DNA from: Lysobacterales bacterium | GTDB lineage: Bacteria; Pseudomonadota; Gammaproteobacteria; Xanthomonadales; SZUA-5 | Assembly: GCA_022844135.1 (NCBI GenBank) | Contig: JALHMG010000005.1 | Location: 91,691-155,690 of the forward strand | Length of the DNA stretch: 64,000 nt | Reading direction: 5' to 3' | Part shown: positions 1 to 64,000 of the stretch, one piece after another | Numbering within the stretch: position 1 is the stretch's first letter | Layout of the letters: each line of letters opens with the position of its first letter | Notes under the pieces: generated by a model | The model's input: only the letters and a program-made list of their open reading frames with translations | Told to the model about the DNA's origin: nothing | The model's database searches: none | Translations under genes and position numbers: made by a program

Positions 1-10
1 TTCCGATTGG

Positions 11-367
11 TCAGGCGGCAGCATTTGGGGGTCGGGCACTGCGCTTGTCGCCTCCACCCATTTTGTTCGCAGCCGCCAGAGCCCACCACCCGATAACACA
101 GCCGGTCAGCACGCGGACCGGAAAGTAAATCAGCGCCGGTAACGCAAATATCCACGATACAACGTTGCCCGGCAGAACGAACTTCGCAACGTCTTTGACC
201 CAAAGCAGGACTGGCAAGTGCTGCTCCAGCAGCGGACCAACCGCTATTCCCGTGTTGATCCATCCAGCAGCACCAACGATCCAAAGCGCATAGAGCGCAA
301 TCAGGCCGTCGCCTACGCTGCCGACAACAGAAAGCCAACCGAAGATTAGCAGGAAGCGCCGCATCAA
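11..367 (-). CDS. small integral membrane protein, unknown function
   Basis: 118-aa ORF with several hydrophobic helices. No motif recognised. It is the only sizeable ORF here. Confidence 0.45.
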   Translation of the reverse strand: MMRRFLLIFGWLSVVGSVGDGLIALYALWIVGAAGWINTGIAVGPLLEQHLPVLLWVKDVAKFVLPGNVVSWIFALPALIYFPVRVLTGCVIGWWALAAANKMGGGDKRSARPPNAAA

Positions 368-450
368 CTTTCTCCAGACGATAACGAAAGACTGTTCTGC
401 AGCGAGTAGAAATGGAGAAAAGCCATGGGGACGATGGCCTCGCGCAACAC

Positions 451-1833
451 CTACATCAACGGCGGCAAGCGCACCTCAAACGACGCCCCGCCCAACGACT
501 CCGATCGCGACACGATCATTTCGCCGTCGTAGCTGGCGACGATATCGCCGATGATGGACAGGCCGATGCCGTGCCCCTGCACGCGCTCGTCGCCGCGGAC
601 GCCGCGTTTCAGCACCTCGGAGGTTTGATCGTCCGGGATGCCGGGGCCATCGTCTTCGACGCGCAGAAACAAACCCGGCCGGCGCGCTTTGGGATTCCTG
701 ATCGGTTGTGCGGTGAGCAGCACGCGCGATTTGCACCACTTGAAGGCGTTGTCCATCAGGTTGCCCACCAGCTCCATGAGATCGCCCTTGTCGCCATGGA
801 ACATGGCTTTGGGGTCGATCTCGAACTCGGCAAGCGCTTGTTTGTTCGCGTACACCCGTTCCAAAGTGAGCGCGATTTCTTCGGCGTGCGGTTGCACGGG
901 CAGCGGCGCGGCATACGTCTGGTGGCCAGACTTCGCGGCACGCGCGAGCTGGTAGGCGACGATCTCATCCATCTTGGTGACTTGCTCGGTGCCGGCGTGT
1001 TTCAGCGCGGCAGCGTCGTCCTCGTTGTCGAACAAGCCGCGCATCACGGCGAGCGGGGTCTTCAAGCTATGCGCGAGATCGCCCAGTGTGTTGCGATAGC
1101 GGCGCAAGTGTTCGCGCTCGCTTTTGATGAAATCGTTCAGACCTTGCGTGAGCGTCGCCAATTCGACTGGATAGTCGCCGGTGAGTGCCTCAGATTCCCC
1201 GCGCTGCACGCTGGCGAGATCGCGCGCCACCGCCCTGAAGGGTTTCAAGCTCCAGATCAGCAGCAGCGCCTGGAAGGCCAGCAGCAACAGCCCCAAGCCG
1301 CCCAACACCACCCACATGGTTTCGCGGAACGCAGTGATCTGGCGCTTCACGCCGCTCTGGTTTTCGCCGACGTTGATGGTAACGCGCACGTCTTTGCCGC
1401 CCGCCGAGCGCGCCTCGAAGAGCACGCCCATGCTGAGCATATAAACGCCGCCGACGTTGGTTTGGATCGGCCCTTTGAAGACGATCTCGCCGGGTTTCAG
1501 CGCGTCTTCGAATGGCAACTCGCGCTCGGCGGCGCTCGGCGATTCCCAGCGGAAGTTTTCCGCGTACAGCGAGGCGTACAAACCGGAGCCCGGTCGATCG
1601 AGCCGCGGCTCGGGCACAAGTTCCGGAATCAGCACTTCGCCGCGCACCGAGATATCGGTGCGCGCGAGAAACGAATACAGCACGCTTTGCATGCGCTCGC
1701 GGAGCACCGAAAACGCCCAGCCTTCGAAGGCGCGTTCCAGCGCGTAACCGGTGAGCCCGATGAACGCCGCCAGCACCAGGCTGGCGACGAACATGCTGCG
1801 CGCGGCAAGCGAAAACGGATGCCGCGCGGCCAC
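451..1833 (-). CDS. phoQ: two-component sensor histidine kinase, PhoQ-like
   Basis: N-terminal TM helix, periplasmic segment and second TM. H-box HSLKTPLAV and G-box GHGIGLSII are present. It lies 6 nt downstream of phoP. Confidence 0.8.
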   Translation of the reverse strand: MAARHPFSLAARSMFVASLVLAAFIGLTGYALERAFEGWAFSVLRERMQSVLYSFLARTDISVRGEVLIPELVPEPRLDRPGSGLYASLYAENFRWESPSAAERELPFEDALKPGEIVFKGPIQTNVGGVYMLSMGVLFEARSAGGKDVRVTINVGENQSGVKRQITAFRETMWVVLGGLGLLLLAFQALLLIWSLKPFRAVARDLASVQRGESEALTGDYPVELATLTQGLNDFIKSEREHLRRYRNTLGDLAHSLKTPLAVMRGLFDNEDDAAALKHAGTEQVTKMDEIVAYQLARAAKSGHQTYAAPLPVQPHAEEIALTLERVYANKQALAEFEIDPKAMFHGDKGDLMELVGNLMDNAFKWCKSRVLLTAQPIRNPKARRPGLFLRVEDDGPGIPDDQTSEVLKRGVRGDERVQGHGIGLSIIGDIVASYDGEMIVSRSESLGGASFEVRLPPLM

Positions 1834-1839
1834 GGTGCG

Positions 1840-2520
1840 TTATGCAGTGCGTGGGATCGAGAACCGATAGCCGCGACCGCGCACGGTTTCGATCGGTTTC
1901 AGCGCGCCGTCGGGATCGAGCTTCTTGCGCAGCCGACCGATGAAGACTTCGATCACATTGCTGTCGCGATCGAAATCCTGCTCGTAGATGTGCTCGGTCA
2001 AATCGCTCTTCGACACCAGCTCGCCAGCGTGCAGGATCAGGTACTCGAGCACCTTGTATTCATAGCTCGTCAGATCCACCGAAACATCGTTGACGGTGAC
2101 CGACTGCGCAGTGGTATCGAGTTTGACCGGCCCGCATTCGAGCAGCGGCTTGCTCCACCCGGCGCTGCGGCGCACCAGCGCGTTCATGCGCGCCAGCAGC
2201 TCCTCGATATGAAAGGGCTTGACCAGGTAATCGTCGGCGCCGCACTTCAGGCCTTCGACCTTGTCTTCCCAACTGCCGCGCGCGGTGAGGATCAGGATCG
2301 GATAGCGCCGACCGTACTCGCGCAATTTCTTCACCACCTCCAGCCCCGGCAACTTCGGCAGGCCGAGATCGACGATGGCAACATCGAAGGGCACTTCCTT
2401 GCCCATGTATACGGCTTCGTCGCCATCGCAGGCGGTGTCGACCGCGAAGCCTTCGCGCTGCAGGCGCGCAGCCAGGGTCTCGCGCAACGGGGCTTCGTCT
2501 TCGACCAGCAGAACTCGCAT
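1840..2520 (-). CDS. phoP: OmpR-family response regulator PhoP
   Basis: REC domain (VAIVDLGLP, ILILTAR, DYLVKPF) plus winged-helix C-terminus (VRGRGYRF). Near-colinear with Xanthomonas PhoP as I remember it. Confidence 0.9.
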   Translation of the reverse strand: MRVLLVEDEAPLRETLAARLQREGFAVDTACDGDEAVYMGKEVPFDVAIVDLGLPKLPGLEVVKKLREYGRRYPILILTARGSWEDKVEGLKCGADDYLVKPFHIEELLARMNALVRRSAGWSKPLLECGPVKLDTTAQSVTVNDVSVDLTSYEYKVLEYLILHAGELVSKSDLTEHIYEQDFDRDSNVIEVFIGRLRKKLDPDGALKPIETVRGRGYRFSIPRTA

Positions 2521-2530
2521 CGCTCACTCC

Positions 2531-2749
2531 TTACGCCGGGATTTGGAATATACGAACGCGACCATCAGGCATCAGCACCTTGATGCGATATACCACCGTA
2601 CCACGGGTACGGATGGTATCGGCGGACAACACCGTGCCCTTGGTGTCCTTTTCGACTTGCTCGATGGCCTCTTTCAAGGTCAACGCCCACGCAGGATCTG
2701 CGAGGAGGAGAGAAGCCGCGAATACTGCCAGGGACAAAGTACGGGTCAT
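2531..2749 (-). CDS. small secreted PepSY-domain protein
   Basis: Signal peptide MTRTLSLAVFAASLLLA followed by a PepSY-like core (LKEAIEQVEKDTKGTVLSAD...YRIKVLMPDGRV). Start set at the internal ATG 2749. The ORF upstream of that runs into the repeat region. Confidence 0.6.
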   Translation of the reverse strand: MTRTLSLAVFAASLLLADPAWALTLKEAIEQVEKDTKGTVLSADTIRTRGTVVYRIKVLMPDGRVRIFQIPA

Positions 2750-2843
2750 CGAAACCTTTATCGCATCCAATGCCTCGATCATAGTCGCGGCGCGGCGCGC
2801 ATGTTCGCAAGCTGCGACGCAGCGAAAGCTGAACGGGATGCGA

Positions 2844-2878
2844 GGGGCGGGGTACGGGGCACGGGGCACGGGGCGTGG
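2844..2878. repeat. degenerate GGGGCAC heptamer array (left arm of an inverted pair)
   Basis: Five GGGG tracts at 2844, 2849, 2856, 2863 and 2870: gaGGGGcGGGGtacGGGGcacGGGGcacGGGGcgtgg. Confidence 0.85.
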
Positions 2879-2963
2879 AGCCGATGCCGAGTGTCGAATG
2901 AGGAGTTTTTGGCCGGGCTCTGCCAGAAATCAAGTATCGTTCCAGGCCGGATATTCACCCGTT

Positions 2964-2999
2964 CCCCGTGCCCCGCGCCCCTTCATGCCCCTGATCCCC
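2964..2999. repeat. degenerate GTGCCCC heptamer array (right arm, inverted relative to 2844-2878)
   Basis: ccccgtgccccgcgcccc is the reverse complement of ggggcgcggggcacgggg, which has 1 mismatch to the left arm. Further CCCC tracts run into the first codons of the GNAT gene. Confidence 0.8.
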
Positions 3000-3497
3000 G
3001 CCACTCCCGCCGATGCACCTGCCCTGTCGATTCTGATGGAGCAGACTTTTCGCGCCGCGTATGGCGATGCTGCAAGCGAGGACAAACTAAAAATTCACGT
3101 TGCTCGCAGCTATGACCCGCAGGCGATTGCGCAGCGCCTGCGCTCGGGCGAGATCGGCATTTGGTATGCGCCCGGTGCTACGGATGCCGCGAGCGACGCG
3201 ATTGGCTACGTGCAATTGGGGTTCAATGTCTCGCCGCCGGCCGCATCGGGGCCGGCCATCGAAGTGCAGCGCTGCTATCTGCAGCCTGAAGCGATTGGCT
3301 CTGGCGCCGGCGCGTGGTTGATTGACATGGCCAAGCAGCAGGCGCAGGCGCGTGGCGTGGGTTTGTTTCTGTCGGTTTATCAGCTCGCGCCGCGGGCCAT
3401 TCGGTTCTACGAGAAACACGGCCTGCGCCGCGCGGCGGCTGTGAAGTACTACATCGCTGATGTGGAATTCGACGACTGGTTGATGGTTTGGCCATAG
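2985..3497 (+). CDS. GNAT-family N-acetyltransferase
   Basis: 170 aa. Acetyl-CoA pocket-like QPEAIGSGAGAWLI and C-terminal FYEKHGL motif. Start at ATG 2985 (MPLIPATP), in frame with the listed ORF. Confidence 0.7.
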   Translation: MPLIPATPADAPALSILMEQTFRAAYGDAASEDKLKIHVARSYDPQAIAQRLRSGEIGIWYAPGATDAASDAIGYVQLGFNVSPPAASGPAIEVQRCYLQPEAIGSGAGAWLIDMAKQQAQARGVGLFLSVYQLAPRAIRFYEKHGLRRAAAVKYYIADVEFDDWLMVWP

Positions 3498-4738
3498 GCC
3501 GCGCCAGCCAAAACGGCGGCGATCAACGTCAAGGTTCGCGGCACAGCGCCGCGCTCACGCTCGACGACGCCCAACGCGGCTGCAGACAGACGCTCAGCCA
3601 AGGCCGGGTCGCTCAGCACGCGGATCAACTGGGTGCCAAGCTGTGCGCCGTTTTGCACGCGGATCAAGGCTTGGTCGCGCAGCATGGTTTCGCAGACTTC
3701 GGCGAAGTTGAAGGTGTGCGGACCGGTCAGCACTGGTTTGCCGAGCGCAGCGGGCTCCAGAACGTTGTGACCGCCGATCGCATCCAGGCTGCCGCCGACG
3801 AAGGCCGCGTCGCTGCAGGCGAAAAACTTGAGCAGCTCACCCATGGTATCGACCACGAAACACTGCGAATCGCCGCCTGCAAGCGTGTCCTCGCTTCGGG
3901 AGGCGGTGCGAAAGCCGAACGATCGGCACAGACCGATCGCTGCTCGAAAGCGCTCCGGATGCCGCGGCACCAAGATCAGCAGCGCGTCGGGAAAGCGCCC
4001 GAGCACACGCGCATGCGCTTGCAATACGGCGGCCTCCTCGCCTTCGTGCGTGCTCGCCGCGATCCAAACGGGCCGCAGTGCACCCCAGTGCTCGCGAAAT
4101 CCGGCGGCCTCGGCGTCAAGGCCAGTCGGCACCGCCATATCGAATTTGATGTTGCCGACCACCTGTAACCTGTCCTCGGTCACGCCCAGGCGTCGAAAGC
4201 GTTCGGCATCGCCGTGCGACTGCGCGGCGACCAGATCCGCGCACTGCACCGCCTCGCGCATCAGCGCGATCGCCGGACCGTAACCGCGCAAACTACGTTC
4301 CGACAATCGCGCGTTGGCAATGAAGATCGGAATGCCAGAGCTCTTGCACGCGAAATACAGGTTCGGCCAGATCTCGGTTTCCATGACCACCGCAATGCGC
4401 GGTCTGACGCGCGCCATGAAGCGCTTGATCGCGCTCGGCAGGTCGTAAGGCAGGTACACATGGAACACCCGCGATCCCAGGCGCTTGACGACGCGCTCCG
4501 AACCGGTGGGCGTGATCGTCGTAACGACCATGGTGTCATTCGGATGCGCGGCCAACAACGCCTCGATGAGCGGCATAGCGGCATTGAACTCGCCCACCGA
4601 CACTGCGTGCACCCATATCGAGGAGCGAATATGCGCGTCGAACCAGCCGAAGCGTTCCAGCCAGCGCTTGAAGTAGCCGCGATTGCGCAGGCCGCGGAAC
4701 GCCAGGCGATACAAGATCACCGGCATCGCCAGATACAT
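3449..4738 (-). CDS. waaA: 3-deoxy-D-manno-octulosonic acid (Kdo) transferase
   Basis: Colinear with E. coli WaaA (HAVSVGE, TTITPTGSERV, YLPYDLP, ETEIWPN, ANARLSERS, STHEGEE, LVPRHPERF, GGHNVLEPAA). Start taken at ATG 4738. The alignment suggests a few more N-terminal residues and a possible non-ATG start near 4765. The remainder of the 793-aa ORF is antisense to lpxL. Confidence 0.85.
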   Translation of the reverse strand: MYLAMPVILYRLAFRGLRNRGYFKRWLERFGWFDAHIRSSIWVHAVSVGEFNAAMPLIEALLAAHPNDTMVVTTITPTGSERVVKRLGSRVFHVYLPYDLPSAIKRFMARVRPRIAVVMETEIWPNLYFACKSSGIPIFIANARLSERSLRGYGPAIALMREAVQCADLVAAQSHGDAERFRRLGVTEDRLQVVGNIKFDMAVPTGLDAEAAGFREHWGALRPVWIAASTHEGEEAAVLQAHARVLGRFPDALLILVPRHPERFRAAIGLCRSFGFRTASRSEDTLAGGDSQCFVVDTMGELLKFFACSDAAFVGGSLDAIGGHNVLEPAALGKPVLTGPHTFNFAEVCETMLRDQALIRVQNGAQLGTQLIRVLSDPALAERLSAAALGVVERERGAVPRTLTLIAAVLAGAAYGQTINQSSNSTSAM

Positions 4739-4960
4739 CGCCAGCGTATAGAGATGCCGCTTCAGCGAAACGCTCCTGAGGTTGGTGTTGAAAGATGCCC
4801 GTATGGCGTGCCTCCTGGTGCGCGAGCCTGGCGCATCCAGCCTGGCGCTTTCGAGGACCGTTAACTCTCGCCCTCGGCACGCCAAGGTTAGTGCCGACCG
4901 TCGGTCACCCGTCCGCGACAAAATGCCAGTATAGGGCGCAGCGCAATCGACCCCTTGCTT

Positions 4961-5860
4961 ATGGCGCGAGTTCGCACCGCAATGCATGCCAAGTGGCATC
5001 CCAAGAGCTGGCCGACATGGTTGGCGATGGCGATGCTGTGGCTGCTGGGTAGACTGCCGCACACTCTGGTATTGGCGAGCGGCGCCGCAATCGGCTTTGT
5101 CGCGTTGCGCCTGATGCCGCGCCGGCGGGCACTGATTGCGCGCAATATCGAGCGCTGCTTTCCCGATCTCGACAACGCCGCGCAGCGGCGATTGATCGCC
5201 GATAACGAACTCGAGAGCGGGCGCATGTTGGCGTCGTTCGCCTGGGGCTGGTTCGCCTCCGATCGCGCGATTGCCGATTTGCCAGTTCGCTTTCACGGCC
5301 TCGACGCGTTCGAGCGCCTGCGCGCTGGCGGCCGCGGTGTGCTGCTGGTGGGCGCACATTTCTCGCACCTGGAGCTGTGCGCGCGCTTGCTGACCACACG
5401 CGTACCGGTGGCCGGAATGTATCGCGAACATGGCGACCCGGCGATGGAGTGGACCGTGCGTCGCGCCCGGCTTCGATACGCCAGCGCGATGTTCCGCCGC
5501 GACGAGCTGCGCGCGGCGATCCGTCACCTCAAGCAGGGCGGCGTGCTGTGGTACGCGCCGGATCAAGCCTATCGCCGCGGCGATCACGCGATGGCGCCGT
5601 TCTTCGGCATCCCCGCACCGACGCTCACAGCGACCCACCAGCTCGCGCGCCTGACCGGCGCGGCGGTGGTCGGGTTTGCGCATCGGCGCGTCGGCGCAGG
5701 CTACGAGATCACGCTGCTGCCGGCGCTGGATGACTTTCCCTCGAACGATGTGCTGGCCGACACGACGCGCGTCAATGCTCTGCTTGAAGACATCATTCGC
5801 CGCGCGCCCGAGCAATATCTCTGGCTGCACGAGCGGTTCAAAACTCCAGGCGATCGGTGA
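4961..5860 (+). CDS. lpxL: lipid A biosynthesis lauroyl/acyl-transferase (LpxL/HtrB family)
   Basis: Colinear with E. coli LpxL (WPTWL, RNIERCFPDL, LLVGAHF, WYAPDQ, APEQYLWLHERFKT). Divergent from waaA. Confidence 0.85.
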   Translation: MARVRTAMHAKWHPKSWPTWLAMAMLWLLGRLPHTLVLASGAAIGFVALRLMPRRRALIARNIERCFPDLDNAAQRRLIADNELESGRMLASFAWGWFASDRAIADLPVRFHGLDAFERLRAGGRGVLLVGAHFSHLELCARLLTTRVPVAGMYREHGDPAMEWTVRRARLRYASAMFRRDELRAAIRHLKQGGVLWYAPDQAYRRGDHAMAPFFGIPAPTLTATHQLARLTGAAVVGFAHRRVGAGYEITLLPALDDFPSNDVLADTTRVNALLEDIIRRAPEQYLWLHERFKTPGDR

Positions 5861-5986
5861 ATGTCAAGAGACACGATCGCCGCGCATCGAATTTGACATT
5901 TCCGCCGCTTGCGCCAATGGGTGACGCGCTCCTCTCGACCCATGCATACTCGAAATCTGAATCGCTGGAGTCATGGAGAACTCAAG

Positions 5987-7276
5987 ATGTCGAACACCAT
6001 CGCCATTGTGGATTCGCGCAACGGCAAACAGGCGGATCTGCCCATCGTTTCAGGCGCGCTGGGCGATCCGGCGATCGATATCGCCAAGCTCAACAAAGAA
6101 CTGGGCCTGTTCACCTACGACCCGGGATTCGTCTCGACCTGCAGCACCAAGAGCGCGATCACCTTCATCGACGGCGATCAGGGCGTGCTCTTGTACCGCG
6201 GCTACCCGATCGACCAACTCGCGCAACATTCGAGCTTTCTTGAAGTCGCCTACTTGCTGATCCATGGCGACCTGCCGGGCCCGGCGCAGAAGACCGAGTT
6301 CGAGCACCACGTGACGCATCACACGATGATTCACGAGGGGCTGAAGCTGTTCATGAATGGCTTCCACTACAACGCCCATCCGATGGCGATGATGGTCGGC
6401 ATCGCCGGCTCGCTCGCGGCGTTCTATCACGACTCGCTGGACCCGGAAGATCCGCAGCACCGCATGATCACGGCGATCCGCCTGATCGCAAAAATGCCCA
6501 CGCTCGCCGCCGCTTGCTACAAGCACTCGGTCGGTCAGCCGTACGTTTATCCGAAGAACAATCTCGACTATTGCTCGCGCTTTCTGGACATGATGTTCGG
6601 CGTGCCGGCCGAGCCGTACGAGGTGAACCCGATCGCCGCCAAAGCGCTGGATTTGCTGTTTATCCTGCACGCCGATCATGAGCAGAATGCGTCGACATCC
6701 ACCGTGCGACTGGTGGGATCGACCGGCGCCAATCCGATCGCCTGCATCGCGGCCGGCATTGCCGCACTCTGGGGCCCCGCACACGGCGGCGCCAATGAGG
6801 CCGTGCTGAAGATGTTGAACGAGATCGGCGACAAGTCGAACGTGGCTCGCGCGGTGGAACGCGCCAAAGACAAGAACGACAACTTCCGCCTGATGGGCTT
6901 TGGCCATCGCGTCTACAAGAACTTCGATCCGCGCGCGAAGATCATTCGCGAGATGTGCCACAAGGTGCTCAACGAGTTGGGCATCCACGATCCGTTGCTC
7001 GATGTGGCAATGGCGCTCGAAGAAGTCGCGCTCAAAGACGATTATTTCGTCGAACGCAAGCTCTATCCGAACGTCGACTTCTACTCCGGCATCATCTACA
7101 AGGCGCTGAAGATTCCGGTGGAGATGTTCACCGTGATGTTCGCCATCGCCCGCACCGCCGGCTGGATCGCGCACTGGCTCGAACAGAACGCAGCTGGCGA
7201 CGTCAAGATCGGCCGCCCGCGGCAGATTTATGTAGGCCCGAAATCTCGCGATTACGTGCCGCTGGCGCAACGCTGA
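5987..7276 (+). CDS. gltA: type II citrate synthase
   Basis: [26 protein letters not shown] and [14 protein letters not shown] motifs. GGAG ribosome-binding site (RBS) 8 nt before ATG 5987. Confidence 0.95.
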
Positions 7277-7282
7277 GCAACC

Positions 7283-7342
7283 GCGAGCCGCATTGTGCGG
7301 CTCGCTCGCGCACGCGGGCTTAGCCGCGTGCGGCTTCTTTTT
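7283..7342 (+). terminator. tandem hairpins after gltA; the second is a rho-independent terminator
   Basis: Hairpin 1: gcgagccgca/ttg/tgcggctcgc (7283-7305). Hairpin 2: cgcacgcgg/gcttag/ccgcgtgcg (7309-7332), followed by gcttcttttt. Confidence 0.65.
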
Positions 7343-7381
7343 AAAGGCTGAAGCCTGGCCAGTGCTAGGCGCGCGTGACCG

Positions 7382-7792
7382 CTATACGGTCTGTACGATC
7401 AGTTCGACGCCGGGCAATCGCGACGCTTGCACATCGAAGGTCGCGAAGCGGCTGCGTCCCAAATGCGCGGCCCTCGCGCTCAGCAGGCAGTCGGCGAAAT
7501 CGGCAGTTGGATGCTGGTTCCACACATAAAGCGCTTGCTCGACGCTGGGCGGATGCTCGATCACTACGTCAGCGCTCTCCAGCAGCGCGGCGATCGCCGC
7601 TGCGATACTGGCCTTGTCGAGTTTGTAACGACTGCGCAGCACCCATTCGGTTTCGAGCAACACACCGAGGACAATCAGCACCGGTTGATCATCGGCTTGA
7701 GCCTGATCGATCAGGCGCCGCGCCGCTTCGTACTGCGGCTCGTCGTCGCGGACCAGCAATCGAACCAAGACGTTGGTGTCAATCGCGATCAT
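7382..7792 (-). CDS. vapC: PIN-domain ribonuclease toxin (VapC family)
   Basis: MIAIDTNVLV start with the acidic residues expected of PIN (D5, E in LETEWV, D in FADCL). 136 aa. Confidence 0.8.
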   Translation of the reverse strand: MIAIDTNVLVRLLVRDDEPQYEAARRLIDQAQADDQPVLIVLGVLLETEWVLRSRYKLDKASIAAAIAALLESADVVIEHPPSVEQALYVWNQHPTADFADCLLSARAAHLGRSRFATFDVQASRLPGVELIVQTV

Positions 7793-7829
7793 TGCTCAGC
7801 CCTCAGTCGGCGAAGCGCCAGACGACCCG

Positions 7830-8090
7830 CTAAGTTCGAACTCGTCGCTTCGATGCCTTGGTCGCTGGAGTTCGAAACGGATTCATCTCCTCAAGCGCCA
7901 CGCTCGGCTGACCAGGTCGCGTCAGCGAACCGGCAAGATCAGCCAGCCGGCGCGTCTTGGGGCGCATCACAACAGTGCCATCGCTGAGCAGCGTGAACAC
8001 CATCTTGTCGCCAGACTTCATCCCGAGCTGCTCGCGAATATCGCGCGGTACAGTGATCTGACCTTTAGAAGTCAGGGTTGTCGGCTCCAC
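7830..8090 (-). CDS. AbrB/SpoVT/MazE-fold antitoxin
   Basis: TLTSKGQITVPRDIREQLGMKSGDKMVF is a typical swapped-hairpin AbrB motif. Start placed at GTG 8090. An ATG at 8171 would add 27 unrelated residues and would overlap the palindrome. Confidence 0.65.
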   Translation of the reverse strand: MEPTTLTSKGQITVPRDIREQLGMKSGDKMVFTLLSDGTVVMRPKTRRLADLAGSLTRPGQPSVALEEMNPFRTPATKASKRRVRT

Positions 8091-8105
8091 GGGCCAGTCC
8101 CAAGT

Positions 8106-8128
8106 ATTACGAATGGCCAAATCGTAAT
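8106..8128. promoter_or_regulatory. palindrome upstream of the antitoxin gene, candidate autoregulatory operator
   Basis: attacga-N9-tcgtaat is a perfect 7-bp inverted repeat 16 nt upstream of the GTG start on the minus strand. Confidence 0.3.
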
Positions 8129-8183
8129 GCGGGGCGCAAGCTCGGTCAAGCACATCCCAACAGCCGATCAAGCCGCCTGAGCC

Positions 8184-9926
8184 CTAAGCCAACGCCGCCT
8201 CGACGCGCTCGCACTCGGCCTTGAGTTTCCCCGGCGCGCGGGCGCCAAAACTCTCGAGGTAGCGTTTGATTTCGCCGAACTCGTTGCGCCAGCCGTCTTC
8301 ATCGACCGCGAGCAGCGAATCGAGCGCAGCGCCGATGTTGTCGAGGCCACGAAGGTCCAGATCGCTCGCATTCGGCAGCAAGCCGATCGGCGTGTCTTGC
8401 GCACCCACCTTGCCCTCGCAGCGCGCCAGAATCCATTGCAGCACGCGCAGGTTGTCGGAGAAGCCCGGCCACAGGAACTTGCCGTCGGTGCCTTTGCGGA
8501 ACCAGTTGACGTGATAGATGCGCGGCGGCCGGGTGAGCTTGTCGCCGACTTTCAGCCAATGCGTGAAGTAGTCGGCGAAGTTGTAGCCGCAGAAGGGTTT
8601 CATCGCCATCGAATCGCGGCGCACCACGCCCACAGCGCCAGCGGCCGCGGCAGTGGTTTCCGATGCCATCGATGCGCCGACGAGCACGCCGTGTTGCCAG
8701 TCGCGCGCCTCGAACACCAGCGGCACCAGCGATTCGCGACGCCCGCCGAAAATCAACGCCGAAATCGGCACTCCTGCGGGCTCATCGGCTTCCGGCGCAA
8801 AGCTTGGGCACTGGCGCATCGACACGGTAAAGCGCGAATTCGGGTGCGCTGCCGGGCCATTCTTCGGATCGTAATCGCGGCCCTGCCAGTCCTTGACCGG
8901 CACCGCATCGGACAGGCCTTCCCACCACGGCTGATTGTCGGCAGTCACCGCCACGTTGGTGAAAATCGCATCGCGATTGAGCATCTCCACCGCGTTGCGA
9001 TTGGTCTTGCGGCTGGTGCCGGGCGCTACGCCGAAGTAACCCGATTCGGGGTTGATGGCCCACAGTCGCCCGTCGTGACCCGGATGCAACCAGCAGATGT
9101 CGTCGCCCACCGTCCACACTTTCCAGCCGGCGTGCGATTGCGGCGGGATCAGCATCGCAAGATTGGTTTTGCCGCAGGCCGATGGGAACGCCGCAGCGAC
9201 GTAATGGCGCTCGCCCTGCGGATTCTCGATGCCGACGATCAGCATATGCTCGGCGAGCCAACCTTCCTGGCGCGCCTGCCAGCTGGCGATGCGCAGCGCG
9301 TGGCACTTTTTGCCCAACAGCGCATTGCCGCCGTAACCCGAGCCATAGCTCTTGATCATCAGCTCTTCGGGGAAATGCATGATGAAACGCCGCTCAGGAT
9401 CGAGCTCGCCGATCGAGTGCAGGCCACGCACGAACCGCCCTTCGCGCTCGATGCGCTTCAGCGCGGCTTCGCCCATCCGCGTCATGATGCGCATGTTGAC
9501 AACCACATACGGGCTGTCGGTGATCTCAACGCCGCAGCGTGCGAACGGCGAGTCGATCGGGCCCATGCAATACGGCACCACGTACAGCGTGCGCCCGCGC
9601 ATCGATCCGGTGAACAGCGCATCGATCTTGGCGTGCGCTTCCGTAGGCGCCATCCAGTGATTGTTCGGCCCGGCGTCGTCCTGATTTTCGCTGCAGACGA
9701 AGGTCAGATGCTCAACGCGCGCAACGTCGTTCGGGTGCGAACGATGCAGGTAACAATTGGGATGGGTCTGTGGGTTCAGCGGCAACAAATCCCCAAGCTC
9801 AACCATGCGTGCGACCAACGCATCGCGTTCAGCTTCTGAACCGTCGCACCAATGAATACGATCCGGTTTTGTCAGCGCGGCCACCTCGGCCACCCAAGTG
9901 TTCAGCGACACCAGTGAAGAAGACAT
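8184..9926 (-). CDS. pckG: GTP-dependent phosphoenolpyruvate carboxykinase
   Basis: 580 aa. GTP-type PEPCK motifs YGGNALLGKKC, FPSACGKTN and WMAPTEAH. Confidence 0.95.
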   Translation of the reverse strand: MSSSLVSLNTWVAEVAALTKPDRIHWCDGSEAERDALVARMVELGDLLPLNPQTHPNCYLHRSHPNDVARVEHLTFVCSENQDDAGPNNHWMAPTEAHAKIDALFTGSMRGRTLYVVPYCMGPIDSPFARCGVEITDSPYVVVNMRIMTRMGEAALKRIEREGRFVRGLHSIGELDPERRFIMHFPEELMIKSYGSGYGGNALLGKKCHALRIASWQARQEGWLAEHMLIVGIENPQGERHYVAAAFPSACGKTNLAMLIPPQSHAGWKVWTVGDDICWLHPGHDGRLWAINPESGYFGVAPGTSRKTNRNAVEMLNRDAIFTNVAVTADNQPWWEGLSDAVPVKDWQGRDYDPKNGPAAHPNSRFTVSMRQCPSFAPEADEPAGVPISALIFGGRRESLVPLVFEARDWQHGVLVGASMASETTAAAAGAVGVVRRDSMAMKPFCGYNFADYFTHWLKVGDKLTRPPRIYHVNWFRKGTDGKFLWPGFSDNLRVLQWILARCEGKVGAQDTPIGLLPNASDLDLRGLDNIGAALDSLLAVDEDGWRNEFGEIKRYLESFGARAPGKLKAECERVEAALA

Positions 9927-10229
9927 GACGATTTCCGAAAAATCAAAGACTTAGAGAAGATTGGCTTGGCCAATACCGCGGAACATAGCGGGGGATGGGG
10001 TTTCATGCAATCGAATGCAGGGCTTCCGGTCGCGTTGAGCCAACGGCGAGCCGACAAATGACAAATGTTCAATCTGATGGCGGCCGGCCCGCATGCTCAA
10101 GTTTGGTCTGCCGCACCTCGATTCGACTTGGAAACAAGGCGTGTTCGACGTCACGGCACGCTGCGAGCAACCACGCATTGGCCTCCTTTAGGCATACTCT
10201 TCACCCATCCATGACGCATGGGGTAGCGC

Positions 10230-12620
10230 ATGTTCGATATCGCAATTGTCGGCTCGGGCCCCGGCGGCATCAGTGCGGCAGCGCGGGCGGCTGAGTTGAA
10301 GGTGTCGCACATATTGCTGGAGGGCGCGCCGCACCTGTCCAACACCATCTATCGCTATCAGAAAGGCAAGCACGTGATGGCCGAGCCTGAGGCTCTGCCG
10401 TTACGCTCGCCGCTCAAGTTCCAGGCCGGTTCGCGCGAATCGATTCTGGAGAGTTGGGACCAGGATGTCGCCAAGCTCGGCGTCAACGTGCGTCACGGCG
10501 CAGAAGTCACGGCGATTAAGAAAACCGACGCCGGCTTTGATCTGTCGATCGGCCGCAGCGAGAAAATCCAGGCGAAGGCCGTGGTCCTCGGCATCGGCCT
10601 GCAGGGCAATATCCGCAAGCTCGGCGTGCCCGGCGAAGACGCGCCGTTTGTGCAATACACGCTCGACGATCCCGACGAATACGAAGGCGAGACGATCATT
10701 GTCGTCGGCGCTGGCGATGCGGCGATCGAGAACGCGGTGTCTCTGGCAAAACAAAACCAGGTGGTCGTCGTCAATCGCCGCGAGGAGTTCGCGCGCGCCA
10801 AGGAAGGCAATCTGCGCGCCATCCAGAAGGCCATCGAAGATGGCGTGATCGAGTGCTACTTTGGCTCGGCGCCTGAGCGCATCGACAAGCTCACGGTAGG
10901 CAAGAAGCCGGGCCGCATGATCTTGAACACGCCCAAGGGGCGCGCGCAGGTGTTGTGCGATCGCATCATCGCGCGACTTGGCGCCAATCCACCGCGAACC
11001 TTCGTCGAGGCTTGCGGCGTCAAGTTTCCGAACGACGATCCAGCGGCCGTGCCGGCGATCAGCGAGAAGTACGAGAGCAACGTGCCGGGTTTGTACATTG
11101 TCGGCGCGCTCGGCGGCTATCCGCTGATCAAGCAGGCGATGAACCAAGGTTATGAAGTCGTCGAGTACATCCTGGGTCGCAGCGTTGAGCCGGCGGATGA
11201 ACCGCTGCTGCGTGCGAAATTCGAATCGATGCCGGGCTTCAAGAGTGTCGGCGCCACATTGAAGAAGATTCAAGAGGCCGTGCCGCTGCTGGCCACGATT
11301 ACGCCGCTGCAATTGCGCGAGTTCATGATCGACTCTGCCTTGCGCGCGCCCAAATCTGGCGAAGTGATTTTCAAACGCAACGATTACACCAACAGTTTTT
11401 ATTGCCTCGTCGATGGCCATGTCGAAGTGTTGATGGACGACGCCGGCGATAAGCGCATTGTGCTCAACCCAGGCGAGTTTTTTGGCGAAATGAGCTTGAT
11501 TTCCGGGCGCCGCCGTACTGCCACGGTGGTCGCTGGAAAGGGCTGCGTGCTGATCGAAACGCCGCGCCGATCGATGAAGAAACTGATCAACTCGGTCGAG
11601 GCGGTGAAGAAGATGATCGACCAGGTCTTCGTCGAACGCGCGATCCGCGCGCGCTTTGGCGAGGAGGCCACGGCGGTGCAGATTCGCGATGTGGTCAAAG
11701 GCGCAACGTTGCAGCGATTCAAGGCCGGCGAGGTGTTGTTCCGCGAGGGCGATGATGGCGATTGCCTGCATCTGGTGCGCGTCGGCTCGCTGACGATCTC
11801 AAGGCAGATCGCCGGACGCGATGTGGTGCTGAGTTATGTGCCGGCCGGCAATTACGTCGGCGAAATGGCGCTGCTGGGCGGCGGCAAACGCTCGGCGACC
11901 GCGAAAGCTGCGATCGCTACCGAGACCATTCGCGTCGAGCGCGAAGCCTTCCGCAAGCTGCTGGCGCAGAACCCGATGCTGCGAATGAAATTGGCTAACG
12001 AGGTCAAACAGCGCACTGCGGAAAACATCACCACGCAAGCGGGCGCCTCCAGCGGCGATGTGATTTCGTTTTTGATCGGCCAGGGCGTGGGCGAAGCCAC
12101 GGACGTGCTGCTGATCGACGAATCGCTGTGCGTACGCTGCGACAACTGCGAGAAGGCCTGTGCCGAGACCCATGGCGGCACCTCGCGCCTGGATCGCGAA
12201 GCCGGTCCCACCTTCGCCAATGTGCATGTGCCGACGAGCTGCCGCCATTGCGAGCATCCGCATTGCATGAAGGATTGCCCACCCGACGCCATCCATCGGG
12301 CGCCGAATGGCGAGGTGTTCATTGCCGACAACTGCATCGGCTGCGGCAATTGCGAGCGCAACTGTCCGTACGGCGTGATCCACATGGCGGCCAAGCCAAA
12401 GAAGAAACCGGGCCTGCTGCAATGGCTGCTATTCGGCGCTGGCCCCGGCCCAGGCGAGTCGCCGTACGACCCGGAAAGCCACGAGAAAAAAGCCGTCAAG
12501 TGCGATATGTGCAAGGACATCAAAGGCGGCGCCGCGTGCGTACGCGCCTGTCCGACGGGCGCGGCGATCCGAATCAGTCCCGAGCAATTACCGGAGTATG
12601 CGTATGCGCGGGCGCCGTGA
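10230..12620 (+). CDS. fusion protein: TrxR-like flavoprotein (no redox CxxC) + 2 cNMP-binding domains + 4x[4Fe-4S] ferredoxin module
   Basis: IAIVGSGPGG (FAD) and IIVVGAGDAAIE (NAD(P)H). FGEMSLISGRRRTATV and VGEMALLGGGKRSATA (cNMP-binding). CVRCDNCEKAC, CRHCEHPHCMKDCP, CIGCGNCERNCP and CDMC...CVRACP (Fe-S). Confidence 0.85.
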   Translation: MFDIAIVGSGPGGISAAARAAELKVSHILLEGAPHLSNTIYRYQKGKHVMAEPEALPLRSPLKFQAGSRESILESWDQDVAKLGVNVRHGAEVTAIKKTDAGFDLSIGRSEKIQAKAVVLGIGLQGNIRKLGVPGEDAPFVQYTLDDPDEYEGETIIVVGAGDAAIENAVSLAKQNQVVVVNRREEFARAKEGNLRAIQKAIEDGVIECYFGSAPERIDKLTVGKKPGRMILNTPKGRAQVLCDRIIARLGANPPRTFVEACGVKFPNDDPAAVPAISEKYESNVPGLYIVGALGGYPLIKQAMNQGYEVVEYILGRSVEPADEPLLRAKFESMPGFKSVGATLKKIQEAVPLLATITPLQLREFMIDSALRAPKSGEVIFKRNDYTNSFYCLVDGHVEVLMDDAGDKRIVLNPGEFFGEMSLISGRRRTATVVAGKGCVLIETPRRSMKKLINSVEAVKKMIDQVFVERAIRARFGEEATAVQIRDVVKGATLQRFKAGEVLFREGDDGDCLHLVRVGSLTISRQIAGRDVVLSYVPAGNYVGEMALLGGGKRSATAKAAIATETIRVEREAFRKLLAQNPMLRMKLANEVKQRTAENITTQAGASSGDVISFLIGQGVGEATDVLLIDESLCVRCDNCEKACAETHGGTSRLDREAGPTFANVHVPTSCRHCEHPHCMKDCPPDAIHRAPNGEVFIADNCIGCGNCERNCPYGVIHMAAKPKKKPGLLQWLLFGAGPGPGESPYDPESHEKKAVKCDMCKDIKGGAACVRACPTGAAIRISPEQLPEYAYARAP

Positions 12621-12750
12621 GGGTGTGAGCTGGAGCGAGGCACGGGGCATGGACAGCAACAGCGTGCATGCCTTCTGGCAGAGTGTGTCCAGTCCCGCGC
12701 CGCGCGCTTGCACTCCCGTGTCGCGCTTCCGGGGTCGCTCCATTGTCTCG

Positions 12751-12852
12751 CGTCCCGTGCCCCACGCCCCGCAGTTGCTGTCCCGTGCCACTTGCCTCAC
12801 GCTCCGTTCCTGCTGTCGCGTGCCCCGCGCCCCGTGCCCCGTGCCCCGCTCC
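12751..12852. repeat. GTGCCCC-type heptamer arrays in the spacer between 10230-12620 and 12914-13807
   Basis: cgtcccgtgccccacgccccgcag (12751-12774), gtcccgtgccac (12780-12791) and gtgccccgcgccccgtgccccgtgccccgct (12820-12850). An opposing gaggcacggggcatgg lies at 12638-12653. Confidence 0.8.
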
Positions 12853-12913
12853 TGTTGTTGTTCCCCCAATCCAGTCGGTCCAGGCATCGCACTCACTCAA
12901 ATGCAGCCGCACC

Positions 12914-13807
12914 ATGCATGACTCCATTCTCAACTTCCGCAGCTATCGGTATCTGTGGGTATCGATCCTGCTGAGCTTAGGTTCGCTGACCGCGTACCTG
13001 TGGCACGATCCGATCGGCGTACCTAACGGTGGCTCCTGGCTGGGCTACACGCTCGGCACAATCGGCGCGGTGTTGATTCTCTGGCTGCTCTGGTTCGGCA
13101 TCCGCAAACGGCGCTACGGTCGTGCCATCGGCACAGCGCGCGGCTGGTTGAGTGCGCATGTGTATCTGGGCACTTCGCTGATCCTGATCAGCTTATTGCA
13201 TTCGGGTTTCCAGGTTGGCTGGAACATCCACACCCTGGCATTGGTCTTGATGTTCCTGGTGATTTTCAGCGGCTTTTTCGGTGTGTACGCGTACCTGCGT
13301 TACCCGGCGCTGATGACGCGCAACCGCGCCAGCACCACGCGCGAGGCGATGGTGGCAGAGATACGCGAACTGGACGCGCAAGCCTTGCAACTGGCAGACA
13401 AGGTCGACAAGTCGGTACACGATGCGATTCTGCGCTCGATCCAGAACACCCGGCTCGGCGGCGGTTTGTGGGCGCAATTGACTGCCAAAGACGACTCGGG
13501 CCAGGCACTGACGCGACTTAAGGAAGCGGTCACGCAGGCGACCACCGCCGACAAGCAGCACCGATCTGGGCAGACGATGGTGGTGATGGTGGATTTTCTC
13601 GCCCATCAAGCCAACGATGCGCAGAGCGATACCTTGCGCCGCCTCATCGATCTGGTGTCGCGCAAACGCGCGCTCGCGAGCCGCGTGGCGCGCGATATCC
13701 AACTGCAGGCGCTGATGGAAATCTGGCTGTATTTCCATGTGCCGCTGTCGCTGGCGCTACTGGGCGCGCTGACGGCGCATATCCTGTCCGTGTTCTTCTA
13801 CTGGTGA
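12914..13807 (+). CDS. 5-TM membrane protein with a di-heme-b-like His signature
   Basis: 297 aa from ATG 12914. The upstream part of the listed ORF is Pro/Cys-rich translation of the repeats. His82/His96 and His275/His289 each lie 14 positions apart inside predicted TM helices. Confidence 0.65.
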   Translation: MHDSILNFRSYRYLWVSILLSLGSLTAYLWHDPIGVPNGGSWLGYTLGTIGAVLILWLLWFGIRKRRYGRAIGTARGWLSAHVYLGTSLILISLLHSGFQVGWNIHTLALVLMFLVIFSGFFGVYAYLRYPALMTRNRASTTREAMVAEIRELDAQALQLADKVDKSVHDAILRSIQNTRLGGGLWAQLTAKDDSGQALTRLKEAVTQATTADKQHRSGQTMVVMVDFLAHQANDAQSDTLRRLIDLVSRKRALASRVARDIQLQALMEIWLYFHVPLSLALLGALTAHILSVFFYW

Positions 13808-13817
13808 GGGCGCAGCG

Positions 13818-15488
13818 ATGAAATGGCACATCCGCCGCGTCATCAAAAAGGGCAAAGGCAGCGTCTCGTACGAGGAAGAAATCCACTTCGGCGATACGCT
13901 GACGATCGGCCGCGCCGCCGATCAGGCGATCTTCATCAACGATTTGCGCGCGGCCTTGGAACATGCCACGGTCACTGTGCTCGGCAACGGCCGTTACCGC
14001 GTCGAGGCGCTGGTCGCCTCTGGCATTCGTCTCGACGGCAAGCTGGAGCAAAATGCGACGGCCACCTCGGGCAGTCAGATCGAAGTCGGTAACTCGCGCA
14101 TCACGCTGATCGAACCGCCCAAGGACTTCGAAGCTGCCGTCGAAGTGGCGCTGATCGACAAGACCGAAGTTGCGGCGCGCGAAGAGTCCGAAGCCTTGCC
14201 GATGACGCTCGCCGAGGCCGGCATCGGCAAGCGCCGGGCAGCGTGGATTGGCTTGATCTCGATGCTGATCGTCGGGTTGGCGATCCCCATCGTCGCGCAC
14301 TTCGTGCCGACACTGCGCATCGCAACGGCTGGCATACCGATGGTAGGTATGAATGCCTGGGATACCGGGCATTTGCACGACGCCCACCACACGATGGCCG
14401 GCGATTGCCAGGCTTGCCATGGCTCGCCGTTCAGCGTCGTCGAAGACGCGAAATGTGTGGTGTGCCACGCCGCCACGCCAGCACACGCCGACCCCGCTGA
14501 GTTTCCGCTGCCCGATATCGCGCAGGCGCGTTGCGCGCACTGCCATCGCGATCACAATGGCAACGAAGGCTTGGTGCGCAACGATCAAGTCCTGTGCTCG
14601 GATTGCCACCGCAATCTCACCGAGCGCATTCCGAACCAAACGCTGCTGGCCAATGTTGAGGACTTCGGCAACGCACACCCGCAGTTCAGTGTACTGCTGC
14701 CGGCATGGGCCGAGGACGGCAGCTTCGCCCCGGTGCGAACGAGCATGGACAAAACGCCGCTCATCGAGACCTCGGGCCTCAAGTTCCCGCACGCAACGCA
14801 TTTGCGCGAACGCGGCGTCACCAGTCCCGAAGGTACGGTGAATATGGTTTGCGCCGACTGTCACGTCGCGGAACCCGGTGGCGCGCTGATCGCGCCGATC
14901 GATTTTGAGCAGCACTGCCAGAGCTGCCATCGCCTCGATTTCGATCTGCGGGTGCCGGATCGGCAAGTGCCGCATGCGGACGTCGCCGCCGTGCAATACA
15001 TGCTCGATGAGTTCTACGCCAAAGTCGCGCTGGAAGGCGGATACGATGATGTAAGCGCACCAGTCATCGTCCGCCAGCGCCGTCGTCCTGGCCAACCGCC
15101 GCCAACGCCGGAGGAGCGCCGCGAGGCACTGGCATGGGCGCAACAGAAGGCCACGCAAACCACCGATACGCTGTTTTCGGGCCGCGCCTGCGGCGTCTGC
15201 CACAGCGTCAGCAAAGACCCCGCAGCCGTGCGCGGCGGCTGGCAAGTGGCGCCGGTGCGCGTCGCCGGCCAGTGGTACGAAAAATCGCGCTTTACGCACA
15301 ACGCGCACGTGACCATGGACTGCGAGGCCTGCCATATCGCCAGCCAATCGCAATCGAGTGCGGACTTGCTGATTCCGGAGATCACCAACTGCCGCCAGTG
15401 CCATGCCGGCGAACACGACAAGGAACTATTGCCGAGTACGTGTATTGCCTGTCATGGGTTCCATCAGTCTGAGCATTTGCTGAGGTGA
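13818..15488 (+). CDS. single-pass membrane protein: N-terminal FHA-like domain + periplasmic decaheme c-type cytochrome
   Basis: Ten CxxCH motifs (CQACH, CVVCH, CAHCH, CSDCH, CADCH, CQSCH, CGVCH, CEACH, CRQCH, CIACH). One TM helix (AAWIGLISMLIVGLAIPIVAHFV). N-terminus LTIGRAADQAIFIND...GIRLDG...IEVGNSRITL resembles a degenerate FHA fold. Starts 10 nt after the previous gene. Confidence 0.85.
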   Translation: MKWHIRRVIKKGKGSVSYEEEIHFGDTLTIGRAADQAIFINDLRAALEHATVTVLGNGRYRVEALVASGIRLDGKLEQNATATSGSQIEVGNSRITLIEPPKDFEAAVEVALIDKTEVAAREESEALPMTLAEAGIGKRRAAWIGLISMLIVGLAIPIVAHFVPTLRIATAGIPMVGMNAWDTGHLHDAHHTMAGDCQACHGSPFSVVEDAKCVVCHAATPAHADPAEFPLPDIAQARCAHCHRDHNGNEGLVRNDQVLCSDCHRNLTERIPNQTLLANVEDFGNAHPQFSVLLPAWAEDGSFAPVRTSMDKTPLIETSGLKFPHATHLRERGVTSPEGTVNMVCADCHVAEPGGALIAPIDFEQHCQSCHRLDFDLRVPDRQVPHADVAAVQYMLDEFYAKVALEGGYDDVSAPVIVRQRRRPGQPPPTPEERREALAWAQQKATQTTDTLFSGRACGVCHSVSKDPAAVRGGWQVAPVRVAGQWYEKSRFTHNAHVTMDCEACHIASQSQSSADLLIPEITNCRQCHAGEHDKELLPSTCIACHGFHQSEHLLR

Positions 15489-15604
15489 TCGTGGATCGCT
15501 CTGCGCCAAGGTTTTTGGGCGTGAGCGCACCGCATCGAAGCGCAAGGAGATTGCGGGTGAGGTGGCAGAACTGACGTGGCCTTCGCGAACGCACAATCGC
15601 GACG

Positions 15605-17524
15605 TCAGTGCAGTGCCTTCTCCTTTGGCGCCGGCACGCTAACCCTTACGCGCGTCCCGCTTGCATCGCTATCGACCGTACACGTGCCGCCGCTCGCTGC
15701 GGCGCGTTGTTGCATATTGCGCAATCCATGTCCGGCTGGACGACTGGCATCGATGCCCGAACCATTGTCGCTCAGAACGAACTCGAAACGGCCCTGATCT
15801 TCGGCGTAGCTGGCGATCAGGTCCAGGCGAGTCGCTTTGCCGTGCGCAAGCGCGTTGGTGACCGCCTCTTGCAGCACGCGCAAAACGTTCAACAGCTGTC
15901 GCGGCGCGAGGGTGCCCGATGCGTTGGCGGTGTGATCGGCGACGTTCAGCGACACGCCCGTACCCGCCAGTTGCTGCCGCAATCGGCGTTCGAACGCCAC
16001 CAGGGTCATCGATACCCCATCTTCGGCGCTATCGAGCGAGTCGACGATCAAGCGCAAATCGTTGAGGCTATTGCTGATGCCAACACTCAGCGCCGCCTGA
16101 TCGATCGATCCGGACTCAGCCCTCAGCTTCAAACTCATCAGCTCGCCGCCGATGCCATCGTGCATATCGCGCACCAGGCGCTGGCGCTCTTCCAGCACCG
16201 CCGCCTGGCGCTGGATCGCCTCGCGCTGTCGAAAACTATCGGCCAACTCCGCCTCGCGCGCCGCCAAAGCCTGTGCCAGCCGCTGATTGGCCTGATCCAC
16301 CACCTCCCGCGCGCGCGCCGCTTCGCGGGCCAGCGCCAGCAACATCGACAGTCCCAAGAATGTGCCGAGTATCGGTCCCCAGGTCAGCGTCATCGGCAGA
16401 GTTGCGTCGAAGGGCGAATGCAGATCGACCAGCGAACCGATGCGGTCCAGGGAGATAGCGCCGAAGGACAGCGCCAGCACGCTGCGCTCGAAGCGCCGGG
16501 CCGACTGCGACTGGACCACAGCGCGCGCCAGCAGAAAGGTGGAGACCAGCGGCGCGATCGCCGCAAATCCGTACGGCACTTCCACCAGCATGGTAACAAC
16601 ACGATCGACATCGAGCGGCGCCACCGCAAACACAACCGCATGCGCCGCGAAGATCGCCACCCAAACCCAACGCATACGTATCGGCAACGCGATCGCACTA
16701 TCGTGTGCAGCGAAGGCGAATACCGCCAGCCCGATCGCCAGGTTCAGCCCACTCCAGACGTACACGAACTGCGAAAACGTCATCTCGAAGGGCGGCCTGA
16801 AACTCATGAAATAGGTAACGGCGGCATTCAACGCGATGATCAGCATCAGCGCGCGGATGCGCGGCCGTTCCGCCACCGGCCAGTTGATCAACGCCATCAG
16901 CAGCAGTACAAACATCTGCACGCCGATGCTGATCAAACCAAGGTCGATGACGAAAAAGCTCCGCCAGCGATAAGCGTCTATCAACTCGTCCGCGAGGCCC
17001 ACAGCGAACGGACTCAGCGCCGTGTCGACACCGTACAGAGATTTATGAATCTCGAGTCGATTGGTTCCGACGATCAGGCTATCGATCGGCATCGGGTAAA
17101 ACGCCGGTTCGCTGGTCAGCATGCCTTCGAACCTTGGAATGCTCTTGGCGGAACGGATGACCGTGCCGTTGACGCGGATTTCCTGCGTCTGCTCCTGCAA
17201 GCTGAAGTACAGCCCGAGCGCCCGATCATCATCCGCTGCGCGTTCGAAAGGAACCTCGAACACGATACGCTCGGCACCTTCGACGACGTCGACCACATAG
17301 CCTTCGAGACCGACACGCCGCACCGACCCGCCTGCGATCTCGTTGCCTTTTGCATCGAACAGGCGATACGCAACGGAGTCGCGCTGATCCATACCGTCCG
17401 GCAGCGCGATGCGCTCAGCGATGTGCACCGCCGGCAGGAACATCGCCAGCCAAAAGAGCCACCACATTGCCGCGCGCATCCAGCTTCCCATGGACCGTTG
17501 TTGTGCCGATGTCGACATCATCAT
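15605..17524 (-). CDS. multi-TM sensor histidine kinase (HisKA_3/NarX-type)
   Basis: Periplasmic N-domain, about 7 TM helices, H-box RDMHDGIGGEL and HATPase_c (DNGSGI, GHGLRNM). Confidence 0.85.
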   Translation of the reverse strand: MMMSTSAQQRSMGSWMRAAMWWLFWLAMFLPAVHIAERIALPDGMDQRDSVAYRLFDAKGNEIAGGSVRRVGLEGYVVDVVEGAERIVFEVPFERAADDDRALGLYFSLQEQTQEIRVNGTVIRSAKSIPRFEGMLTSEPAFYPMPIDSLIVGTNRLEIHKSLYGVDTALSPFAVGLADELIDAYRWRSFFVIDLGLISIGVQMFVLLLMALINWPVAERPRIRALMLIIALNAAVTYFMSFRPPFEMTFSQFVYVWSGLNLAIGLAVFAFAAHDSAIALPIRMRWVWVAIFAAHAVVFAVAPLDVDRVVTMLVEVPYGFAAIAPLVSTFLLARAVVQSQSARRFERSVLALSFGAISLDRIGSLVDLHSPFDATLPMTLTWGPILGTFLGLSMLLALAREAARAREVVDQANQRLAQALAAREAELADSFRQREAIQRQAAVLEERQRLVRDMHDGIGGELMSLKLRAESGSIDQAALSVGISNSLNDLRLIVDSLDSAEDGVSMTLVAFERRLRQQLAGTGVSLNVADHTANASGTLAPRQLLNVLRVLQEAVTNALAHGKATRLDLIASYAEDQGRFEFVLSDNGSGIDASRPAGHGLRNMQQRAAASGGTCTVDSDASGTRVRVSVPAPKEKALH

Positions 17525-17615
17525 GTCCCAACAATATGGGATAGCGCCTCACATGGGTGTGGGATGCTGGCGATTGTTATCGTCGCAATAGTTGCCGAAC
17601 TCATCGGACCGTCGC

Positions 17616-18254
17616 ATGACCAAGACTGTCGCCATCGTCGAAGACAATCTCGCGGTCTGCGAGTCCGTGCAGCGCAGCCTCGCGAGCAGCAGCGACTTTA
17701 CGCTCGCATGGATGGCGCACGATCTCAAGCAAGCGCGCGCAGCGATGACGCGGCCCACCGATATTCTGCTGCTGGATCTCGGTCTGCCCGACGGCCGCGG
17801 AACCGATCTCATCAAACCGCTGGGTCGTTTACGCCCGGTAGTGGTGGTGTTCACGCTATTCGGCGATGAAACCAGCGTCATCGACGCCATCGAAGCCGGC
17901 GTCGACGGCTACGTACTCAAAGGCGCCGACACTGCCGAGTTGCTCGATGCCTTGCGCGCGGCCGCCGCGGGCGACTCGCCGATCTCACCCGCTGTCGCCG
18001 GATTTCTGTTGCGCCGCCTGCGGCAACGCGAACGCCAGAACAAGGGCAACCCGATGAACGAACTGACCCCGCGCGAACGCGACGTACTGGAAACCCTCGC
18101 CCGCGGCCACTCCTACCGCGAAGCCGCCAACATTCTCGGCATGCAAACCAACACCCTCGCCCACCACGTCAAGAACCTCTACCCCAAACTCGCGGCCACC
18201 TCGCGCTCGGAGGCGGTGTTCAATGCGGTACAGCAGGGTCTGATAAAGCTTTGA
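17616..18254 (+). CDS. NarL/LuxR-family response regulator
   Basis: REC domain (ILLLDLGLPDG, VVVFT, GYVLKG) plus LuxR HTH (LTPRERDVLETLARGHSYREAANILGMQTNTLAHHVKNLY). Divergent from the kinase. ATG 17616 preferred over TTG 17592. Confidence 0.85.
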   Translation: MTKTVAIVEDNLAVCESVQRSLASSSDFTLAWMAHDLKQARAAMTRPTDILLLDLGLPDGRGTDLIKPLGRLRPVVVVFTLFGDETSVIDAIEAGVDGYVLKGADTAELLDALRAAAAGDSPISPAVAGFLLRRLRQRERQNKGNPMNELTPRERDVLETLARGHSYREAANILGMQTNTLAHHVKNLYPKLAATSRSEAVFNAVQQGLIKL

Positions 18255-18360
18255 GGCCCTTGCTCGTTTGGCCTTGATGGACCCGACGCACTGCGTTGAT
18301 TGAAACCCGCACGACAACTTCCGGCTAGTCTTGCGTCTCTCGATCCTTGAGGTGGCAGCA

Positions 18361-19179
18361 ATGCGCCCACGCCCGATTTTTTATGTGTCCGACGGGACCG
18401 GCATCACCGCCGAGACGATTGGCCATAGCGTACTCACGCAATTCGATGGCGTGCCGTTCGTAACGCGGCGGCTGGCCTTTGTGGATAACGCCCAGAAGGC
18501 GGTCACGGCGGCGGAGGAAATTCGCCACGCGGGCGATGAATCGGGCGTGCGCCCGGTGGTGATCAACACCGTGGTCGACGGCCATCTCTCGCAGCTGATC
18601 GCAGAGAGTGGCGCGCTGATGCTGGATGTGTTCGCACCCTTCATTCCGCCACTGGAGCAGGAACTGGGCATGCCGCGCACGCCCAAAGTGGGCAAAGCGC
18701 ATGGCGGAGCGGATACCGCAGAGTACGAGGCGCGCATGAACGCGACCAACTACGCGCTGACACACGACGATGGCGTGCAGGCGAACTTTTCCGATGCCGA
18801 AGTGGTGCTGATGGGCGTGTCGCGCTCGGGGAAAACGCCAACCTGCCTATACATGGCGCTGCATTATGGCGTGCGCGCCGCGAACTATCCGCTGCTGCCT
18901 GAAGATCTCGAAGCCGGCGAGCTACCCGCCAAACTGCGCAGCCAGCGGGCCAAGATTTACGGGCTGACGATCGACCCCCGACGCCTGCATCAAATCCGCG
19001 AGCAACGCCGCGCCGGTTCGCGCTATGCGTCGATGGAACAATGCCGCTGGGAAGTCGAGGAGGCGGAACGCTTGTTCAAACGCGAAAACATACCGGTGAT
19101 GCACTCCACGCACATGTCGATCGAAGAGATCGCCAGCAAGGTCATGCAATCGCTGGGGCTCAATCGGCAGTTGTATTGA
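18361..19179 (+). CDS. ppsR: PEP synthetase regulatory kinase/pyrophosphorylase (DUF299)
   Basis: [12 protein letters not shown] and P-loop-like GVSRSGKTP. 272 aa, colinear with E. coli PpsR/YdiA. Confidence 0.9.
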
Positions 19180-19348
19180 GCCGCGCCTTACGAAAGCGCC
19201 GGTGTGTCCCTTATCGATATCGCTTCCAGGTCCGCATGCGTCAGAGTGCAATCCGCAACGTGCGGACCATAGGTCCGCGCACCAAAAGCGAGCGAGCAAC
19301 AGGCACTGCTCCGAACCAGCAGCAGTGCCCTTGGTCAAACCTCAATCG

Positions 19349-20146
19349 TCACGGCGCTGCGCTGCGCGCGACCAGCGCCTGCCCAGGCACGTTGTCGTGC
19401 TCGCGGATGAGCTTCAGCGCGAGACGGCCATTACCGAGGTTCACCAGCGGCGCCTGCGGGGCGCCGTTCGCTTCGGCGTCGCCCGCGATGTTCTCAGCGA
19501 TGACAACGTCGCGGATGTCGGCGGTGCCGTAGTTAAGCACCGTGGAAGCGAGCGCAACACCCTCGTAGCGCCGCGAAAGATGGTTGCCCTGGAACGTGGT
19601 GGAGGACATCGTCAACGTTCCCCAGTTGATGATGGTGCCGGCATCGCGCGAGGCCCCTGCCACGGTGTTGAAGCTCACTTCGCAGTGCTCGAAGCGCATT
19701 TCGCCGTAGTTCTCAACGATCGCAGAAGCGCCGCGGGCGGTGGAATCGACGAGCGCCACTCGACGCAATTCGGTAGTGCCGTGATTGCGAATCACGCCAA
19801 TCGAACCTTCCGCCAAGATCACGCCCTCCAGGCGCAGATGCGCGCCCTCGGCGACATGGAACAAACGAAAGTCGTCGGTCGCGTAGCGGCGCAATTCAGA
19901 ACCGTTGCCGCGAATGACGATGGCCGACTTGATCTCCGGCAGCGCCGCGCGGCGATCTTCGGCATGCGCCTTCTTCAGCACGTACAGACCGCGCTCCAGC
20001 GTGATGATGTCGGCCTGCGGCGAACTGTTTGCGGCATCGATCGCCGCCACCAGTTCGGCCGAATTGGTGACCGGGAACACGGTCAGCGCTGCTGCCGGCG
20101 CGGTCGAGCATGCGAGCGCCAAAGCCAACAAAGTCTTCGAACGCAT
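19349..20146 (-). CDS. secreted protein of unknown function, possible parallel beta-helix
   Basis: Signal peptide MRSKTLLALALACSTAPAAA. Repetitive G/N/T-rich strands. AGGGGAAAG RBS before ATG 20146. Confidence 0.55.
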   Translation of the reverse strand: MRSKTLLALALACSTAPAAALTVFPVTNSAELVAAIDAANSSPQADIITLERGLYVLKKAHAEDRRAALPEIKSAIVIRGNGSELRRYATDDFRLFHVAEGAHLRLEGVILAEGSIGVIRNHGTTELRRVALVDSTARGASAIVENYGEMRFEHCEVSFNTVAGASRDAGTIINWGTLTMSSTTFQGNHLSRRYEGVALASTVLNYGTADIRDVVIAENIAGDAEANGAPQAPLVNLGNGRLALKLIREHDNVPGQALVARSAAP

Positions 20147-20350
20147 AACTTTCCCCTGATCGCGGCGCTGCTGCGCCAATGAACGGATCATGAAGCGTTG
20201 CCAATAGAGCGAAAAATCTACGCCATTCGCCGCCGTATGTTGTGCTCTGTTCAGCATTTTTGCAGGGAAACCCACTTAGCGGCATTCACGCGAGAGAGTT
20301 CACTGACCGTTGCGTCGCGATCCGGCAGACAGGCTGGCCCGCCCGAAGAC

Positions 20351-20449
20351 TCTGCCTGGCGCAACCTCAAATACATGCGCGCCTTTGCCGAGGCCTGGCC
20401 GGATGCCGGATTTGTGCAGCACGCTGCCGCACAATTGCAGTGGTTCCAC
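20351..20449 (+). pseudogene. fragment of a DUF1016/YhcG-type PDDEXK nuclease gene
   Basis: SAWRNLKYMRAFAEAWPDAGFVQHAAAQLQWFH matches the conserved N-terminal block of YhcG-family proteins. Only about 33 codons are present, with no start and no nuclease core. Confidence 0.6.
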
Positions 20450-20463
20450 CGCCCGGACCCGCG

Positions 20464-20637
20464 CTGTCGACCGTCGAACGCGCGGAAGAGAAGAAGGTGG
20501 CGCGTGAGCTACTGACGCGGCTGAAGTTGCATCTGGTGTTGAACTGGCGGCAAAAGTCGACCGCACGTTCGCATTTGAAGCTGGCGATCGAGGACGCAAT
20601 CGACAGCGGCTTGCCGCGGGCCTATGCGCCGGAGATT
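20464..20637 (+). pseudogene. C-terminal fragment of a type I restriction enzyme R subunit (hsdR)
   Basis: LSTVERAEEKKVARELLTRLKLHLVLNWRQKSTARSHLKLAIEDAIDSGLPRAYAPEI matches the HsdR C-terminal (DUF3387-like) tail. It is in a different frame from the adjacent DUF1016 fragment, and no helicase part is present. Confidence 0.6.
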
Positions 20638-20715
20638 GCGCCCAATGTTGACCCTTTGTTGGACCCCAAAACAAGAAAGGCCACCCTTGCGGATGGCCTG
20701 ACTTGTTGTGTTACA

Positions 20716-20791
20716 TGGCGTCCCCACGGGGATTCGAACCCCGGTTACTGCCGTGAAAGGGCGGTGTCCTAGGCCTCTAGACGATGGGGAC
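20716..20791 (-). tRNA. tRNA-Glu (UUC)
   Basis: Reverse complement reads GTCCCCATCGTCTAGAGGCCTAGGACACCGCCCTTTCACGGCAGTAACCGGGGTTCGAATCCCCGTGGGGACGCCA. Cloverleaf folds, with CCA encoded. Confidence 0.95.
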
Positions 20792-20797
20792 TTAACT

Positions 20798-20873
<76 letters not shown>

Positions 20874-20889
20874 TCTCACGGAGCCGCGT

Positions 20890-20919
20890 AGCCTACGGAT
20901 TGAGCTGGAGCCAAGTCAA
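20890..20919 (-). promoter_or_regulatory. candidate sigma70 promoter of the tRNA-Ala/Glu pair
   Basis: Minus strand reads TTGACT (20919-20914), 18 nt, TAGGCT (20895-20890), about 16 nt before the tRNA-Ala 5' end. Confidence 0.4.
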
Positions 20920-21169
20920 GTGTTGATTTTGCAGCGACAACATCCTGAGTTCAGTTTTCGCGGCCCCGAAGGAATGCGAAGCCTGCTCGGTGTTGCGTGA
21001 GTTGCTTTCGGTAGCGATTCGTCTGGCGGGAAAAGCGACCGAACTAAGCTCGGCGTTTCAGCGCTGGCAGGCACGTACCGGCCTGGTCTGCGCAGCGACT
21101 GCTCTTGAAACCACCGCGGTTGCTCGCATGTCGATGGTTAGTTGATGCAAGCACCCGAGGATCGTGCAC

Positions 21170-21373
21170 ATGAGCGGACAAGGCAGCGGCGGCAACGTTA
21201 TCGCGGCACTGGCAAGCTTCTTCATCCCAGGTCTGGGTCAGCTGCTGCAAGGGCGCTTATTGATGGCGATCACGCACTTCGTTCTGGCAGCAGTGTTGTG
21301 GCTGATTCTGCTCGGGTGGGCGATCCATCTGTGGTCGATTCTGGATGCGGCGCTATTCAAGCCGCGAGGTTGA
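21170..21373 (+). CDS. small two-TM membrane protein (PGLGQ motif)
   Basis: 67 aa. FIPGLGQLLQGR followed by a second helix and WSILDA. GAGGA RBS 10 nt before ATG 21170. Confidence 0.5.
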   Translation: MSGQGSGGNVIAALASFFIPGLGQLLQGRLLMAITHFVLAAVLWLILLGWAIHLWSILDAALFKPRG

Positions 21374-23407
21374 CGCGAGCAATTGTTTCGCGGCACCGAT
21401 GGCGTCATGCGTGCCGGCGAGCACCATAACGTCGCCTGCGCGGAGCACTTCCTTGCCATCCGGCGTCAGTACCGATTGCTCGCCGCGGCGAATCGCCAGC
21501 ACGCTGGCACCGGTTTGCGCACGCAGGTTCAGATCTGCCAGCGATCGATCGATCCACGCGCTGGTGGCGAGCAGCGGATAGGCTTGAAGCTGACCCAGGC
21601 CCGGCAACAGCTGTTCCATATCATCCATCGATTCGCCGTGGACCTTGCCGGATACCACAACCGCCTCGGCCAGCGCTTGCGCGCCGGCGCGAACGTGGCC
21701 CTGCAATTGCGTGGCGCTGCGCCAAAAAAAGAACGCCGCAACACCGAGGATGACCGGCAATGGTACTGCGCCCTTGATGCCGGGAACAAATGGTTGGGCG
21801 ATCGCGAAACAAGGCAACAGGACGATCGCCGTGATGCCCAGCTGGAGCGCCACGACAAAAGTGCGCCTGGGCGCTTGCGCAAAATCGACGCCACCTTCTG
21901 GGGCGGGCGGCAACGCGGAGATTGCCAGTTCATGGCCGAGTGCGCGGATGAGCCGGAACAGACCCAGTGCCAGGGGCGCTGCGAGCACAACAAATCCGAC
22001 GACAACCAGCCAGCGCATGATATCGGCGGCTTCGGGCAAGCGCTTCTTCAAAAACGCGGCCAGCTCATCGCCGCCAATAACGCCGGTAATCAGAATGGCC
22101 ACCAGCAGCAGCGCATCGACCACAATCAGACGCACCAGGCGCTTGGCCTTGGCGCGCACCTGCGAGGTGCCCTGAGCTCGGCCCAACTGCTCCACCCAGG
22201 TGCCGTAGAGGCTGGCGAAGGTTTGCAATGGCCGCGGCAGCCTTGCTTCGATCCACTCGCCCAGGCGCGCCGAGCGGCTGACGGCGATGGGCGTCAGCAG
22301 AATCGTGACGCATGAAACACCCACGGCGATCGGAAACAGCCGTGGATCGACAGCCTTAAGGCTCACGCCCAGACCAATGATGATGAAGCTGAACTCGCCG
22401 ATCTGGCCCATCGCGGCGCCGGCTTGCGTGGCCTGACGAACCGAGCTGCCGACCGCAAAGAATCCTAAGGTAATGCCAACGAATTTGCCGAGCACAACTA
22501 CTGCGCTGAACAGCGCAATGAGCTGCCACTCGGCCAGAAGTTGCAAGGGGTCGATCGATAATCCAACCGACACGAAAAAGATCGCCGTGAAGATGTCGCG
22601 CAAGGGCCGAATCTGCACACCGATGCGATGACCCTCGCCCGATTCGGCCACAAGGCACCCGGCCAGGAACGCGCCAAGCGCCACTGAATACTCGTAGCGC
22701 TGCGCCGCCAGGGCCGCAGCGAAACACACGCCCACGGCAGTCACCAACGTCGTCTCCGGGCGATTGAGCGCAACCACGCTGCGGATCAAGCGCGGCACGA
22801 CGAGCATGCCAACGATCATCAGCACCATCAGAAAAATTCCCAGGCGCCCGGCGGCGCTCGCCAGCGCGCCGATGTCGAAACTTTGCGTCATCGCCAACGT
22901 GGTCAGCACTGCGATCAGCAAGATTGCGATCACGTCCTCGATCACCAACGCGCCGAACACGCCCTCTCGCAGGCGCTGCGGCACACGCTGCTCATCGAAG
23001 GTGCGGGCGATAATGGTGGTCGATGAAATCGACACCATCGCCGCGATGAACGCACATTCGACCGGCGTGAAACCGAGCAGCCGCGCGATCAGGTACCCGA
23101 GGAACAGCATCAAGCCCATCTCGATGAGCGCAATGGCGCCGCTTTTGGGCCCCACTTCGATAAGCTTGCGGACGCTGAGCTCCATGCCGATGGAGAACAT
23201 CAGCAAAATGATTCCCATCTCCGACAGCGTGGTGATGGTGTCCTTGTCGGCAACCAGCAGCGGCGGCGCGTGCGGACCGATCAGTACGCCAGCGGCGAGA
23301 TAGCCCATCACCACCGGCAGCTTCAATCGCTGGCACGCCACTGTCGTTGCCGCGGCCACGCACAAGACGATGGCGAAGCTTTCGAGAAAGGCGGAACTAC
23401 CGTGCAT
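21353..23407 (-). CDS. CPA2-family cation:proton antiporter (Kef-type) with C-terminal RCK/TrkA-C domain
   Basis: About 12 TM helices with a typical Na_H_Exchanger N-terminus (LPVVMGYLAAGVLIGPH). C-terminal SLADLNLRAQTGASVLAIRRGE...GDVMVLAG is a TrkA-C fold. Confidence 0.85.
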   Translation of the reverse strand: MHGSSAFLESFAIVLCVAAATTVACQRLKLPVVMGYLAAGVLIGPHAPPLLVADKDTITTLSEMGIILLMFSIGMELSVRKLIEVGPKSGAIALIEMGLMLFLGYLIARLLGFTPVECAFIAAMVSISSTTIIARTFDEQRVPQRLREGVFGALVIEDVIAILLIAVLTTLAMTQSFDIGALASAAGRLGIFLMVLMIVGMLVVPRLIRSVVALNRPETTLVTAVGVCFAAALAAQRYEYSVALGAFLAGCLVAESGEGHRIGVQIRPLRDIFTAIFFVSVGLSIDPLQLLAEWQLIALFSAVVVLGKFVGITLGFFAVGSSVRQATQAGAAMGQIGEFSFIIIGLGVSLKAVDPRLFPIAVGVSCVTILLTPIAVSRSARLGEWIEARLPRPLQTFASLYGTWVEQLGRAQGTSQVRAKAKRLVRLIVVDALLLVAILITGVIGGDELAAFLKKRLPEAADIMRWLVVVGFVVLAAPLALGLFRLIRALGHELAISALPPAPEGGVDFAQAPRRTFVVALQLGITAIVLLPCFAIAQPFVPGIKGAVPLPVILGVAAFFFWRSATQLQGHVRAGAQALAEAVVVSGKVHGESMDDMEQLLPGLGQLQAYPLLATSAWIDRSLADLNLRAQTGASVLAIRRGEQSVLTPDGKEVLRAGDVMVLAGTHDAIGAAKQLLASTSRLE

Positions 23408-23436
23408 GCGTGTTGCGCCAGGCAAGAGTGCGGTAT

Positions 23437-23457
23437 GGGGCACGGAGCACGGGAGCA
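23437..23457. repeat. degenerate GGGGCAC heptamers (left arm)
   Basis: ggggcac ggagcac gggagca. Confidence 0.7.
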
Positions 23458-23527
23458 GCGATTCTCATGCTTGCTCGCGGCTTGCACGTCACGAGGTCGA
23501 GTTCCCGAGATTCCTGAATGGTCTTTT

Positions 23528-23941
23528 TCACGCGCCGTGTGCCCCGTGCGCGCCCCGCGTCTGCACTCCAAATCGCACCGGCACCCACCAGAACGATAGC
23601 GCCACCAACGCCGCGAACGCGGTGTAGACAACGGCAAGAACACTCAGCGGCACGTCGACATAAATCAGCGCGCGCAGCCAGTAGGCGATGAACGATTCGC
23701 CGGGGCCTGAAGCGCCGCGCAGATCGTTCTCCCAGATCGTCAGCGGGCACAGTTCCCCGAGCCAGGTCTGCGCGACGATGAAACCGATCAGACCCAGATG
23801 CAAAAATCGAAATCCAGGACGGCGCACCCAGGACCAGCCGCGCCATCCGCCGATCAGCGTCAGCGGCAGAGAAAAAACCACGAAAGCCACAATCAGCGCA
23901 TGCGCAAACAGTATGGTGTCGGCGAGCGCAGTCGCGGTCAT
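23528..23941 (-). CDS. DUF2784-family membrane protein
   Basis: Four helices and the conserved ELCPLT(I)WE motif. The ATG overlaps the pepP stop (ATGA). The last 8-10 codons lie in the heptamer repeat, so the true C-terminus is uncertain. Confidence 0.65.
   Translation of the reverse strand: MTATALADTILFAHALIVAFVVFSLPLTLIGGWRGWSWVRRPGFRFLHLGLIGFIVAQTWLGELCPLTIWENDLRGASGPGESFIAYWLRALIYVDVPLSVLAVVYTAFAALVALSFWWVPVRFGVQTRGAHGAHGA
23538..23559. repeat. degenerate GTGCCCC heptamers (right arm, inverted)
   Basis: tgtgccccgtgcgcgccccgcg. On the minus strand it encodes the GAHGAHGA tail of the DUF2784 ORF. Confidence 0.7.
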
Positions 23942-25263
23942 GCAGCTTTCCTCAACCCAGCCATTTGCGCCTCGATATCGGCGACAGTCTTGGGCACTTT
24001 GCTGGTAAGAACCTGCGGCGCGGCAGTGGTCACCAGGACATCGTCTTCGATGCGGACGCCGATGCCACGCCACGCCGCCGGCACATCCTTGCGATCGGCC
24101 TCAATGTAGATCCCGGGCTCCACCGTCATCACCATGCCGGGTTCGAGCATGCGCGGCTCGCCATCGATGCGGTAGTCGCCCACATCGTGTACATCGAGGC
24201 CCAGCCAATGCCCGGTCTTGTGCATGAAAAACGATTTGTACTTCTCGTCCTTCAGGTTCTTCGCGAGCGAACCTTTGAGCAGGCCGAGCTTGATCAAACC
24301 TTGGGTAATGGTGCGCACCGCCGCATCGTGCGGATCGTTCCAATGCTTGCCGGGACGCGCCTCATCGATTGCCGCCAGTTGCGCGGCGAGCACGATCTCG
24401 TAGATCGCGCGTTGCTCGGGCGAGAACTTGCCATTGATGGGTATGGTGCGCGTGATATCGCTCGCATAGCAGCCAAACTCTGCACCCGCATCGACGAGCA
24501 ACAGATCGCCATCCTTGAGCGCCGCTTTGTTCGCGCGGTAATGCAAGATGCAGGCATTCGCGCCGGCCGCCACGATCGGCTCGTAGGACGGCACAGCAAG
24601 CTGCCGACGAAATGTGTGCAACACCTCTGCCTCGATCTCGAACTCGGTCAGCCCCGGACGGCACACCTGCATGATCCGCAGATGCGCATCGCCAGCGATA
24701 TCGGCGGCGCGCTGCATCGCTTTGAGTTCGCTCTTGCTCTTGAACAGTCGCAGCTCATGCAGCAAGTAACCGAGCGCAATGATCTCGTGCGGCGCACGCG
24801 CACCGCGGCGCACTTCGGCACGCACGCGGTTAACCCAGTTCAGCACCTTCAAATCGAAATCGGCATCGCGCCCGAAGTGGTAGTAGATGCGTTCGCGGCC
24901 TTCGATAAGGCCGGGCAGGATGTCGTCGATGTCTTCGATGGGAAAGGCGTCGTCGACCAAAAGCGACTCGGGCGCTTGCTCGGGCCCGAGTCTTGGGCCA
25001 TCCCACTGTTCGCGCGCGCGGTCGCGCTCGCGGCAGAACAGAATCGTCTCCGCCACCTCGCGGCCGGGCACCAGCACCAGCACCGCCTGCGGCTCGTCGA
25101 ACCCGGTGAGATAAAAGAAATCGCTGTCCTGCCGATACGGATAGTGTGCGTCGTTGTTGCGGATGCGCTCGGGTGCGCTGGGCACAATCAGAATCGCGCC
25201 CCGCCCGGCCAGATCCATCAATTGTTTGCGGCGACGCCGGAACTCGCTGGGCTTGGCGCTCAT
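23938..25263 (-). CDS. pepP: Xaa-Pro aminopeptidase
   Basis: N-terminal YRQDSDFFYLTGF plus M24 metal ligands (DAGAEFGCYASDITRT, HKTGHWLGLDVHD, VEPGIY, IRIEDDV). Confidence 0.9.
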   Translation of the reverse strand: MSAKPSEFRRRRKQLMDLAGRGAILIVPSAPERIRNNDAHYPYRQDSDFFYLTGFDEPQAVLVLVPGREVAETILFCRERDRAREQWDGPRLGPEQAPESLLVDDAFPIEDIDDILPGLIEGRERIYYHFGRDADFDLKVLNWVNRVRAEVRRGARAPHEIIALGYLLHELRLFKSKSELKAMQRAADIAGDAHLRIMQVCRPGLTEFEIEAEVLHTFRRQLAVPSYEPIVAAGANACILHYRANKAALKDGDLLLVDAGAEFGCYASDITRTIPINGKFSPEQRAIYEIVLAAQLAAIDEARPGKHWNDPHDAAVRTITQGLIKLGLLKGSLAKNLKDEKYKSFFMHKTGHWLGLDVHDVGDYRIDGEPRMLEPGMVMTVEPGIYIEADRKDVPAAWRGIGVRIEDDVLVTTAAPQVLTSKVPKTVADIEAQMAGLRKAA

Positions 25264-25748
25264 CGTGCCCCCAACTCGTCGCGCAACAGCATTGCGCCCA
25301 TCCGTGCGTACTCGATCAATTCCATCAACGCGTTTTCGTCGGATTCTTCATCCGCATCGAAACTGACCTCGCTGCGGCCGATTTCGCGCAAATCGCTGAG
25401 CAACTCTTCGGCGTCGCTCGACAACTTGATCGATTTGTTCATGCCGCCCAATCCCAAACCGCCCAGAAAACCGCTGCACCAGTGGCGCAACGCTGCTGCG
25501 CGATCAGCAATCGCGCTGTCGTCGTCCGGTAACAGCAACGCGATGTTTCCTTCCTCCAGCGCACTGCGGCTGCCATCGAAGAGCGGCGCGAGCAGCGGCG
25601 CGTCCGGTAGCGACGCGTCCAGGATAAAGCCGTTCAGTTGCGTCTTGCCGGCGCACAAATAGCCGACGATGGAACCTTGCAATTCAGCGGCGCCCAGTCC
25701 TGCACCCAGGGCGTGAAGCTGCTGCTCGATTTCGTAATAGTTGTGCAT
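25260..25748 (-). CDS. ygfB: UPF0149/YgfB-family protein
   Basis: AELQGSIVGYLCAG and WCSGFLGGLG motifs. Overlaps the pepP start by 4 nt. Start at ATG 25748. Confidence 0.75.
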   Translation of the reverse strand: MHNYYEIEQQLHALGAGLGAAELQGSIVGYLCAGKTQLNGFILDASLPDAPLLAPLFDGSRSALEEGNIALLLPDDDSAIADRAAALRHWCSGFLGGLGLGGMNKSIKLSSDAEELLSDLREIGRSEVSFDADEESDENALMELIEYARMGAMLLRDELGAR

Positions 25749-25884
25749 GGCGGAAGCAAAGTGGGCATCGCGAGCATTGTAGCTGCCTGCGCCCGCGACT
25801 ACACAAAGTGACCTCGGCAAGCGGCGCATAAAGCCCGCACTGGGCTTAGACTGCAGCGATGCCAGTCGCATTCACTTTTCATCG

Positions 25885-28059
25885 ATGACCACCCTGGGCC
25901 TGCTGGCTCTCGGATTGGCGGCGTTGGCGGCCGGGTACTTGCTCGGGCGCCTGCACAGGCGCGAGGCGCCGCTGTCGCAATCTGCCGAGGCCGCCGACGA
26001 GCGCCTGGCCTGGGCGCTGTGGGGCAGCGGCGACAGCTTCTGGATCTGGGACCTCAAGAGCGATCGATTGAAATCCGCAGGGGCCGAATCCTCGCTCGGA
26101 TTCGGCAGCGATTTTGCGGTCAACGGCAAGGAGTGGCGCGATCGCTACGTCCATCGCGACGACCTGGCACGCGTCCTGAGCGCGATCGAACGCCATGTGC
26201 GCGGGGAAGCCGAGCACTATGAGGCCGAATACCGCTTGCGCGACGCCAAGAACCAATGGGTCTGGGTACGCGCGCGTGGCCGGATCGTGGCGCGCGATGA
26301 GGACGGGACACCGCGGACGATGGCCGGAACCTATCGGGTTGCCGAGCAAGCGCGCGCCATCGAGGCGCTGCGTCGCACCAGCGAGGCGGTGATTCAGCAC
26401 ATGCTCGAAGGCGTGGCGATCACCGATCTGTCGTACCACTTCGTGTCGGCCAATCCGGCGTTCCTGAAACTCACCGGCTACACCAGCGAGGAGTTGCTGG
26501 CGCAGTCTTCGACCATTCTCGACTCCACCCAGCACAGCGCGCAGTTCTACCGCGACATGCGTAAAGAGCTGGACGAACGCGGCGCGTGGTCTGGCGAAAT
26601 GTGGCAGCGGCGGCGCTCGGGCGACGATTTCCTGGCGTGGCTGCAGATCGCTGAGGTGTTGAGCCCGGAGGGCCAACGTACCAATTTTGTCGCGGTCCTG
26701 GCGGATGTGACCGACCGCAAGCGCGCCGAGCAGCGGCTGCGTTATCTGGCGCATTTCGATGCGCTTACCGGCTTGCCCAATCGCGCTTTCTTGCGTCACC
26801 GCTTGCGGCAAAAGATCGAAGGCGGCGGCAGCACGCGCTTTGCGCTGCTGTTTATGGACCTGGATCGCTTCAAACACGTCAACGACTCGCTCGGCCACGC
26901 GGCGGGAGACGAGTTGCTGCGCCAAGCCGCACGGCGCCTCACGCACGTGGTCGGCAACAAAGAGAATCTGGCGCGATTCGGCGGCGATGAGTTTACGGTC
27001 ATCGTCAGCGGCGATGTCAATGCGGAAATGGTCGAGAACCTGTGCGCCGAAATCCTCGACTCCTTCGCCGGCCCGCTGCTCGTCGACGGCCAGGAGGTGG
27101 CGATCTCGCCATCGATCGGCATCGCCTATTACCCCGACCAGGGGCGCACGCTCGATGAGCTGCTGCGCAACGCCGATGCCGCCATGTACGAGGCCAAGGC
27201 GCGCGGGCGCAACACCTATCGCGTGTACTCGGCGCGGCTTGCCGAAGATGCGTCTGATCGCACGCGCATGGAAACCGCGCTGCGCAAATCGCTCGATCGC
27301 GACGAGCTGCGTTTGGTCTACCAACCCAAGCTCAGCTTGCGCAGCGGACGCATCACCGGCGCCGAAGCCTTGCTCCGGTGGCGATCGGCGGAACTCGGCC
27401 ATGTGCCGCCCTCGAAGTTCATTCCGATGGCGGAAGAAACTGGCTTGATCCTGCCGCTCGGCGAGTGGGCGCTGCGTCAGGCGCTGAGCCAGGCGCGCGC
27501 CTGGAAAGACGCCGGCATGCCGGAAATCCGCATCGCGGTGAACGTCTCCAGCGTGCAATTAACCCGTGGCGGATATGCCGAGCTGGTCAAGAACGTGCTC
27601 GAAAACATGGGCCTGTCGCCAGGGTGGCTGGAAATCGAACTCACCGAAAGCGCGCTGATGGCCGACCCCAAGCGCGCCAGCGCAACCATCGCCGACCTGC
27701 GCGCGCTCGGCGTCAAAGTCGCCATCGACGACTTCGGCACCGGTTACTCGTCGCTCTCGTACCTGCGCGGCCTGGCCATCGATACCGTCAAGATCGACAA
27801 GAGTTTCGTCGATGGCATCGAGCACAACGTCGACGATGAAGTGCTCACCTCCACCATCGTGCTCATGGCGCATTCGCTGGGCCTCAGCGTCGTCGCCGAG
27901 GGCGTGGAGACCGAGCAGCAACTCACCTTCCTGCGCGGCGAGAACTGCGACGAGGTGCAAGGCTACTGGCTCGCGCGGCCTTTGGAAGCCGAGGCCTGTC
28001 GTACTTTTGTTTTTGATTATCGGATGCCGAAGGGGCTGGTGTTGGCGGGGGCGCGGTGA
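25885..28059 (+). CDS. membrane-anchored PAS/PAC-GGDEF-EAL c-di-GMP turnover protein
   Basis: N-terminal TM helix and two PAS/PAC regions. GGDEF domain (RFGGDEF). EAL domain (EALLRW, DDFGTGYSSLSYL, KIDKSF, EGVET). Confidence 0.9.
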   Translation: MTTLGLLALGLAALAAGYLLGRLHRREAPLSQSAEAADERLAWALWGSGDSFWIWDLKSDRLKSAGAESSLGFGSDFAVNGKEWRDRYVHRDDLARVLSAIERHVRGEAEHYEAEYRLRDAKNQWVWVRARGRIVARDEDGTPRTMAGTYRVAEQARAIEALRRTSEAVIQHMLEGVAITDLSYHFVSANPAFLKLTGYTSEELLAQSSTILDSTQHSAQFYRDMRKELDERGAWSGEMWQRRRSGDDFLAWLQIAEVLSPEGQRTNFVAVLADVTDRKRAEQRLRYLAHFDALTGLPNRAFLRHRLRQKIEGGGSTRFALLFMDLDRFKHVNDSLGHAAGDELLRQAARRLTHVVGNKENLARFGGDEFTVIVSGDVNAEMVENLCAEILDSFAGPLLVDGQEVAISPSIGIAYYPDQGRTLDELLRNADAAMYEAKARGRNTYRVYSARLAEDASDRTRMETALRKSLDRDELRLVYQPKLSLRSGRITGAEALLRWRSAELGHVPPSKFIPMAEETGLILPLGEWALRQALSQARAWKDAGMPEIRIAVNVSSVQLTRGGYAELVKNVLENMGLSPGWLEIELTESALMADPKRASATIADLRALGVKVAIDDFGTGYSSLSYLRGLAIDTVKIDKSFVDGIEHNVDDEVLTSTIVLMAHSLGLSVVAEGVETEQQLTFLRGENCDEVQGYWLARPLEAEACRTFVFDYRMPKGLVLAGAR

Positions 28060-28089
28060 ATTGGTTTTTGGTTGTTAGTTGCAGGACCG

Positions 28090-28611
28090 ATGCAAGCGTA
28101 TTTGAGCGGTCTATTTCTCATTTCATCTTTCGCCGTTCTGAGCAACTCGGCGTCTGTCAAAAATGACGAACCTGAAATCGTTGTCGATCGGCTCACAGGC
28201 TGCAGGGTTGAAGTGAACGGCCCTGGTCAGCGGGTTTTTCGCTGCCCAGAAACACTGTCCCTTTCAAGCGAAGCAGCGCGCGCACCCTTTGTGGATGAGC
28301 TGAAGCGCTTGGCGGGCAATAGCCCCAAGGAGTGTGGTTTGATCGGACTGGGGGATGCCGCCGAAGGCGCGATCGACTGCGCATTGCGAGCGCAAGCCAA
28401 TCGCAACAGCTTCTGGGTCGCGTTTCAAAGACAAGGAATCGACTCAGAACTCTGGACCGGCGCCGCGAGAGTTGGTGATTCGCTGGTGATCTTGAACTAC
28501 GACTCGAATGTCAGGGGACAATCTGAGATCGAACCGCACTTTTCGCGATACGTTTGCGAGAAGCTGCGTTTCGATCCCGATCACGTTTTGATGATTGCGT
28601 GCGCTCGGTAG
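28090..28611 (+). CDS. hypothetical secreted Cys-containing protein
   Basis: Sec-like signal MQAYLSGLFLISSFAVLSNSAS. No recognisable family. GC content is visibly lower than the flanks. Confidence 0.45.
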   Translation: MQAYLSGLFLISSFAVLSNSASVKNDEPEIVVDRLTGCRVEVNGPGQRVFRCPETLSLSSEAARAPFVDELKRLAGNSPKECGLIGLGDAAEGAIDCALRAQANRNSFWVAFQRQGIDSELWTGAARVGDSLVILNYDSNVRGQSEIEPHFSRYVCEKLRFDPDHVLMIACAR

Positions 28612-28665
28612 CTTTCGCACGCGTCCCTGCCGAATGCTGGTGCGCTATCCAGCGGAGAAGAGCAA

Positions 28666-29349
28666 ATGCCGACGCCAGAACTCGATACAACGCAACACGA
28701 CCTTGAATCAGTCTGGGAACTGAGAGAGGAGGTGTTGTATCCACAGCTGTTCGGCCCGGCATCCCGCGGCATCTTCGTACTGGAGGTCTCGGATTTCGCG
28801 GCTTTGGGCCATCCAGAGTGCGATCCACGTTGGTTGCATCTCGGCGTTTTCGAGTTTGCACCGACACCTGAGCGACCAAGCTGGCTGTACGCCACTTCCG
28901 GTGGTTCGACACCGTGGGAACAAGAACCCGATCAATACATGCCAGGCGCCGAATCCTGGCTTGGCTTCGAGTTCTTGATGGAGACGCCGCAACAGGCCGA
29001 TTGGCCGATCGTGTTGTTGAAACGACTATTCGCGTTTCAAGTGCTCGTCATGCATGGCCGCTTTGGCGACAAACCGAAAATCAGATACGGCGATCGGATT
29101 CCTATTCGCAGCCCCATCGATCGTGCGTCGTCGCAACTCGCTCATGTGATTGCCGTGGCGCCACAATGCGTACCAGCTCGTCAAACGTTGCCGTCGGGTT
29201 TCTTCGATTTCATTCAGTTCGTCGGCACCACGGGAGCAGAAATCGAGTTCGCAAAAGAGCACGGAACCGAAGCACTCAGGACGAGGCTGGCAGAGGCGGG
29301 CGCCGCCCCAGTCACGGATCCAGAACGTCCTGAAATTGCTATCCGATGA
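28666..29349 (+). CDS. suppressor-of-fused (SUFU)-like domain protein, possible orphan immunity protein
   Basis: Pattern typical of bacterial SUFU-family proteins: GVFEFAPTPERPSWLYATSGGS, GFEFLMETPQQADWPIVLLKRL, FIQFVGTTGAEIEFAKEHGTEAL. Assigned from memory of the family, not from an HMM hit. Confidence 0.55.
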   Translation: MPTPELDTTQHDLESVWELREEVLYPQLFGPASRGIFVLEVSDFAALGHPECDPRWLHLGVFEFAPTPERPSWLYATSGGSTPWEQEPDQYMPGAESWLGFEFLMETPQQADWPIVLLKRLFAFQVLVMHGRFGDKPKIRYGDRIPIRSPIDRASSQLAHVIAVAPQCVPARQTLPSGFFDFIQFVGTTGAEIEFAKEHGTEALRTRLAEAGAAPVTDPERPEIAIR

Positions 29350-29352
29350 GTA

Positions 29353-30717
29353 TCACAACTTAATCCGATAGCACGGCTTGTAAGCCTCCCCGCCCGGCAG
29401 CTTCATCCGGTGCTGCTCGACAAAGGCGCGCAGCAGGGCGTCCATGGCGCTCATGATCGCGGGTTCGCCGCTGATCTCGTAAGGGCCGTGGGCTTCGATG
29501 GCGCGGATGCCTTCTTCTTTGACGTTGCCCGCGACGATGCCGCTAAACGCACGGCGCAGGTCGGCCGCGAGCTCGTGGACGGGACGCCCGCGGTGCAATT
29601 CGAGCTTCGCCATCGCCTCGTGTGTGGGCGCGAAACGGTACTGGAAGGCGTCGGGAATTTTCAGCGTCCAGTTGTAGAAGAACGCGTCTTTGGTGTCGAT
29701 GCGATGCTCGGTGACCACGGCCATTTGCTGGCGCAAGTACTGCGCAACCTCGCGCGGGTTGTCGACAATGATCCGATAGCGCGAAGCGGCGTCATCGCCT
29801 AACACCAGACGCAGGAACGCATCGATCTGCTGGAAGTAGGCGGCGCTTTGCTTGGGCCCGGTGAACACCACCGGATACGGCGACTGGGCGTTGTCCGGGT
29901 GCAGCAAAATGCCCAGCAGATAAAGAATTTCCTCAGCCGTACCGACGCCGCCGGGGAACACGATGATCGCGTGGCCGACACGCACGAAAGCCTCCAGGCG
30001 CTTCTCGATGTCCGGCATGATCACCAGGTGATTGACGATCGGATTCGGCGACTCGGCGGCAATGATCCCAGGCTCGGTAATACCGATGTAGCGTGTATCG
30101 GTGAAGCGCTGCTTCGCATGCGCGATCGTGGCGCCTTTCATCGGGCCCTTCATCGCACCCGGTCCGCAGCCGGTGCAGATATCCAAGCCGCGAAGGCCCA
30201 GCTCATAGCCGACCTTCTTCGTGTACTCGTACTCGGTGCGCCCGATCGAATGGCCGCCCCAGCAGACCACCAGATTCGGCTCGCGTGCGGCGCGCAGGAT
30301 GCCGGCGTTGCGCAAGATGTCGAAGACCGCGTTGGTGATGCCCTCGGACTCGCCCATATTGGCGCGCGTCTTGATTTCGTTCTCGACGTACAGGATGTCG
30401 CGCAGCACCGCAAACAACAGGTGGCGGATGCCGCGGATGATTTCGCCGTCGACAAAAGCGCCGGCCGGCGCGTTGATCAGATCGAGCTTCACGCCGCGAT
30501 CTTGTTGTACAACGCGCACGTCGAAATCCGGATGCCGCGCCAGCACCGCACGCGCACTATCGCTCTCGCTGCCCGTCGTCAGCACCGCCAGCGCGCACTG
30601 ACGGAACAGCTGATACAAGCTACCAGTGGTCGCTTCCATCAATCGCCGAACTTCGGCCTTCGATAGCACGTCCATGCCGACTTCGGGATTGATGCGTGCG
30701 CTGATGCGTTGTTGCAT
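29353..30717 (-). CDS. ppnN: nucleotide 5'-monophosphate nucleosidase PpnN (LOG family)
   Basis: Colinear with E. coli PpnN/YgdH (LYQLFRQCALAV, RGVKLDLINAP, CWGGHSI, PGGVGTAEE). 454 aa from ATG 30717. The 15 extra codons of the listed ORF reach to within a few nt of the heptamer repeat (from 30751). Confidence 0.85.
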   Translation of the reverse strand: MQQRISARINPEVGMDVLSKAEVRRLMEATTGSLYQLFRQCALAVLTTGSESDSARAVLARHPDFDVRVVQQDRGVKLDLINAPAGAFVDGEIIRGIRHLLFAVLRDILYVENEIKTRANMGESEGITNAVFDILRNAGILRAAREPNLVVCWGGHSIGRTEYEYTKKVGYELGLRGLDICTGCGPGAMKGPMKGATIAHAKQRFTDTRYIGITEPGIIAAESPNPIVNHLVIMPDIEKRLEAFVRVGHAIIVFPGGVGTAEEILYLLGILLHPDNAQSPYPVVFTGPKQSAAYFQQIDAFLRLVLGDDAASRYRIIVDNPREVAQYLRQQMAVVTEHRIDTKDAFFYNWTLKIPDAFQYRFAPTHEAMAKLELHRGRPVHELAADLRRAFSGIVAGNVKEEGIRAIEAHGPYEISGEPAIMSAMDALLRAFVEQHRMKLPGGEAYKPCYRIKL

Positions 30718-30750
30718 GGTGAGGCTGGCCTTTTGCGTGGGGCGGGAATA

Positions 30751-30779
30751 GTCGATGGTCAAAGGTCAATGGTCAATGG
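30751..30779. repeat. GGTCAAT heptamer array, left arm of a perfect 19-bp inverted repeat
   Basis: gtcgatGGTCAAAGGTCAATGGTCAATgg. Positions 30751-30769 are the exact reverse complement of 30961-30979. Confidence 0.9.
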
Positions 30780-30960
30780 GATGTTGAAGACAGCTTCCCA
30801 TTTTGATGGACGCGATGGCCGGTCTGGTCGGTCAATAGTCAATCGGATAACAGAGGCGGCTCTTCCCGGCATCGGGGAGATGTCCTGGTTATTGGTCCGC
30901 TGGAAAAACGCGCAGCCGAAGGTGTGGCAAGACACGGACGATGCAATGGTCTGCTTCCGG

Positions 30961-30979
30961 TTGACCTTTGACCATCGAC
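30961..30979. repeat. right arm of the 19-bp inverted repeat (TTGACC units)
   Basis: ttgacctttgaccatcgac is the reverse complement of gtcgatggtcaaaggtcaa. Confidence 0.9.
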
Positions 30980-30991
30980 TCGCCGGGTCCT

Positions 30992-32002
30992 TCAGGCTGC
31001 CATCACCGCCAACTGATCGGACGTCACGCCGCCCTTGATCAACTTGGCGTTGAAGCCGCGTTCGGCAAGCAGGAACGTGGCGGAAGCGCTGCGGCGGCCA
31101 GTGTCGCAATAGATCCAGTATTCGAGTTCTGGATCGAGCAACTTTGCGGCGTCGCGAATGCGCGCGAGCGGGACGTTGATTGCGCCGGACAAATGACCGC
31201 GCTCATATTCGCCTGGCAGGCGCACATCGATCAGATGGACGCCAGACCGCAAATCGCTCAAGCTCGCTTCGCGCAACATCGGCGCCTTGAGCAGGCGCGA
31301 AAACTGCGCGCTCGCCAGGCGCATCAACTTGCAACGCGTCAACGCACGCACGGTGGCATTGCGCGGCTCGCCAGAAACCAGGGCCTCTTCGCCGAACCCA
31401 CGGCCGACACCAAGCTGCGCCAGCTCTTCCTCAGAGTGGCCGTCTTCCAGGATGACCTGGGCGCGGCCTTCGGTGATGACGTAGTAATAGTCGCCAGGAT
31501 CGCCCTGCTTGATGATGTTCTCGCCGGCCTGGATTTGCACGGCTTCCATGCTCGCCAGGATTTGCGCGATGTTGCCGGGCGGGATGCGCAGGAACGCTTT
31601 GCTTTGCAGCAACGCGGTCACCCAATCGGTGTCCCGCGCAGGATCGTCGACGCCGCCGGTCTGTGACCAGGTCAGCATCACGTCGAGCAACTCGCGATCG
31701 ACGAAGAGCACCTGACAGGCCTTGACGCAAAGCGCCGTGGCGGAGCGCCGATGTCCCGGCGCAAGCGCGTGTTTTGCGTCGGGGTCAGCTGCTGAAAGTC
31801 GCGTTGCCGACATCGACGCATCGACCAGATCGATTTCGCCGTCGATCAGGAACGCTTGCGTGCGCGCCATCTCGCCGCGATTGAAGATCACCTGACCCGG
31901 CTGGTAGTTGACCAGACTCGACTGCTTCGCCAGCTGTGTACGATCGGCGGGCGGCAGCGACTGCAAAGGCACGAAGCGCCCAAACAACCCGATGTTGACC
32001 AT
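30992..32002 (-). CDS. protein with two cNMP-binding domains and a C-terminal rhodanese domain
   Basis: The second cNMP domain is canonical (FGEEALVSGEPRNATVRA). The first is degenerate. Rhodanese has active-site loop YCDTGRRSA. It follows petC directly. The start could instead be at 32056. Confidence 0.8.
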   Translation of the reverse strand: MVNIGLFGRFVPLQSLPPADRTQLAKQSSLVNYQPGQVIFNRGEMARTQAFLIDGEIDLVDASMSATRLSAADPDAKHALAPGHRRSATALCVKACQVLFVDRELLDVMLTWSQTGGVDDPARDTDWVTALLQSKAFLRIPPGNIAQILASMEAVQIQAGENIIKQGDPGDYYYVITEGRAQVILEDGHSEEELAQLGVGRGFGEEALVSGEPRNATVRALTRCKLMRLASAQFSRLLKAPMLREASLSDLRSGVHLIDVRLPGEYERGHLSGAINVPLARIRDAAKLLDPELEYWIYCDTGRRSASATFLLAERGFNAKLIKGGVTSDQLAVMAA

Positions 32003-32061
32003 GGCGGCTATCCAATCCGTGATCGGGTTGGGCGCCACCGAACGGCGGCGCCCCAAAGGGT

Positions 32062-32820
32062 TCAGTGAACGTCCTTCCAGTACTCGTGCTTGAGCATGTA
32101 CGCAACGCCAGTAAACAACAGCAGATAGAGCAATACCCAGAGACCATAACGTTCGCGCTGCAGCGCCGCCGGTTCGCCCACATATTCGAGGAAGGTTGCG
32201 ACGTCGCGCGCGTCCTGCCGATACTGCTCCGGCGTGCGCGTGCCCTCTTTGATCAGTTCGAATGTCGGTCCACTGTGACCGTCGCCTTGAGCCTCGCCAT
32301 CCTCAGGTTGGACGAGCACCTGCACGCCCTGCAGATCCCACATCACATGCGGCATGCTGGCATTCGGAAATACGGTGTTATTCCAGCCCACCGGACGCGT
32401 CGGGTCTGGATAAAAGGACAACAGGTAAGTGTAGATCCAGTTCGGACCGTCGTTCCGTGCGCGAGCGACGAGCGACAGATCAGGCGGCGCTTTGCCGAAC
32501 CAGTCTTCGCCTCCGGCGCTGTCGCCAGTGCCGACCGGCATATTGGCCTTGATCGTATCGCCGAACTTTGCACCCGTGAAGTTCAGGTACTTCATGACTT
32601 GATCTTCGGAAAGACCCAAGTCTTCGGCCAGACGCGAGTAGCGCATGTACTGCAGCGAATGGCAGCTCGCACAGTAGTTGAAATAGAGCTGTGCACCGCG
32701 CTGCAACGAGGCGCGATCAGAGATGTTGGTGCCGGCGTTGAGCAGCTTCGGGCCAGGACCCGCAGCCAATGCAACGCTGCCGACCAGTGCCAGCAACACG
32801 GAGAGGAAAGGCTTAATCAT
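32062..32820 (-). CDS. petC: cytochrome c1 of the bc1 complex
   Basis: Signal peptide, heme motif CASCHS and C-terminal TM anchor. Confidence 0.9.
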   Translation of the reverse strand: MIKPFLSVLLALVGSVALAAGPGPKLLNAGTNISDRASLQRGAQLYFNYCASCHSLQYMRYSRLAEDLGLSEDQVMKYLNFTGAKFGDTIKANMPVGTGDSAGGEDWFGKAPPDLSLVARARNDGPNWIYTYLLSFYPDPTRPVGWNNTVFPNASMPHVMWDLQGVQVLVQPEDGEAQGDGHSGPTFELIKEGTRTPEQYRQDARDVATFLEYVGEPAALQRERYGLWVLLYLLLFTGVAYMLKHEYWKDVH

Positions 32821-34051
32821 GCATCGTCACCCGCTCAGGCACCGGCTTCACCGAATCGATCGCGGTAAAGAACGGCATTGCTGCGAAGAAACCAAAATAG
32901 ATAAAGGTGCAAATCCGCGCGACCAGTGTCTGCGTCTCGCTGCCCGCCTGCAGGCCCAGATAACCCAGGGTCACGAAGGACACCGCGAACAGAGCCAAAG
33001 CGATCTTGGTTAGCGGACCGCGATAACGGATCGAACGCACCGGGCTGCGATCCAGCCATGGCACCAGGAACAGAATCAACACGGCAGCGCCCATCACCAC
33101 GACGCCAAAAAACTTGTCCGGCACCGCGCGCAACATCGCGTAGTACGGGGTGAAGTACCACACCGGCTTGATTTGCGCTGGCGTCACCAGGGGATCGGCG
33201 GGCGCAAAATTGTCGTACTCCAGAAACAGGTCGCCAAAGGTCGGCTCAAAGAAGATCACGAACGCAAAAAGCGTCAGGAACACGCCAGCGCCAAACAAGT
33301 CTTTGACCGTGTAGTACGGGTGGAACGGGATGCCATCGAGCGGTTTGCCGGAAGCGTCTTTCTTCTTTTTGATCTCGATACCATCGGGATTATTCGAGCC
33401 CACTTCGTGCAGCGCGCCCAGGTGCAGAACGACAAGCAACAGCAGCGCAATCGGCAGCGCCACCACATGCAGCGCGAAGAAACGATTGATCGTCGAATCG
33501 GACGGCAAGTAATCGCCTTGGATGAAGACCACGAGATCGGGGCCGATCACCGGAATTGCGCCGAACAAGGACACGATCACTTGCGCGCCCCAGAACGACA
33601 TCTGACCCCACGGCAACACGTAACCTAAGAAGGCTTCGGCCATCAGCAGCAGGAATATGACCACGCCAAGCACCCAGATCAGCTCGCGGGGCTTCTGGTA
33701 AGACCCGTAGAGCAGCGCGCGGAACATGTGCAAATAGACGACGATGAAAAAGAACGAGGCGCCGGTGGAATGCATGTACCGGATCAGCCAGCCCCACTCC
33801 ACATCACGCATGATGTACTCGACCGAGGAAAACGCCTCTGCGGCGCTCGGTTTGTAGTGCATCGTCAGGAAAATGCCGGTAACGATCTGGTTGACCAGCA
33901 CCAGCAGCGCCAGCGAGCCGAAGTAATACCAGACGTTGAAGTTTTTCGGCGCGTAATACTGGCCGACGTGCTTATTCCAGAAATCCATCACCGGCATGCG
34001 CTGGTCCAGCCAGCCCAGCACACCCGTCATGGTGCTTGTACGCTCGCCCAT
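32813..34051 (-). CDS. petB: cytochrome b of the bc1 complex
   Basis: NFNVWYYFGSLAL, MHYKPS, RYMHSTGASFFF and PWGQMSFWGA. The ATG overlaps the petA stop (TAATG). Confidence 0.9.
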   Translation of the reverse strand: MGERTSTMTGVLGWLDQRMPVMDFWNKHVGQYYAPKNFNVWYYFGSLALLVLVNQIVTGIFLTMHYKPSAAEAFSSVEYIMRDVEWGWLIRYMHSTGASFFFIVVYLHMFRALLYGSYQKPRELIWVLGVVIFLLLMAEAFLGYVLPWGQMSFWGAQVIVSLFGAIPVIGPDLVVFIQGDYLPSDSTINRFFALHVVALPIALLLLVVLHLGALHEVGSNNPDGIEIKKKKDASGKPLDGIPFHPYYTVKDLFGAGVFLTLFAFVIFFEPTFGDLFLEYDNFAPADPLVTPAQIKPVWYFTPYYAMLRAVPDKFFGVVVMGAAVLILFLVPWLDRSPVRSIRYRGPLTKIALALFAVSFVTLGYLGLQAGSETQTLVARICTFIYFGFFAAMPFFTAIDSVKPVPERVTMHD

Positions 34052-34650
34052 TATGCCGCCTCCGTCTCGCCGATCACTACGCGCACATCGCCCTCGAAGC
34101 GATAGGGCGGCACCGCCAGATTGGTCGGCGCCGGCGAACCCTGATACACGCGTCCTGCCATGTCGAAACGCGAGTTGTGGCACGGGCAGAAATAACCGCC
34201 CTTCCATTGCGCATCCCATGGCTCGGGCTGCACCACAGGATGCAGCTTGGGCGAGCAACCCAGGTGCGTGCACGAGCCAATCAGCACCAGCAGCTCAGGC
34301 TTGAGCGAGCGGTGCGAATTGCGCGCGAATTCCGGCAGCGCCGTCTCGTCGTCGTTCGCCGAGTCGGGATCCTTCAGCCGGCCGCTTTCTCCGGCGAGCG
34401 TGCCCAGCATGGCCTCGTCTCGTCTGACGACGAACACCGGCTTGCCACGCCAGGCAACAACCAACTGCTGCCCTGGATTGAGCTTGTCGATCGGCGCCAC
34501 GACCGGCGCACCGGCAGCGACCGCTCGAGCGCTCGGTTTCCAGGCGCTTAAAAAGGGGACGGCAGCGAAAACGCCACCCACGCCGCCCACCACCACCGTC
34601 GATGCGGTGAGGAAGCGACGACGCCCGTGGTTAACGGACTCTGTTGCCAT
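34051..34650 (-). CDS. petA: ubiquinol-cytochrome c reductase Rieske Fe-S subunit
   Basis: Tat-like RRRFL plus Rieske boxes CTHLGC and CPCHNS. Confidence 0.9.
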   Translation of the reverse strand: MATESVNHGRRRFLTASTVVVGGVGGVFAAVPFLSAWKPSARAVAAGAPVVAPIDKLNPGQQLVVAWRGKPVFVVRRDEAMLGTLAGESGRLKDPDSANDDETALPEFARNSHRSLKPELLVLIGSCTHLGCSPKLHPVVQPEPWDAQWKGGYFCPCHNSRFDMAGRVYQGSPAPTNLAVPPYRFEGDVRVVIGETEAA

Positions 34651-34735
34651 GCTGTCAAGGCTCCATGCGAAACGTAATCCCAGTACAAACGAGGCGCTCC
34701 AGCTTCGTCTGCATCAATCAGCTGAAGTTTACAGG

Positions 34736-35917
34736 ATGGCCTCGAACGCACACAATGCGAATGACTTGGTCGAATCGGATTTACCGTTGTCCTCTCAACA
34801 CCCCTCGCCATGGCGCGAGCACTTGCAGTACTTCGCTCGCTGGGCCTTGGGTGGATTGGCGTTGGCCTTTGTAGTGGTTTGGTTCCGCCCCGAGCTGCTG
34901 CTCCGCGAACGCTCTGCGGCACCAGTGGTCGCCAGCTTCGCCGAGGCAGTGTCGACAGCTGGCCCGTCGGTTGTAAACATCTATGCCACGGGCGTGGTGA
35001 CTGAGACGCCGGTGGCACGATTGAGCGAACAAGCTTCGCGCATGCTCGGCCAAAGCTTCACACCGATCGGACCGCCGACGCAGCGGCTGGAGCAGTCTTT
35101 GGGCTCCGCCGTTATCGTGCGCAGCGACGGATATTTGCTGACCAATAACCACGTCGTCGCCAACAAGGACAACGTTCGCGCAGTGCTATGGGATGGTCGC
35201 ACTACCGATGCCCGGGTCGTCGCCACCGATCCCGATACCGATTTGGCGGTGCTCAAGATCGATGTCGAAGAGCTGCCGGCCCTGGCTTTCGCAGCAGACG
35301 GCGAGCTCGCGATCGGCGATGTGGTGTTGGCGATCGGCAATCCTTTCGGCCTCGGCCAGAGCGTGACCATGGGCATCGTCAGTGCGCGCGGTGAAGCCAA
35401 AATCAATCTTGGATTGATGGGCTACGAGCACTTGATCCAGACGGATGCTGCAGTGAATACCGGCAACTCCGGGGGCGCGCTGATCAACGCTCGCGGCGAA
35501 CTGGTTGGCATCAACACCGCGATGTTCGGCCGCGGCCGGGGTGCCGAGGGCATCAGCTTCGCGATCCCCGTCGAAACGGCGCGCGCAATCCTGGACGCGA
35601 TCATTCGCCAAGGTTATGTCGTACGCGGCTGGCTAGGTGTTGATCTGGTCCCAGTGCAGCTTTCGAATTCGATGACGGGCGAACAGCGCACGGCATTGCA
35701 AGTCATCCGTGTAGAACCCGGATCGGCGGCCGACCGCGCTGGCGTGCGTGCTGGCGATGCGCTGATGCGCATGCACGGCGTTGAAATCCAGTCGCTCAGT
35801 CAGTTCCGCAGTTTCGAAGCAAACTTGAAACCAGAGACGCTGGTGACCATCGATCTGGTCCGCGCTGGACTGGCGATGACGTTGAATGCAACGTTGCAGC
35901 AGAAGCCGGTTAAATAG
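34736..35917 (+). CDS. HtrA-family serine protease with one PDZ domain (DegS/AlgW-like)
   Basis: N-terminal TM anchor. Catalytic triad context TNNHVV, DLAVLKI and GNSGGAL. C-terminal PDZ domain. Start at ATG 34736. The upstream part of the ORF is antisense to petA. Confidence 0.85.
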   Translation: MASNAHNANDLVESDLPLSSQHPSPWREHLQYFARWALGGLALAFVVVWFRPELLLRERSAAPVVASFAEAVSTAGPSVVNIYATGVVTETPVARLSEQASRMLGQSFTPIGPPTQRLEQSLGSAVIVRSDGYLLTNNHVVANKDNVRAVLWDGRTTDARVVATDPDTDLAVLKIDVEELPALAFAADGELAIGDVVLAIGNPFGLGQSVTMGIVSARGEAKINLGLMGYEHLIQTDAAVNTGNSGGALINARGELVGINTAMFGRGRGAEGISFAIPVETARAILDAIIRQGYVVRGWLGVDLVPVQLSNSMTGEQRTALQVIRVEPGSAADRAGVRAGDALMRMHGVEIQSLSQFRSFEANLKPETLVTIDLVRAGLAMTLNATLQQKPVK

Positions 35918-35924
35918 CTCGTGC

Positions 35925-35947
35925 CAAAGTTTCCTGCGGAAACTTTG
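35925..35947. terminator. perfect 10-bp hairpin between convergent genes
   Basis: caaagtttcc/tgc/ggaaactttg, 8 nt after the protease stop. The U-tract is weak (acccgattttc). Confidence 0.45.
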
Positions 35948-36069
35948 ACCCGATTTTCAAGCAGGGCTGGCCCACGGAGCAAAACGTGGTTTTCGCAGCG
36001 CGACTTGGTGCCCACTTCGGACCAGCGGCCCATGAGAAGCGTTATTTGCTGCAAAGCGATCGGCTCGGG

Positions 36070-36678
36070 TCAGCTGGCAACCAGGGAAAACCAGCGCCAC
36101 AACCCGCCGTATGCCTGGCGGGTAGCGACGGCCGGCTCGCCGAAGCGTTGTTGGATTTCTGGCAGCAGCCCATCGTCGAGGCGGACATGGTTGAGCGCCA
36201 TCCAGCGGCGGAAGAAGCCAAAGCGCGAGTCCCGGAAATCGACCACGGCGAACGCGCCACCGGATCGCAGGTCGCGCCGCGCTGTGTCGAGAACAGGCGC
36301 CACACCCTCGCCCATCATCGATAGCGCGTACGAGGCGACGATGATGTCGAACTTGCCGAGCCGGCTTTGTGGGCCGTAGGGCGCGCACTCCAACAACACG
36401 CGGTCTTCGGCAAACGCACAGCTACGGCGTGCGTGATCGAGCATGTCTTCGGAGACGTCGATGCCAACGATCTCGGCTTTCGGAAACGCCCGCGCCAAGG
36501 CCGCGAGATTGCGCCCCGTGCCGCAGCCGATTTCCAGTATGCGGCGCGGCTGCAGGCGCATCTTCTGCAACGCTTCGATCAACGCCGAACGACCGAATAG
36601 AAACGACCAACGGGTCAGATCGTAAATCGCCGCATGAAAGCGGTAGTAGCGCTTCAGCGCGTCGCTATTGGCGCTCAT
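36070..36678 (-). CDS. class I SAM-dependent methyltransferase, BtaB-like by context
   Basis: SAM motif ILEIGCGTGRN. Overlaps the upstream DUF3419 gene stop by 4 nt. Confidence 0.6.
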   Translation of the reverse strand: MSANSDALKRYYRFHAAIYDLTRWSFLFGRSALIEALQKMRLQPRRILEIGCGTGRNLAALARAFPKAEIVGIDVSEDMLDHARRSCAFAEDRVLLECAPYGPQSRLGKFDIIVASYALSMMGEGVAPVLDTARRDLRSGGAFAVVDFRDSRFGFFRRWMALNHVRLDDGLLPEIQQRFGEPAVATRQAYGGLWRWFSLVAS

Positions 36679-37874
36679 GAGCTACGCACCGCAGCGCACA
36701 GCACGCTGCCATAAGTGCCGACGCGATCGCGTTGATGCCAGTACGCGCTGTCGAATGGCAGCAAGCGCGATCGAGCGAACTCGGGCAAGAAGTCGATGTC
36801 CAGACCCGCCGACCGCATCAGAACGCGGGCATCCGGTGCGCTATTGGAAATGACCAGATTCCACTCCTCGTCCAGCGCCTGCGGCGCGTGCACCGCCATC
36901 CAGTCCTGGTGGTCGAGCAAAATGAAACGGTCGTAAGGAGCTTTGCTCTGCTTCAGGAATTCCGCCATGGTGCCGGTGTGCGCGGTGACACGCTCGGCGC
37001 GCTCGCGAAGCACTTGGAAGTTCTCGGGCTTCAGGTAATTTGGGCAACATTCGCGCGTGTATCGACCGTAGATATAAACACGCCAGAAGTAGTTCTCCTG
37101 GATCGGCAATTCGGTTAACAGATACCGAAGTTTGTCTTCGATGTAGGCGTTCATGCCGCCGGGGTACTGGGTTTCGATCAGATTGCGCTGAGCGCGGGGC
37201 ACTCCGAGCATCGTTAGCACCAGCGGCTGCCGCGCCGCCCAGCGCATTACCGGACCCCAAAGCCGTTTTTCGATGCGCGTGTAACGTTCGCGCTGCTCGT
37301 CGAGGGTTTGCGCATCGATCAGTTGCTCAAGTTCCCGCCACAACCTGGGTTGCAGGCGACAAATGCTCTGGCGAACCCAATAGGCGACGTCGCCCGACGC
37401 GCCACGGAAGTAAAACGATCCGCGTCCCGCGGCGCTGAATAAGTGTGTCTGCTTGTCCCAGATCTCTTGCGCGGTTGGACTCATCCATGAACGCAGCTCG
37501 CGATAGATCGCCGGGAAATCGCCATGCTGCCCGTCTCCGAACAATGCGAACATCCAGTCGGGACGGTTGACCTTGAGCACCGCGAGCTTGAGTTCCAGCA
37601 GCGCATTTTGGCGCGGATTCATATCCACGCAATCGATTTGCGCCGGATCGTCGAGCAGGTAATCGAGCGCATTGCAGCCAGCGCTGGTAATCATCAACAC
37701 GCGCGCACCGGCCTTCAGCGCCAGCAGCTCGCGATCGGCGCGCGGGTCCTCCCAGCACGTGTTGTAGATCAGACGCGAGCCGTGAACTTTGCGGAAGAAA
37801 GCGTCGTACGCGCGAGCGGCAAGAGTCATCGGCAAAGTGTCGATCGGGTGGTCGGCGAACGGTACGGAAGGCAT
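36675..37874 (-). CDS. DUF3419/BtaA-like protein (putative SAM:diacylglycerol 3-amino-3-carboxypropyl transferase)
   Basis: IYNTCWEDPRADRELL and MITSAGCNALDYL are typical of the BtaA/DUF3419 family. About 399 aa. Confidence 0.6.
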   Translation of the reverse strand: MPSVPFADHPIDTLPMTLAARAYDAFFRKVHGSRLIYNTCWEDPRADRELLALKAGARVLMITSAGCNALDYLLDDPAQIDCVDMNPRQNALLELKLAVLKVNRPDWMFALFGDGQHGDFPAIYRELRSWMSPTAQEIWDKQTHLFSAAGRGSFYFRGASGDVAYWVRQSICRLQPRLWRELEQLIDAQTLDEQRERYTRIEKRLWGPVMRWAARQPLVLTMLGVPRAQRNLIETQYPGGMNAYIEDKLRYLLTELPIQENYFWRVYIYGRYTRECCPNYLKPENFQVLRERAERVTAHTGTMAEFLKQSKAPYDRFILLDHQDWMAVHAPQALDEEWNLVISNSAPDARVLMRSAGLDIDFLPEFARSRLLPFDSAYWHQRDRVGTYGSVLCAAVRSS

Positions 37875-37931
37875 ATGACGGTTCGGCGACGACGGCGTGA
37901 CGGTTTCTGGCGAAATCTCGCTGCGCGCAAC

Positions 37932-38951
37932 CTATAAGCGATCCTCGATCATCCGCCTCACTGGCTGCGGCAGTCCCAAGGACAAAGCATCCTCAAGCGT
38001 AAACCAGCTCAGGCCATGATCCTCTACAGCGTTGCATTCAACGCGCACGCACCACACCTGCATGTCGAGGCTGAAATGAGTGAACTCGTGGCGCATGGTG
38101 ACATCGGCATCGCCATCTGGAATTTCCACCCTCAGTGCGTGGCATACATCCGCGATCGAATCGCCGTCCGGGAAAGCGAACAACCCGCCCCAGATTCCAA
38201 CCGCCGGACGCTTTGCCAACGCCACGCGCTGCTGAGCGTCGCTCATCCAAAGAAAGGCGCGCGTCCGAAGCGGTCGCTCGCGTCGCGCCCGCGGCATCGG
38301 GTACTTGCTCACCAGGCCGCGCTGGTACGCCTTGCAATCGTCGCGCACCGGGCAACCGCCGCAGGCGGGGGCAGTGCGGGTGCAAACCGTCGCGCCCAGA
38401 TCCATGATGGCTTGCGTGTAGTCGGCCAGGCGCTCATTGGGCATGAGTTCTTCCGCCAGCGACCACAGCCTGGTGTCATTTTCGCTCGAACGTGGATCGC
38501 CATCCAAACAATGGAAGCGCGTCAGCACACGGCGCACATTGCCATCGAGGATTGCATGACGCCGTCCAAGCGACTGACTCAGGATTGCGCCAGCAGTGGA
38601 TCTGCCGATGCCGGGCAACGCCAGCAAGTGTTCGAATCGATCCGGCAATTCACCGCGCTGGCGGCACAACTGCGCCGCCCGATGCAAGTTGCGCGCACGG
38701 CTGTAATAACCGAGCCCCGACCACAGCGCGAGCACTTCATCGATACTGGCGTCTGCGAGTGCCGCGAGGTCCGGAAAACGCGCAACGAAACGCTCGAAGT
38801 ACGGCACCACTGTCCGCACCTGCGTCTGCTGCAACATCACCTCGCTGATCCACACCCGATACAAGGTACGCGGGTGCTGCCACGGCAAATCGCGGCGACC
38901 GTACAGATCGAACCAGGCGAGCAGACGAGCGGCAAAGGAATTCACTTGCAA
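37932..38951 (-). CDS. mutY: A/G-specific adenine DNA glycosylase
   Basis: DLPWQ, EVMLQQTQV, GLGYYSRARNL, LPGIGRSTAGAI, a 4Fe-4S loop (C..C..C....C) and a NUDIX-like C-terminus. Confidence 0.9.
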   Translation of the reverse strand: MQVNSFAARLLAWFDLYGRRDLPWQHPRTLYRVWISEVMLQQTQVRTVVPYFERFVARFPDLAALADASIDEVLALWSGLGYYSRARNLHRAAQLCRQRGELPDRFEHLLALPGIGRSTAGAILSQSLGRRHAILDGNVRRVLTRFHCLDGDPRSSENDTRLWSLAEELMPNERLADYTQAIMDLGATVCTRTAPACGGCPVRDDCKAYQRGLVSKYPMPRARRERPLRTRAFLWMSDAQQRVALAKRPAVGIWGGLFAFPDGDSIADVCHALRVEIPDGDADVTMRHEFTHFSLDMQVWCVRVECNAVEDHGLSWFTLEDALSLGLPQPVRRMIEDRL

Positions 38952-39171
38952 CCCGCTTCGGAGTCAAAGCCCACGTCGCGCCAAAAACGCTTCGCAACCG
39001 CTGCAACTTGAGCGTCGATGAAGAACAAACCAAGCCCCACGGGTATGAACAGGGTACCGGCGCTCGATTGCGTCCTTCAGAGAACCAGCAGGTTGATGCT
39101 CATCAGCCTGCTGGTGCGGGGGCCTGCAAGATCGAGGATCGCAACGACTCCCGGCCGAAAAATCTGCCGCG

Positions 39172-41076
39172 TTAGCGCAAGCGATCTTCGGCGATCTTGA
39201 TGTCGACGCCCTGGCGCAAGGCCTTGACGTAAGCGCGAGATTCGGTCTCTTGCCATTGCGAAAGCAGCTGCGCCTTGGCGCCATCGCGAGCGGCTTGCTC
39301 GACAGTCTTCGGATCGCCATCGACCACGGCAGTCAATTCGACGAGAACCTGATCGTCGTCGCTCAGGCGAATGGCGCGACGCACCGGGTTCGAGCCGGGG
39401 CGCGGCAGCTTGAAGACTTCCGTGAGCAAGTTGGGATCGACGTTAGCGGCCGTTCTGACGACGGCATCAGCCTTCTCCGGCGTCTTGGTCAATGACGCTG
39501 CGATGGCTTCGAGCGACTCGCCAGGAAGGCGCTTTTCCAGCTCCGCGACCTGCGCTGCTAACTGCTTGCGCTGCGCTTCGAGTTTCAGCTCCGATTCGAT
39601 TTGTGCGCGTACTTCTGCCAGTTCGCGTTGTTTGGGCGGTATACGTTCCAGGACACGAATGGCCACCGAGTGACTCGGCGCGATGTCGATCAGGTCGCTG
39701 GTTTGGCCGCGTTCCAGCACCATTTCGCCAAAGGCTTCTTCCATCACCTTGGGATTGAGTGCAATCCCTACGCCAGCGTCTCGAGCGAATGCTTCGGTGG
39801 TCTTCAATGTCATGCCAACGCTCTCGGCCGGGGCCTTCAGCGATTGGGGATCGCGATGGATGGCATCCAGCAACTTCGAGGCGCGCTCGTTGTAGATCCG
39901 TTCGCGCTCGGTGGTCTCGTAGCTAGCCAACAATTCAGCACGGACTTCCTCAAACGTCTTGCGCTTTTCAGCGCGGATCTCGCGCAATTGGATAATGTGG
40001 TACCCATTGCTGCCGAGTACGGGCTGCGACACGTCGTTCGCGTTCATCGCAAACAACGCGTCGTCGAACGCCGCGTCGTTGGCGCCTTTTTCGATCCATC
40101 CGAGATCGCCGCCGGTCGCTTTGGAGCCCAAATCGTCGGAGTGCTCTTTGGCCACATCGGCGAAGGCCTTGCCGCCTTTGACTTCCGCCAGCAACTTCTC
40201 GGCTTCCGCGAGCGCCGCTTTCTGAGCTTCCGCATCGGCGCCTTGCGCGACTTCGACCAGGATGTGCGAGGTCAAACGTTGTTCTGGCACCACGAACCGG
40301 CTTGCCTGGCGCTCGTAGCTATCCTTCAAACTCTCTTCAGTGGCTGGCTCCACCGTGAACTCGGCGGCATTCAATTCCGCATATTCGAGCACCACTTTTT
40401 CCGGCGTCATGTAGCTGGACTTCTGCTCTTCGAAGCGCTTGGCGATGGCCTCTTCCGTGATGGGCTCGGCCAGTGTCTGCTCGCTGGCGGAGAGCCTGAC
40501 GTGGCTGAAAGTCCGCGTCTGATTGAAGACCTTCAGATAGGCATCGATCTCTGCGTCGGTGACGAAGTTGCTGCCGCCGACACGCGAGCTGATTTCGCGC
40601 GACAACACGTCGCGTGCCAAAAGCTCTTCGAATGAGGCAGTTGTGTAGCCGCGGTTGCGCAGGAATCCTTTATAGATCTCCGGATCGAATGTGCCGTTCG
40701 ACTTGAAGCCATCGATCGACAAAACAATTTCTTGCAGTTTGCTCGCCGGCACTTCCACGCCTGCAGCGCGTGCGTCCTGAACCAGCAGTTCCTCATCGAT
40801 CAGCGCATCGACGATGCGGCGCTTGTTTTCCTCGGTGTTCAAGAAATCGAGCGGCGTGTCCTGGCCAAGCATCTGGCGCATCTGCTGGCGCTGCTGCTCG
40901 AGGCGATCCTGGAACATGCGCGTGTCGACCTCTGCTTCGCCTACCTTGGCGACGTAATTCTCGACCTGCGTCTGAAAATAGTTGTTGATACCGAACAGTG
41001 CGAACGGCACCGCCAGCAGACCCACTATCAGGATCAACACCCATCCTGAGAATTTTTCCCGCATCGCTTGCAACAT
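39172..41076 (-). CDS. ppiD: periplasmic chaperone / peptidyl-prolyl isomerase PpiD
   Basis: MLQAMREKFSGWVLILIVGLLAVPFALFGI anchor, SurA-N-like region and parvulin domain (DLGWIEKG). Conserved position after hupB and the tRNAs. Confidence 0.85.
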   Translation of the reverse strand: MLQAMREKFSGWVLILIVGLLAVPFALFGINNYFQTQVENYVAKVGEAEVDTRMFQDRLEQQRQQMRQMLGQDTPLDFLNTEENKRRIVDALIDEELLVQDARAAGVEVPASKLQEIVLSIDGFKSNGTFDPEIYKGFLRNRGYTTASFEELLARDVLSREISSRVGGSNFVTDAEIDAYLKVFNQTRTFSHVRLSASEQTLAEPITEEAIAKRFEEQKSSYMTPEKVVLEYAELNAAEFTVEPATEESLKDSYERQASRFVVPEQRLTSHILVEVAQGADAEAQKAALAEAEKLLAEVKGGKAFADVAKEHSDDLGSKATGGDLGWIEKGANDAAFDDALFAMNANDVSQPVLGSNGYHIIQLREIRAEKRKTFEEVRAELLASYETTERERIYNERASKLLDAIHRDPQSLKAPAESVGMTLKTTEAFARDAGVGIALNPKVMEEAFGEMVLERGQTSDLIDIAPSHSVAIRVLERIPPKQRELAEVRAQIESELKLEAQRKQLAAQVAELEKRLPGESLEAIAASLTKTPEKADAVVRTAANVDPNLLTEVFKLPRPGSNPVRRAIRLSDDDQVLVELTAVVDGDPKTVEQAARDGAKAQLLSQWQETESRAYVKALRQGVDIKIAEDRLR

Positions 41077-41165
41077 GGATCGATCTCGTAGTGAACGTTG
41101 AGCGCGAATCGGCGTTGCCGATCCCACAAACGGCACGGGCGCCGCAAGGGCGCCCGTGACGGTAT

Positions 41166-41242
41166 TGGCGGAGCGGACGGGGCTCGAACCCGCGACCCCC
41201 GGCGTGACAGGCCGGTATTCTAACCGACTGAACTACCGCTCC
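41166..41242 (-). tRNA. tRNA-Asp (GUC)
   Basis: Reverse complement reads GGAGCGGTAGTTCAGTCGGTTAGAATACCGGCCTGTCACGCCGGGGGTCGCGGGTTCGAGCCCCGTCCGCTCCGCCA. Confidence 0.95.
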
Positions 41243-41252
41243 ATTGAACCTC

Positions 41253-41327
41253 TGGTGGGTGCTGAGGGGATCGAACCCCCGACCCTCGCCTTGTAAGGGC
41301 GACGCTCTACCGCTGAGCTAAGCACCC
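41253..41327 (-). tRNA. tRNA-Val (UAC)
   Basis: Reverse complement reads GGGTGCTTAGCTCAGCGGTAGAGCGTCGCCCTTACAAGGCGAGGGTCGGGGGTTCGATCCCCTCAGCACCCACCA. Confidence 0.95.
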
Positions 41328-41341
41328 AGCCGACGAGCCGA

Positions 41342-41614
41342 TTAGTTTACAGCGTCTTTGAGCGCTTTACCAGCCTTGAAGCCAGGAATTTTTGAAGCCT
41401 TGATCTTGATCGTGGCGCCGGTCTGCGGATTGCGGCCCTGACGCGCGGCACGCTTACGCACGTCGAACGTTCCAAAACCCGTCAATGTCACGCTGTCGCC
41501 CGCTTTCAGCGACTTGGTCACAACATTGATAAACGCATCGAGCGCGCGGCCGGCATCTGCCTTGCTGAGATCGGCGGCATCGGCGATAGCGGAAATCAAA
41601 TCAGTTTTTTTCAT
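41342..41614 (-). CDS. hupB: DNA-binding protein HU-beta
   Basis: 90 aa. [11 protein letters not shown]...GFGTF...[20 protein letters not shown] before ATG 41614. Confidence 0.9.
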
Positions 41615-42209
41615 CAGAAAACTCCCTTCTCGGTCGGCTCCAATCACACGCCGACATTGTGTTTGTGGGGATAGGCTTTGAGCTCTTGTCTCTAGAGCGG
41701 CGCCACAGGGTGGACCATTGGCATCGTGCTGGCTTCATCTCGCCAACGATCAGCGCGCTGGCTTTATATCAGGCGATTTCGGCGGTGGCAACGAACGCGA
41801 AAGCGCGCCAGCATGCGACAAAACCGGTGTCAAGGGTCGCGCACGACGAAGAAGGCTCGGGGATTTGGCGCTTCGAGAATTCAAGTTGCAACTCATCGCT
41901 TCGCGACACAGAGGCGTGCGCGCCCGGATGCCCGAGCACGCCCATCAGTACCATCAGCTGTCGGCGCGAGCTTTTGCACGGGCCATCGCCCCAATTACGA
42001 GAATCGAAGGCCAGTGCCGCGAAGCGTCATTCAGCAAGCTCGCAGGCATGGCTGCAAGGCATCGCTTCCTTCACCGTCATGCAGGCTCCGGTGTTTCGTA
42101 CCAACCGCGTGCCTGGCAATCGGGACGCCTCAAGAACACGACGCCACTTGGCGACAAGCTCGATCTGAAATGCGACCGGCTGACGGCCGACCGTTTACCA
42201 TGTACCGGC

Positions 42210-42237
42210 CGATGCAGCCGCCCGCTGGCGGCTGCAT
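42210..42237 (-). terminator. 12-bp hairpin 10 nt after the TonB-dependent receptor stop
   Basis: gatgcagccgcc/cgct/ggcggctgcatc. No U-tract, so it may only be a stabiliser or REP-like hairpin. Confidence 0.4.
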
Positions 42238-42247
42238 CGCGCCATTG

Positions 42248-44473
42248 CTACCACCCGATCTTGAACTCAACGCCATACGTGCGCGGCATGTTGTAGTACG
42301 CGGCGGCGATGCCGAGTGCGCCGATGTCGAAGCCGCCGGTGATGTATTCCTTATCGGTCAGATTGCGGCCAAAAAGCGCGACCTCCCAGTTGCCGTCGCT
42401 CGGCGCATACGAGAACCGCGAGTCGACGAGCGTGTAGGCCTGCGTCTTGATCAGTTCGGAGTTGGCGACATTCTGATAGTGATCGTCGGTGAAATGGGCG
42501 TTGGCGCTCCAGGTGAAATCGCCCATCGTGGTCGGGATATCCCAGATGAAGCCCAGGTTGTAGGTCAGATCCGGCGCTTGCTTGAGCTCATTGGGAAAGG
42601 TCGGGGTGCCGGCAGCAATGAGCACGGCAGGATTGCTTTCGTACTCGCCATCGATGGTGCCGACATTACCGGTGAGCTGGAAGTTGTCGCTCAACATTGC
42701 CGCGAAATCGATTTCGATGCCTTGGATAATCACATCCGCCGCATTGCGCAGGACGAAGGCGCCGGTCGGGTCGATGGCGGTCAGTTGCAGATCGGTGTAG
42801 TCGTTGTAGTAGTAGTTCGCGTTCAGACGCATACGGCCACCGAGCAGCGTCGACTTGATGCCGAACTCGTAGCTCAGCACGTTCTCCTCATCGACCGTGG
42901 TGATCGCATCGCTGACCACGCCGGTTGCGCTGACGGTGATCGCTCCGCGACCGTTAAAGCCACCGCTCTTGAAACCGGTCGCGGCGCTGGCGTATGCCAT
43001 TACGTCGTCGTTGAAGCGATAGTCGAGCGCGAAGCGCCAGTCGACGCTGTTCCAGCTGTCTTCGCGATTGATCGCATACGAGGTCTGTCCGTTCGCGCAG
43101 CGAATCGGCGGGCCGAGCGGCGTGAACTGGCCATTGGTACACGTCGCGCTTTTGGAAAAGTCTTTGGTTTCGTCGCTGTAGCGCAGGCCGCCGGTGAAGC
43201 TGAAGCCATTGCCGAAGTCGAAAGTGCCTTGTCCGTAGATGGCGTACGCATCCGTGCCCTGCTCGATTTGTTCGATCACGCCTGGTGCGAAAATGCTTTG
43301 CTGCGTAGGTTGCTCGTTGGCCTCATCGAAATAAAATCCGCCGATCACCCAACGCAGGCTTCCCGCTTCGCCAGTGAACTGCGACTCGAAGCTCTTCTGG
43401 TCCTGCGTCTGGTCCTGGAAAATGTGCAAAAGAGTGGCGTTCTGGCCATCGAAATCGCCGTTCAACAAGTTGTCCATTTCGCGATAGGCGAGCACGTTTC
43501 GCCACGTGAAGTTTTCGAACTCGGTTTCCGACACCAGCGAAGCGCCGAATTGATCGAGATCGTTCTTGGTGCGCAGATTCGAGCTTAGCGTGTACGGATC
43601 GCCATCGGTGTCGCAACCGGGGTAGTTGAAGGGCGCCGGTGGTGTGGTCGATGGCGGGATCGGCGGTCGCGGCAGGGACAGCGGGCGCGATAGAACGCAG
43701 CTGGCCATACCCGGCCCGTTACGCTCGCGGACCACGTCGAAGGCAGCGTCAATAGTGGTGATGTCGCTCGCCGCCAGACGCAGCGTGGCGCGTGCCGAAT
43801 GCAGCTCTTGATCGTTGACATCGGCGCCCGTGGTCAGATTGGTCGAATAGCCATCGCGGTTCTTGGTCATCACCGCCACGCCGCCGCTGACGGCTTCGTT
43901 GAAGCCGAAGTAGGCGCTGCCGCGCAGGTCGCGACGCTCGAAGTTCCCGAACGCGCCGTCGACCGCAAAGGTATTGCTGCCGTCGGGTTTCTTGGTGATG
44001 TATTTGATCGCCCCGCCAGTCGCATTGCGGCCGTACAGCGTGCCCTGCGGCCCGCGCAGCACTTCGATGCGCTCGATGTCGTAGAGCGCAATTTGCGCGC
44101 CGGTTTGCCGCGGGATGTAGACATCGTCGATATAGATTGCAACCGCCGGATCGGCGGTGAACAAAGACTCGTCGGCGCCGACGCCACGCAGGAAGATCTT
44201 TGCCGCGCTGGAGGTGCCGGTGTTGTTCTCGATGATGATGTTGGGCGTGGTGTAGACGAGCTTGTCGAGCCTGTCGATCTGGAAATTCTCGAACTGCTCC
44301 TCGCCCACTGCAGTGATCGAAATCGGTACTTGTTGCAGCGACTCCTCGTAGCGCTGCGCCGTGACCGTGATCTCGTCCAGGCGCTGCGCTTCTTCGCTTT
44401 CCTCCTGCGCCCAGGCAGGCGACGCAAGGCCACTCACAATCGCAACCCACAACACGTGACGCGACAGCTTCAT
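42248..44473 (-). CDS. TonB-dependent outer-membrane receptor
   Basis: Signal peptide, TonB box/plug (DEITVTAQR, IFLRGVG) and C-terminal beta-barrel ending ...YGVEFKIGW. GGAGGGG RBS before ATG 44473. Confidence 0.9.
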   Translation of the reverse strand: MKLSRHVLWVAIVSGLASPAWAQEESEEAQRLDEITVTAQRYEESLQQVPISITAVGEEQFENFQIDRLDKLVYTTPNIIIENNTGTSSAAKIFLRGVGADESLFTADPAVAIYIDDVYIPRQTGAQIALYDIERIEVLRGPQGTLYGRNATGGAIKYITKKPDGSNTFAVDGAFGNFERRDLRGSAYFGFNEAVSGGVAVMTKNRDGYSTNLTTGADVNDQELHSARATLRLAASDITTIDAAFDVVRERNGPGMASCVLSRPLSLPRPPIPPSTTPPAPFNYPGCDTDGDPYTLSSNLRTKNDLDQFGASLVSETEFENFTWRNVLAYREMDNLLNGDFDGQNATLLHIFQDQTQDQKSFESQFTGEAGSLRWVIGGFYFDEANEQPTQQSIFAPGVIEQIEQGTDAYAIYGQGTFDFGNGFSFTGGLRYSDETKDFSKSATCTNGQFTPLGPPIRCANGQTSYAINREDSWNSVDWRFALDYRFNDDVMAYASAATGFKSGGFNGRGAITVSATGVVSDAITTVDEENVLSYEFGIKSTLLGGRMRLNANYYYNDYTDLQLTAIDPTGAFVLRNAADVIIQGIEIDFAAMLSDNFQLTGNVGTIDGEYESNPAVLIAAGTPTFPNELKQAPDLTYNLGFIWDIPTTMGDFTWSANAHFTDDHYQNVANSELIKTQAYTLVDSRFSYAPSDGNWEVALFGRNLTDKEYITGGFDIGALGIAAAYYNMPRTYGVEFKIGW

Positions 44474-44582
44474 AACCCCTCCCATACGATGACGAACGTT
44501 CCCCAACGCCAGAATGTTAGCGCGCAGTGAATCTAAATGGTATGAAGATAGGTCAATAGAGCTTGCAGCGGGAGGCTGGAGC

Positions 44583-44596
44583 GGGGCGCGGGGCAC
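44583..44596. repeat. two GGGGC(G/A)C heptamers (single arm)
   Basis: ggggcgc ggggcac. A lone ggtcaatag lies 30 nt upstream at 44551. Confidence 0.6.
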
Positions 44597-44679
44597 GCAA
44601 CCGCATCAAAGCGTTACCGTTCTTCCGCCTCATGGTCCCGTTATGATCGAAGGCAGAACGCCAGGGGAAGGATCTGACT

Positions 44680-46335
44680 ATGTCGCGCGGTGAGTCGCAG
44701 TTGGCATCACGGTTATCGATGTTCGTCCTGGTGTTCCTGACACTGTATGCCGTCTTCGCCTTTGTCGCATGGCGCACGCTGGACCAGGTGCGCGTCAAGG
44801 GGCCTTATTACACCGAGATCATGCTCGGCAACGAGTTAATCGCAGATGTTTTGCCGCCGCCGCAATACATCATCGAATCCTATTTGCTGACGCTGCAATT
44901 GATCGATGAGCGCGACCCATCGGAGATCAGTCGATTGATCGAAGAAGGCAACGAGCTGCGGGTGACCTACGAGGCACGACAGGAATACTGGAAGCGCGCG
45001 CTCGACGACAGCACAATGAAAGACTTGATGACGGTGACCGCTTCGCGGGCTGCCATGGAGTTTTTCCGGATACGCGATGATGTTTACATTCCCGCGATTC
45101 GGGCGGACGACCGCGTCGCGGCGCGCGCGGCGCTGGACCAGATGCGGCAGCGTTATGAAGCGCATCGTTACGCCATCGATGAAGTTTGGGAACTGGCCGA
45201 GACGCGTAATGCCGACTACGAAAAGCGCGCCGATGCGCTGATCGGAGAGCAGATCCGAACCTTGGTGATCTTGGCGATCGGCGTTGTGCTGGTCGTCGTC
45301 GTCATGGCCTGGTTCGCGCGCCGCTCCGCGCAGAGCTTGAGCGCGCGGGTGCTGTTGGTCTCCGATGTCGCAGGGCGCGTGGCGCAAGGCGATCTCACGA
45401 CCGAAGTACCGCCATCCGATGCCGGCGACGAAGCCGGACGCCTGCTCGGCGCCATCGGCGGCATGACACAAAGCTTGCGTGGGCTGGTGACGCGCGTGAA
45501 GCAGGCGTCGGTCGAGTTGATGAGTACCGCTACCGAGTTCGCTGCCACCAGCCGCCAGCAGGAAGCGACGGTGCAAGGCTTCGGCGCATCGACCAATGAG
45601 ATCGCGGCGGCGGTCAAGCAGATCGCAGCGACCAGCCAGGAGCTGCTGGCGACGATGGAAGGCTTGAATGCGGTGTCCGGGCAAACCGCAGATCTGGCCG
45701 AGGCCGGCCAGTCTGGCCTGTCGAATCTGGATAGCACGATGGATCGCCTGGCGCAGGCAGCGAACGCGATGAGCGCCCGTCTGGCGGCGATTCGCGAGGA
45801 AGCCGCGGAGATCACGGGCGTGGTGACTACGATCTCCAAGGTCGCCGACCAGACCAACTTGCTGTCGATCAATGCCGCCATCGAGGCGGAGAAGGCGGGC
45901 GAACAGGGTCTGGGCTTCCTGGTTTTGGCGCGCGAGATTCGCCGCCTGGCCGACCAGACCGCCGTGGCGACGCTGGACATCGAACAGATGGTCAAGCAGA
46001 TGCAAACCGCGGTGTCGGCCGGCGTCATGGAAATCGACCGCTTTGCCGAAGAAGTGCGTAGCGGCGTGGGGACCGTCGATCGCGTCGGCGGCCAGTTCGG
46101 GCAAATCATCAGCCAGGTAAAAACGCTCAGCGAACGCTTCGACACGGTCAATCACGGCATGCGCAGCCAGTCGCAAGGCGCGCGCCAGATCGGCGAAGCG
46201 ATGGGCCAATTGCTGGATGGCGCGCGCCAGACCTCGGTCTCGTTGCGCGAATTCAACGCCGCCACCGAAGGCTTGCGCGACGCCGTCACGGTCCTGAAAA
46301 CCGAGATCGCCAAGTTCAAGCTCGGCAACGACTGA
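44680..46335 (+). CDS. wspA: methyl-accepting chemotaxis protein, WspA-like
   Basis: Two TM helices flanking a helical periplasmic domain. HAMP domain. MCP signalling hairpin (ADQTNLLSINAAIEAEKAGEQGLGFLVLAREIRRLADQT). First gene of a wspABCDEFR-ordered cluster. Confidence 0.85.
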   Translation: MSRGESQLASRLSMFVLVFLTLYAVFAFVAWRTLDQVRVKGPYYTEIMLGNELIADVLPPPQYIIESYLLTLQLIDERDPSEISRLIEEGNELRVTYEARQEYWKRALDDSTMKDLMTVTASRAAMEFFRIRDDVYIPAIRADDRVAARAALDQMRQRYEAHRYAIDEVWELAETRNADYEKRADALIGEQIRTLVILAIGVVLVVVVMAWFARRSAQSLSARVLLVSDVAGRVAQGDLTTEVPPSDAGDEAGRLLGAIGGMTQSLRGLVTRVKQASVELMSTATEFAATSRQQEATVQGFGASTNEIAAAVKQIAATSQELLATMEGLNAVSGQTADLAEAGQSGLSNLDSTMDRLAQAANAMSARLAAIREEAAEITGVVTTISKVADQTNLLSINAAIEAEKAGEQGLGFLVLAREIRRLADQTAVATLDIEQMVKQMQTAVSAGVMEIDRFAEEVRSGVGTVDRVGGQFGQIISQVKTLSERFDTVNHGMRSQSQGARQIGEAMGQLLDGARQTSVSLREFNAATEGLRDAVTVLKTEIAKFKLGND

Positions 46336-46366
46336 TCGTGAAGCTATCTACTCACGCCCGCAAGGA

Positions 46367-46816
46367 ATGCCTCAACGTATGCTCGCGCTGACGTTCCGCG
46401 CCGGCGAAACGCCGCTTGCGATCGACACTCAGCTGGTCGTCGAAGTGTTGCCGCGCGTGACGCTACAAAAAGCCGCGCTGGCACCGGAGGCAGTCGTCGG
46501 CCTGCTGCCGTTCCGAGGCACGCTGACGCCGGTGGTCGATTTGTGCTGGCTGGTCGCCGGACGCAGCGCGCGCGGCCAGTTGGGTACGCGGATCATCGTC
46601 ACCCAGGTCGATAGCGGCGCTCGATATGTCGGACTGCTGGCCGAAGATGTCAGCGAGCTGGTCGATAGTCGCGACACCATCCTGGGATTGAACAACCTCG
46701 ATCACACCTGGCTTGGCGAGCATCTCGCCGATCAGCCCGAGATGCCAATGATCGTGCACCCGTCAGAGCTGCTGCCGGACGCTTTGCAGCGGCTGTTCGA
46801 GGCGAACCCGCCATGA
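46367..46816 (+). CDS. wspB: CheW-like coupling protein, WspB-like
   Basis: Single CheW domain (LALTFRAGETPLAIDTQLVVEVLP...GLLPFRGTLTPVVDL). The start could instead be ATG 46379. Confidence 0.75.
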   Translation: MPQRMLALTFRAGETPLAIDTQLVVEVLPRVTLQKAALAPEAVVGLLPFRGTLTPVVDLCWLVAGRSARGQLGTRIIVTQVDSGARYVGLLAEDVSELVDSRDTILGLNNLDHTWLGEHLADQPEMPMIVHPSELLPDALQRLFEANPP

Positions 46817-47991
46817 GCCGGTCGGCGCTGATCGCACGCCTGCAGTCGCGCATTGGCCTCGACCCCCAGTCGCTCGGCACTGCGGCGCTCGATCATGCGA
46901 TCGACGAAGCCTGCGCCAGCTTAGGCTGCAGCGATGCGATGGGCTTGCTCATCGAAGTCGAGCGTTCGGCAGAAAGCTGGCAGCGCTTCATCGACTGCAT
47001 GGTGATCCCGGAAACCTGGTTCTTCCGGGTGCCGGAGCAATTCGAAGACCTGAAGCGCTTCGCCCAAGCGCGCCGACCGATGCGCGTGCTCTCGCTGCCC
47101 AGCGCCACCGGCGAGGAGGCATACTCGATCGCCATCGCGCTTCTGGAGGCGGGCCTGAGTCCGGGCGCCTTCGATGTGCTCGGTATCGATGTCGGTGCGC
47201 GTCAGGTCGCGCACGCGCGGCGCGGGCGTTACGGGCTGCATTCGTTTCGCGGCAACACCCCGGCGCCGGAGTGGTTCGTTCGCGATGGCAATGAATATCT
47301 GGTCGCGCCCGCCGTGAAACGCACGGTGCGCTTTCAGGTCGGCAATATCCTCGACGCAAATCTGTTCGGCGCCGAGCGCTTCGATGCGATTTTCTTTCGC
47401 AATCTGCTCATCTACCTGGACACCGCCAGCCGCAAGTTAGCCGTGCAGCAACTGATCGGTTCGCTGGAGCCGGCCGGCATCATTTTCGCCGGCCAGGCCG
47501 AGGTGCTGTCCAGTATCGATACTCGCCTGCAGCCGGCGAATGGGTATGGTGCATTGACTTTTGCTCTCGCCGCTGCGGCAAGTGAGGCACCCACGCCGCG
47601 TCCGGCAACGCCTCGACCTTTGCCGCCCGCCAGGCCGCGCGTGCGAGTCAAGGCCGCACCGGCCGTCGCCACGCCTGTGGAAGACGCGCTGCAAAGGGCG
47701 CGAAACGCGGCCGACAGTGGCGACCTGGACGCCGCGCGCGGCGCCTGTCGCGATGCGCTGGCCCGCGACCCGGAATCTGCCGACGTCTGGTTCCTGCTCG
47801 GCATGATCGAAACTGCCGCCGGCAGGTTCGAAAGCGCCGACGACGCGCTGCTGCGCGCGACCTATCTCAATCGCAATCACACCGAAGCGTTGTTCCACCG
47901 GGCAGCGCTCGCCGACCGTATGGGACGCAACCACGAGGCAGCGCAATTGCGAGCGCGCCTGAAGCGCGTCGGCGCTGAGGTGGCTACATGA
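46813..47991 (+). CDS. wspC: CheR-type methyltransferase with C-terminal TPR repeats, WspC-like
   Basis: ETWFFR, LSLPSATGEEAYSIA and FFRNLLIYL, then a Pro-rich linker and TPR (ADVWFLLGMIE...). Confidence 0.85.
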   Translation: MSRSALIARLQSRIGLDPQSLGTAALDHAIDEACASLGCSDAMGLLIEVERSAESWQRFIDCMVIPETWFFRVPEQFEDLKRFAQARRPMRVLSLPSATGEEAYSIAIALLEAGLSPGAFDVLGIDVGARQVAHARRGRYGLHSFRGNTPAPEWFVRDGNEYLVAPAVKRTVRFQVGNILDANLFGAERFDAIFFRNLLIYLDTASRKLAVQQLIGSLEPAGIIFAGQAEVLSSIDTRLQPANGYGALTFALAAAASEAPTPRPATPRPLPPARPRVRVKAAPAVATPVEDALQRARNAADSGDLDAARGACRDALARDPESADVWFLLGMIETAAGRFESADDALLRATYLNRNHTEALFHRAALADRMGRNHEAAQLRARLKRVGAEVAT

Positions 47992-48635
47992 GTTCGACGA
48001 CAACAGACTCCTGCTGGCGGCATATCGGCGTTTACGGCGGCGATCACAGCTGCCCGCAGCTCAAGATCGACATCCATTGCCGCAATTGCCTGGTCTTCAA
48101 ACGCGCCGCTCGGCGCTTGCTGGAACGTGAGATCGAGCCGTTGCCGCCGCTGTCGAGCGCGGTGCAACGCAAAGCCGAGGCCGAGGAACGTAGCGTGCTG
48201 TGCTTTCGGCTTGGCCGCGAGTGGCTTGGACTGCGTTGCGAGCGTGTCGGCGAGGTGGCGCCCGCGCACACGCCGCGCCGGATCGCGCACCGCGCCAATG
48301 GCGCCATCGAGGGTCTGGTCGCGATTCGCGGGGAATTGCATTTGTCGGTCGCGTTGATCGAGGTGCTGTCGCTTGGACAACGTAGCGAGGTCGGCGGCGA
48401 CAAATCGCGGCTGCTGCTGCTTACGCCCGAAGCCTCCCCGCCCATTGCCTTTCGCGCCTCGGAAGTGATCGGCCTGCGGCCCATACGCGTTGCCGCCATC
48501 GAGGAAGTGCCATCGTCTCTGCCGCCGACTCTGACCCGCTGCCTGCAAGGCGTGGTGCCATTCGACCATGGGCGCATGGCGCTGCTCGACGCCGCCGCAT
48601 TGTTGCAAGCGCTCGACGAGGCGGTGTACCGATGA
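47988..48635 (+). CDS. wspD: CheW-like protein with N-terminal Cys-rich segment, WspD-like
   Basis: The CheW domain starts around residue 60. The N-terminus is CWRHIGVYGGDHSCPQLKIDIHCRNC. Start overlaps the wspC stop. Confidence 0.8.
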   Translation: MSSTTTDSCWRHIGVYGGDHSCPQLKIDIHCRNCLVFKRAARRLLEREIEPLPPLSSAVQRKAEAEERSVLCFRLGREWLGLRCERVGEVAPAHTPRRIAHRANGAIEGLVAIRGELHLSVALIEVLSLGQRSEVGGDKSRLLLLTPEASPPIAFRASEVIGLRPIRVAAIEEVPSSLPPTLTRCLQGVVPFDHGRMALLDAAALLQALDEAVYR

Positions 48636-51178
48636 ACCCGCTGATCGAGTTGCTGCAAGGCGAGTTGCGTCGATTGCTCGACGACTTGCGCGACTGCGTG
48701 CGTCAGGCGCAGGACCCCCTCGCCGCGCCCGGCGCGATGCCGCGATGGAGCGCACGCACCCATAGCCTGCAAGGCGCGCTCACGGTCCTTGGCAAGCAGC
48801 GCCTGAGCGATCTTGCGAGCGCATTTCAGCAGTGCAAAGTACCGGCACAATTGCTGACGCCCGGCGTCGAGTCGGCGCTCGATGTGTTGGCCGAATTTAC
48901 CAGGCTGCCGGAACCGCAGACGGGAAGCTGGTTGGCGCAAGTCGGCGCGCGCGTAGACGCGGCGATCGCCGCGATGGACGCACCGGCGCCAGTCGGCAAA
49001 CCAGCCGCAACAACCGACATCAATCCCATCCTCGGTTTGTTCCGCCAGGAAGTCGAAGATCAATGCGCGCAGTTGAACCAGATGCTGCTGCGTCTGGAGC
49101 AAGAACCCGAGCGCCTGGACTTGATCGCGCCGATCATGCGCGCGGTGCACTCCATCAAGGGGGCCGCGCGTGCGGTGCGTCTGGAGCCCGCAGTCGACAT
49201 CGCGCATCGCATGGAAGACCGTCTGGCGCGCGCCCAGCGGCGCGATGTTGCGGTTTCTGAGCCGCTGATCGAGTTCGCGCTGGGCTCGGTGGACTTGCTG
49301 CGCGCCCTGGCGCGGGATGGCGCCATCGAGGAGCACCTGCGGCGCAAAGACGAGTTGATTGCGCTGCCGGAAGACACCCTCACGCCGATCAAAGCGAGCG
49401 CGTCGGCGACATCCACGTACATCGCGGCAGAGGACGGCGATCCAGTACTGCGCATCAAGGCCAGCCTGGTCGGACGGCTGATCGCGCTTGCCGGCTCGGG
49501 CGTTGTCGCCGTGCACCGCTTGCGGCCGTTCAACGAACGCCAGCAGCGCTTGCGCAGCACGATCGCCAACCTGGGGCGACTGCTGGACGATCTGCACCAT
49601 CGCCTCGGCGCACCGGCGCCCGGCACTGCGCTGGGGAGCGAATTGGCGGAAGTCCGCCATCAAGTGGCCGACGCGCGACACCAGACGCAGATCTGGATCG
49701 ACGATTTCGCCGAATACGCCCGGCACTCGGTCGATCTGAACGAACGTATCTACCAGGCCGCATCGCTGACCCGCCTGCGCCCCTTCCGCGATCTGGTTCT
49801 TGGCTATCCGCGGATGGTGCGCGATATCGCGCGGCAGATCGGCAAGCGCATCCGCCTGACGATCCACGGCGAGCATGTCGAGGTCGATCGCGACGTGATG
49901 GACAAGATCGATGCGCCGCTGACGCATCTGCTGCGCAACGCTATCGATCACGGCATCGAGGATGCGGCGACGCGCGCGGCGCGCGGCAAGCCCGAAGAAG
50001 GCGAATTGCGCATCCACGCCAGTCATCGCGCCGGCATGCTCGCCATCGACATCAGCGACGATGGCGGCGGCATCGATTTGCAGCGCGTCCGCCATCGCCT
50101 CGTCGAGATCGGCCGCATGAACGAGGAAGCAGCGGCGGCGCTGAGCGAGCAAGCCTTGAAGGAGCATTTGTTCGCGCCTGGCTTTTCCACGCGCTCGGAG
50201 GTCACCGAGGTCTCGGGGCGAGGCGTGGGTCTGGACGTGGTGCGCGAGACCGTAGAGCGGCTCGAAGGCAGCGTCCGCCTGACGACGCGCGAGGGCCTGG
50301 GCAGCACCTTCCACTTGCTGGTTCCGATCTCGCGCGCCGTCACGCGCGCGCTGGCGATACGCGTGGCCGGCGAGATTTACGCGTTTCCGTCGCTGCGTAT
50401 CGATCGCGTGGTGCGCGCCAAACCCGACGATGTGGCATCGCGCGATGGCTTGCAGTATCTGCCGCTCAACAAGCGCAACATCGGCCTGGTGCCGCTCGCC
50501 GAGCTGCTGGATCTGGGCGCGACGCGCGTCGATGCCGAACGCCTGGATGTTGTCGTCGTCGAGCACCAGGGCCGCGTGTGCGGCTTCGTGGTCGACGATT
50601 TCCTCGGCGAGTACGATCTGGCGACCAGACCGCTGGATTTGCGCCTTGGCCGCGTCGCCGATCTTGCCGCCGTGGCCATCTTGCCGGACGGCGCGCCAGT
50701 CGTGCTGCTCGACGTCGACGACTTGATGCGCAGCGCCCTGAATCGCGAGCGCGCCAGCCTGCGCCAGGCGAACGGCGATATCGCCGCGCGGCGCCGCAAG
50801 CGTGTGCTGGTGGCCGACGACTCGATTTCGGTACGCGAGCTCGAACGTCAGTTGCTCGCTGCGCGCGGTTTCGAAGTCGAGGTTGCTGTGGACGGGATGG
50901 ATGCCTGGACGCGGCTGCGCGACGAAGCTTTCGATTTGCTGGTGACCGATGTCGATATGCCGCGCATGGACGGCATCGAACTGACCAAGTCGATTAAACA
51001 AGACTCGCGCCTGCGCACCTTGCCCGTGGTCATTGTCTCGTATCGCGATCGCCCTGAAGATCGCCGCCGCGGCATGGACGCGCGCGCCGACAGCTACTTG
51101 ACCAAGTCCGATTTTCAGGACGAGAACTTTTTGCGCCTTGTCCACCAGCTGGTCGGCGACGCTGAGGAGGCCGCGTGA
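48632..51178 (+). CDS. wspE: hybrid CheA-type histidine kinase with C-terminal receiver, WspE-like
   Basis: HPt (RAVHSIKGAARAV), HATPase (HLLRNAIDHGIE, DDGGGID, GRGVGLDVV), CheW-like domain and REC (VLVADDS...LLVTDVDMPRMDG...YLTKS). Confidence 0.9.
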   Translation: MNPLIELLQGELRRLLDDLRDCVRQAQDPLAAPGAMPRWSARTHSLQGALTVLGKQRLSDLASAFQQCKVPAQLLTPGVESALDVLAEFTRLPEPQTGSWLAQVGARVDAAIAAMDAPAPVGKPAATTDINPILGLFRQEVEDQCAQLNQMLLRLEQEPERLDLIAPIMRAVHSIKGAARAVRLEPAVDIAHRMEDRLARAQRRDVAVSEPLIEFALGSVDLLRALARDGAIEEHLRRKDELIALPEDTLTPIKASASATSTYIAAEDGDPVLRIKASLVGRLIALAGSGVVAVHRLRPFNERQQRLRSTIANLGRLLDDLHHRLGAPAPGTALGSELAEVRHQVADARHQTQIWIDDFAEYARHSVDLNERIYQAASLTRLRPFRDLVLGYPRMVRDIARQIGKRIRLTIHGEHVEVDRDVMDKIDAPLTHLLRNAIDHGIEDAATRAARGKPEEGELRIHASHRAGMLAIDISDDGGGIDLQRVRHRLVEIGRMNEEAAAALSEQALKEHLFAPGFSTRSEVTEVSGRGVGLDVVRETVERLEGSVRLTTREGLGSTFHLLVPISRAVTRALAIRVAGEIYAFPSLRIDRVVRAKPDDVASRDGLQYLPLNKRNIGLVPLAELLDLGATRVDAERLDVVVVEHQGRVCGFVVDDFLGEYDLATRPLDLRLGRVADLAAVAILPDGAPVVLLDVDDLMRSALNRERASLRQANGDIAARRRKRVLVADDSISVRELERQLLAARGFEVEVAVDGMDAWTRLRDEAFDLLVTDVDMPRMDGIELTKSIKQDSRLRTLPVVIVSYRDRPEDRRRGMDARADSYLTKSDFQDENFLRLVHQLVGDAEEAA

Positions 51179-51263
51179 GGCCAGAGCAGAGCGGCCGACC
51201 CCGGCCCACGTCACCTGCCGCCCGCCCTGATTCTTTTGCCGGGCGCCAGCGCATTACCCTGCG

Positions 51264-52286
51264 ATGCAAGTCCTGTTCATGCAGCCGGAGCGACGCGTGA
51301 AGATCGCCATTGTCCACAGCGACCGTCTGACGCGCGAGGCTATCCGCCGTGCTATTGGCGGCGACCATTCGCTCGTATGGGTTGCCACAGAAGGACGCGA
51401 ATTCGACAAACTGCGCCGTCGCGATCCACCGGATTTGATTTTGATCGAAGCTGCGATGGTCGATGCAAAAGCCATCGAGTCCCGCAGCGCCGGCCAGAAT
51501 TGGCTGGTGCTGGCCGGCGACGACAACGCCAAGGGCGTCTATGAGGCGCTCAGCGCTGGCGCACTCGGCCACGTCCCGCCGCCGCGCCTGGAACCGGACG
51601 GCCAGCTCACGGGTGCGCAGCGATTGATGAGTCGCATCCATCGACTGCAATCCCTGATCGGTGAGCCAGCCGCGCCGCGCGTCGCACCGCCGCCGGCCGG
51701 CAAGAGCGCTCTGCCGATTCCAGTCATCGGCATCGGCGCCTCCACCGGCGGCCCGCAAGCGCTGGCCCGCGTTCTCGCCGGGCTTCCCGCAGGGCTCAAT
51801 GCTGCGGTGATGATCGTGCAACACATCGACGCCGATTTCTCGACCGGTCTGGTGGAGTGGCTGGCGTCGCACTCGATACTGCCGGTGCAGCTCGCGCGCC
51901 GCGGCGACCTGATCGAACCGGGTCGCGTCTATCTGGCCGCCAACCAGGGGCATATGGTGCTTTTGCCGTCACAACAAATTGGATATCTCGCGCCTTTGAA
52001 GAACGATTTACACGTCCCCAGCGTCGACACCTTGTTTCAGTACCTCGCCGATCACCATCGACCGGCATCGGCCGCGGTGCTCACCGGCATGGGCAGCGAC
52101 GGTGCGCAGGGCCTGCTGAAGCTGCGCCATCGCGGCTGGTATACGATCGCCCAGGATGAGGCCAGCAGTGCCGTCTATGGCATGCCGCGCGCCGCCGCCG
52201 AATGCGGCGCGGCGGTGCAAGTACTGCCGCTCAGCGCCATCGGACAGAGCCTGGCGCGCCACGTCTCCGGAGCGATCAGCCGATGA
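51264..52286 (+). CDS. wspF: CheB-type methylesterase with divergent receiver domain, WspF-like
   Basis: Esterase domain (IGASTGGPQAL, VQHI, TGMGSDGAQG, DEASSAVYGMP). The start is uncertain: ATG 51264, ATG 51279, or GTG 51297 (which has GGAG 6 nt upstream). Confidence 0.85.
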   Translation: MQVLFMQPERRVKIAIVHSDRLTREAIRRAIGGDHSLVWVATEGREFDKLRRRDPPDLILIEAAMVDAKAIESRSAGQNWLVLAGDDNAKGVYEALSAGALGHVPPPRLEPDGQLTGAQRLMSRIHRLQSLIGEPAAPRVAPPPAGKSALPIPVIGIGASTGGPQALARVLAGLPAGLNAAVMIVQHIDADFSTGLVEWLASHSILPVQLARRGDLIEPGRVYLAANQGHMVLLPSQQIGYLAPLKNDLHVPSVDTLFQYLADHHRPASAAVLTGMGSDGAQGLLKLRHRGWYTIAQDEASSAVYGMPRAAAECGAAVQVLPLSAIGQSLARHVSGAISR

Positions 52287-53470
52287 GTGCCATACGCGTT
52301 CTCATGGTCGACGATCAGGCGATCATCCTCGCGGCGCTCAAGCAGATGCTGGCGCACGAACCGGACCTCGAACTGCGCGGCGTTTCCGACCCGCAGGCGG
52401 CGTTGCAGGCGGCGCTCGAGTTCGAGCCGGCAGTGATCCTGCAGGATCTGGTGATGGAGGGCCTCGATGGCCTGACGCTGCTCAAGCGCTATCGCGCCCA
52501 CCCGCAGCTCACTGATACGCCGGTGGTTATGTTGAGCGCCGCTGAGGAACCGGAAACCAAAGTCGAGGCGTTTCGCCTCGGCGCCAACGACTATGTCGTC
52601 AAGTTGCCGAGCGCGCTGGAGTTAGCGGCCCGCATCCGCTACCACGGTCGCAGTTATCACAACATGCGCCAGCGCGAATCGGCATTCAGGGCTTTGGTGG
52701 AAAGCCGCGCCGCGCTGGAGTTGCGCCAAGCCGAAATCGAAGCGCAAAAGGCGCAATTGGAAGCGCAAGCCAGGCAACTGGAACTGGTCAATCGCGAGCT
52801 GGCCGACAGTGCCCTTTCCGACACGCTCACCGGGTTGCGCAATCGCCGCTATTTGCGAGTTTATCTGGACGCCCCGCTGGGCGAGCTATCGCCGCCGAGC
52901 GGCGTCGATGAACGCCGCCGCATCATGTTGCGCGAGCGCGCCACGTTTTTCCTCTTCGACCTGGATCACTTCAAGCAGATCAACGACAAACATGGCCACG
53001 ACGCGGGCGATGCGGTGCTGGTCGAAGTGGCCGCGCGCTTGCGTCAGACGCTGCGCGAAGGCGATGCGACGATGCGCTGGGGCGGCGAGGAGTTCCTGAT
53101 CGTCGCTCGCGGCCTCAGCGACGAGGCCGCTGCCGTGCTCGCGCAGAGAATCATGCAGGCTGTGGCGGCGGTACCGATCGTTATTCCGCGCGGCCCGACA
53201 TTGCGCGTCACGGCATCCTTGGGGTTTGCGTCCTCGCCATGGTGGCGCGAGGAGCGAACCGAGGACATCAAGCATCAGCTCTCCATCGCGCTCGCCGACG
53301 CAGGGACTTATTTGTCCAAAACCGATGGCCGGAATCGGGCCGTGGGGATTTTGCCAGGACCTGACGAAAGCTTTAGCGAGCGCATCGATCGCATCAGCCT
53401 TGGCCCCGGATTGTTGCGCCAGGAAGATGGTCGCGGCGTTCGCCTGGTGAAGATCGTCGGGCCTTCGTGA
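52283..53470 (+). CDS. wspR: response regulator-diguanylate cyclase, WspR-like
   Basis: Canonical REC (VILQDLVMEGLDG, VVMLSA, DYVVKLP), coiled-coil linker and GGDEF domain (RWGGEEF with an RxxD-like I-site context). ATGA overlap with wspF. Confidence 0.9.
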   Translation: MSAIRVLMVDDQAIILAALKQMLAHEPDLELRGVSDPQAALQAALEFEPAVILQDLVMEGLDGLTLLKRYRAHPQLTDTPVVMLSAAEEPETKVEAFRLGANDYVVKLPSALELAARIRYHGRSYHNMRQRESAFRALVESRAALELRQAEIEAQKAQLEAQARQLELVNRELADSALSDTLTGLRNRRYLRVYLDAPLGELSPPSGVDERRRIMLRERATFFLFDLDHFKQINDKHGHDAGDAVLVEVAARLRQTLREGDATMRWGGEEFLIVARGLSDEAAAVLAQRIMQAVAAVPIVIPRGPTLRVTASLGFASSPWWREERTEDIKHQLSIALADAGTYLSKTDGRNRAVGILPGPDESFSERIDRISLGPGLLRQEDGRGVRLVKIVGPS

Positions 53471-53574
53471 GGCACGGAATCGCACCAGGTCGCCCGTGCG
53501 GCCGATGCGAGCATGCTCGCCGCAATCCTCTCTGCTGCCGCTCCCACTGCTTTCGGCGAGCTGATTTGCTGCGT

Positions 53575-54513
53575 TCAACGTCGAGGCTGAACCACCTCGA
53601 TGGTCTCGCCATCCGGCCCGGCAAAGATGGCGCCCAAACACGCACCGAAGCCCGGAAGCTTGATTTCCATCGCCAGCAACGGGCGTGCTCCAGCGGCCAC
53701 CAGCAATTGCCTGGCGGCGACGACATCATCGGTTTGCAGCGTCATCGCATGAATGCCGATGTTCGGCGGATGCGCGCGCGGCGCCAGCGCGATTTCAGGC
53801 GCATCGACATCGAGATACGCAAACATCTCCACGCGACCAGGAACGATGTTGCCGTCCTTCATCAAGTTCACATTGTGGATGCGCACGGGGCCCGACACGC
53901 CAAGCAACGTCGACAACTCGTCGAAGTCGAGCACCCGGTCGAACAAGGTGCGAAACCCGAGCGCCTCGTAGAACGCCCGTGAACGCGGCAAATCGCGCGT
54001 CGCCAGCGCGATCGTTTGCAGCACGCTGACGTCGGTATCCAGCGGCCCGCGCAACTCGCCACCGCGCGTGTACGCAAAAATGTCGAGCCGATGGCCATCG
54101 AGATCCTGGGTAATCGAATCGTCGACCGCAATCGACTCGCTGACTTCCCAGTGGCTCGGATGATCCGGGCCCGTGCCGCCGGCCGAGAAGATTCTGGGCA
54201 GCAATGCATGCACATCTCGCGCGCGAAAATTGAGCGCGTAATAGCCGCTGGCGCAGAGCAGATTGTCTTTGCTCCACAGCGGCTCGCCGGCAGCGTCGCT
54301 GGCGATCAGGCGCAAGCGCCCAAGACCGCTGTCGTCGGCGGCGATCACCGCCACCTCGCCGCCGCAAGGCGACCGCAACCAGCGGGCCAGCTCGGCATCG
54401 ATGTCTGCCCGCTCGATGAGCTTATAGCCGAGCGCATTGCGATAAAAATCCAGACTTCGATCGAGATCGCGCACGCCCAGGCTCACCGAACGCACTTCGC
54501 TGATCGCGTTCAT
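53575..54513 (-). CDS. two-domain VOC/glyoxalase-family protein (extradiol dioxygenase-like)
   Basis: Two repeats of the glyoxalase beta-alpha-beta-beta-beta pattern (VSLGVRDLDRSLDFYRNALGY; IALATRDLPRSRAFYEALGF). Confidence 0.7.
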   Translation of the reverse strand: MNAISEVRSVSLGVRDLDRSLDFYRNALGYKLIERADIDAELARWLRSPCGGEVAVIAADDSGLGRLRLIASDAAGEPLWSKDNLLCASGYYALNFRARDVHALLPRIFSAGGTGPDHPSHWEVSESIAVDDSITQDLDGHRLDIFAYTRGGELRGPLDTDVSVLQTIALATRDLPRSRAFYEALGFRTLFDRVLDFDELSTLLGVSGPVRIHNVNLMKDGNIVPGRVEMFAYLDVDAPEIALAPRAHPPNIGIHAMTLQTDDVVAARQLLVAAGARPLLAMEIKLPGFGACLGAIFAGPDGETIEVVQPRR

Positions 54514-55235
54514 TGCGGGATCGGAAACTGGCGCAGCGCGGCTTGGATCGCCTCATAACGCCGGGTCCACCACGCTGGCGCTCCCTCAGGCGGCGCGTAC
54601 TCGCGCACGCGAAAATCCACTGGTGCGATGACGATCGGCAGCGACTCCGCCGTGGCGCCGGCTGCCAGCACGAACAAATCCTCGGCCACATCGTTGCCCA
54701 TCGCCAGACATCCTATCGATGCCGTCGTGCCGTGAATCATGATGTCGCCGCCCAGGTTGTCGCGCTGTTCCGCCGCCGCAACCGCGCGATCGTCGGCGTT
54801 CGGATAGTTCACCCGAATCGACAGGTGATAGCGGCTGTTGGCGTTCAAGAACTCCGAGCGATACACGCCTTCTGGAACCTGCAAATCGCCCTGCCGCGTT
54901 TTTGGCCCCAAGCCGCCGCTCATGCCCAGGATCGGATAACTGAGGACTCGCTGCCAGGCGGAATCGGCAGACGCACGCGAATACACTTCGAGCACGCGTT
55001 CGTCCTTGAACGCAACAAAAGCCAGACGCTTGGGCGGATAGTCGATATTTGCCGCAGCGAATGCGCCAGCGACGCGCGTACGCACCAGCGCGCCGTATTG
55101 CGCGACGCGTTCTTCCACCGTGTAACCGCCATGCGCACGCGCCAGCGCCGAGCCGATAAGCGCTTCACCGCGATCGCTCATGCCAAAACCGGAAAGTAGG
55201 GCCAACGGAACCAGGGCGACCCAACGAAGCCACAT
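54510..55235 (-). CDS. L,D-transpeptidase (YkuD) family protein
   Basis: Signal peptide plus catalytic IMIHGTTASIGCLAM (H...GC). Confidence 0.8.
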   Translation of the reverse strand: MWLRWVALVPLALLSGFGMSDRGEALIGSALARAHGGYTVEERVAQYGALVRTRVAGAFAAANIDYPPKRLAFVAFKDERVLEVYSRASADSAWQRVLSYPILGMSGGLGPKTRQGDLQVPEGVYRSEFLNANSRYHLSIRVNYPNADDRAVAAAEQRDNLGGDIMIHGTTASIGCLAMGNDVAEDLFVLAAGATAESLPIVIAPVDFRVREYAPPEGAPAWWTRRYEAIQAALRQFPIPQ

Positions 55236-55245
55236 CGCCGCAAGC

Positions 55246-55944
55246 TCAAGCGCAGCGAACGAGCAACACCGTGATGTTGTCGGAGCCGCCGTGATCGAGC
55301 GCCGCCAGGATCAAGTGGTCGACCGTTTCCTGCGCGCTCAGGCCGCGGCCCAGGATTTCGCCGATCAGTTGATCGTCGACTTCCTCCGTCAACCCATCGC
55401 TGCACACCAGCAATGCTTGGCCGGGCGTCAACGTACCGCGCAAGGTTTCGATTTTGAGCTGATCGGGGAGCGTGACGCCCAACGCCTGGGTAACAACATT
55501 GCGATGCGGGTGGGTGCGCGCCTGCGCCGGGCTGATGGCGCCTTGGTCGATCAATTCCTGCACGTACGAGTGGTCCTGAGAAACCTGCCGCAGCGAGCCG
55601 TTCCAGAAGTACACACGGCTATCGCCAACCCACGCCACTTCGTAACTGTTGTTGTTGACGCGCACCGCAGCCACCGTCGTGCCCATCGGGCGTTCGCTGC
55701 GTTTTTCGTTGGAGTGGCGAATGATTTCCTCATCCGCCTGCTGAATCGCATCGGCCAGCGGCTTGCCACGATTGACCTCGCGAATCACCACATCGCGCGC
55801 CAACGCGCTCGCCACCTCGCCGTGTTCATGACCGCCCATGCCATCGGCCACGAGCCAAAGGCCCATATCCGGATCGGCACAGTACGTGTCCTCGTTATGT
55901 TCACGCCGCAGGCCGGTGTGAGTTCCGTGACCGAATTCAATCAT
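55246..55944 (-). CDS. PP2C-family Ser/Thr protein phosphatase
   Basis: RREHNEDT, VADGMGGH, GDSRVY, CSDGLT and HGGSDNITV. The start could instead be GTG 55956. Confidence 0.85.
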   Translation of the reverse strand: MIEFGHGTHTGLRREHNEDTYCADPDMGLWLVADGMGGHEHGEVASALARDVVIREVNRGKPLADAIQQADEEIIRHSNEKRSERPMGTTVAAVRVNNNSYEVAWVGDSRVYFWNGSLRQVSQDHSYVQELIDQGAISPAQARTHPHRNVVTQALGVTLPDQLKIETLRGTLTPGQALLVCSDGLTEEVDDQLIGEILGRGLSAQETVDHLILAALDHGGSDNITVLLVRCA

Positions 55945-56217
55945 GAGCGGCGGCACATGCGCTTTAAGGGGAGGAGGTTAGAGAAGCTCACGCGAATCCG
56001 CCCGAGCACGGGCCGCGCGTGATGCGAATTGCTGCAATGGTTTGAAGTTGAGCAAACGTTCTACCTCCCCAATCACCGATAGGATGCCGCGCGCGCCATG
56101 CGCTTGCAACACACAGTGTGAACATCCAGCAGTTCCGCTTCCCAGTCCATCGATTCATCGCTTGTCCAACCCCCATCCCTTTACGTATGCTCCGCCCCCT
56201 TCGATACACCCCCCTTT

Positions 56218-56308
56218 GGAGAGGTGGCAGAGTGGTCGAATGCGCCGGATTCGAAATCCGGTTTACGGTTCTACCGTAACGTGGGTTCGAATCCCACCCT
56301 CTCCGCCA
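56218..56308 (+). tRNA. tRNA-Ser (CGA)
   Basis: GGAGAGGTGGCAGAGTGGTCGAATGCGCCGGATTCGAAATCCGG + long variable arm + GTGGGTTCGAATCCCACCCTCTCCGCCA. Confidence 0.95.
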
Positions 56309-56313
56309 TCAAC

Positions 56314-56350
56314 AAAGCCCAAGCTTTTGAAAGCTTGGGCTTTTTTGTTT
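56314..56350 (+). terminator. rho-independent terminator after tRNA-Ser
   Basis: 13-bp stem aaagcccaagctt/ttga/aagcttgggcttt, followed by tttgtttt. Confidence 0.8.
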
Positions 56351-56940
56351 TCGCAGCCACCGCTTACCATATTCTTAGCCATACATTGCAATGCGATGGG
56401 CAGCGATGGCATGCGCGCACTCTTGCCGGTTTCGATGGCCCACGTCAACCGCAGGCCGCTTGCGCAGTGCAATTTGAAGATCGCAATTTCCGGCGCAGTA
56501 CGCGCGCGTGCGCGCGATGCTTAGGGAAAATCGAACGCCAAAAATCTCGGCCCAAGTGCGCGCGCGCAAGGGCTGATCAATCTTTTGGTTCCGAAACGTC
56601 GCATGGTTCGTTGTCCGAGCGTTCCAAGCAGTCTTATCGAGTACGGTCCAGGCAATATTCTTACTGAGCGACAGCTTGCCCAGAATTGAACTCATTGCAA
56701 GTCACTCAAGTATCGCTCGGCGGTGCTGTTGGTGACCTCGCTTGTCACGACCACAGCCTCGTACCTATGGCAATCAACGTCGGCCTTGGCAGCGAATTGC
56801 AGCGCTCATTGGATATCTGTGACGATATAGGACGCGTGGTGTTGCGAGCGTTGTATCGGCTGATGGGGACGTGGGGGAATCGCCAAAGCAGGTTGGGCTG
56901 GCAGTTGAAACTCGATCACGTTCAGTGCAGTCTTTCTCCT

Positions 56941-57255
56941 ATGGCGCGTCTACTCATCCAACTAGTCCTGTTGCTATCGCTGCTGTTCAGCAGCGTCTAC
57001 GCGCCATTTGCTGCTGCGGCAATGCATACCGAATCGCAGACGGTGTCCGATTGCCATGATGGAGATGTCCCGGCCGACGATGAGTCATGTTGCGAGAGTG
57101 GCATTTGCCGCTGCGGCTGCGTTGCCTTGCCACTGACCATCGTTTGGTCACTCGCGTCGGCAGTCGACACACGATCGATCCTTCAGCCTGCCGCGCTGTC
57201 CGGGCAGCTTCGCAAGACCCTCTCCGTCCCGTTCCGACCTCCCCAGTCCGCCTGA
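56941..57255 (+). CDS. small secreted Cys-rich protein, possible metal-sensing/accessory protein (CzcI/CopL-like role by position)
   Basis: Signal-like MARLLIQLVLLLSLLFSSVYAPFAAAA, then SDCHDGDVPADDESCCESGICRCGC. It is the first ORF of the copper cluster. Family assignment is tentative. Confidence 0.4.
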   Translation: MARLLIQLVLLLSLLFSSVYAPFAAAAMHTESQTVSDCHDGDVPADDESCCESGICRCGCVALPLTIVWSLASAVDTRSILQPAALSGQLRKTLSVPFRPPQSA

Positions 57256-57369
57256 CACGACAGTTCCGCCACGCTCCGTGGAATTCGGAGACGTGCGTCG
57301 GGCTAGTGGCCGATCGCATCGCCGAACGGCCTGTCGCCGCGTGTGTGCGGCATTTTTCAGGAGGTTGAA

Positions 57370-58971
57370 ATGAGGTCTATTCGACTCGCTGTCGCGCTGG
57401 CGGCAGCGATTTCGCTGTGCGCGTGCGCGGCGTTGCCCCGCGAGCGCGGCTATGCCGATGCCCGGTCGCTGGTGAAGAGCGCCAGCGGCATACTCCCGCC
57501 GCCACCGCACCTGCTGGTGCCGGCGCCGATTCCAGATCGACCGGTGACTGCCGCCGACGCCGCGCGGCTGGCTTTGCTGCACCATCCGCGTGTGCGCAAG
57601 GCCTTCACCCAGATCGGTATGGCACGCGGCGCTTGGCAAGACGCGGCGCGCATCGGCAATCCGAGCTTTTCGTTCTTGAGCCTCGCTCCAGGCGGTGGCG
57701 ATAGCACGATTACCCGTGCGCTGGGGATCAGCCTGAGCGACGCCATCTTGATGCCGGCGCGCCGACGTCTCGCGACCGGAGAACTGAAGAGCGCGCAATG
57801 GCTAGCGGCAGCCGAACTCTTGGACCTGGCATACGACGCTGAGCGCGCGTGGTTCGAGGCTGCCGGCGCAGCGCAGATCGCTGCGATGCGCGCGCTGGTC
57901 GCGCGGGCGGCGAATGCGTCGGAAGCACTCGCTCAGCGCTTCTTCGATGCCGGCAATATCTCGCGCTTGGAACTTGAACTCGAGAGGGCGGCCGCGGCGC
58001 AGGCTCGAATCGATGCGATTGATGCGTCCGCGCATGCGCTGCGTACCCGAGCGACGCTGGCTGGCTTCATAGGCCAGCGCGCGAGCGGCCATTGGTCGAT
58101 AGCGAGTGCGCTGCCGGCGCCGCTCGCTGGCATCCCGGATGTAGACGCGCTGATGGAGCGGGCACTCGAACAGCGCCTCGACCTCCGCGCTGCGCGTCAG
58201 GCGCTGGCGCTTGCTGAAGATGCGCTCGACGTCACGCAGCGCTGGCGCTGGTTGGGCGCCGTCGAGATCGGCGCCGAGCGCGAGCGAGAATCCAGCGGCG
58301 AGCGATTGCGCGGACCCTCAGTGGCGGTCGAGTTGCCGCTCTTCAATCAGGGACAGGGCTCGATGGAACGGGCGCGGGCGGAACTGCACCAGGCGCGCGC
58401 ACTGCTCGACGGCCTTGCGCTCGGCGTGCACAACGAAGCGGCAACTGCCATCGATACGCTCAACGCGGCTCGGGACATTGCCGAACGCTACGCCAAGGAA
58501 CTGGTGCCACGTCGCGAGGCGATCGTCGCGCGCACCCAAGAGCAAGTGAACTTCATGCTGCTCGGCGTGTTCGACCTGCTGCTCGCCAAACAGCAGGAGT
58601 TCGACGCCTACCAGTCGTACCTGGAATCCGTGCGCGACTATTGGATAGCGCGCTCCGCGTTGCGCCGGGCGATCGGCGGGCGCTTGCCAGACGACGATGC
58701 CATTCCGACTGCAACGCTGGACGTCGACGCGATGCTGCCGACGTCGCCGAGTTCGAAATCACATCACGGCCGCGACGCTACTGAGATGAACCCGGAAGGC
58801 GATCCGCATAGGGGCCACGACAGGCCAGAAATCGAATCGGCAATCGATCCGCATGCCGCTCACGACAAGTTGCGGCCGAAACCCCGAGACCCGCCGAATG
58901 CCGATCGCTCATCCACAAATTCGTCGGAGAAAAAGCACGATAGAAATCCGCAGTCAGGAGAAGCGCCATGA
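57370..58971 (+). CDS. TolC/CusC-family outer-membrane efflux lipoprotein with His/Asp-rich C-terminal tail
   Basis: Lipobox LCAC. Two OEP repeats (coiled-coil rich). About 80-aa tail SKSHHGRD...DPHRGHD...DPHAAHD. CAGGAGG RBS before ATG 57370. Confidence 0.8.
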   Translation: MRSIRLAVALAAAISLCACAALPRERGYADARSLVKSASGILPPPPHLLVPAPIPDRPVTAADAARLALLHHPRVRKAFTQIGMARGAWQDAARIGNPSFSFLSLAPGGGDSTITRALGISLSDAILMPARRRLATGELKSAQWLAAAELLDLAYDAERAWFEAAGAAQIAAMRALVARAANASEALAQRFFDAGNISRLELELERAAAAQARIDAIDASAHALRTRATLAGFIGQRASGHWSIASALPAPLAGIPDVDALMERALEQRLDLRAARQALALAEDALDVTQRWRWLGAVEIGAERERESSGERLRGPSVAVELPLFNQGQGSMERARAELHQARALLDGLALGVHNEAATAIDTLNAARDIAERYAKELVPRREAIVARTQEQVNFMLLGVFDLLLAKQQEFDAYQSYLESVRDYWIARSALRRAIGGRLPDDDAIPTATLDVDAMLPTSPSSKSHHGRDATEMNPEGDPHRGHDRPEIESAIDPHAAHDKLRPKPRDPPNADRSSTNSSEKKHDRNPQSGEAP

Positions 58972-60335
58972 ACTCAACAAGACGACATTGGTTCCGCTGG
59001 GCGGGCTTGGGTGCACTCGCGCCGCTGGCGCTGGCCGCGCGCAGCGCGACTGCGCAAGCTGCAGCGGCCGGACCGACGTATTCGCCGCGCCAGCCCTATC
59101 GCCCGGTGCACACACCAAACGGCTGGACGCTGCCGCATCGGATGGTCGGCGGCGTCAAGGAGTTCCACCTCGTCGCCGAGGAAATCGAGCATGAGTTTGC
59201 ACCCGGCTGTCGTGCGAAATGCTGGGGCTACAACGGCACCACGCCCGGTCCTACGCTCGAAGCGGTCGAGGGCGATCATGTGCGCATCTACGTGACCAAT
59301 CGGCTGCCAGAACACACCAGCGTGCACTGGCACGGCATCTTGCTGCCGAGCGGCATGGATGGCGTCGGTGGGTTGTCGCAACCGCACATCCAGCCGGGCG
59401 AAACCTACGCCTACGAGTTCACGCTGCGCCAGCATGGTACGCACATGTACCACCCCCACGCCGACGAGATGGTGCAACTGGCGCTGGGGATGATGGGCAT
59501 GTTCATCATCCACCCGCAGGCGGGCGAGGAGATGCCGCTCGATCGCGACTATGCCCTGCTGCTGCACAACTTCGCGCTACACCCTGGCACGTATCGCCCA
59601 GACCCGTCGGTGATGCAGGACTTCGACCTGTGGACGATGAACAGCAAAGTGTTCCCGGCGATCGCGCCGCTGGTGGCCAGAAGCGGCGAGCGCGTGCGCA
59701 TACGCGTGGGCAACTTATCGATGTGGAATCACCCGATCCATATGCATGGGCCGAAGTTCGTCGTCACCGGGGGCGACGGCGGGCGCTGGCCCAGGCAACT
59801 CTGGCGACCTGAAGTCACCGAGATCGTCGGTGTTGGACAGACGCGCGATCTGGAGTTCGTCGCCGAGCCGGGCGATTGGGCCCTGCACTGCCATATGTCT
59901 CATCACACGATGAATGCGATGGGACACGGGATTCCCAATACCCTCGGGGTGGATCAAACCGGCGTCGAAGCGGACATCCGCAAACTCCTGCCGGGTTACA
60001 TGGCGATGGGCCAGGGCGGTATGGCCGAACACCAGGAGCACACCGATTCCGGGCACATGAAGGGGCCGGAAAACACGCTGCCGATGATGATGGGCAAGGG
60101 CCCATTCGGAAATCTGGAAATGGGCGGCATGTTCACGGTGATCAAGGTGCGCGACGACTTGCCCGCCGACGACTTCCGCGACCCAGGCTGGTACCCGAAC
60201 CCCGAGGGCACGGTTGCGAACCGGGTCAGCAGCGATCCGGATTTCGGCACCCCCGCGCGCCGCGGTCCGCCGCCGGGGCCGTCGCCCACGCTCGAAGCCA
60301 AGCCGGTCGATCACTCCAAAATGAAGATGGGATAG
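58968..60335 (+). CDS. Tat-exported multicopper oxidase
   Basis: RRHWFRWAGLG Tat motif. Copper ligands HWHG, HPH, HPIHMHG and HCHMSHH. Met/His-rich insert (PGYMAMGQGGMAEHQEHTDSGHM). Confidence 0.85.
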   Translation: MNSTRRHWFRWAGLGALAPLALAARSATAQAAAAGPTYSPRQPYRPVHTPNGWTLPHRMVGGVKEFHLVAEEIEHEFAPGCRAKCWGYNGTTPGPTLEAVEGDHVRIYVTNRLPEHTSVHWHGILLPSGMDGVGGLSQPHIQPGETYAYEFTLRQHGTHMYHPHADEMVQLALGMMGMFIIHPQAGEEMPLDRDYALLLHNFALHPGTYRPDPSVMQDFDLWTMNSKVFPAIAPLVARSGERVRIRVGNLSMWNHPIHMHGPKFVVTGGDGGRWPRQLWRPEVTEIVGVGQTRDLEFVAEPGDWALHCHMSHHTMNAMGHGIPNTLGVDQTGVEADIRKLLPGYMAMGQGGMAEHQEHTDSGHMKGPENTLPMMMGKGPFGNLEMGGMFTVIKVRDDLPADDFRDPGWYPNPEGTVANRVSSDPDFGTPARRGPPPGPSPTLEAKPVDHSKMKMG

Positions 60336-60342
60336 GGAGCAA

Positions 60343-61002
60343 ATGATGAAACTGTTGAAAACGCTCGTTGTTCTCGCGCTCATCGGCGTTGCGGTTGCCG
60401 CCGCCGTCCTCTGGAGCGGCCTCTACAACGTCGCGGCCGACGATCCACACTGGTCTGCGACCCATCGCATGCTGGAGGTGGCGCGCAAGCGCTCGATCTC
60501 GGTCCGCGCGGCAAACATCCAATTGCCTGACCTGACGAATGCCGAGCTGATCCGCAACGGGGCGGGCAACTACAACGCCATGTGCGTGACCTGTCACCTC
60601 CGCCCTGATGCGGAAGACACTGAACTCAGCGTTGGCTTGTATCCGCGCCCGCCGCGCTGGGATGCTTTAGGCCGATCCGATGCGCGCGAGGCCTTCTGGG
60701 TCCTCAAGCACGGCATCAAGGCATCGGGCATGCCTTCCTGGGGCAAGAGCATGGAAGATCGCTACCTATGGGGCATGGTCGCTTTCATGCAACAGTTTCC
60801 GGGCATGACCGCCGCGCAGTACCAGGCACGAGTTGCGGCTAGCGATGGCCACAGCCACGGCGGCGGCGAAACCGATGTCGGCGGCGGCGATCCGCATGCT
60901 GCACACGAAGGCTCGAATCCGGAACGTTCATCTTTCGAGCCCGTCGAAGACCCGATGGCAGCGCCTGCAGGCGACGACCACACCGACAACAACCAACACT
61001 GA
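60343..61002 (+). CDS. membrane-anchored mono-heme c-type cytochrome (CopM-like position) with His-rich tail
   Basis: N-terminal TM helix, a single CVTCH and MPSWG (Met ligand context). C-terminal tail DGHSHGGGETDVGGGDPHAAHEG. Confidence 0.75.
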   Translation: MMKLLKTLVVLALIGVAVAAAVLWSGLYNVAADDPHWSATHRMLEVARKRSISVRAANIQLPDLTNAELIRNGAGNYNAMCVTCHLRPDAEDTELSVGLYPRPPRWDALGRSDAREAFWVLKHGIKASGMPSWGKSMEDRYLWGMVAFMQQFPGMTAAQYQARVAASDGHSHGGGETDVGGGDPHAAHEGSNPERSSFEPVEDPMAAPAGDDHTDNNQH

Positions 61003-61050
61003 ATGAGCCACGCACGAGGCCCCGCGCCTCAATTCGAACCGGAGAAACCG

Positions 61051-61569
61051 ATGATTATCCGCATGACTTCCCTCGCCCTGGCCCTCGCACTCGCCGCGCC
61101 GATGGGCTGGGCCCACGGCAATGAAAAACATGGCTCGCCGCAAGTAGTTGCCGGTCGCGCGACGGCGGGCGCCACGCTCAGCATTTCGCCCGAAGCCGCC
61201 GACGCCGTCTCGGTGCTGGAGCGCTTCTCGGCCGCCTTAAGCGCAGGCGATCTCGACGCCGTCGCCGCCGATCTCGATCCGGCAGTACTGATCCTCGAAA
61301 GCGGCGGCGCCGAACGCACGCGCGACGAGTACCTTGAAGGCCACGTCAAGCACGATTTCGAGTTCCTGAAGTCGGCGCATATCGGGCTTAAGCGCAGGAC
61401 CGCGCAGGCATCTGGCGATCTGGTCTGGGTCGGCAGCGAAAGCGAGATTCACGCTAGCAAGGACGACAAGATGCTGATGATCTCGTCTACCGAGACCGCG
61501 ATCCTGCGTAAGACTGGAGAAGGCTGGAAGATCGTCCACTTGCACTGGTCGTCGAGGGCGCAGCGATGA
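61051..61569 (+). CDS. secreted SnoaL/DUF4440-like (NTF2 fold) protein
   Basis: Signal peptide, then LERFSAALSAGDLDAVAADLDP...WKIVHLHWS pattern. GGAGA RBS. Confidence 0.55.
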   Translation: MIIRMTSLALALALAAPMGWAHGNEKHGSPQVVAGRATAGATLSISPEAADAVSVLERFSAALSAGDLDAVAADLDPAVLILESGGAERTRDEYLEGHVKHDFEFLKSAHIGLKRRTAQASGDLVWVGSESEIHASKDDKMLMISSTETAILRKTGEGWKIVHLHWSSRAQR

Positions 61570-62117
61570 GACGCTATGACGCAATGAACGCAACCGCGTG
61601 GCGCGTCGCGGGCCTCGCAGCCCTGCTGATGTCGACCGCCTGCGCACGCGACGCAGATCGGGCGAGCGTGACCACAAATGCACCCAAGGCCGCGGCAGCG
61701 GCAACGGCAACCGCCGCTGCGACGGCCACAACGCCGGTCATGGTTGTACACAAGACGCCCACCTGCGGCTGTTGCGAATTGTGGGTCGATCACATGCGCA
61801 GCGCCGACTTCACCGTAGAGGTGCGCGACACCGACGATCTCACGCCGATCAAGGCGGCGCTCGGCGTCCCGCCGGGCAAGGGCTCCTGTCACACGGCTGA
61901 GATCGACGGCTATGTGATCGAGGGACACGTGCCCGCCGAGGACGTCCGACGCCTCCTGGCTGAACGGCCGCAAGCACGCGGTCTAGTGTTGCCCGGCATG
62001 CCGCTCGGCTCGCCCGGCATGGAGCTACCGGATGGTCACGTCCAGCCCTATACGGTGGAGCTGTTGGCGGAGGACGGCAGCACCTCGACGTTTCGTCGCG
62101 TGGAAGGTGATCGTTGA
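61566..62117 (+). CDS. copG: DUF411/CopG-family metal-binding protein
   Basis: Lipoprotein-like signal. VHKTPTCGCCELW and SCHTAEIDGYVIEGHVP are hallmark DUF411 motifs. Confidence 0.8.
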   Translation: MRRYDAMNATAWRVAGLAALLMSTACARDADRASVTTNAPKAAAAATATAAATATTPVMVVHKTPTCGCCELWVDHMRSADFTVEVRDTDDLTPIKAALGVPPGKGSCHTAEIDGYVIEGHVPAEDVRRLLAERPQARGLVLPGMPLGSPGMELPDGHVQPYTVELLAEDGSTSTFRRVEGDR

Positions 62118-62163
62118 CTAGCGCGAGTCGGTTGCGGCGGCGAACTGCCGTCGCGGCCGGGGC

Positions 62164-62196
62164 TTGACTCTGGACCTAGGTGCAGGGTGCAAGCTG
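62164..62196 (+). promoter_or_regulatory. MerR-type promoter/operator
   Basis: cTTGACTctggacctaggtgcagggtgcaagct has a -35 TTGACT, a long (19-20 nt) spacer holding the dyad ACTCTGGA-N6-TGCAGGGT around a CCTAGG centre, and a weak -10. The layout parallels E. coli PzntA (cttgactctggagtcgactccagagtgtatcct). Confidence 0.5.
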
Positions 62197-62218
62197 GCGT
62201 CCTACGAGGAGAACGGGC

Positions 62219-62620
62219 ATGTCGCTGAGCATTGGCGCTCTCGCCAGACAGGCGGGCGTCGCCATCGATACGGTGCGCTATTACGAGCGCAAGGGGCTTC
62301 TGGCACCGGCGGGCCGGCTGGCTTCCGGCTATCGGCGCTATGGAATCGAAGAGATCAAGCAGCTGCGCTTTATCCGGCGCGCCAAAGCGCTGGGATTCTC
62401 GCTCGACGATATCCGTGAGCTGTTGGCGGTCAGTGCCGAACGAGACGTGGCGCGCGTGCGCCGCGCCGCGCAGCACAAGCTCGGCGAAATTGAGCAGCGA
62501 ATTGCGGAACTCGAAGGCATACGTGTTGGGCTGCGTGCGTTGATCGACGAATGCCCTGGGCACGGGCACGCCGATGCCTGCCCGATCCTAAACGCGCTGT
62601 CCAAAGAGCCAGATGTATGA
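62219..62620 (+). CDS. cueR: MerR-family Cu(I)-responsive regulator, CueR-like
   Basis: [28 protein letters not shown]-terminal metal loop [13 protein letters not shown] resembles CueR CPGDDSADCPII. No Cys at the ZntR Cys79-equivalent position. Confidence 0.75.
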
Positions 62621-64000
62621 ACCATCGTCACGATCAACTCAACTCGTCGTCGCAAACGGAACATGGATACGCGCACCGCAGCGCCTGTTGCGGCGATAGC
62701 CGCGATCATGGCACCGCAAGAGGATCCAACGCAGATATCGACCCGGTGTGCGGCATGTCGGTGGCGAGCGACTCGGAGCATCGCGTTGAGCACGAGGGGA
62801 AACTGCACCGATTCTGCTCCGACAAGTGCGGCGGTAAATTTCTTGCCGATCCAGCGCGCTACGCCAATCTCGCCGCTGCGCCGGCGACCGCACCGACCGC
62901 ACCCGACGCCCGCTATACCTGCCCGATGCACCCGCAGATCGTGCGAGACGAACCGGGCATTTGCCCGATCTGCGGCATGGCGCTGGAACCAATGTTGCCA
63001 AGCCTGGATGACGACGAGAATCCGGAGCTGGCCGATTTCCGGCGGCGATTCTGGTGGACCTTGCCGCTATCGATTGTCGTGCTGCTGCTGGCCATGGCCG
63101 GGCACCGAATGCCAGGATTAGCGGCCGATGCGCGTACCTGGCTGGAGCTAGTCCTATCCGCACCGGTGGTTCTGTGGGCAGGCTGGCCGTTCTTCCAACG
63201 CTGGGCGCAGTCGCTACGCAATCGCAGCCCGAACATGTGGACTCTCATCGGCACGGGCGTCGGCGCGGCTTTCGGCTACAGCCTGGCCGCCACCCTGGTG
63301 CCGGGGCTGTTCCCGGAGGCATTTCGCGAGCACGGCCGTGTCGGCGTCTATTACGAGGCAGCGGCCATCATCGTCTCGCTGACCTTGCTCGGCCAAGTGC
63401 TGGAGCTAAAGGCGCGTTCGTCCACCTCGGCGGCGATCAGGGCCCTGCTTGGATTGGCACCAAAGACCGCGCGCCGATTGCGCGAGGACGGCAGCGAAGA
63501 GGACGTCCCGCTGACCCATGTGCATGTCGGCGATCGGCTGCGTGTGCGTCCCGGCGAGAAGGTGCCAGCCGACGGCGAGGTGCTCGACGGGCGTTCGGCA
63601 GTCGACGAGTCGATGCTCACGGGCGAGCCCATCCCGGTCGAGAAATCCCCCGGCGCGCGGGTGATCGGTGCGACCATCAACGGCACCGGCAGCCTGGTGA
63701 TTCGCGCGGATCGTGTCGGAGCCGACACGGTGCTCGCGCAGATCGTGCAACTGGTGGCGCAGGCGCAGCGTTCGCGCGCACCGATGCAGCGGCTCGCGGA
63801 CGTGGTCAGCTACTGGTTCGTGCTGGCAGTGTTGGCGATCGCACTGGCGACGTTGCTCGGCTGGGGCCTGTTCGGCCCGGAGCCGTCTTGGACTTACGGC
63901 GTCGCCAACGCGGTCGCTGTGCTGATCATCGCCTGTCCGTGTGCACTCGGGCTCGCCACGCCGATGTCGATCATGGTGGCCACCGGCCGGGCGGCGCAAT
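62617..64000 (+). CDS. copA: copper-translocating P1B-type ATPase (partial, continues past window end)
   Basis: Read manually in frame from ATG 62617 (ATGA overlap with cueR). N-terminal YHS/TRASH-like DPVCGMSV...[10 protein letters not shown] and [30 protein letters not shown] actuator motif. CPC in TM6 ([12 protein letters not shown]). Open to position 64000. Confidence 0.9.

Follow-up and report, generated by a model that had tools for sequence, protein, structure and literature searches.

A convergent pair of G-rich heptanucleotide repeats at a PepSY/GNAT gene border is very probably a new unit of the Xanthomonas-type repeat class

Analysis of a 64-kb stretch of Lysobacterales DNA, here called the window, revealed an intergenic element between a PepSY-domain gene and a GNAT acetyltransferase gene that is very probably a convergent pair of G-rich heptanucleotide SSRs, (GGGGCRC)n, belonging to the class of the Xanthomonas (GGGAATC)n repeats. 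On both sides of the spacer, the G-rich strand points into it in the 5'-to-3' direction. The pair is real and largely ordinary, and it extends a known class to another unit and another lineage. Taken as a whole, the best explanation is a convergent SSR pair that arose by slippage and would act as a transcript boundary, which we hold with moderate confidence. The features of this locus, designated copy a, are as follows.

451–1833: sensor kinase gene of the PepSY operon
1840–2520: response regulator gene of the PepSY operon
2531–2749, minus strand: PepSY-domain gene at the head of the divergent two-component operon
2750–2843, minus strand: conserved region upstream of the PepSY/response regulator/sensor kinase operon, kept in the relative L007
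2844–2878, plus strand: left arm, G-rich heptamer array GGGGC GGGGTAC GGGGCAC GGGGCAC GGGGCGT GGAGC, G4Hunter peak +2.44
2879–2957, no strand assigned: locus-specific spacer ("core"), about 91% identity to the sister strain
2958–2981, minus strand: right arm, minus-strand copy of the left-arm repeat; the plus strand reads CCCGTT CCCCGTG CCCCGCG CCCC, G4Hunter −2.12
2985–3497, plus strand: GNAT acetyltransferase gene
2988–2999, minus strand: two extra CCCC tracts within GNAT codons 2–5

A preliminary description of this DNA had reported five GGGG tracts in 7-nt phase, which proved exact: they start at 2844, 2849, 2856, 2863, and 2870, with the last one ending at 2873, and TRF assigned a period of 7 to positions 2848–2874 (3.9 copies, 95% match). 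In decayed form, the 7-nt phase runs on to about position 2897. The inverted C-rich partner at 2964–2981 (ccccgtgccccgcgcccc) was confirmed as well, with three C4 tracts and a TRF period of 7 (3.4 copies), and the best inverted pair joined 2849–2872 to 2958–2981 (24 nt, 88% complementary, 85 nt apart). The right arm stops 3 nt short of the GNAT ATG at 2985, and the CCCC tracts said to enter the first GNAT codons were indeed found there. The hairpin potential was recovered in the predicted folds of copy a, in which the arms paired on both strands (z = −3.7). The formal G4/i-motif potential is likewise real by sequence prediction, the canonical G4N1–7 motif being matched on both arms when the tracts at 2988–2999 are included. 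The GNAT N-terminus reads MPLIPAT here versus MTTLLQAV in a module-less relative; arrays can extend or remodel the ends of ORFs.

Located 94 nt from the PepSY start, the left arm abuts the conserved PepSY promoter. The conserved upstream region holds ..GATCATAGTCGCGGCG..GCATGTTCGCAAG..GCGAAAGCTGAACG.GATGCG and stops right at the beginning of the G arm. The GNAT promoter presumably lies within the spacer, whose right-hand 40 nt (2913–2953) are unchanged in the sister strain. No sigma-70 consensus or canonical promoter was found at the copy a region, and no terminator-like site within 2500–3300. The sequence TGGCCGGGCTCTGCC was considered as a sigma-54-like site and dropped by eye, its spacing being one off.

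That the motif is commoner than expected by chance was borne out in the window. With at most one mismatch, GGGGCRCGGGG was matched 17 times versus 6.75 ± 2.6 expected, a number reached in 0 of 100 shuffles, and arrays with at least three G4/C4 tracts were observed three times versus 0.06 expected in simulated sequence. G4Hunter scores of |2| or more occurred in the 64 kb at GGGGCRC arms only. A self-identity scan (W = 42) picked only 2823–2897 and 12804–12855 at lag 7 (threshold 0.66), and lags other than 7 never reached 0.70. A search of the whole window against Rfam 15 at the gathering score yielded tRNAs only; at E ≤ 1, the region 2700–3050 revealed generic long-hairpin miRNA-precursor matches of 18–27 bits versus gathering scores of 80–168. 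Window-wide, terminator-like sites were scarcely above chance (25 versus 18–19.5).

The related copies mentioned in the preliminary description were also found, all of them intergenic, at 12637–12650 with 12753–12770 and 12820–12849, at 23435–23459 with 23531–23559, and at 44583–44596. Together with a module built from a different unit, they were annotated as follows.

12621–12913, plus strand: copy b, the entire intergenic region being a repeat module
23435–23559, minus strand: copy c, arms 23435–23459 and 23531–23559 around a 71-nt spacer
30750–30980, no strand assigned: GGTCAAW module, another unit in the same arrangement, between two minus-strand genes
44574–44596, plus strand: copy d, a lone short array GGAGC GGGGCGC GGGGCAC without partner

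In this 64-kb sample, all four loci (a–d) are intergenic, with overlap limited to last or first codons, and the genes adjoining the modules have unrelated functions. Copy b, flanked by a gene for a cNMP-binding/FAD/4Fe-4S oxidoreductase and a gene encoding 297 aa, consists of a short G arm (12637–12650) 16 nt downstream of a stop codon and a long, partly decayed C-rich heptamer region (about 12744–12866) containing the two C4 arrays; its predicted fold gave z = −3.9. Copy c lies between genes for DUF2784 and a Na+/H+ exchanger, both on the minus strand, and its sense-strand G-rich arm forms the final codons of the DUF2784 gene (..GAHGAHGA*), overlapping the stop. Its predicted fold was no better than that of shuffles (z = −0.6). 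Copy d is located between divergent genes for a TonB-dependent receptor and an MCP. The GGTCAAW module carries a left arm AGTCGAT GGTCAAA GGTCAAT GGTCAAT (30750–30782) and a right arm TTGACCT TTGACCA TCGACT (30961–30980), which match perfectly as an inverted repeat of 20 nt with 191 nt in between; the predicted fold gave z = −4.35.

Comparison with relatives revealed considerable variation. At locus a, the C arm has three C-tract units here versus four in the sister strain, only two alleles were seen, six metagenome samples were identical, and the substitutions that distinguish the arms of the two strains do not compensate for one another. The module is absent in L007, L128, and L129. Of these, L007 is a congeneric genome whose response regulator is 99.6% identical in amino acid and 86% in nucleotide sequence; no compensating change is visible at its locus a, and comparison of the filled with the empty site shows differences at two separate places. 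Elsewhere, the sole difference between L129 and L130 is a 56-bp (8-unit) indel, and in L254, a 42-nt block of six heptamers is present in 5.9 copies. Since length varies in whole heptamers, slippage is indicated, and the comparison shows arrays that grow, shrink, and decay in place via slipped-strand events, in whole 7-nt units or, at times, in larger blocks of units. Close relatives carry copy b in three forms that differ greatly. Its spacer is inserted between two genes that only 2 nt separate in 80%-identical relatives (junction TGAcgATG). In a second species (L253), copy c has kept its position and architecture as a decayed pair, but not its sequence. Arrays also break short-read assemblies: two Rhodanobacteraceae MAG contigs (L026, L059) end in arrays.

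New here are the further unit types in the same arrangement and the rule that the purine-rich arm comes first, which was observed in 14 of 14 modules. These 14 independent modules were represented by 20 complementary period-7 pairs at Lysobacterales-like loci, all 20 with the purine-rich arm first, and comprised at least five units (GGGGCAC, GGTCAAW, GGAAAAT, CGGACGG, and GTGAAAC). For the G-array pattern, scans of sequence collections were used for arm order; the matches listed came mostly from unrelated high-GC taxa, with (GGGGCAC)n arrays present in Micromonospora, Streptomyces, Paraburkholderia, and others, and among them (240 loci) a G array was followed by a C array 27 times versus three in the reverse order. 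In relatives, the arms start 0–16 nt downstream of stop codons. For the mixed taxon set, 31% versus 23% lay within 30 nt of a stop, a weak trend that was obtained with crude ORF calls and carries no weight in the argument.

Based on this geometry, we tentatively propose that the modules work as transcript boundaries at gene borders, a part of the explanation that we hold with rather limited confidence, much less firmly than the class assignment. A transcript entering the spacer from either side would copy the purine/G-rich arm first and the complementary pyrimidine-rich arm next, so that the RNA could close into a stem or a G4. At the gene border, it would thus fold into a long GC-rich stem (24 bp at copy a) or a G-quadruplex, and this structure might serve as a 3'-end block or U-tract-independent terminator, as an insulator between units, or as a target of RNase III. 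Copy a lies between the conserved PepSY/two-component promoter and the GNAT start codon; it would give GNAT a C-rich leader without Shine-Dalgarno sequence whose length shifts by 7 nt between strains. The strand rule, the placement at stop codons, the transcript ends reported for Xanthomonas, and the RNase III hairpin of H. influenzae support such a boundary. Several points speak against it: no upstream gene reads into the module at copy a because the flanking genes diverge; with an 85-nt loop and no U-tract, it is not a canonical terminator; and the extreme turnover of copy b argues for weak constraint. The lack of the module in L007, the poor fold of copy c, the non-compensatory arm changes, and the null result of Rehm et al. 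also count against it. A bolder version seems unlikely, namely that across Lysobacterales one process builds purine-first complementary heptamer arrays from any unit as U-tract-independent bidirectional transcript boundaries. Under it, modules could arise de novo, even between translationally coupled genes, and either the hairpin would close while the polymerase still contains the weak pyrimidine-RNA/purine-DNA hybrid, or the stem would be cut by RNase III.

The same identity could also go without any function, in which case polymerase slippage biased towards 7-nt units would yield the arrays as a by-product, neutral or slightly selfish, that is tolerated in non-coding DNA only; complementary arms would persist because a self-folding spacer least disturbs neighbouring genes. 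We regard this as possible, though doubtful. It agrees with the hypervariable, lineage-specific occurrence, including the absence of the module from three relatives at locus a, the three versions of copy b, the unrelated functions of neighbours, and the non-compensatory changes, and no function was found in Xanthomonas, where the slippage-size hypothesis is quoted (PMC4692102). However, the strict purine-first order (14/14; 27 versus 3) and the tight placement at stops require a strand-specific cause, and the Xanthomonas repeats favour four units and have unusually stable neighbourhoods (PMC4692102). Quite improbable is a role as an expression dial for GNAT, in which the C-rich, G4/i-motif-capable array at the ATG, whose template strand is G-rich, would tune transcription or translation in 7-nt steps, much like promoter or 5'-UTR SSRs of phase-variable genes. 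The array end 3 nt from the ATG, the one-unit difference between strains, and the G4Hunter values of both arms would fit, as would the finding that hmw1A expression in H. influenzae follows heptamer number (PMC12721329) and the variation of G4 effects in E. coli with position and strand, as reviewed in the literature. Yet the same arrays adjoin unrelated housekeeping genes, mostly past stop codons, the allele count at locus a is just two with uniform metagenome samples, and phase variation was judged unlikely for the class by Rehm et al. (PMC4692102).

Hardly credible are arrays of binding sites for a protein recognizing 7 nt (a regulator, nucleoid protein, or cold-shock-type single-strand binder) that would bracket promoters. 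The regular spacing, the inverted arms on both sides of a spacer that contains a promoter, and the arm that adjoins the conserved two-component promoter are compatible with this, and CspB-type proteins bind one heptamer each, as discussed in parts of the literature. But a single sequence-specific protein does not fit because at least five unrelated units share the architecture; in addition, a 7-nt phase sets successive sites on different helix faces, and units drift freely between strains. A non-autonomous mobile element (MITE/REPIN-like) with terminal inverted repeats built from heptamers is very improbable and largely refuted. The inverted termini at a distance of about 140 bp, the dispersal of the copies, the empty orthologous site of L007, the perfect inverted repeat of the GGTCAAW module, and an array pair (G/C) around a 620-bp insert with a small gene in L008 would be in line with it. 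However, spacers across modules range from 15 to 620 nt in unrelated sequences, and those of all copies are single-copy by pairwise local alignment on both strands and blastn-short against 260 loci, including that of copy a, which has no second copy elsewhere. The MITE-like target-site duplication considered in the preliminary description was not seen, the module-less site showing no clean insertion but differences at two places, and neither a conserved body nor a common consensus with defined termini emerged, as alignment of the copies found no similarity apart from the heptamer arrays. Direct repeats lacking internal dyad symmetry make up the arms, unlike REP units, which are palindromic and have a conserved doublet spacer, and length changes are multiples of 7 within arms. 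No transposase was detected by Pfam scan among 18 window ORFs (the module neighbours and several others), plasmid records gave no match to the element, a search of a plasmid collection with the response-regulator protein gave only matches below 60% identity, and Rehm et al. saw no association with mobile elements (PMC4692102). We therefore rejected this reading, since copies and spacers match in arrays only. By these comparisons, GGGGCRC arrays do not transpose, and the "core" is ordinary locus-specific intergenic DNA plus decayed units. The 11-mer noted in the cores of copies a and b is present, though at 2918–2928 (not 2909–2919) and 12673–12683; it is not significant because 23 of 300 shuffles (8%) also give an 11-mer shared among the four intergenic regions, and as it is missing from the copy b of the sister strain as well, it was rejected as a core signature. 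Thus, the proposed dispersed family holds in that the arrays recur and are no local accident, but not as a discrete element with conserved core and termini.

Taken alone, copy a is of minor weight within a divergent promoter region. It is useful as a clean further data point on why large high-GC genomes gather heptanucleotide repeats where genes meet: what was seen in Xanthomonas extends beyond one unit and one genus, and several unrelated units follow one geometry, purine-first and hugging stop codons. Modules can be born in an operon junction and be fully remodelled between strains that are about 96% identical in nucleotide sequence (response-regulator gene). If true, a lineage-wide boundary would represent an alternative to canonical terminators and REP elements.

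While the preliminary description could name no matching repeat family, the class of G-rich heptameric SSRs of Rehm et al. (2015, PMC4692102) does match. Like that class, the arrays here have a 7-nt unit with at least three Gs and at least two units, are dispersed and mainly intergenic (in the 64-kb sample), place the G strand near the 5'-neighbouring ORF, form convergent nearby sites, and vary in unit number while keeping their type. In X. campestris and X. axonopodis, the (GGGAATC)n repeats are about 90% intergenic, typically have about four units, and form G4 in vitro; among gamma-proteobacteria, they were reported only in Xanthomonas (PMC4692102). Their G strand lies in sense 0–50 nt past a stop or in antisense just before a start, there are 70–75 cases of two convergent sites, and among relatives, the unit number varies but a single site stays single and a pair stays paired (PMC4692102). 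Transcripts start or stop at the G4-capable repeats more than at controls; no regulatory role was found and no link to mobile elements (PMC4692102). The features described for location, unit number, strand placement, convergent pairing, and variation are all matched by the GGGGCRC pair, which also comes from the same order (Lysobacterales/Xanthomonadales). It differs in its unit, with four Gs and a GC-rich loop, no GGGANTN tandem or GGGAATC array being found in the window, so that it falls outside the narrow GGGAATC family, and in its host, a Rhodanobacteraceae-like lineage of Lysobacterales. Copy a also lies between divergent genes, a context under-represented in Xanthomonas (7–8%; PMC4692102), and the neighbourhood here is unstable, copy b being replaced between close relatives.

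More generally, heptanucleotide LSSR 5-11 arrays of large high-GC genomes (Mrazek et al. 2007, as summarized in PMC4679880 and PMC4692102) are, according to these summaries, tandem, intergenic, and over-represented in Xanthomonas, Burkholderia, actinobacteria, and cyanobacteria. The cyanobacterial STRR of Calothrix/Nostoc, GGGGA(C/T)T, share the tandem 7-nt intergenic units. Both LSSRs and STRR were described as single arrays, whereas purine-first pairs occur here mainly in Lysobacterales loci. Dispersed short heptamer arrays, mostly intergenic and near start codons, with relatives whose shorter spacers lack arrays, are also known as the TAACTGA repeats of Beggiatoaceae and cyanobacteria (PMC4679880) and as (GGGACCG)4 in Geobacter metallireducens (PMC2700814); these differ in unit and phylum, and nearly all of them are direct rather than inverted pairs (169 direct sets versus one indirect repeat).

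REP/BIME/REPIN elements and MITEs are likewise short, dispersed, extragenic, hairpin-forming, and often located directly after stops, and by analogy a REP-comparable role of the GGGGCRC modules in protecting mRNA 3' ends is plausible. REPs are, however, conserved imperfect palindromes mobilized by RAYT, and the arms here are tandem direct repeats; MITEs have conserved bodies and target-site duplications, and the spacers here are unrelated and without duplication. Intrinsic terminators have a 3–8-nt loop and a U-tract, in contrast to the 85-nt loop without T-run of copy a. The sole experimentally tested hairpin mechanism of a heptamer SSR is that of hmw1A in Haemophilus influenzae, where (ATCTTTC)n in the 5'-UTR forms a long RNA hairpin cut by RNase III, the hairpin is required for repeat-number change, and unit number differs between cells (PMC12721329). 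As predicted here, a heptamer SSR and a complementary arm lead to a long RNA hairpin, but hmw1A is a single dedicated virulence locus that is AT-rich, with a non-repeat, G-rich right arm and the pyrimidine-rich arm first.

At locus a, the array pair lies between the PepSY and GNAT genes, as the preliminary description had proposed.

2531-2749, minus strand, PepSY gene, behind which come the response-regulator and sensor-kinase genes
2844-2981, G arm, spacer, and C arm of locus a
2985-3497, plus strand, GNAT acetyltransferase gene

The in-phase GGGG tracts on the plus strand were found at 2844, 2849, 2856, 2863, and 2870 (left arm with period 7, 3.9 copies, 95% match in TRF), their inverted partner, ccccgtgccccgcgcccc, at 2964-2981, and two CCCC tracts entering GNAT at 2988-2999, where they fall within codons 2-5 (ATG at 2985). 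The best inverted pair (2849-2872/2958-2981) comprised 24 nt with 88% complementarity, 85 nt apart, and the suggested hairpin potential was borne out by predicted folds of both strands, in which the arms are paired (-81.7 and -75.5 kcal/mol, z = -3.7). The motif also occurs above chance in the window, since GGGGCRCGGGG with up to one mismatch gave 17 matches against 6.75 +/- 2.6, a number reached by no shuffle, and three arrays with at least three G4/C4 tracts were found compared to 0.06 expected. Across the whole window, absolute G4Hunter scores of at least 2 were restricted to the locus a arms and 12822-12849, and strong lag-7 self-identity was limited to these same sites.

A dispersed family had been suggested, and the recurrent arrays are indeed a real, non-random feature, but nothing else aligns between the copies. 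Thus, a discrete element with a core was rejected, as local alignments on both strands joined the four window copies at their heptamer arrays only; each spacer was unique among the window and 260 loci. The 11-mer reported as shared exists, though at 2918-2928 and 12673-12683 rather than where it had first been placed, and an 11-mer common to the four intergenic regions also arises in 23 of 300 shuffles. Comparison of locus a with the module-free site of L007 (GCA_022844165.1), from a second species in the window genus, revealed no target-site duplication of the MITE-like kind that had been considered, and the two differ at two separate places instead of by one clean insertion. The locus a element is not a new mobile element.

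The window organism is a Rhodanobacteraceae-like member of the Lysobacterales: homologues with 68-70% identity come from MAGs named Rhodanobacteraceae, Xanthomonadales, or Lysobacterales, and a neighbouring gene is 72% identical in one Lysobacterales MAG. A sister strain, recovered identically from six metagenome samples (GNAT 97% identical, response-regulator gene 95.6% at the nucleotide level), has kept the module with four C-tracts versus three in the window, and its G arm bears several substitutions not matched by compensating changes. In L007, which shares 99.6% protein identity and 86% DNA identity in the response regulator, the corresponding intergenic region of 124 bp is without array, and the conserved sequence upstream of the PepSY operon ends exactly at the start of the window G arm. 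The module is also absent from two more distant relatives (L128, L129). The first seven GNAT residues differ in the lineage with the array. Apart from that, L007 carries an 85-bp tandem duplication (3857-4027, 2.0 copies, 98% match), unrelated to heptamer arrays, upstream of a prolyl-oligopeptidase-type gene, and a pair of PIN-domain toxin and PrlF-MazE-type antitoxin genes between citrate synthase and PEPCK (window 7382-8171) was inferred from the genes called in the orthologous region of the sister strain.

The most telling case for simple-sequence-repeat behaviour is copy b, between an oxidoreductase gene and a 297-aa gene. Since these genes are 2 nt apart (TGAcgATG, e.g., L255 9999-10000) in relatives whose downstream protein is 80% identical, the entire spacer has been inserted at an operon junction, and three forms were found in the genus.

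Window 12621-12913, 293 nt
L254 9600-10000, 401 nt, homologous to the window form, with a 42-nt block of six heptamers in 5.9 copies (95% match)
Sister strain L001 19628-19788, 161 nt, unrelated sequence with units GGGGCAG/GGGGAGC and CCCCCTG

In all three, the G-rich arm starts a few bases past the stop codon and the C-rich array lies toward the next start. Elsewhere, 450-bp spacers of two strains from JGI metagenomes (L129, L130) were identical except for one gap of 56 bp, namely eight heptamers within a (CCCCGTG)n array. Judged from such alignments, the arrays behave as simple-sequence repeats. Copy c (23435-23559) has kept its position and its layout of G arm and C arm in the second species (L253), while both arms have drifted and spacer alignment is lost. 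In both, DUF2784 ends in codons provided by the G-rich arm, its tail reading ..TRGAHGAHGA* in the window (23528-23560, minus strand) and ..HMGDGAG* in L253 (2080-2113). The repeats thus remodel ORF ends, namely the DUF2784 C-terminus and the GNAT N-terminus.

When public genomes and metagenomes were scanned with the G-array as the sole pattern, the matches listed included many unrelated high-GC taxa, and (GGGGCAC)n as such is widespread. As Micromonospora genomes (L009, L053, L063) carry long, unbroken (GGGGCAC)n arrays, the longest of at least 18 units and none with a complementary partner, the unit is not specific to Lysobacterales, whereas the pairing seems to be. Among the matches listed, the G-array preceded the C-array in 12:2 and 15:1 cases in two scans, and four of the seven paired loci in the genome scan belonged to Lysobacterales (L008, L088, L108, L115). 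Loci of this group follow one layout, in which the stop codon is followed within 0-16 nt by the G-array, a spacer of 15-620 nt, the C-array, and the next start; one 9.3-kb contig harbored four such modules. Exact complementarity of the arms is not required, with GGGGCAC standing opposite CCCCCTG, CCCCGAG, or CCCCAAG. A generic search of Lysobacterales-like loci found the purine-rich arm first in 20 of 20 complementary period-7 pairs, representing 14 independent modules. The inverted-pair architecture is general in Lysobacterales and follows this strand rule, including in modules with other units.

Window 30750-30980, GGTCAAW module, a non-G4 unit, with 20-nt arms that form a perfect inverted repeat and are separated by 191 nt
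L255 4070-4195, GTCAAAC/GTGAAAC opposite CGTTTCA, resembling the GGTCAAW module
L255 10895-11042, AT-rich pair of (GGAAAAT)n followed by (TTTTTCC)n, flanked by the 297-aa gene and a multihaem cytochrome gene
L103, CGGACGG module, paired layout with a different unit

The GGTCAAW module, located between a cNMP-binding/rhodanese gene and a PpnN-type nucleosidase gene, consists of a left (GGTCAAW)n array, an exactly complementary right array, and further GGTCAAT AGTCAAT units at 30830-30843. The junction holding the AT-rich module in L255 measures only about 10 nt in the window and L254. The sole case of arms enclosing a gene was the Lysobacterales MAG locus L008 (1754-2483), where the pair surrounds a 620-bp insert with a small ORF, whose putative product resembles, by eye, four-helix-bundle proteins of the '23S rRNA intervening sequence' type. 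Two contigs of a Rhodanobacteraceae MAG terminate within (GGGGCAC)n (L026 1-33, L059 4819-4843), suggesting that these arrays break short-read assemblies.

The modules arise and change by slippage in place, can pair, obey the strand rule, and lie at gene borders; they may affect neighbouring genes. Because arm order matters, while a cruciform or duplex-DNA role would be indifferent to it, the transcribed strand or the RNA is indicated. A transcript entering from either side would contain the G/purine-rich arm first and its complement second, so that a long stem or G4 could form directly 3' of the stop codon, a geometry that would suit REP-type 3'-end protection or a U-tract-free terminator/insulator. 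The second arm would give a pyrimidine-RNA/purine-DNA hybrid, which is the weakest hybrid type. No gene reads into the locus a module, whose main effect would be to keep GNAT apart from the two-component promoter and to provide it with a C-rich leader of variable length without a Shine-Dalgarno sequence. A role as structural boundary is proposed tentatively, and modules without any function, though unlikely, are only somewhat less probable. Among heptamer-SSR hairpins, experimental tests exist as a precedent only for H. influenzae hmw1A, where RNase III cuts the hairpin in the 5'-UTR and repeat-number change requires transcription plus hairpin (PMC12721329).

Modestly new are the inverted-pair layout over several units, the purine-first rule, module birth within a coupled gene junction, and, at copy b, wholesale replacement between strains. 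While no described family had been named at first, a matching class exists, namely the (GGGAATC)n repeats of Xanthomonas campestris and X. axonopodis (Rehm et al. 2015, PMC4692102). These occupy 183-186 sites, of which 89-93% are intergenic. Four units are the commonest array length, and the 5'-neighbouring ORF lies 28 nt away on average; the G strand is sense up to 50 nt past a stop or antisense up to 50 nt ahead of a start, and two sites are convergent in 70-75 cases. Repeat lengths differ between both species, though the single or inverted type is retained, and divergent gene pairs are under-represented. The repeats form G4 and i-motif in vitro, and transcript starts and stops are commoner at G4-capable repeats than at controls, yet Rehm et al. 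identified no function; they set the repeats within Mrazek's heptanucleotide SSR excess (PMC4692102). The window repeats share every descriptive feature of this class that can be examined here. They differ in their unit (GGGGCRC instead of GGGAATC), in lineage, as Rehm et al. saw such repeats only in Xanthomonas among gamma-proteobacteria (PMC4692102), and in the position of locus a between divergent genes. Altogether, locus a is very probably a Xanthomonas-class heptamer repeat pair that originated in place, and hence a member of a known repeat class, with a unit and a bacterial family new to it.

Follow-up and report, generated by a model that had tools for sequence, protein, structure and literature searches.

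An FHA-headed decahaem cytochrome and its conserved operon: a putative docking module in a candidate transmembrane electron conduit

Metal respiration, iron oxidation and bioelectrochemistry all depend heavily on multihaem cytochromes that link the inner membrane to periplasmic and extracellular electron carriers. The inner-membrane entry points known to us (CymA, ImcH, CbcL, NetBCD and similar proteins) are all quinone-dependent. An architecture in which an FHA domain is joined through a transmembrane (TM) helix to a multihaem domain has already been recorded, without an assigned function. It appears as MMseqs cluster 403 (‘Forkhead-associated protein’, 10 CXXCH, 27 genomes) in a 2023 table of Gallionellaceae (PMC10734462, Table 1) and as the nonahaem cytochrome c ‘NHC’ in a 2026 preprint on Ferrigenium straubiae (bioRxiv 10.64898/2026.01.22.701106), which prints the IMG gene ID 28784098774 for NHC.

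Here we describe a gene of this known but uncharacterised, large family in the window, by which we mean the whole stretch of 64,000 nt analysed (Lysobacterales bacterium, contig JALHMG010000005.1, positions 91,691 to 155,690). Like NHC and cluster 403, the window protein has an FHA domain in the cytosol, which a single TM helix connects to a multihaem domain (9–10 haems) in the periplasm. As in the window, the neighbours of NHC are a five-helix membrane protein without an InterPro match and a [4Fe-4S] protein. Nine haems were reported for NHC, in contrast to ten in the window protein, and the host of NHC is a betaproteobacterial iron oxidiser, whereas the window host is a Xanthomonadales-type heterotroph. 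The window protein appears to be homologous to NHC and cluster 403, as judged from matching architecture and gene neighbourhood rather than from aligned sequences. Family members were found in soil and wastewater Xanthomonadales and in Granulosicoccaceae; by architecture, with the published sequences unaligned, the family would also occur in the iron-oxidising Gallionellaceae.

The cytochrome and its FHA head

The cytochrome is encoded by a 556-aa ORF with an ATG start (13818..15488, plus strand), present as described in the first-pass annotation. Its parts and the two genes that precede it are listed in Table 1. Only one hydrophobic segment was detected (19-aa Kyte–Doolittle windows >1.6 starting at residues 140–151), and the same scan of the cytochrome found no N-terminal hydrophobic segment. 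The linker contains an amphipathic helix (residues 115–125), followed by a basic KRR stretch directly before the membrane. Since this stretch lies N-terminal of the TM segment, the cytochrome was assigned as an N-in signal-anchor protein. Residue R139 of the linker was invariant in the homologue alignments, as were P157 and H161 of the TM helix in alignments of both close and distant homologues. All ten CxxCH motifs (starting at residues 197, 213, 239, 260, 345, 367, 458, 502, 525 and 542) are located C-terminal to the single TM helix and span residues 197 to 546. The cytochrome is a type-II (N-in) membrane protein with the FHA domain in the cytoplasm and the ten-haem domain in the periplasm; hydropathy and the ten motifs agree on the single joining helix that had been proposed from the sequence.

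Table 1. Features of the three-gene cluster, in window coordinates
Feature	Position	Strand	Evidence
Gene 1: 796-aa cytoplasmic flavo-Fe-S protein	10230..12620	+	Pfam, PDB sequence matches, synteny
Gene 2: 297-aa five-helix membrane protein (TM5)	12914..13807	+	Homologue lengths, invariant His, AlphaFold2, synteny
Cytochrome, FHA head (residues 1–112), cytoplasmic	13818..14153	+	Pfam, PDB profile, AlphaFold2/Foldseek, family residue counts
Cytochrome, linker (residues 113–139)	14154..14234	+	AlphaFold2 secondary structure, sequence, flanking charges, invariant R139
Cytochrome, single TM helix (~residues 140–165)	14235..14312	+	Hydropathy, invariant columns
Cytochrome, periplasmic decahaem c-type cytochrome domain (residues 166–556 and stop codon)	14313..15488	+	CxxCH count, Pfam

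The CxxCH motifs and the Pfam matches above cut-off (Cytochrome_C7, 40.2 bits; Cytochrom_CIII, 26.0 bits; Paired_CXXCH_1, 21.9 bits) identify the protein as a multihaem c-type cytochrome, with haem attachment predicted. None of the ten motifs varied among 58 close and 49 distant homologues. No NapC/NirT, CymA or NrfH model in Pfam or NCBIfam matched the cytochrome, and the decahaem models DmsE and GSU2203 gave E > 0.1.

The first-pass annotation had described the first ~100 residues as FHA-like, and the peptides it quoted lie within residues 28–97. Pfam, a profile search of PDB sequences and AlphaFold2/Foldseek all supported this description, and the predicted FHA fold of the head is confirmed as more than a chance likeness. 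The Pfam FHA model (PF00498; gathering score 20.7) scored 21.0 bits on the head alone (E 4.7e-4, residues 1–121), 20.6 bits on residues 1–135 and 17.4 bits on the entire cytochrome. It scored up to 30.1 bits among relatives and matched, at E ≤ 0.01, 27/30 close homologue heads and 36/49 distant members (best E 8.6e-9). A profile of the family heads matched the PDB sequences of GarA, OdhI, Rv1747 and CT664 with E-values from 3.4e-5 to 0.018. The AlphaFold2 model of the head (pLDDT 83.8) contained 11 strands. When this model was compared with the PDB using Foldseek, the top 50 matches were all FHA domains (probability 0.98–1.00), with target-normalised TM-scores of up to 0.74.

An exhaustive profile search recovered at least 1363 clusters at 50% identity (E ≤ 1e-30), and the head and haem motifs were counted in the best 150. 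A head HMM matched 140 of these best 150 representatives, and 145 of the 150 had 10 CxxCH; amongst the best 120 clusters at 90% identity, 117 were full length with 10 CxxCH. The ten representatives without a head match were mostly incomplete records. By these counts, the FHA–cytochrome fusion is the norm of the family and no accident of one lineage. The first-pass annotation had allowed for a head that is not FHA and for homologues that generally lack it; the head folds and scores as FHA, and homologues generally carry it. Its description of the fusion as unusual holds relative to the literature but not in nature, given the number of clusters and the earlier records of the combination. A word-indexed search with a head-only profile returned only 38 short fragments, all from short contigs.

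Apparent headless variants were inspected individually. P0235 and P0250 were rejected, as both end at contig ends, and so was L088, which lies on a 3-kb contig. L087 was also rejected as a natural variant; it has a deletion at the locus, and its flavo-Fe-S gene is split into three ORFs. The only convincing natural headless variant was L089. As this variant still has the TM5 gene upstream, at least one lineage can do without the head. In the set from Xanthomonadales, conservation was slightly higher in the head (59% identity to the window protein) than in the haem domain (55%).

The operon and a proposed electron conduit

The cytochrome gene is the third of a conserved operon that begins with the flavo-Fe-S gene, followed by the TM5 gene. 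The flavo-Fe-S protein consists of a TrxR/FNR-like FAD/NAD(P)H domain (~residues 2–307; Pfam Pyr_redox_3/2), two cNMP-binding domains (~350–600; Pfam cNMP_binding x2) and a C-terminal domain that resembles HycB and has four [4Fe-4S]-type Cys clusters (~625–790; Pfam Fer4 families). Its matches among PDB sequences were PKA/PKG regulatory domains, thioredoxin reductase/FNR and HycB. The identity of this protein was 71–87% in syntenic Xanthomonadales loci and 49–63% in distant loci. Its gene was in the cluster wherever the flank extended to it, in two different gene orders. Tahibacter aquaticus DSM 21667, Dokdonella sp. MW10 and Pseudomarimonas arenosa are isolates that carry the operon.

The start of the TM5 gene was set at 12914 instead of 12668, because the homologues are 297 aa long. 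In the loci whose upstream sequence is long enough, the gene lies directly upstream of the cytochrome gene (75/76 and 53/53), and in the window its stop codon is separated from the cytochrome start by 10 nt. Helices 4 and 5 of the protein are connected by a helical loop of ~130 aa on the cytoplasmic side (~residues 130–265). TM5 has two pairs of His residues, H82/H96 in helix 3 and H275/H289 in helix 5, that were invariant in 30 close sequences and in 17 close-plus-distant sequences. The residues of each pair are 14 positions apart (His-x13-His), the same spacing as in helices B and D of mitochondrial cytochrome b. This His pattern, taken by itself, points to TM5 as a probable dihaem b protein. 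TM5 has no Pfam family, its only Pfam match being Ni_hydr_CYTB with E 0.46, and a profile search of PDB sequences with TM5 yielded nothing meaningful. AlphaFold2 predicted five helices with low confidence (pLDDT 64.7, pTM 0.46), and a Foldseek search of the PDB with this low-confidence model gave nothing below E 0.16 and no cytochrome b relative.

In 65/68 related loci, the cytochrome gene is followed by HbpS-like, ~610-aa and LVIVD-decahaem genes. The window is without these downstream genes and is one of few loci that consist of the trio only, an arrangement that recurs independently in L004, L023 (Tahibacter aquaticus), L028 and L128–L133. The loci were scanned with a clade alignment of 9 sequences, an alignment of 49 diverse sequences having proved too divergent. 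Uet of Tenderiales, a literature lead for ‘LVIVD + multihaem’, was rejected as belonging to a different cluster. No secretion genes were found in the neighbourhood of the cytochrome, and a promoter and terminator scan of positions 9900–15700 gave nothing above the shuffled expectation.

We hypothesize that the trio acts as a transmembrane electron conduit. In the direction we propose, electrons would pass from NAD(P)H to FAD, four [4Fe-4S] clusters, two haems b and finally the ten haems c. Within this conduit, the FHA head would serve docking or assembly independently of phosphorylation and hold the soluble flavo-Fe-S protein, the TM5 loop in the cytoplasm, or both, against the membrane part. 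That the cytochrome is one subunit of a transmembrane electron wire is probable; to the complete reading, in which the head serves docking or assembly without phosphorylation and the conduit leads from NAD(P)H to the periplasm, we assign a probability of roughly 45%. The product of the flavo-Fe-S gene, named as a docking partner in the first-pass annotation, is a plausible candidate. TM5, to which that annotation had drawn no special attention, is an equally good or better one, as it is the most constant neighbour. Somewhat doubtful, in our view, is a wider version of the proposal, in which the trio would be a widespread quinone-independent conduit from NAD(P)H to periplasmic or extracellular partners and the head would couple and uncouple the soluble module in response to second messengers.

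If the trio were a direct wire from NAD(P)H to the periplasm, it would be a new transmembrane electron route, and its head one of the rare signalling folds to be incorporated into a redox complex. The wider version, if true, would put the FHA fold to a new use and define a new class of module for respiration or extracellular electron transfer. The window itself gains a corrected operon annotation and a defined three-protein system.

Alternative roles of the head

The head might instead oligomerise the cytochrome, as a dimer or ring, or merely fix its N-in orientation and stability, and have no specific partner in the operon. The Pfam model of the YscD cytoplasmic domain (PF16697), whose bearers form rings, matched 44/49 diverse members. 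The window head scored 15.7 bits against a gathering score of 33.2 and a relative, P0161, scored 25.3 bits, both below that score (best E in the family 1.8e-9). For the FHA region of EssC, no role other than stability could be assigned (PMC4925161). Conservation between clades is weak beyond the FHA core: across distant clades the head has just two invariant residues, the G and the R, which is little for a fixed protein interface and speaks against docking. However, NapC/NirT-type cytochromes are anchored by a bare helix, so a folded domain of 110 aa is unnecessary for a signal anchor. Moreover, the head is retained in ~93% or more of the representatives over deep divergence, and synteny with two cytoplasm-facing partners is strict. 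We therefore regard a purely self-associating or topological head as unlikely, though it is the strongest competitor of the docking reading.

Regulatory docking gated by second messengers is less probable again. Here, the head would contact the tandem cNMP domains, and the binding of cyclic nucleotides would couple or uncouple the Fe-S chain and the membrane part. Both cNMP-binding domains of the flavo-Fe-S protein were conserved in all clades examined. In one clade, a PilZ (c-di-GMP-binding) domain precedes the FHA head, suggesting that the cytoplasmic face integrates signals. However, this PilZ fusion occurred in one representative only, and both nucleotide binding and the contact with the head are putative.

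The residues of the phosphothreonine (pThr) site bear on a third possibility, a phospho-dependent switch. In this case the head would recognise a phospho-Thr or phospho-Ser of the flavo-Fe-S protein, the TM5 loop or an unlinked regulator, and a Ser/Thr kinase and a PP2C phosphatase would toggle the conduit. The motif positions were read from the alignment of the head to GarA. The first-pass annotation had noted that GR and His were kept and that SR and N-G were lost. G31-R32 and H49 are indeed kept and the equivalents of the canonical Ser (position 46) and Asn (position 68) are lost, but Gly69 is retained. In the 140 head-bearing representatives at 50% identity, G31 was present in 139 and R32, the canonical Arg for phosphate binding, in 128. 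The SxxH site reads A46-L47-E48-H49 (His in 112/140) and the NG site S68-G69 (Gly in 61/140). The column of the canonical Ser was occupied by Ala (74), Pro (15), Leu (10) and Ser (9), and that of the canonical Asn by Ala (50), Ser (23), Gly (18), Thr (10) and Asn (8). A second Arg, R44, located in the same apical loop as R32, was found in 88/140; with both arginines this frequent, an anion- or phospho-binding site is possible.

The frequent Arg and His residues, the minority that keeps Ser or Asn, and the pThr-binding GarA and OdhI domains as the nearest matches in both sequence and structure all fit such a switch. A PP2C phosphatase is also encoded in the window, as annotated earlier, although on the minus strand and at 55246–55956 rather than 55246–55944. 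Against this, Ser and Asn were replaced in ~94% of the family representatives; the degeneracy at these phosphate-binding positions suspected in the window head (Ala46, Ser68) thus extends to the family. No Hanks-kinase catalytic-loop motif was found in ORFs of ≥200 aa in 2.04 Mb around 171 related loci and in the window. The PP2C gene is 40 kb from the cytochrome gene, and the scan of the 171 related loci found no PP2C gene linked to the cytochrome in any of them. FHA heads of single-pass membrane proteins without these residues do not bind pThr: the N-terminal domain of MxiG has an FHA fold without pThr binding (PMC3162421). The pThr motifs are absent from the N-terminal domain of EssC (PMC4925161). 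The match of the YscD model to 44/49 diverse members is also in keeping with a phospho-independent head. The suggested phospho-signalling link via PP2C was thus not upheld, and we consider a phospho-dependent switch improbable, to about the same degree as the cyclic-nucleotide gate.

A vestigial head, a relic without present function in a lineage that also lost the downstream periplasmic genes, would fit the trio-only window and the one headless variant, but it is very improbable, as none of the family-invariant residues has been lost from the head, the TM helix or the ten haem sites, a 99%-identical copy of the cytochrome occurs on 7 contigs and the trio-only arrangement arose repeatedly.

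Comparison with known systems

The cytochrome resembles the NapC/NirT proteins (CymA, NrfH) and ImcH and CbcL of Geobacter in being an inner-membrane-anchored multihaem c protein that links to periplasmic carriers; CbcL also combines a dihaem b module with a multihaem c domain. These proteins have no cytoplasmic domain and receive electrons from quinol, whereas the window cluster has its own NAD(P)H-flavo-Fe-S module. With NarGHI/FdnGHI and with NOX/ferric-reductase modules, the proposed conduit would share a cytoplasmic flavin/Fe-S chain, two stacked haems b with His pairs on two helices and an acceptor on the trans side. These systems resemble TM5 solely in the His spacing and in the mechanism that we propose, no sequence or fold relation having been detected.

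The best sequence-profile and structural matches of the head were the actinobacterial GarA and OdhI, at an identity of only ~20%. Their FHA domain directly binds 2-oxoglutarate dehydrogenase, glutamate dehydrogenase and glutamate synthase. GarA and OdhI differ from the window protein in being small and soluble, in having the full GR/SxxH/NG set and in their control by Ser/Thr kinases.

In its overall plan, the cytochrome is similar to the SctD proteins of type III secretion systems (YscD/MxiG/PrgH/CdsD-CT664), which also carry a cytoplasmic FHA domain at the N-terminus, followed by one TM helix and a domain in the periplasm. CT664 was amongst both the sequence and the fold matches of the head. 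In SctD, ring-building domains make up the periplasmic part, whereas that of the window protein is a cytochrome without the context of a secretion system. The FHA domain of SctD has an incomplete set of pThr motifs and is a phospho-independent docking site (PMC3162421; bioRxiv 10.1101/2020.09.22.308627). By analogy, the FHA heads of SctD/MxiG, located at the base of their complex, may play a role similar to that of the docking head proposed here.

FHA identity of the cytochrome head

The decahaem cytochrome is preceded by a 5-TM (five-helix membrane) protein gene and a flavo-Fe-S protein gene; coordinates are collected in the table. The peptides quoted in the first-pass annotation were residues 28–97 of the cytochrome. 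Its ten CxxCH motifs started at residues 197, 213, 239, 260, 345, 367, 458, 502, 525 and 542. A single hydrophobic segment was present (19-residue windows, starts 140–151), with a KRR stretch on the N-terminal side of this helix, and a hydropathy scan detected no signal-peptide-like feature at the N-terminus. Attachment of c-type haem takes place in the periplasm, which puts the last 390 residues on that side of the membrane and the first ~139 in the cytoplasm. Within the helix, P157 and H161 (14286–14300) were invariant in close and distant homologues; H161 might ligate a haem where the helix meets the 5-TM protein.

Four independent lines agreed that the head (residues ~1–112) is an FHA domain, as first proposed from the sequence. 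Pfam model PF00498 scored residues 1–121 at 21.0 bits (E = 4.7e-4; curated cut-off 20.7) and the whole protein at 17.4 bits. This model also matched the heads of 27 out of 30 close homologues (best E = 1.6e-6) and, in a set aligned at 29% identity, 36 out of 49 sequences (best E = 8.6e-9). An HMM built from the 30 heads and run against PDB sequences found GarA, OdhI, Mb1858, CT664 and FHA-2 of Rv1747 (E = 3.4e-5 to 0.018), and essentially nothing other than solved FHA domains. The AlphaFold2 model of residues 1–135 (pLDDT 83.8) consisted of eleven strands followed by a helix (115–125), and its best 50 Foldseek matches in the PDB were all FHA domains (probability 0.98–1.00), with target-normalised TM-scores against such domains of up to 0.74.

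FHA domains are defined by a GR dipeptide, SxxH and NG (PMC3162421). With positions assigned by HMM alignment to GarA, the window head retained G31-R32, carried A46-L47-E48-H49 in place of SxxH and S68-G69 in place of NG. The earlier description, with GR and His kept and the canonical SR and N-G residues missing, was right apart from the Gly of NG, which is still there. Across the 140 representatives (50%-identity clusters) that carry a head, the Gly of GR was kept by 139, the Arg by 128 and the His of SxxH by 112. The canonical Ser position was mostly Ala (74), followed by Pro (15), Leu (10) and Ser (9); the canonical Asn position was most often Ala (50), followed by Ser (23), Gly (18), Thr (10) and Asn (8). 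Judged by these residue counts, two of the three phosphopeptide-holding side chains have been given up, and the Arg kept, throughout the family and not specifically in the window.

Conservation of the fusion

A word-indexed search with the window protein returned 613 clusters; among the best 120, query coverage was 99% or more in 119, and ten CxxCH motifs were present in 117. An exhaustive profile search of 1.84 billion representatives yielded 4743 proteins at E ≤ 1e-3, 1363 of them at E ≤ 1e-30. Ten CxxCH motifs were present in 145 of the best 150 matches (down to E = 1e-113), and 140 of these 150 matched the head HMM. The fusion was thus overwhelmingly conserved, not a lineage-specific accident among generally headless homologues.

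Eight of the ten representatives without a head-HMM match were inspected (all but P0217 and P0239). One had a visibly diverged head (P0270), one started inside the head (P0255), one was a 363-aa fragment with 9 CxxCH motifs (P0222), two were truncated at contig ends (P0235 and P0250) and one lay on a 3-kb contig (L088). In locus L087 (3650–7317), the flavo-Fe-S gene was broken into three ORFs, its C-terminal end continued into the cytochrome at ~residue 130, and both the 5-TM gene and the FHA head were absent, probably through a deletion or a long-read assembly error. In locus L089 (5070–7455), the cytochrome started ~30 residues before its TM helix, 98 nt past the 5-TM stop; this was the only convincing natural headless form among the eight. 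A 694-aa variant (P0259; L085 620–2704, L086 1107–3191) carried a PilZ domain, a c-di-GMP receptor domain, ahead of the FHA head.

Relatives occurred in 326 GTDB species representatives. Almost all of the best 80 were labelled Lysobacterales/Xanthomonadales, including Rhodanobacteraceae, Rudaea, Dokdonella, Tahibacter, Pseudomarimonas, Chiayiivirga and Ahniellaceae; one more distant representative was labelled Granulosicoccaceae. The window protein was found at 99% identity on seven contigs, and its nearest named relatives were Rhodanobacteraceae MAGs. A contig labelled Candidatus Saccharimonadia (L016, DATLNY010000254.1) held a typical Xanthomonadales-type trio of flavo-Fe-S, 5-TM and cytochrome genes (52–71% identity), probably through a binning error in the MAG concerned.

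Partner proteins and gene neighbourhood

Features of the window
Feature	Position	Strand	Remarks
Flavo-Fe-S protein	10230–12620	+	796 aa, three parts; first gene of operon
5-TM protein	12914–13807	+	297 aa; start set by homologue length (ORF list start 12668)
FHA-decahaem cytochrome	13818–15488	+	From ORF list; ATG start, 556 aa
Histidine kinase	15605–17524	−	Convergent with the cytochrome gene
LuxR-type response regulator	17592–18254		
CheB methylesterase	51264–52286		
Response-regulator-GGDEF protein	52202–53470		Next after CheB
PP2C-type phosphatase	55246–55956	−	DGMGGH motif
Outer-membrane efflux protein	57343–58971		
Multicopper oxidase	58968–60335		4-nt overlap with efflux gene

The 5-TM gene ended 10 nt before the cytochrome start. 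Its own start was moved downstream because homologues are 297 aa long; the mechanical ORF start is an over-extension through the spacer behind the flavo-Fe-S stop. This spacer (12621–12913, 293 nt) contained degenerate C-rich direct repeats of 35–42 nt (12744–12858), with matching inverted arms at 12632–12652 and 12832–12852; in several related loci it measured only ~5 nt.

The 5-TM protein had five predicted helices and a cytoplasmic loop of ~130 residues. It matched nothing in Pfam or NCBIfam, and Pfam annotation was absent from all of the best 120 of its 3264 database relatives. Two invariant His pairs (H82/H96 and H275/H289), each 14 residues apart, were kept to relatives of 39–50% identity. 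Two helices with two His each at such spacing form the trans-membrane dihaem b pattern, as in helices B and D of cytochrome b, and this pattern suggests that the 5-TM protein may bind two b haems. Sequence and fold searches found no relatives of it among cytochrome b proteins, and its AlphaFold2 model was poor. The flavo-Fe-S protein began with a TrxR/FNR-like flavoprotein domain, continued with a pair of cNMP-binding domains similar to PKA/PKG regulatory subunits and ended in a HycB-like domain with four Cys motifs for predicted [4Fe-4S] clusters.

Where upstream sequence exceeded 1 kb, the gene immediately before the cytochrome was the 5-TM gene in 75 of 76 loci from GTDB and in all 53 from metagenomes. 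The flavo-Fe-S gene was found in 70 of 80 GTDB loci and, in a distant metagenome clade, whenever the flank was long enough, with the order either flavoFeS-TM5-cytochrome or TM5-cytochrome-...-C554-flavoFeS. Of the related Xanthomonadales loci whose sequence ran on for more than 2.5 kb past the cytochrome, 65 of 68 had an HbpS-like secreted protein gene next; in most of them, it was followed by genes for a secreted protein of ~610 aa and an LVIVD-repeat protein of ~1260 aa that has ten CxxCH motifs. In other clades, a C554-like tetrahaem protein was also encoded downstream. None of these genes occurred anywhere in the 64-kb window, where the histidine kinase gene, starting 117 nt past the cytochrome stop, and the LuxR-type regulator gene took the place of the usual periplasmic genes. 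The flanking genes of the window (PEP carboxykinase, histidine kinase, LuxR-type regulator) were found in none of the related loci, so the conserved unit is the cluster itself. The trio-only state recurred in L004, L023 (Tahibacter aquaticus DSM 21667), L028 and metagenome loci L128–L133, and the trio is therefore a separable core.

The trio usually belonged to a larger conserved cluster (L081–L086, L098–L170 and most of L001–L080; e.g. L098 9157–21734). This comprised the 5-TM, FHA-decahaem, HbpS-like (~620 aa), ~610-aa unknown secreted, ~1260-aa LVIVD-decahaem, C554-like tetrahaem and flavo-Fe-S proteins, with the order circularly permuted in some clades; as a whole it appears uncharacterised. 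Elsewhere in the window, 51264–53470 resembles the final part of a Wsp-like chemosensory c-di-GMP cluster, and 57343–60335 is probably a copper-handling operon.

Possible roles of the head and known counterparts

The three proteins may together form a trans-membrane electron conduit of a new kind. Electrons would pass from NAD(P)H through FAD to four [4Fe-4S] clusters on the cytoplasmic side, then through two b haems across the membrane to ten c haems in the periplasm, a direction in which the membrane potential would favour electron export. Nothing else of the membrane subunits lies in the cytoplasm, so the FHA head and the long 5-TM loop offer the obvious place for the soluble flavo-Fe-S subunit to land. 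We consider a docking or assembly module the leading reading of the head, with a probability of roughly 0.45, by analogy with FHA domains of incomplete motif that act as phospho-independent structural elements on the cytoplasmic face of single-pass membrane proteins: those of MxiG/SctD (PMC3162421; bioRxiv 10.1101/2020.09.22.308627) and of EssC (PMC4925161). In addition, a YscD cytoplasmic-domain model matched 44 of 49 diverse family members, below the model cut-off.

The head might instead have kept an anion- or phospho-binding switch, as the retained R32 and a frequent R44 would allow. The first-pass annotation had pointed to a PP2C phosphatase at 55246–55944; the gene was confirmed, but on the minus strand, at 55246–55956 and 40 kb from the cytochrome gene (an overlapping plus-strand ORF, 55180–56022, had no Pfam match). 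Its DGMGGH motif was the only convincing one in 2.04 Mb (171 related loci and the window). A six-frame scan of the same sequence for the catalytic-loop motif of Hanks kinases (H[RC]D[LIVMF]K[PSA].N, within ORFs of 200 aa or longer), a crude method that senses linked kinases only, gave no match. With no linked Hanks motif and the Ser and Asn lost family-wide, a dedicated phospho-switch is the less likely reading. Self-association of the head is a further rival to docking. Second-messenger gating is hinted at by the tandem cNMP domains of the flavo-Fe-S protein and by the PilZ fusion in one clade. The fusion of FHA domain and cytochrome is real and conserved, confirming the initial observation; the interpretation that came with it is supported in part.

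The FHA-decahaem architecture is common and already on record. Relatives carry the source labels 'FHA domain-containing protein' or 'Cytochrome c3/FHA domain', and a Gallionellaceae pangenome lists, without comment, 'Forkhead-associated protein' among its cytochrome clusters (10 CXXCH motifs, 27 genomes; PMC10734462). In Ferrigenium straubiae, a 2026 preprint reports a nonahaem cytochrome that is membrane-associated and has an FHA domain in the cytosol; its neighbours are a [4Fe-4S] protein and a five-helix protein for which InterPro gives no match. The authors regard the FHA-multihaem combination as previously unreported and the function as unknown (bioRxiv 10.64898/2026.01.22.701106). Compared by description only, the Ferrigenium and Gallionellaceae proteins match the window protein exactly in architecture and neighbourhood, although the Ferrigenium protein is nonahaem and the window protein has ten CxxCH motifs. 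By this match, the window gene belongs, with a reduced set of neighbours, to a known, uncharacterised kind.

Follow-up and report, generated by a model that had tools for sequence, protein, structure and literature searches.

The spacer between ppnN and the gene upstream of it carries short arrays of a seven-nucleotide unit, and two of these arrays form a perfect inverted repeat. The locus lies in a 64-kb stretch of Lysobacterales DNA (hereafter the window), and it raises the question of whether such arrays are a gene, an RNA, a transposon, a promoter, or the product of a mutational process acting on short repeats. The features of the locus are as follows.

29353–30717, minus strand: ppnN, nucleotide 5'-monophosphate nucleosidase, 454 aa (Pfam PpnN_C, DUF4478, Lysine_decarbox)
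30718–30991, minus strand: intergenic spacer, 274 bp, from the stop of the cNMP-binding/rhodanese gene to the start of ppnN, with arrays A, B, and C inside
30750–30779, minus strand: array C, adjoining ppnN; sense strand ATTGACC ATTGACC TTTGACC ATCGACT; stops 32 nt before the ATG
30830–30843, minus strand: array B, internal; sense strand ATTGACT ATTGACC; paralogous, in direct orientation, to part of array C
30961–30980, minus strand: array A, distal arm of the inverted repeat; sense strand AGTCGAT GGTCAAA GGTCAA; begins 11 nt past the upstream stop codon
30992–32056, minus strand: gene upstream of ppnN, with two cNMP-binding domains and a rhodanese domain (Pfam)

The ppnN start codon is at 30717–30715, and homologues of its product are 454–457 aa long. 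The cNMP-binding/rhodanese gene probably starts near 31999, since its orthologues have 335–345 aa; its pairing with ppnN is kept in all relatives compared. The spacer has a GC content of 0.53–0.56, as compared to ~0.62 in the flanks. Two open reading frames overlap it, and a small-ORF reading was rejected because neither has a Pfam match. A search of 30500–31200 against Rfam 15 returned no family, the best hit being a chance snoRNA (12.6 bits against a threshold of 39 bits, E = 1.1). No intrinsic terminator was found in a minus-strand scan between the two genes.

The 19-bp perfect inverted arms described in the initial annotation are real and even one base longer. A repeat search gives 20 nt, AGTCGATGGTCAAAGGTCAA at 30750–30769 and TTGACCTTTGACCATCGACT at 30961–30980, with arms that are 100% complementary and 191 nt apart; the proximal arm is part of array C, and the heptamer making up the arms is (A/G)GTC(A/G)A(T/A). 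The two interior GTCAAT(A/C) units reported there are likewise present, at 30830–30843, as array B (GGTCAAT AGTCAAT on the forward strand). The segment 30830–30848, which includes array B, is a direct copy of 30764–30782 (89% identical), and array B is 83% complementary to array A. Tandem Repeats Finder reports period 7 with 4.7 copies at 30747–30779, and a period-7 block was found at 30755–30780. All of the spacer arrays are built of at least two head-to-tail 7-nt units, of which at most two adjacent ones are identical. With both flanking genes on the minus strand, array C is antisense and 32 nt from the ppnN start; arrays A and C each abut a gene end and point away from that gene, so they converge (GGTCAA...TTGACC on either strand).

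Single GGTCAAT heptamers show no enrichment across the window (8 occurrences against 5.9 expected). Allowing up to two mismatches, GGTCAANGGTCAA has 10 matches in the window against 3.1 expected, seven of them in the ppnN spacer. The 19-mer arm, with up to three mismatches, occurs nowhere else in the window except as its own register shift (0.01 expected). The initial annotation proposed a genome-wide census of tandem heptamers; within the 64-kb window period 7 is enriched, with six arrays of at least three units as compared to 0.23 in shuffles, and periods 8–12 gave none. The comparators for the spacer arrays were the following.

2849–2981: GGGGCAC inverted pair, arms 2849–2872 and 2958–2981, 24 nt, 88% complementary, 85 nt apart
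12819–12852: GTGCCCC array whose units all run in direct orientation; additional degenerate copies at 12744–12816
28061–28081, plus strand: third heptamer family TTGGTTN, 3 units (4 units in the orthologue of the close relative L010)

The GGGGCAC pair has the same architecture as the GGTCAAT pair at ppnN, a likeness already drawn from the letters alone, and the 64-kb window contains no spaced inverted repeat besides these two. Together with the period-7 enrichment, this indicates that the GGTCAAT inverted arrays are non-random. The enriched arrays are built from no fewer than three unrelated units (GGGGCAC, GGTCAAT, and TTGGTTN), which fits the earlier suggestion of an array-forming mechanism that is independent of the unit. 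A process that generates heptamer arrays whatever their unit is consistent with the data and is already in the literature (PMC4692102). The GGGGCAC arrays in the window have at least four G-tracts of at least three G, as expected for G-quadruplexes; the GGTCAAT unit, with only GG, does not.

Comparison with other strains, likewise proposed from the outset, shows presence and absence of the arrays among relatives. Close relatives L010–L013 (PpnN 99% identical, ppnN DNA 95.0%, third codon positions 86.4%) retain arrays A, B, and C with 4/4/4 units, as compared to 3/2/4 in the window. Array C differs by three substitutions. Array A of L010 reads AGTCAAT GGTCAAT AGTAAAT AGTCAAT and has the flank GCGAGTC in common with array A of the window; the idea that the latter corresponds to an extra outer array of L010 was rejected, as global alignment sets it against L010 array A. 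The inverted repeat of L010 joins A and B (40 nt, 93% complementary, 81 nt apart), whereas that of the window joins A and C. Apart from its last 65 nt, the spacer is 77% identical between the window and L010–L013 in ungapped columns and 50% identical with gaps counted, a level no higher than that of synonymous sites. In the final 65 nt upstream of the ppnN ATG, a segment that includes the first TTGACC, identity is 94% as compared to 86% at synonymous sites; this excess is not significant (4 mismatches against ~9 expected), and a function in the proximal array C is possible from this conservation. The TTGGTTN array likewise differs by one unit between the window and L010.

At 95% PpnN identity and below, the arrays are absent, both from L014 (PpnN 95% identical) and from six lineages at 77–87% PpnN identity. 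Absence in every relative at this distance indicates that the arrays are not a conserved control element of ppnN. The spacer of L014 measures 117 bp, as compared to 274 and 283 bp in the array-bearing alleles. Its use as an empty-site reference was rejected because just 58% of its third codon positions match those of the window and the spacer cannot be aligned with confidence. In two of the six more distant lineages, REP-like palindromes occupy the ppnN spacer; this REP-like sequence was not found in the window. A REP/REPIN assignment was rejected on this ground and because the unit at ppnN is a direct heptamer array and not a palindrome.

The closest described counterparts are the GGGAATC heptameric intergenic repeats of Xanthomonas campestris and X. 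axonopodis (Rehm 2015, PMC4692102). These consist of tandem units, usually 2–4 or more, are ~90% intergenic and mostly between co-directional ORFs, and lie near the ORF on their own 5' side (28 nt on average); at ~70 loci per genome two convergent arrays form an inverted repeat (PMC4692102). They show extensive length and sequence variation among related species, for which polymerase slippage was hypothesised (PMC4692102). The ppnN arrays resemble them in taxonomic order (Xanthomonadales), tandem heptamers, intergenic position, convergent pairing, and variability between relatives, and the rule of orientation and proximity holds here as well (11 nt after the stop, 32 nt from the start). They differ in that GGTCAA(T/A) has no G-tracts and cannot form the G-quadruplex stressed in PMC4692102. 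In addition, 191 nt separate the ppnN arms, a third array lies between them, and a single GGTCAA(T/A) locus was seen in 64 kb. Over-representation of heptamer SSRs in general is reported in PMC4692102 with reference to a 2007 survey.

Similar repeats are known from other phyla, namely the cyanobacterial STRR heptanucleotide repeats, in the form in which PMC4692102 cites them, and the TAACTGA repeats of Beggiatoaceae, cyanobacteria, and Bacteroidetes, with 169 direct sets as compared to one indirect set (PMC4679880). Both are intergenic tandem heptamers near gene starts or ends with variable copy number and a patchy phylogenetic distribution, as at ppnN. They belong to other phyla and have other units, and TAACTGA is nearly always direct, whereas the ppnN arrays are inverted. 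One unit in the original STRR report is said to be TTGGTCA, which has GGTCA in common with GGTCAAT. A further heptamer SSR upstream of a gene is the (ATCTTTC)n repeat in the 5'-UTR of Haemophilus influenzae hmw1A, one arm of a long RNA hairpin, for which phase variation was shown experimentally (PMC12721329). It offers a model for action through RNase III, although the hmw1A array has at least 10 perfect units opposite a non-repeat G-rich tract, while the ppnN arrays have 2–4 imperfect units. A phase-variable contingency SSR would be a long perfect array that changes unit number at high frequency and switches expression; the unit number at ppnN does differ between strains, but no more than two identical units are adjacent in any of the spacer arrays.

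The spacer arrays encode no gene and match no known RNA, nor can they be shown to be a transposon. We consider it rather probable that the ppnN spacer holds a lineage-specific cluster of intergenic heptameric SSRs, made by slippage, with inverted arms homogenised by template switching. The arrays would then be young, strain-variable members of a described class of intergenic heptamer repeats, real and fairly ordinary. Replication slippage in a 7-nt register would lead to units being gained, lost, and drifting. Short (2–4 units), imperfect arrays such as these lend themselves badly to classical slippage. Inverted copies would be made and kept identical by quasi-palindrome correction, in which the polymerase switches template between the arms, and this would explain why each strain has one perfect or near-perfect arm pair, a different pair in each, despite differing orthologous arrays. 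Template switching is known to homogenise inverted-repeat arms (PMC8604942, PMC7202029), and its quasi-palindrome form accounts for multi-nucleotide changes that make arms identical (PMC7202029, PMC8604942, PMC5941160). The described cases usually have a few to tens of nt between the arms, as compared to 81–191 nt here, where the process is proposed from two alleles only. With only two array-bearing alleles, concerted evolution is inseparable from selection for pairing. Likely secondary consequences would be that RNA transcribed through the spacer can form the 20-bp stem with 191 nt in its loop, and that the first TTGACC of array C, together with GACTAT 17 nt further on, may serve ppnN as a weak promoter.

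By itself, the locus adds GGTCAAT, a unit without quadruplex potential, to the heptameric intergenic repeats of Xanthomonadales, and it would illustrate in a small natural setting how inverted repeats are homogenised. The two-strain comparison shows array turnover as fast as or faster than that of synonymous sites, with one arm pair staying near-perfect. The GGTCAAT pair also speaks against the idea that arrays are paired convergently because they form G-quadruplexes.

Two alternatives would make the spacer a discrete element, either mobile or protein-bound. As a MITE-like non-autonomous transposon, it would be a 231-bp unit with 20-bp terminal inverted repeats, inserted in a short ancestral spacer. 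Its length and arms fall within the usual definition (~100–400 bp with terminal inverted repeats), the equivalent in L010 is 161 bp with 40-bp repeats, the spacer of L014 is only 117 bp, and REP-like elements do land in the ppnN spacer of other lineages. We regard this origin as very unlikely and set it aside: the sense-strand flanks (...GGCG|AGTCGAT and ATCGACT|ATTCCC) have no direct repeat that could be a target-site duplication, the core has no second copy in the window or in 436 loci, and the 19-mer arm is never paired among 185,579 species-representative genomes. The ends are simple heptamer arrays common to unrelated loci with unrelated cores, and L014 is too diverged to serve as the empty site. 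REP/BIME elements and MITEs such as Correia and ERIC resemble the locus in being short, structured, intergenic, strain-variable, and found at the same kind of site; nonetheless, those families are multi-copy and share a conserved unit or core, with target duplications in the case of MITEs, whereas only the heptamer arrays of the ppnN locus recur. It is more improbable still that a small DNA-binding protein cooperatively binds the 7-bp units, in the manner of the omega repressor (ParB) on the parS/promoter heptads of pSM19035. Omega sites have precisely this build of contiguous direct and inverted heptads (PMC9499535), and the arrays lie at gene boundaries. No candidate binder was identified, however, GGTCAAT is unlike the omega unit WATCACW, close strains differ freely in the number and sequence of the units, and several unrelated heptamer units are present in the same genome.

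Two further readings place the function in RNA or in transcription, and both are doubtful. In the predicted sense-strand fold the 20-bp stem predominates (−100.6 kcal/mol, z = −4.9), and the L010 spacer folds even more strongly (−133.5 kcal/mol, z = −8.5). Were the stem (A–C here, A–B in the sister strain) selected as double-stranded RNA, the spacer would belong to the transcript of the upstream gene or to a long ppnN leader, and the hairpin might serve as an RNase III processing site, as an mRNA stabiliser, or to bring the upstream stop near the ppnN start. These z-scores, the one near-perfect arm pair in each strain despite differing arrays, and the precedent of the H. influenzae hmw 5'-UTR heptamer SSR, whose long hairpin is cut by RNase III (PMC12721329), all speak for such selection, and without an intrinsic terminator on the minus strand between the genes read-through is plausible. 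We think it unlikely, as neither arrays nor hairpin occur in relatives at or below 95% PpnN identity (the L014 spacer has z = −0.5 and no inverted repeat), the pairing partner of array A is not the same in both strains, a perfect Watson–Crick match without G–U pairs resembles DNA copying rather than selection at the RNA level, and there is no Rfam match. The promoter reading concerns the three phased TTGACC copies noted in the initial annotation 40–60 nt upstream of ppnN. They are present on the minus strand at 30776–30771, 30769–30764, and 30762–30757, 40–59 nt upstream of the ATG; their 7-nt phasing follows from the repeat unit being 7 nt. The best arrangement around them is the following.

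30748–30776, minus strand: best candidate sigma-70-like promoter, TTGACC (30776–30771), 17-nt spacer, GACTAT (30753–30748); read manually, 8/12

The proximal array would here give ppnN its −35 hexamer or hexamers, the copies either keeping a −35 in place despite slippage or making expression phase-variable. All three copies match TTGACA at 5/6, and 17 nt lie between the first and GACTAT, a hexamer with A2 and T6. In L010 both hexamers, their spacing, and the 32-nt leader are kept while array units 2–3 are mutated, and identity in the last 65 nt exceeds that at synonymous sites (94% as compared to 86%). Even so, a scan for −35 and −10 hexamers 16–18 nt apart with at least 9/12 consensus matches passed no pair in 30500–31200, GACTAT matches the −10 consensus at just 3/6, and the conservation excess is non-significant (4 mismatches in 65 nt, ~9 expected). 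The other relatives have no arrays and unrelated sequence upstream of ppnN, and GGTCAAN arrays in other organisms immediately follow stop codons and occur within operons, positions at which one would not look for a promoter. The proposed −35 role upstream of ppnN was therefore not borne out, given the scan and the absence of the arrays at or below 95% PpnN identity, and we place an array-borne promoter among the improbable explanations. The isolated GGTCAAT at 44551, which had been suggested as another −35, fares no better, as the heptamer count is within chance (8 against 5.9 expected) and the same scan found no −35/−10 pair in 44400–44720.

As compared to these alternatives, slippage with template switching remains the reading we prefer for the ppnN spacer. 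The GGTCAAN unit itself recurs in intergenic arrays of unrelated phyla. In viral contigs, triplets at period 7 were counted at 47 loci for GGTCAAN and 46 for GGGGCAN, and at 6–19 loci for three permuted units. GGTCAA triplets at period 8 were nearly as common (35 loci, as compared to 47), and period 6 gave at least 120 loci, where in-frame repeats within genes are suspected. This viral-contig control does not show heptamer specificity. It is quite unlikely, in our estimate, that heptamer arrays such as GGTCAAN and GGGGCAN are cross-phylum polar gene-boundary elements and not mutational debris, arising from a dedicated process in a 7-nt register or selected for pairing between cistron end and leader. 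Such elements would have sense-strand arrays ~0–12 nt from stops and antisense arrays before starts, almost always convergent when paired. If this were true, array A would pair with array C, loop out the spacer, and couple or process the messages of the rhodanese gene and ppnN. Recurrence at gene boundaries across phyla with consistent polarity would matter more than the ppnN locus itself, if upheld genome-wide. The arrays do have a preferred orientation relative to ORFs and tend toward convergent pairs, and both hint that selection or some directed process, and not neutral mutation, is at work; among metagenome arrays that follow a stop codon, 14 are in the GGTCAAN sense as compared to 4 in the TTGACCN sense (p ~0.03).

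The spacer between ppnN and the upstream cNMP-binding/rhodanese gene carries heptamer arrays in inverted orientation. The initial annotation had described such an inverted repeat, and the sequence is as described; our repeat search extends it to 20 nt, 100% complementary, with arms 191 nt apart (left arm AGTCGATGGTCAAAGGTCAA, 30750-30769; right arm TTGACCTTTGACCATCGACT, 30961-30980). The interior units it reported are likewise present, as a 19-nt direct paralogue of the left array (30830-30848 vs 30764-30782, 89% identity). The perfect arms consist of array A and the final three units of array C.

Features of the ppnN spacer
30992-32056, minus strand: upstream gene, two cNMP-binding domains and a rhodanese domain
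Spacer between the two minus-strand genes: 274 bp
Upstream stop codon to array A, sense (minus) strand: 11 nt
Array A, sense strand: AGTCGAT GGTCAAA GGTCAA
Array A to array B: 117 nt
Array B, sense strand: ATTGACT ATTGACC
Array B to array C: 52 nt
Array C, sense strand: ATTGACC ATTGACC TTTGACC ATCGACT
Leader, array C to ppnN ATG: 32 nt
29353-30717, minus strand: ppnN, downstream gene, Pfam PpnN_C, DUF4478, Lysine_decarbox

The spacer has no Rfam match, ORFs overlapping it give no Pfam signal, and a scan of the spacer region found neither a sigma-70 consensus promoter nor a minus-strand terminator. Within the window, the 19-mer arm has no further match at ≤3 mismatches except its own register shift (0.01 expected), while the two-unit GGTCAANGGTCAA at ≤2 mismatches gives 10 matches against 3.1 expected, 7 of them in the ppnN spacer. 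The single heptamer is not enriched in the window (8 vs 5.9 expected), so the lone GGTCAAT at 44551, previously put forward as the best -35-like hexamer upstream of the TonB-dependent receptor gene, carries no weight.

Homologues of ppnN place the organism in Xanthomonadales. In the closest relatives (L010-L013, the sister strain), PpnN is 99% identical, ppnN DNA 95.0% and third codon positions 86.4%; the spacer is 283 bp, with three arrays at matching places and different content.

Arrays of the sister strain (L010)
Array A: AGTCAAT GGTCAAT AGTAAAT AGTCAAT
Array B: ATTGACC ATTTACT ATTGACC ATTGACT
Array C: ATTGACC ATTGCCC ATTCACC ATCGACT

L010 has 27 additional nt after the stop codon, and its near-perfect pair is A/B (40 nt, 93% complementary, 81 nt apart) rather than A/C. 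Outside the last 65 nt, the two spacers are 77% identical over ungapped columns and 50% counting gaps, no better than synonymous sites. The next relative (L014, PpnN 95%) has a 117-bp spacer that lacks both arrays and inverted repeat and folds unremarkably (z = -0.5); it was rejected as an empty-site reference because its third codon positions are only 58% identical. Six more lineages (PpnN 77-87%) keep the gene pair with no arrays in the spacer. The strain differences together with the absence from other relatives show that these arrays are young, do not extend beyond one sublineage and change no more slowly than neutral sites. In two of the six lineages (PpnN ~86%; L015 2761-3000, L021 2702-3000), this spacer is occupied instead by REP-like palindromes, GTAGAGCCGAGCTTGCTCGGC and GGCGGAGCAAGCTCCGCTCTGC, of which the window has no copy; repeat insertions of several kinds seem to be tolerated there. 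Lineages with PpnN ~85% (L437 1440-1500, L439 1440-1500, L015 2950-3000) share a short GC-rich hairpin, e.g. GCGCAACCAGAGTTGCGC, immediately 5' of the ribosome-binding site of ppnN (CAAGGACG), where the window sequence is unrelated.

The arrays keep a 7-nt register, close strains differ in how many units they have and in unit sequence, and each strain has one perfect or near-perfect arm pair, which is not the same in the window and L010. We consider it reasonably likely that slippage-driven turnover combined with template-switch homogenisation produced this arrangement. Slippage would let arrays grow, shrink and drift, and template switching between arms would produce inverted copies and then homogenise them, a documented route in which multi-nucleotide changes render inverted-repeat arms identical (PMC8604942, PMC7202029, PMC5941160). 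The window A units AGTCGAT and GGTCAAA differ from AGTCAAT and GGTCAAT of L010 exactly where complementarity to the window's own array C results, which supports template-switch homogenisation. The arms also match by Watson-Crick pairs only, with zero G-U pairs, a pattern more suggestive of copying at the DNA level than of selection on the RNA.

Two functional roles would be compatible with slippage and template switching. That a sense transcript would form a functional RNA hairpin is possible, though we think it unlikely: the predicted sense fold is dominated by the 20-bp stem (-100.6 kcal/mol, z = -4.9), the equivalent L010 fold reaches -133.5 kcal/mol (z = -8.5), and the minimum RNase III substrate is a duplex of ~20 bp. 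The H. influenzae hmw heptamer repeat, which acts via a hairpin, offers a precedent (PMC12721329). A selected role is countered by the absence of the structure from all other relatives examined and by the switch of pairing partner between strains. Equally doubtful is a candidate ppnN promoter at array C. TTGACC (30776-30771), a 17-nt spacer and GACTAT (30753-30748) are kept in L010 despite mutated array units 2-3, and the last 65 nt before ppnN are 94% identical between window and L010; however, this conservation excess is not significant, the pair scores only 8/12 and fails the sigma-70 scan, and the arrays are missing from other ppnN loci. The initial annotation's interpretation thus gains partial support: its shared architecture and unit-independent process stand, whereas its reading of TTGACC as the ppnN -35 element is no more than putative. 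As a separate observation, CCCCAC lies 14 nt past the third TTGACC (30737-30762, minus strand), an arrangement resembling the E. coli sigma-32 consensus (TTGAAA, 13-15 nt, CCCCATNT); this segment is identical in L010.

Mobile or protein-binding origins are less likely than either of these roles. A MITE would fit the size and terminal repeats, but the criteria beyond those fail: there is no visible flanking duplication at the window locus, neither the window nor any of 436 fetched loci contains another copy of the core, and the 19-mer arm gives nine single matches and zero pairs across 185,579 species (one genome each). We regard a MITE as very improbable, and omega-like heptad binding sites (PMC9499535) as more improbable still. 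At least five of the nine arm matches fall inside intergenic heptamer arrays (GGTCAAN, TTGACCN or TCGACCN), some with an inverted partner and some beside other heptamers (AGCCNNA, TCTGATN, GCGTCAN).

Arm matches within heptamer arrays
L002 1640-1800: Deinococcota
L004 2363-2441: Gemmatimonadaceae
L005 1815-1990: unclassified bacterium
L007 7078-7195: Allomuricauda
L009 3060-3166: Planctomycetota

Across the window, blocks of ≥3 units with ≥12/14 self-matches number 6 at period 7 against 0.23 in locally shuffled sequence, zero at periods 8-12, and 12 against 2.7 at period 6, the last of which we guess reflects codon periodicity. The heptamer arrays comprise three unrelated units, so the earlier statement of a shared layout with different units is correct.

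Heptamer arrays in the window
2847-2981, 12744-12852, 44583-44596: GGGGCAC arrays
ppnN spacer: GGTCAAT arrays
28061-28081: TTGGTTN (AACCAAN) array

A window-wide search for inverted repeats (≥16 nt, arms within 400 nt) yielded six pairs, among them an ordinary hairpin of terminator type and two palindromes that overlap. Spaced arms occur only in the ppnN-spacer pair and in a GGGGCAC pair (2849-2872 / 2958-2981, returned as two overlapping rows), which answers the objection that no other heptamer-array inverted repeat might exist. The window's longest close inverted repeat is a canonical intrinsic-terminator-like hairpin at 56301-56356 (AAAGCCCAAGCTTT/AAAGCTTGGGCTTT, then a T-run). In the GGGGCAC pair, the C-rich arm stops 3 nt short of an ATG (2985; window 2958-2987) that is in frame with ORF 2580-3497, too close for a Shine-Dalgarno sequence to fit between them; either translation begins further downstream or the array belongs to the leader. 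A GGGGCAC x3 array near the called mutS start of a Xanthomonadales MAG (L025 6720-6751, PpnN 86%) indicates that these arrays are common to the clade and not strain-specific.

The TTGGTTN array begins 1 nt past a PAS-GGDEF-EAL stop codon. Like that of the ppnN-spacer arrays, its unit number varies between strains: 3 in the window against 4 in L010 (4452-4480), which also has 18 extra nt. About 1.2 kb (~28106-29294) separates the array from the ppnN stop, holding a SUFU-domain ORF (28666-29349, plus strand) and ORF 28072-28611. L010 lacks this region yet retains the final ~45 nt of the SUFU ORF, so the absence looks like a deletion in L010.

The ppnN-spacer locus belongs to a known heptamer-repeat class. 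In two Xanthomonas genomes, GGGAATC repeats occupy ~185 loci per genome, 89-93% intergenic and chiefly between co-directional ORFs, at a mean of 28 nt from the 5'-side ORF and 160 nt from the next (Rehm et al. 2015, PMC4692102). Their G-rich strand is sense after stop codons and antisense before ORFs, 70-75 cases form two convergent arrays as an inverted repeat, length and sequence vary extensively between the two species, and that study found no function (PMC4692102). Every structural feature is alike except G-quadruplex potential, which the non-G-rich GGTCAAT unit lacks. The array-propagating mechanism suggested initially is already a standing hypothesis: a 2007 survey, as cited in PMC4692102, reported an excess of heptamers among bacterial SSRs and suggested as its cause polymerase slippage, linked to how large the footprint of the polymerase active site is. 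STRR heptamers are known from cyanobacteria, and TAACTGA repeats from Beggiatoaceae, cyanobacteria and Bacteroidetes (PMC4679880).

Arrays of ≥3 GGTCAAN units are abundant in metagenomes, where scanning for GGTCAANGGTCAANGGTCAA returned at least 120 loci (L031-L150). In the 26 contigs of >55% G+C among the matches listed, most arrays are non-coding and lie directly after stops or beside start codons. As judged from translated flanking sequence, one array sits between two ribosomal-protein genes (L045) and another between glycolysis genes (L031); in L070 six perfect units adjoin a start codon, and arrays frequently grade into different heptamers (L085, L098, L113). For 6 to 8 of these 120 listed matches, an inverted TTGACC array lies ≤300 nt away, convergent in all but one, as also in L004, L009 and the window. 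Among listed arrays ≤30 nt from a long-ORF stop in high-GC contigs, GGTCAAN is on the sense strand in 14 and TTGACCN in 4 (p ~0.03, two-sided binomial, our own estimate), and sense-strand arrays begin 0-12 nt past stop codons. This polarity is the rule published for GGGAATC in Xanthomonas. Three-unit control patterns were counted in viral contigs, and the counts do not isolate a heptamer-specific effect in that collection.

Three-unit patterns in viral contigs
GGTCAAN x3: 47 loci
GGGGCAN x3: 46 loci
GGACTAN x3, permuted: 19 loci
GTGCAAN x3, permuted: 13 loci
GACGTAN x3, permuted: 6 loci
GGTCAANN x3, period 8: 35 loci
GGTCAA x3, period 6: at least 120 loci

We give little credence to the speculation that heptamer arrays act across phyla as polar gene-boundary elements which an unrecognised process creates or selects. 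In L086, an unrelated high-GC contig, GGGGCGA-type arrays and a GGTCAAC-type (GGTCAAN) array are directly adjacent (7480-7620), echoing window 44551-44596, where GGTCAAT adjoins GGGGCGC GGGGCAC.
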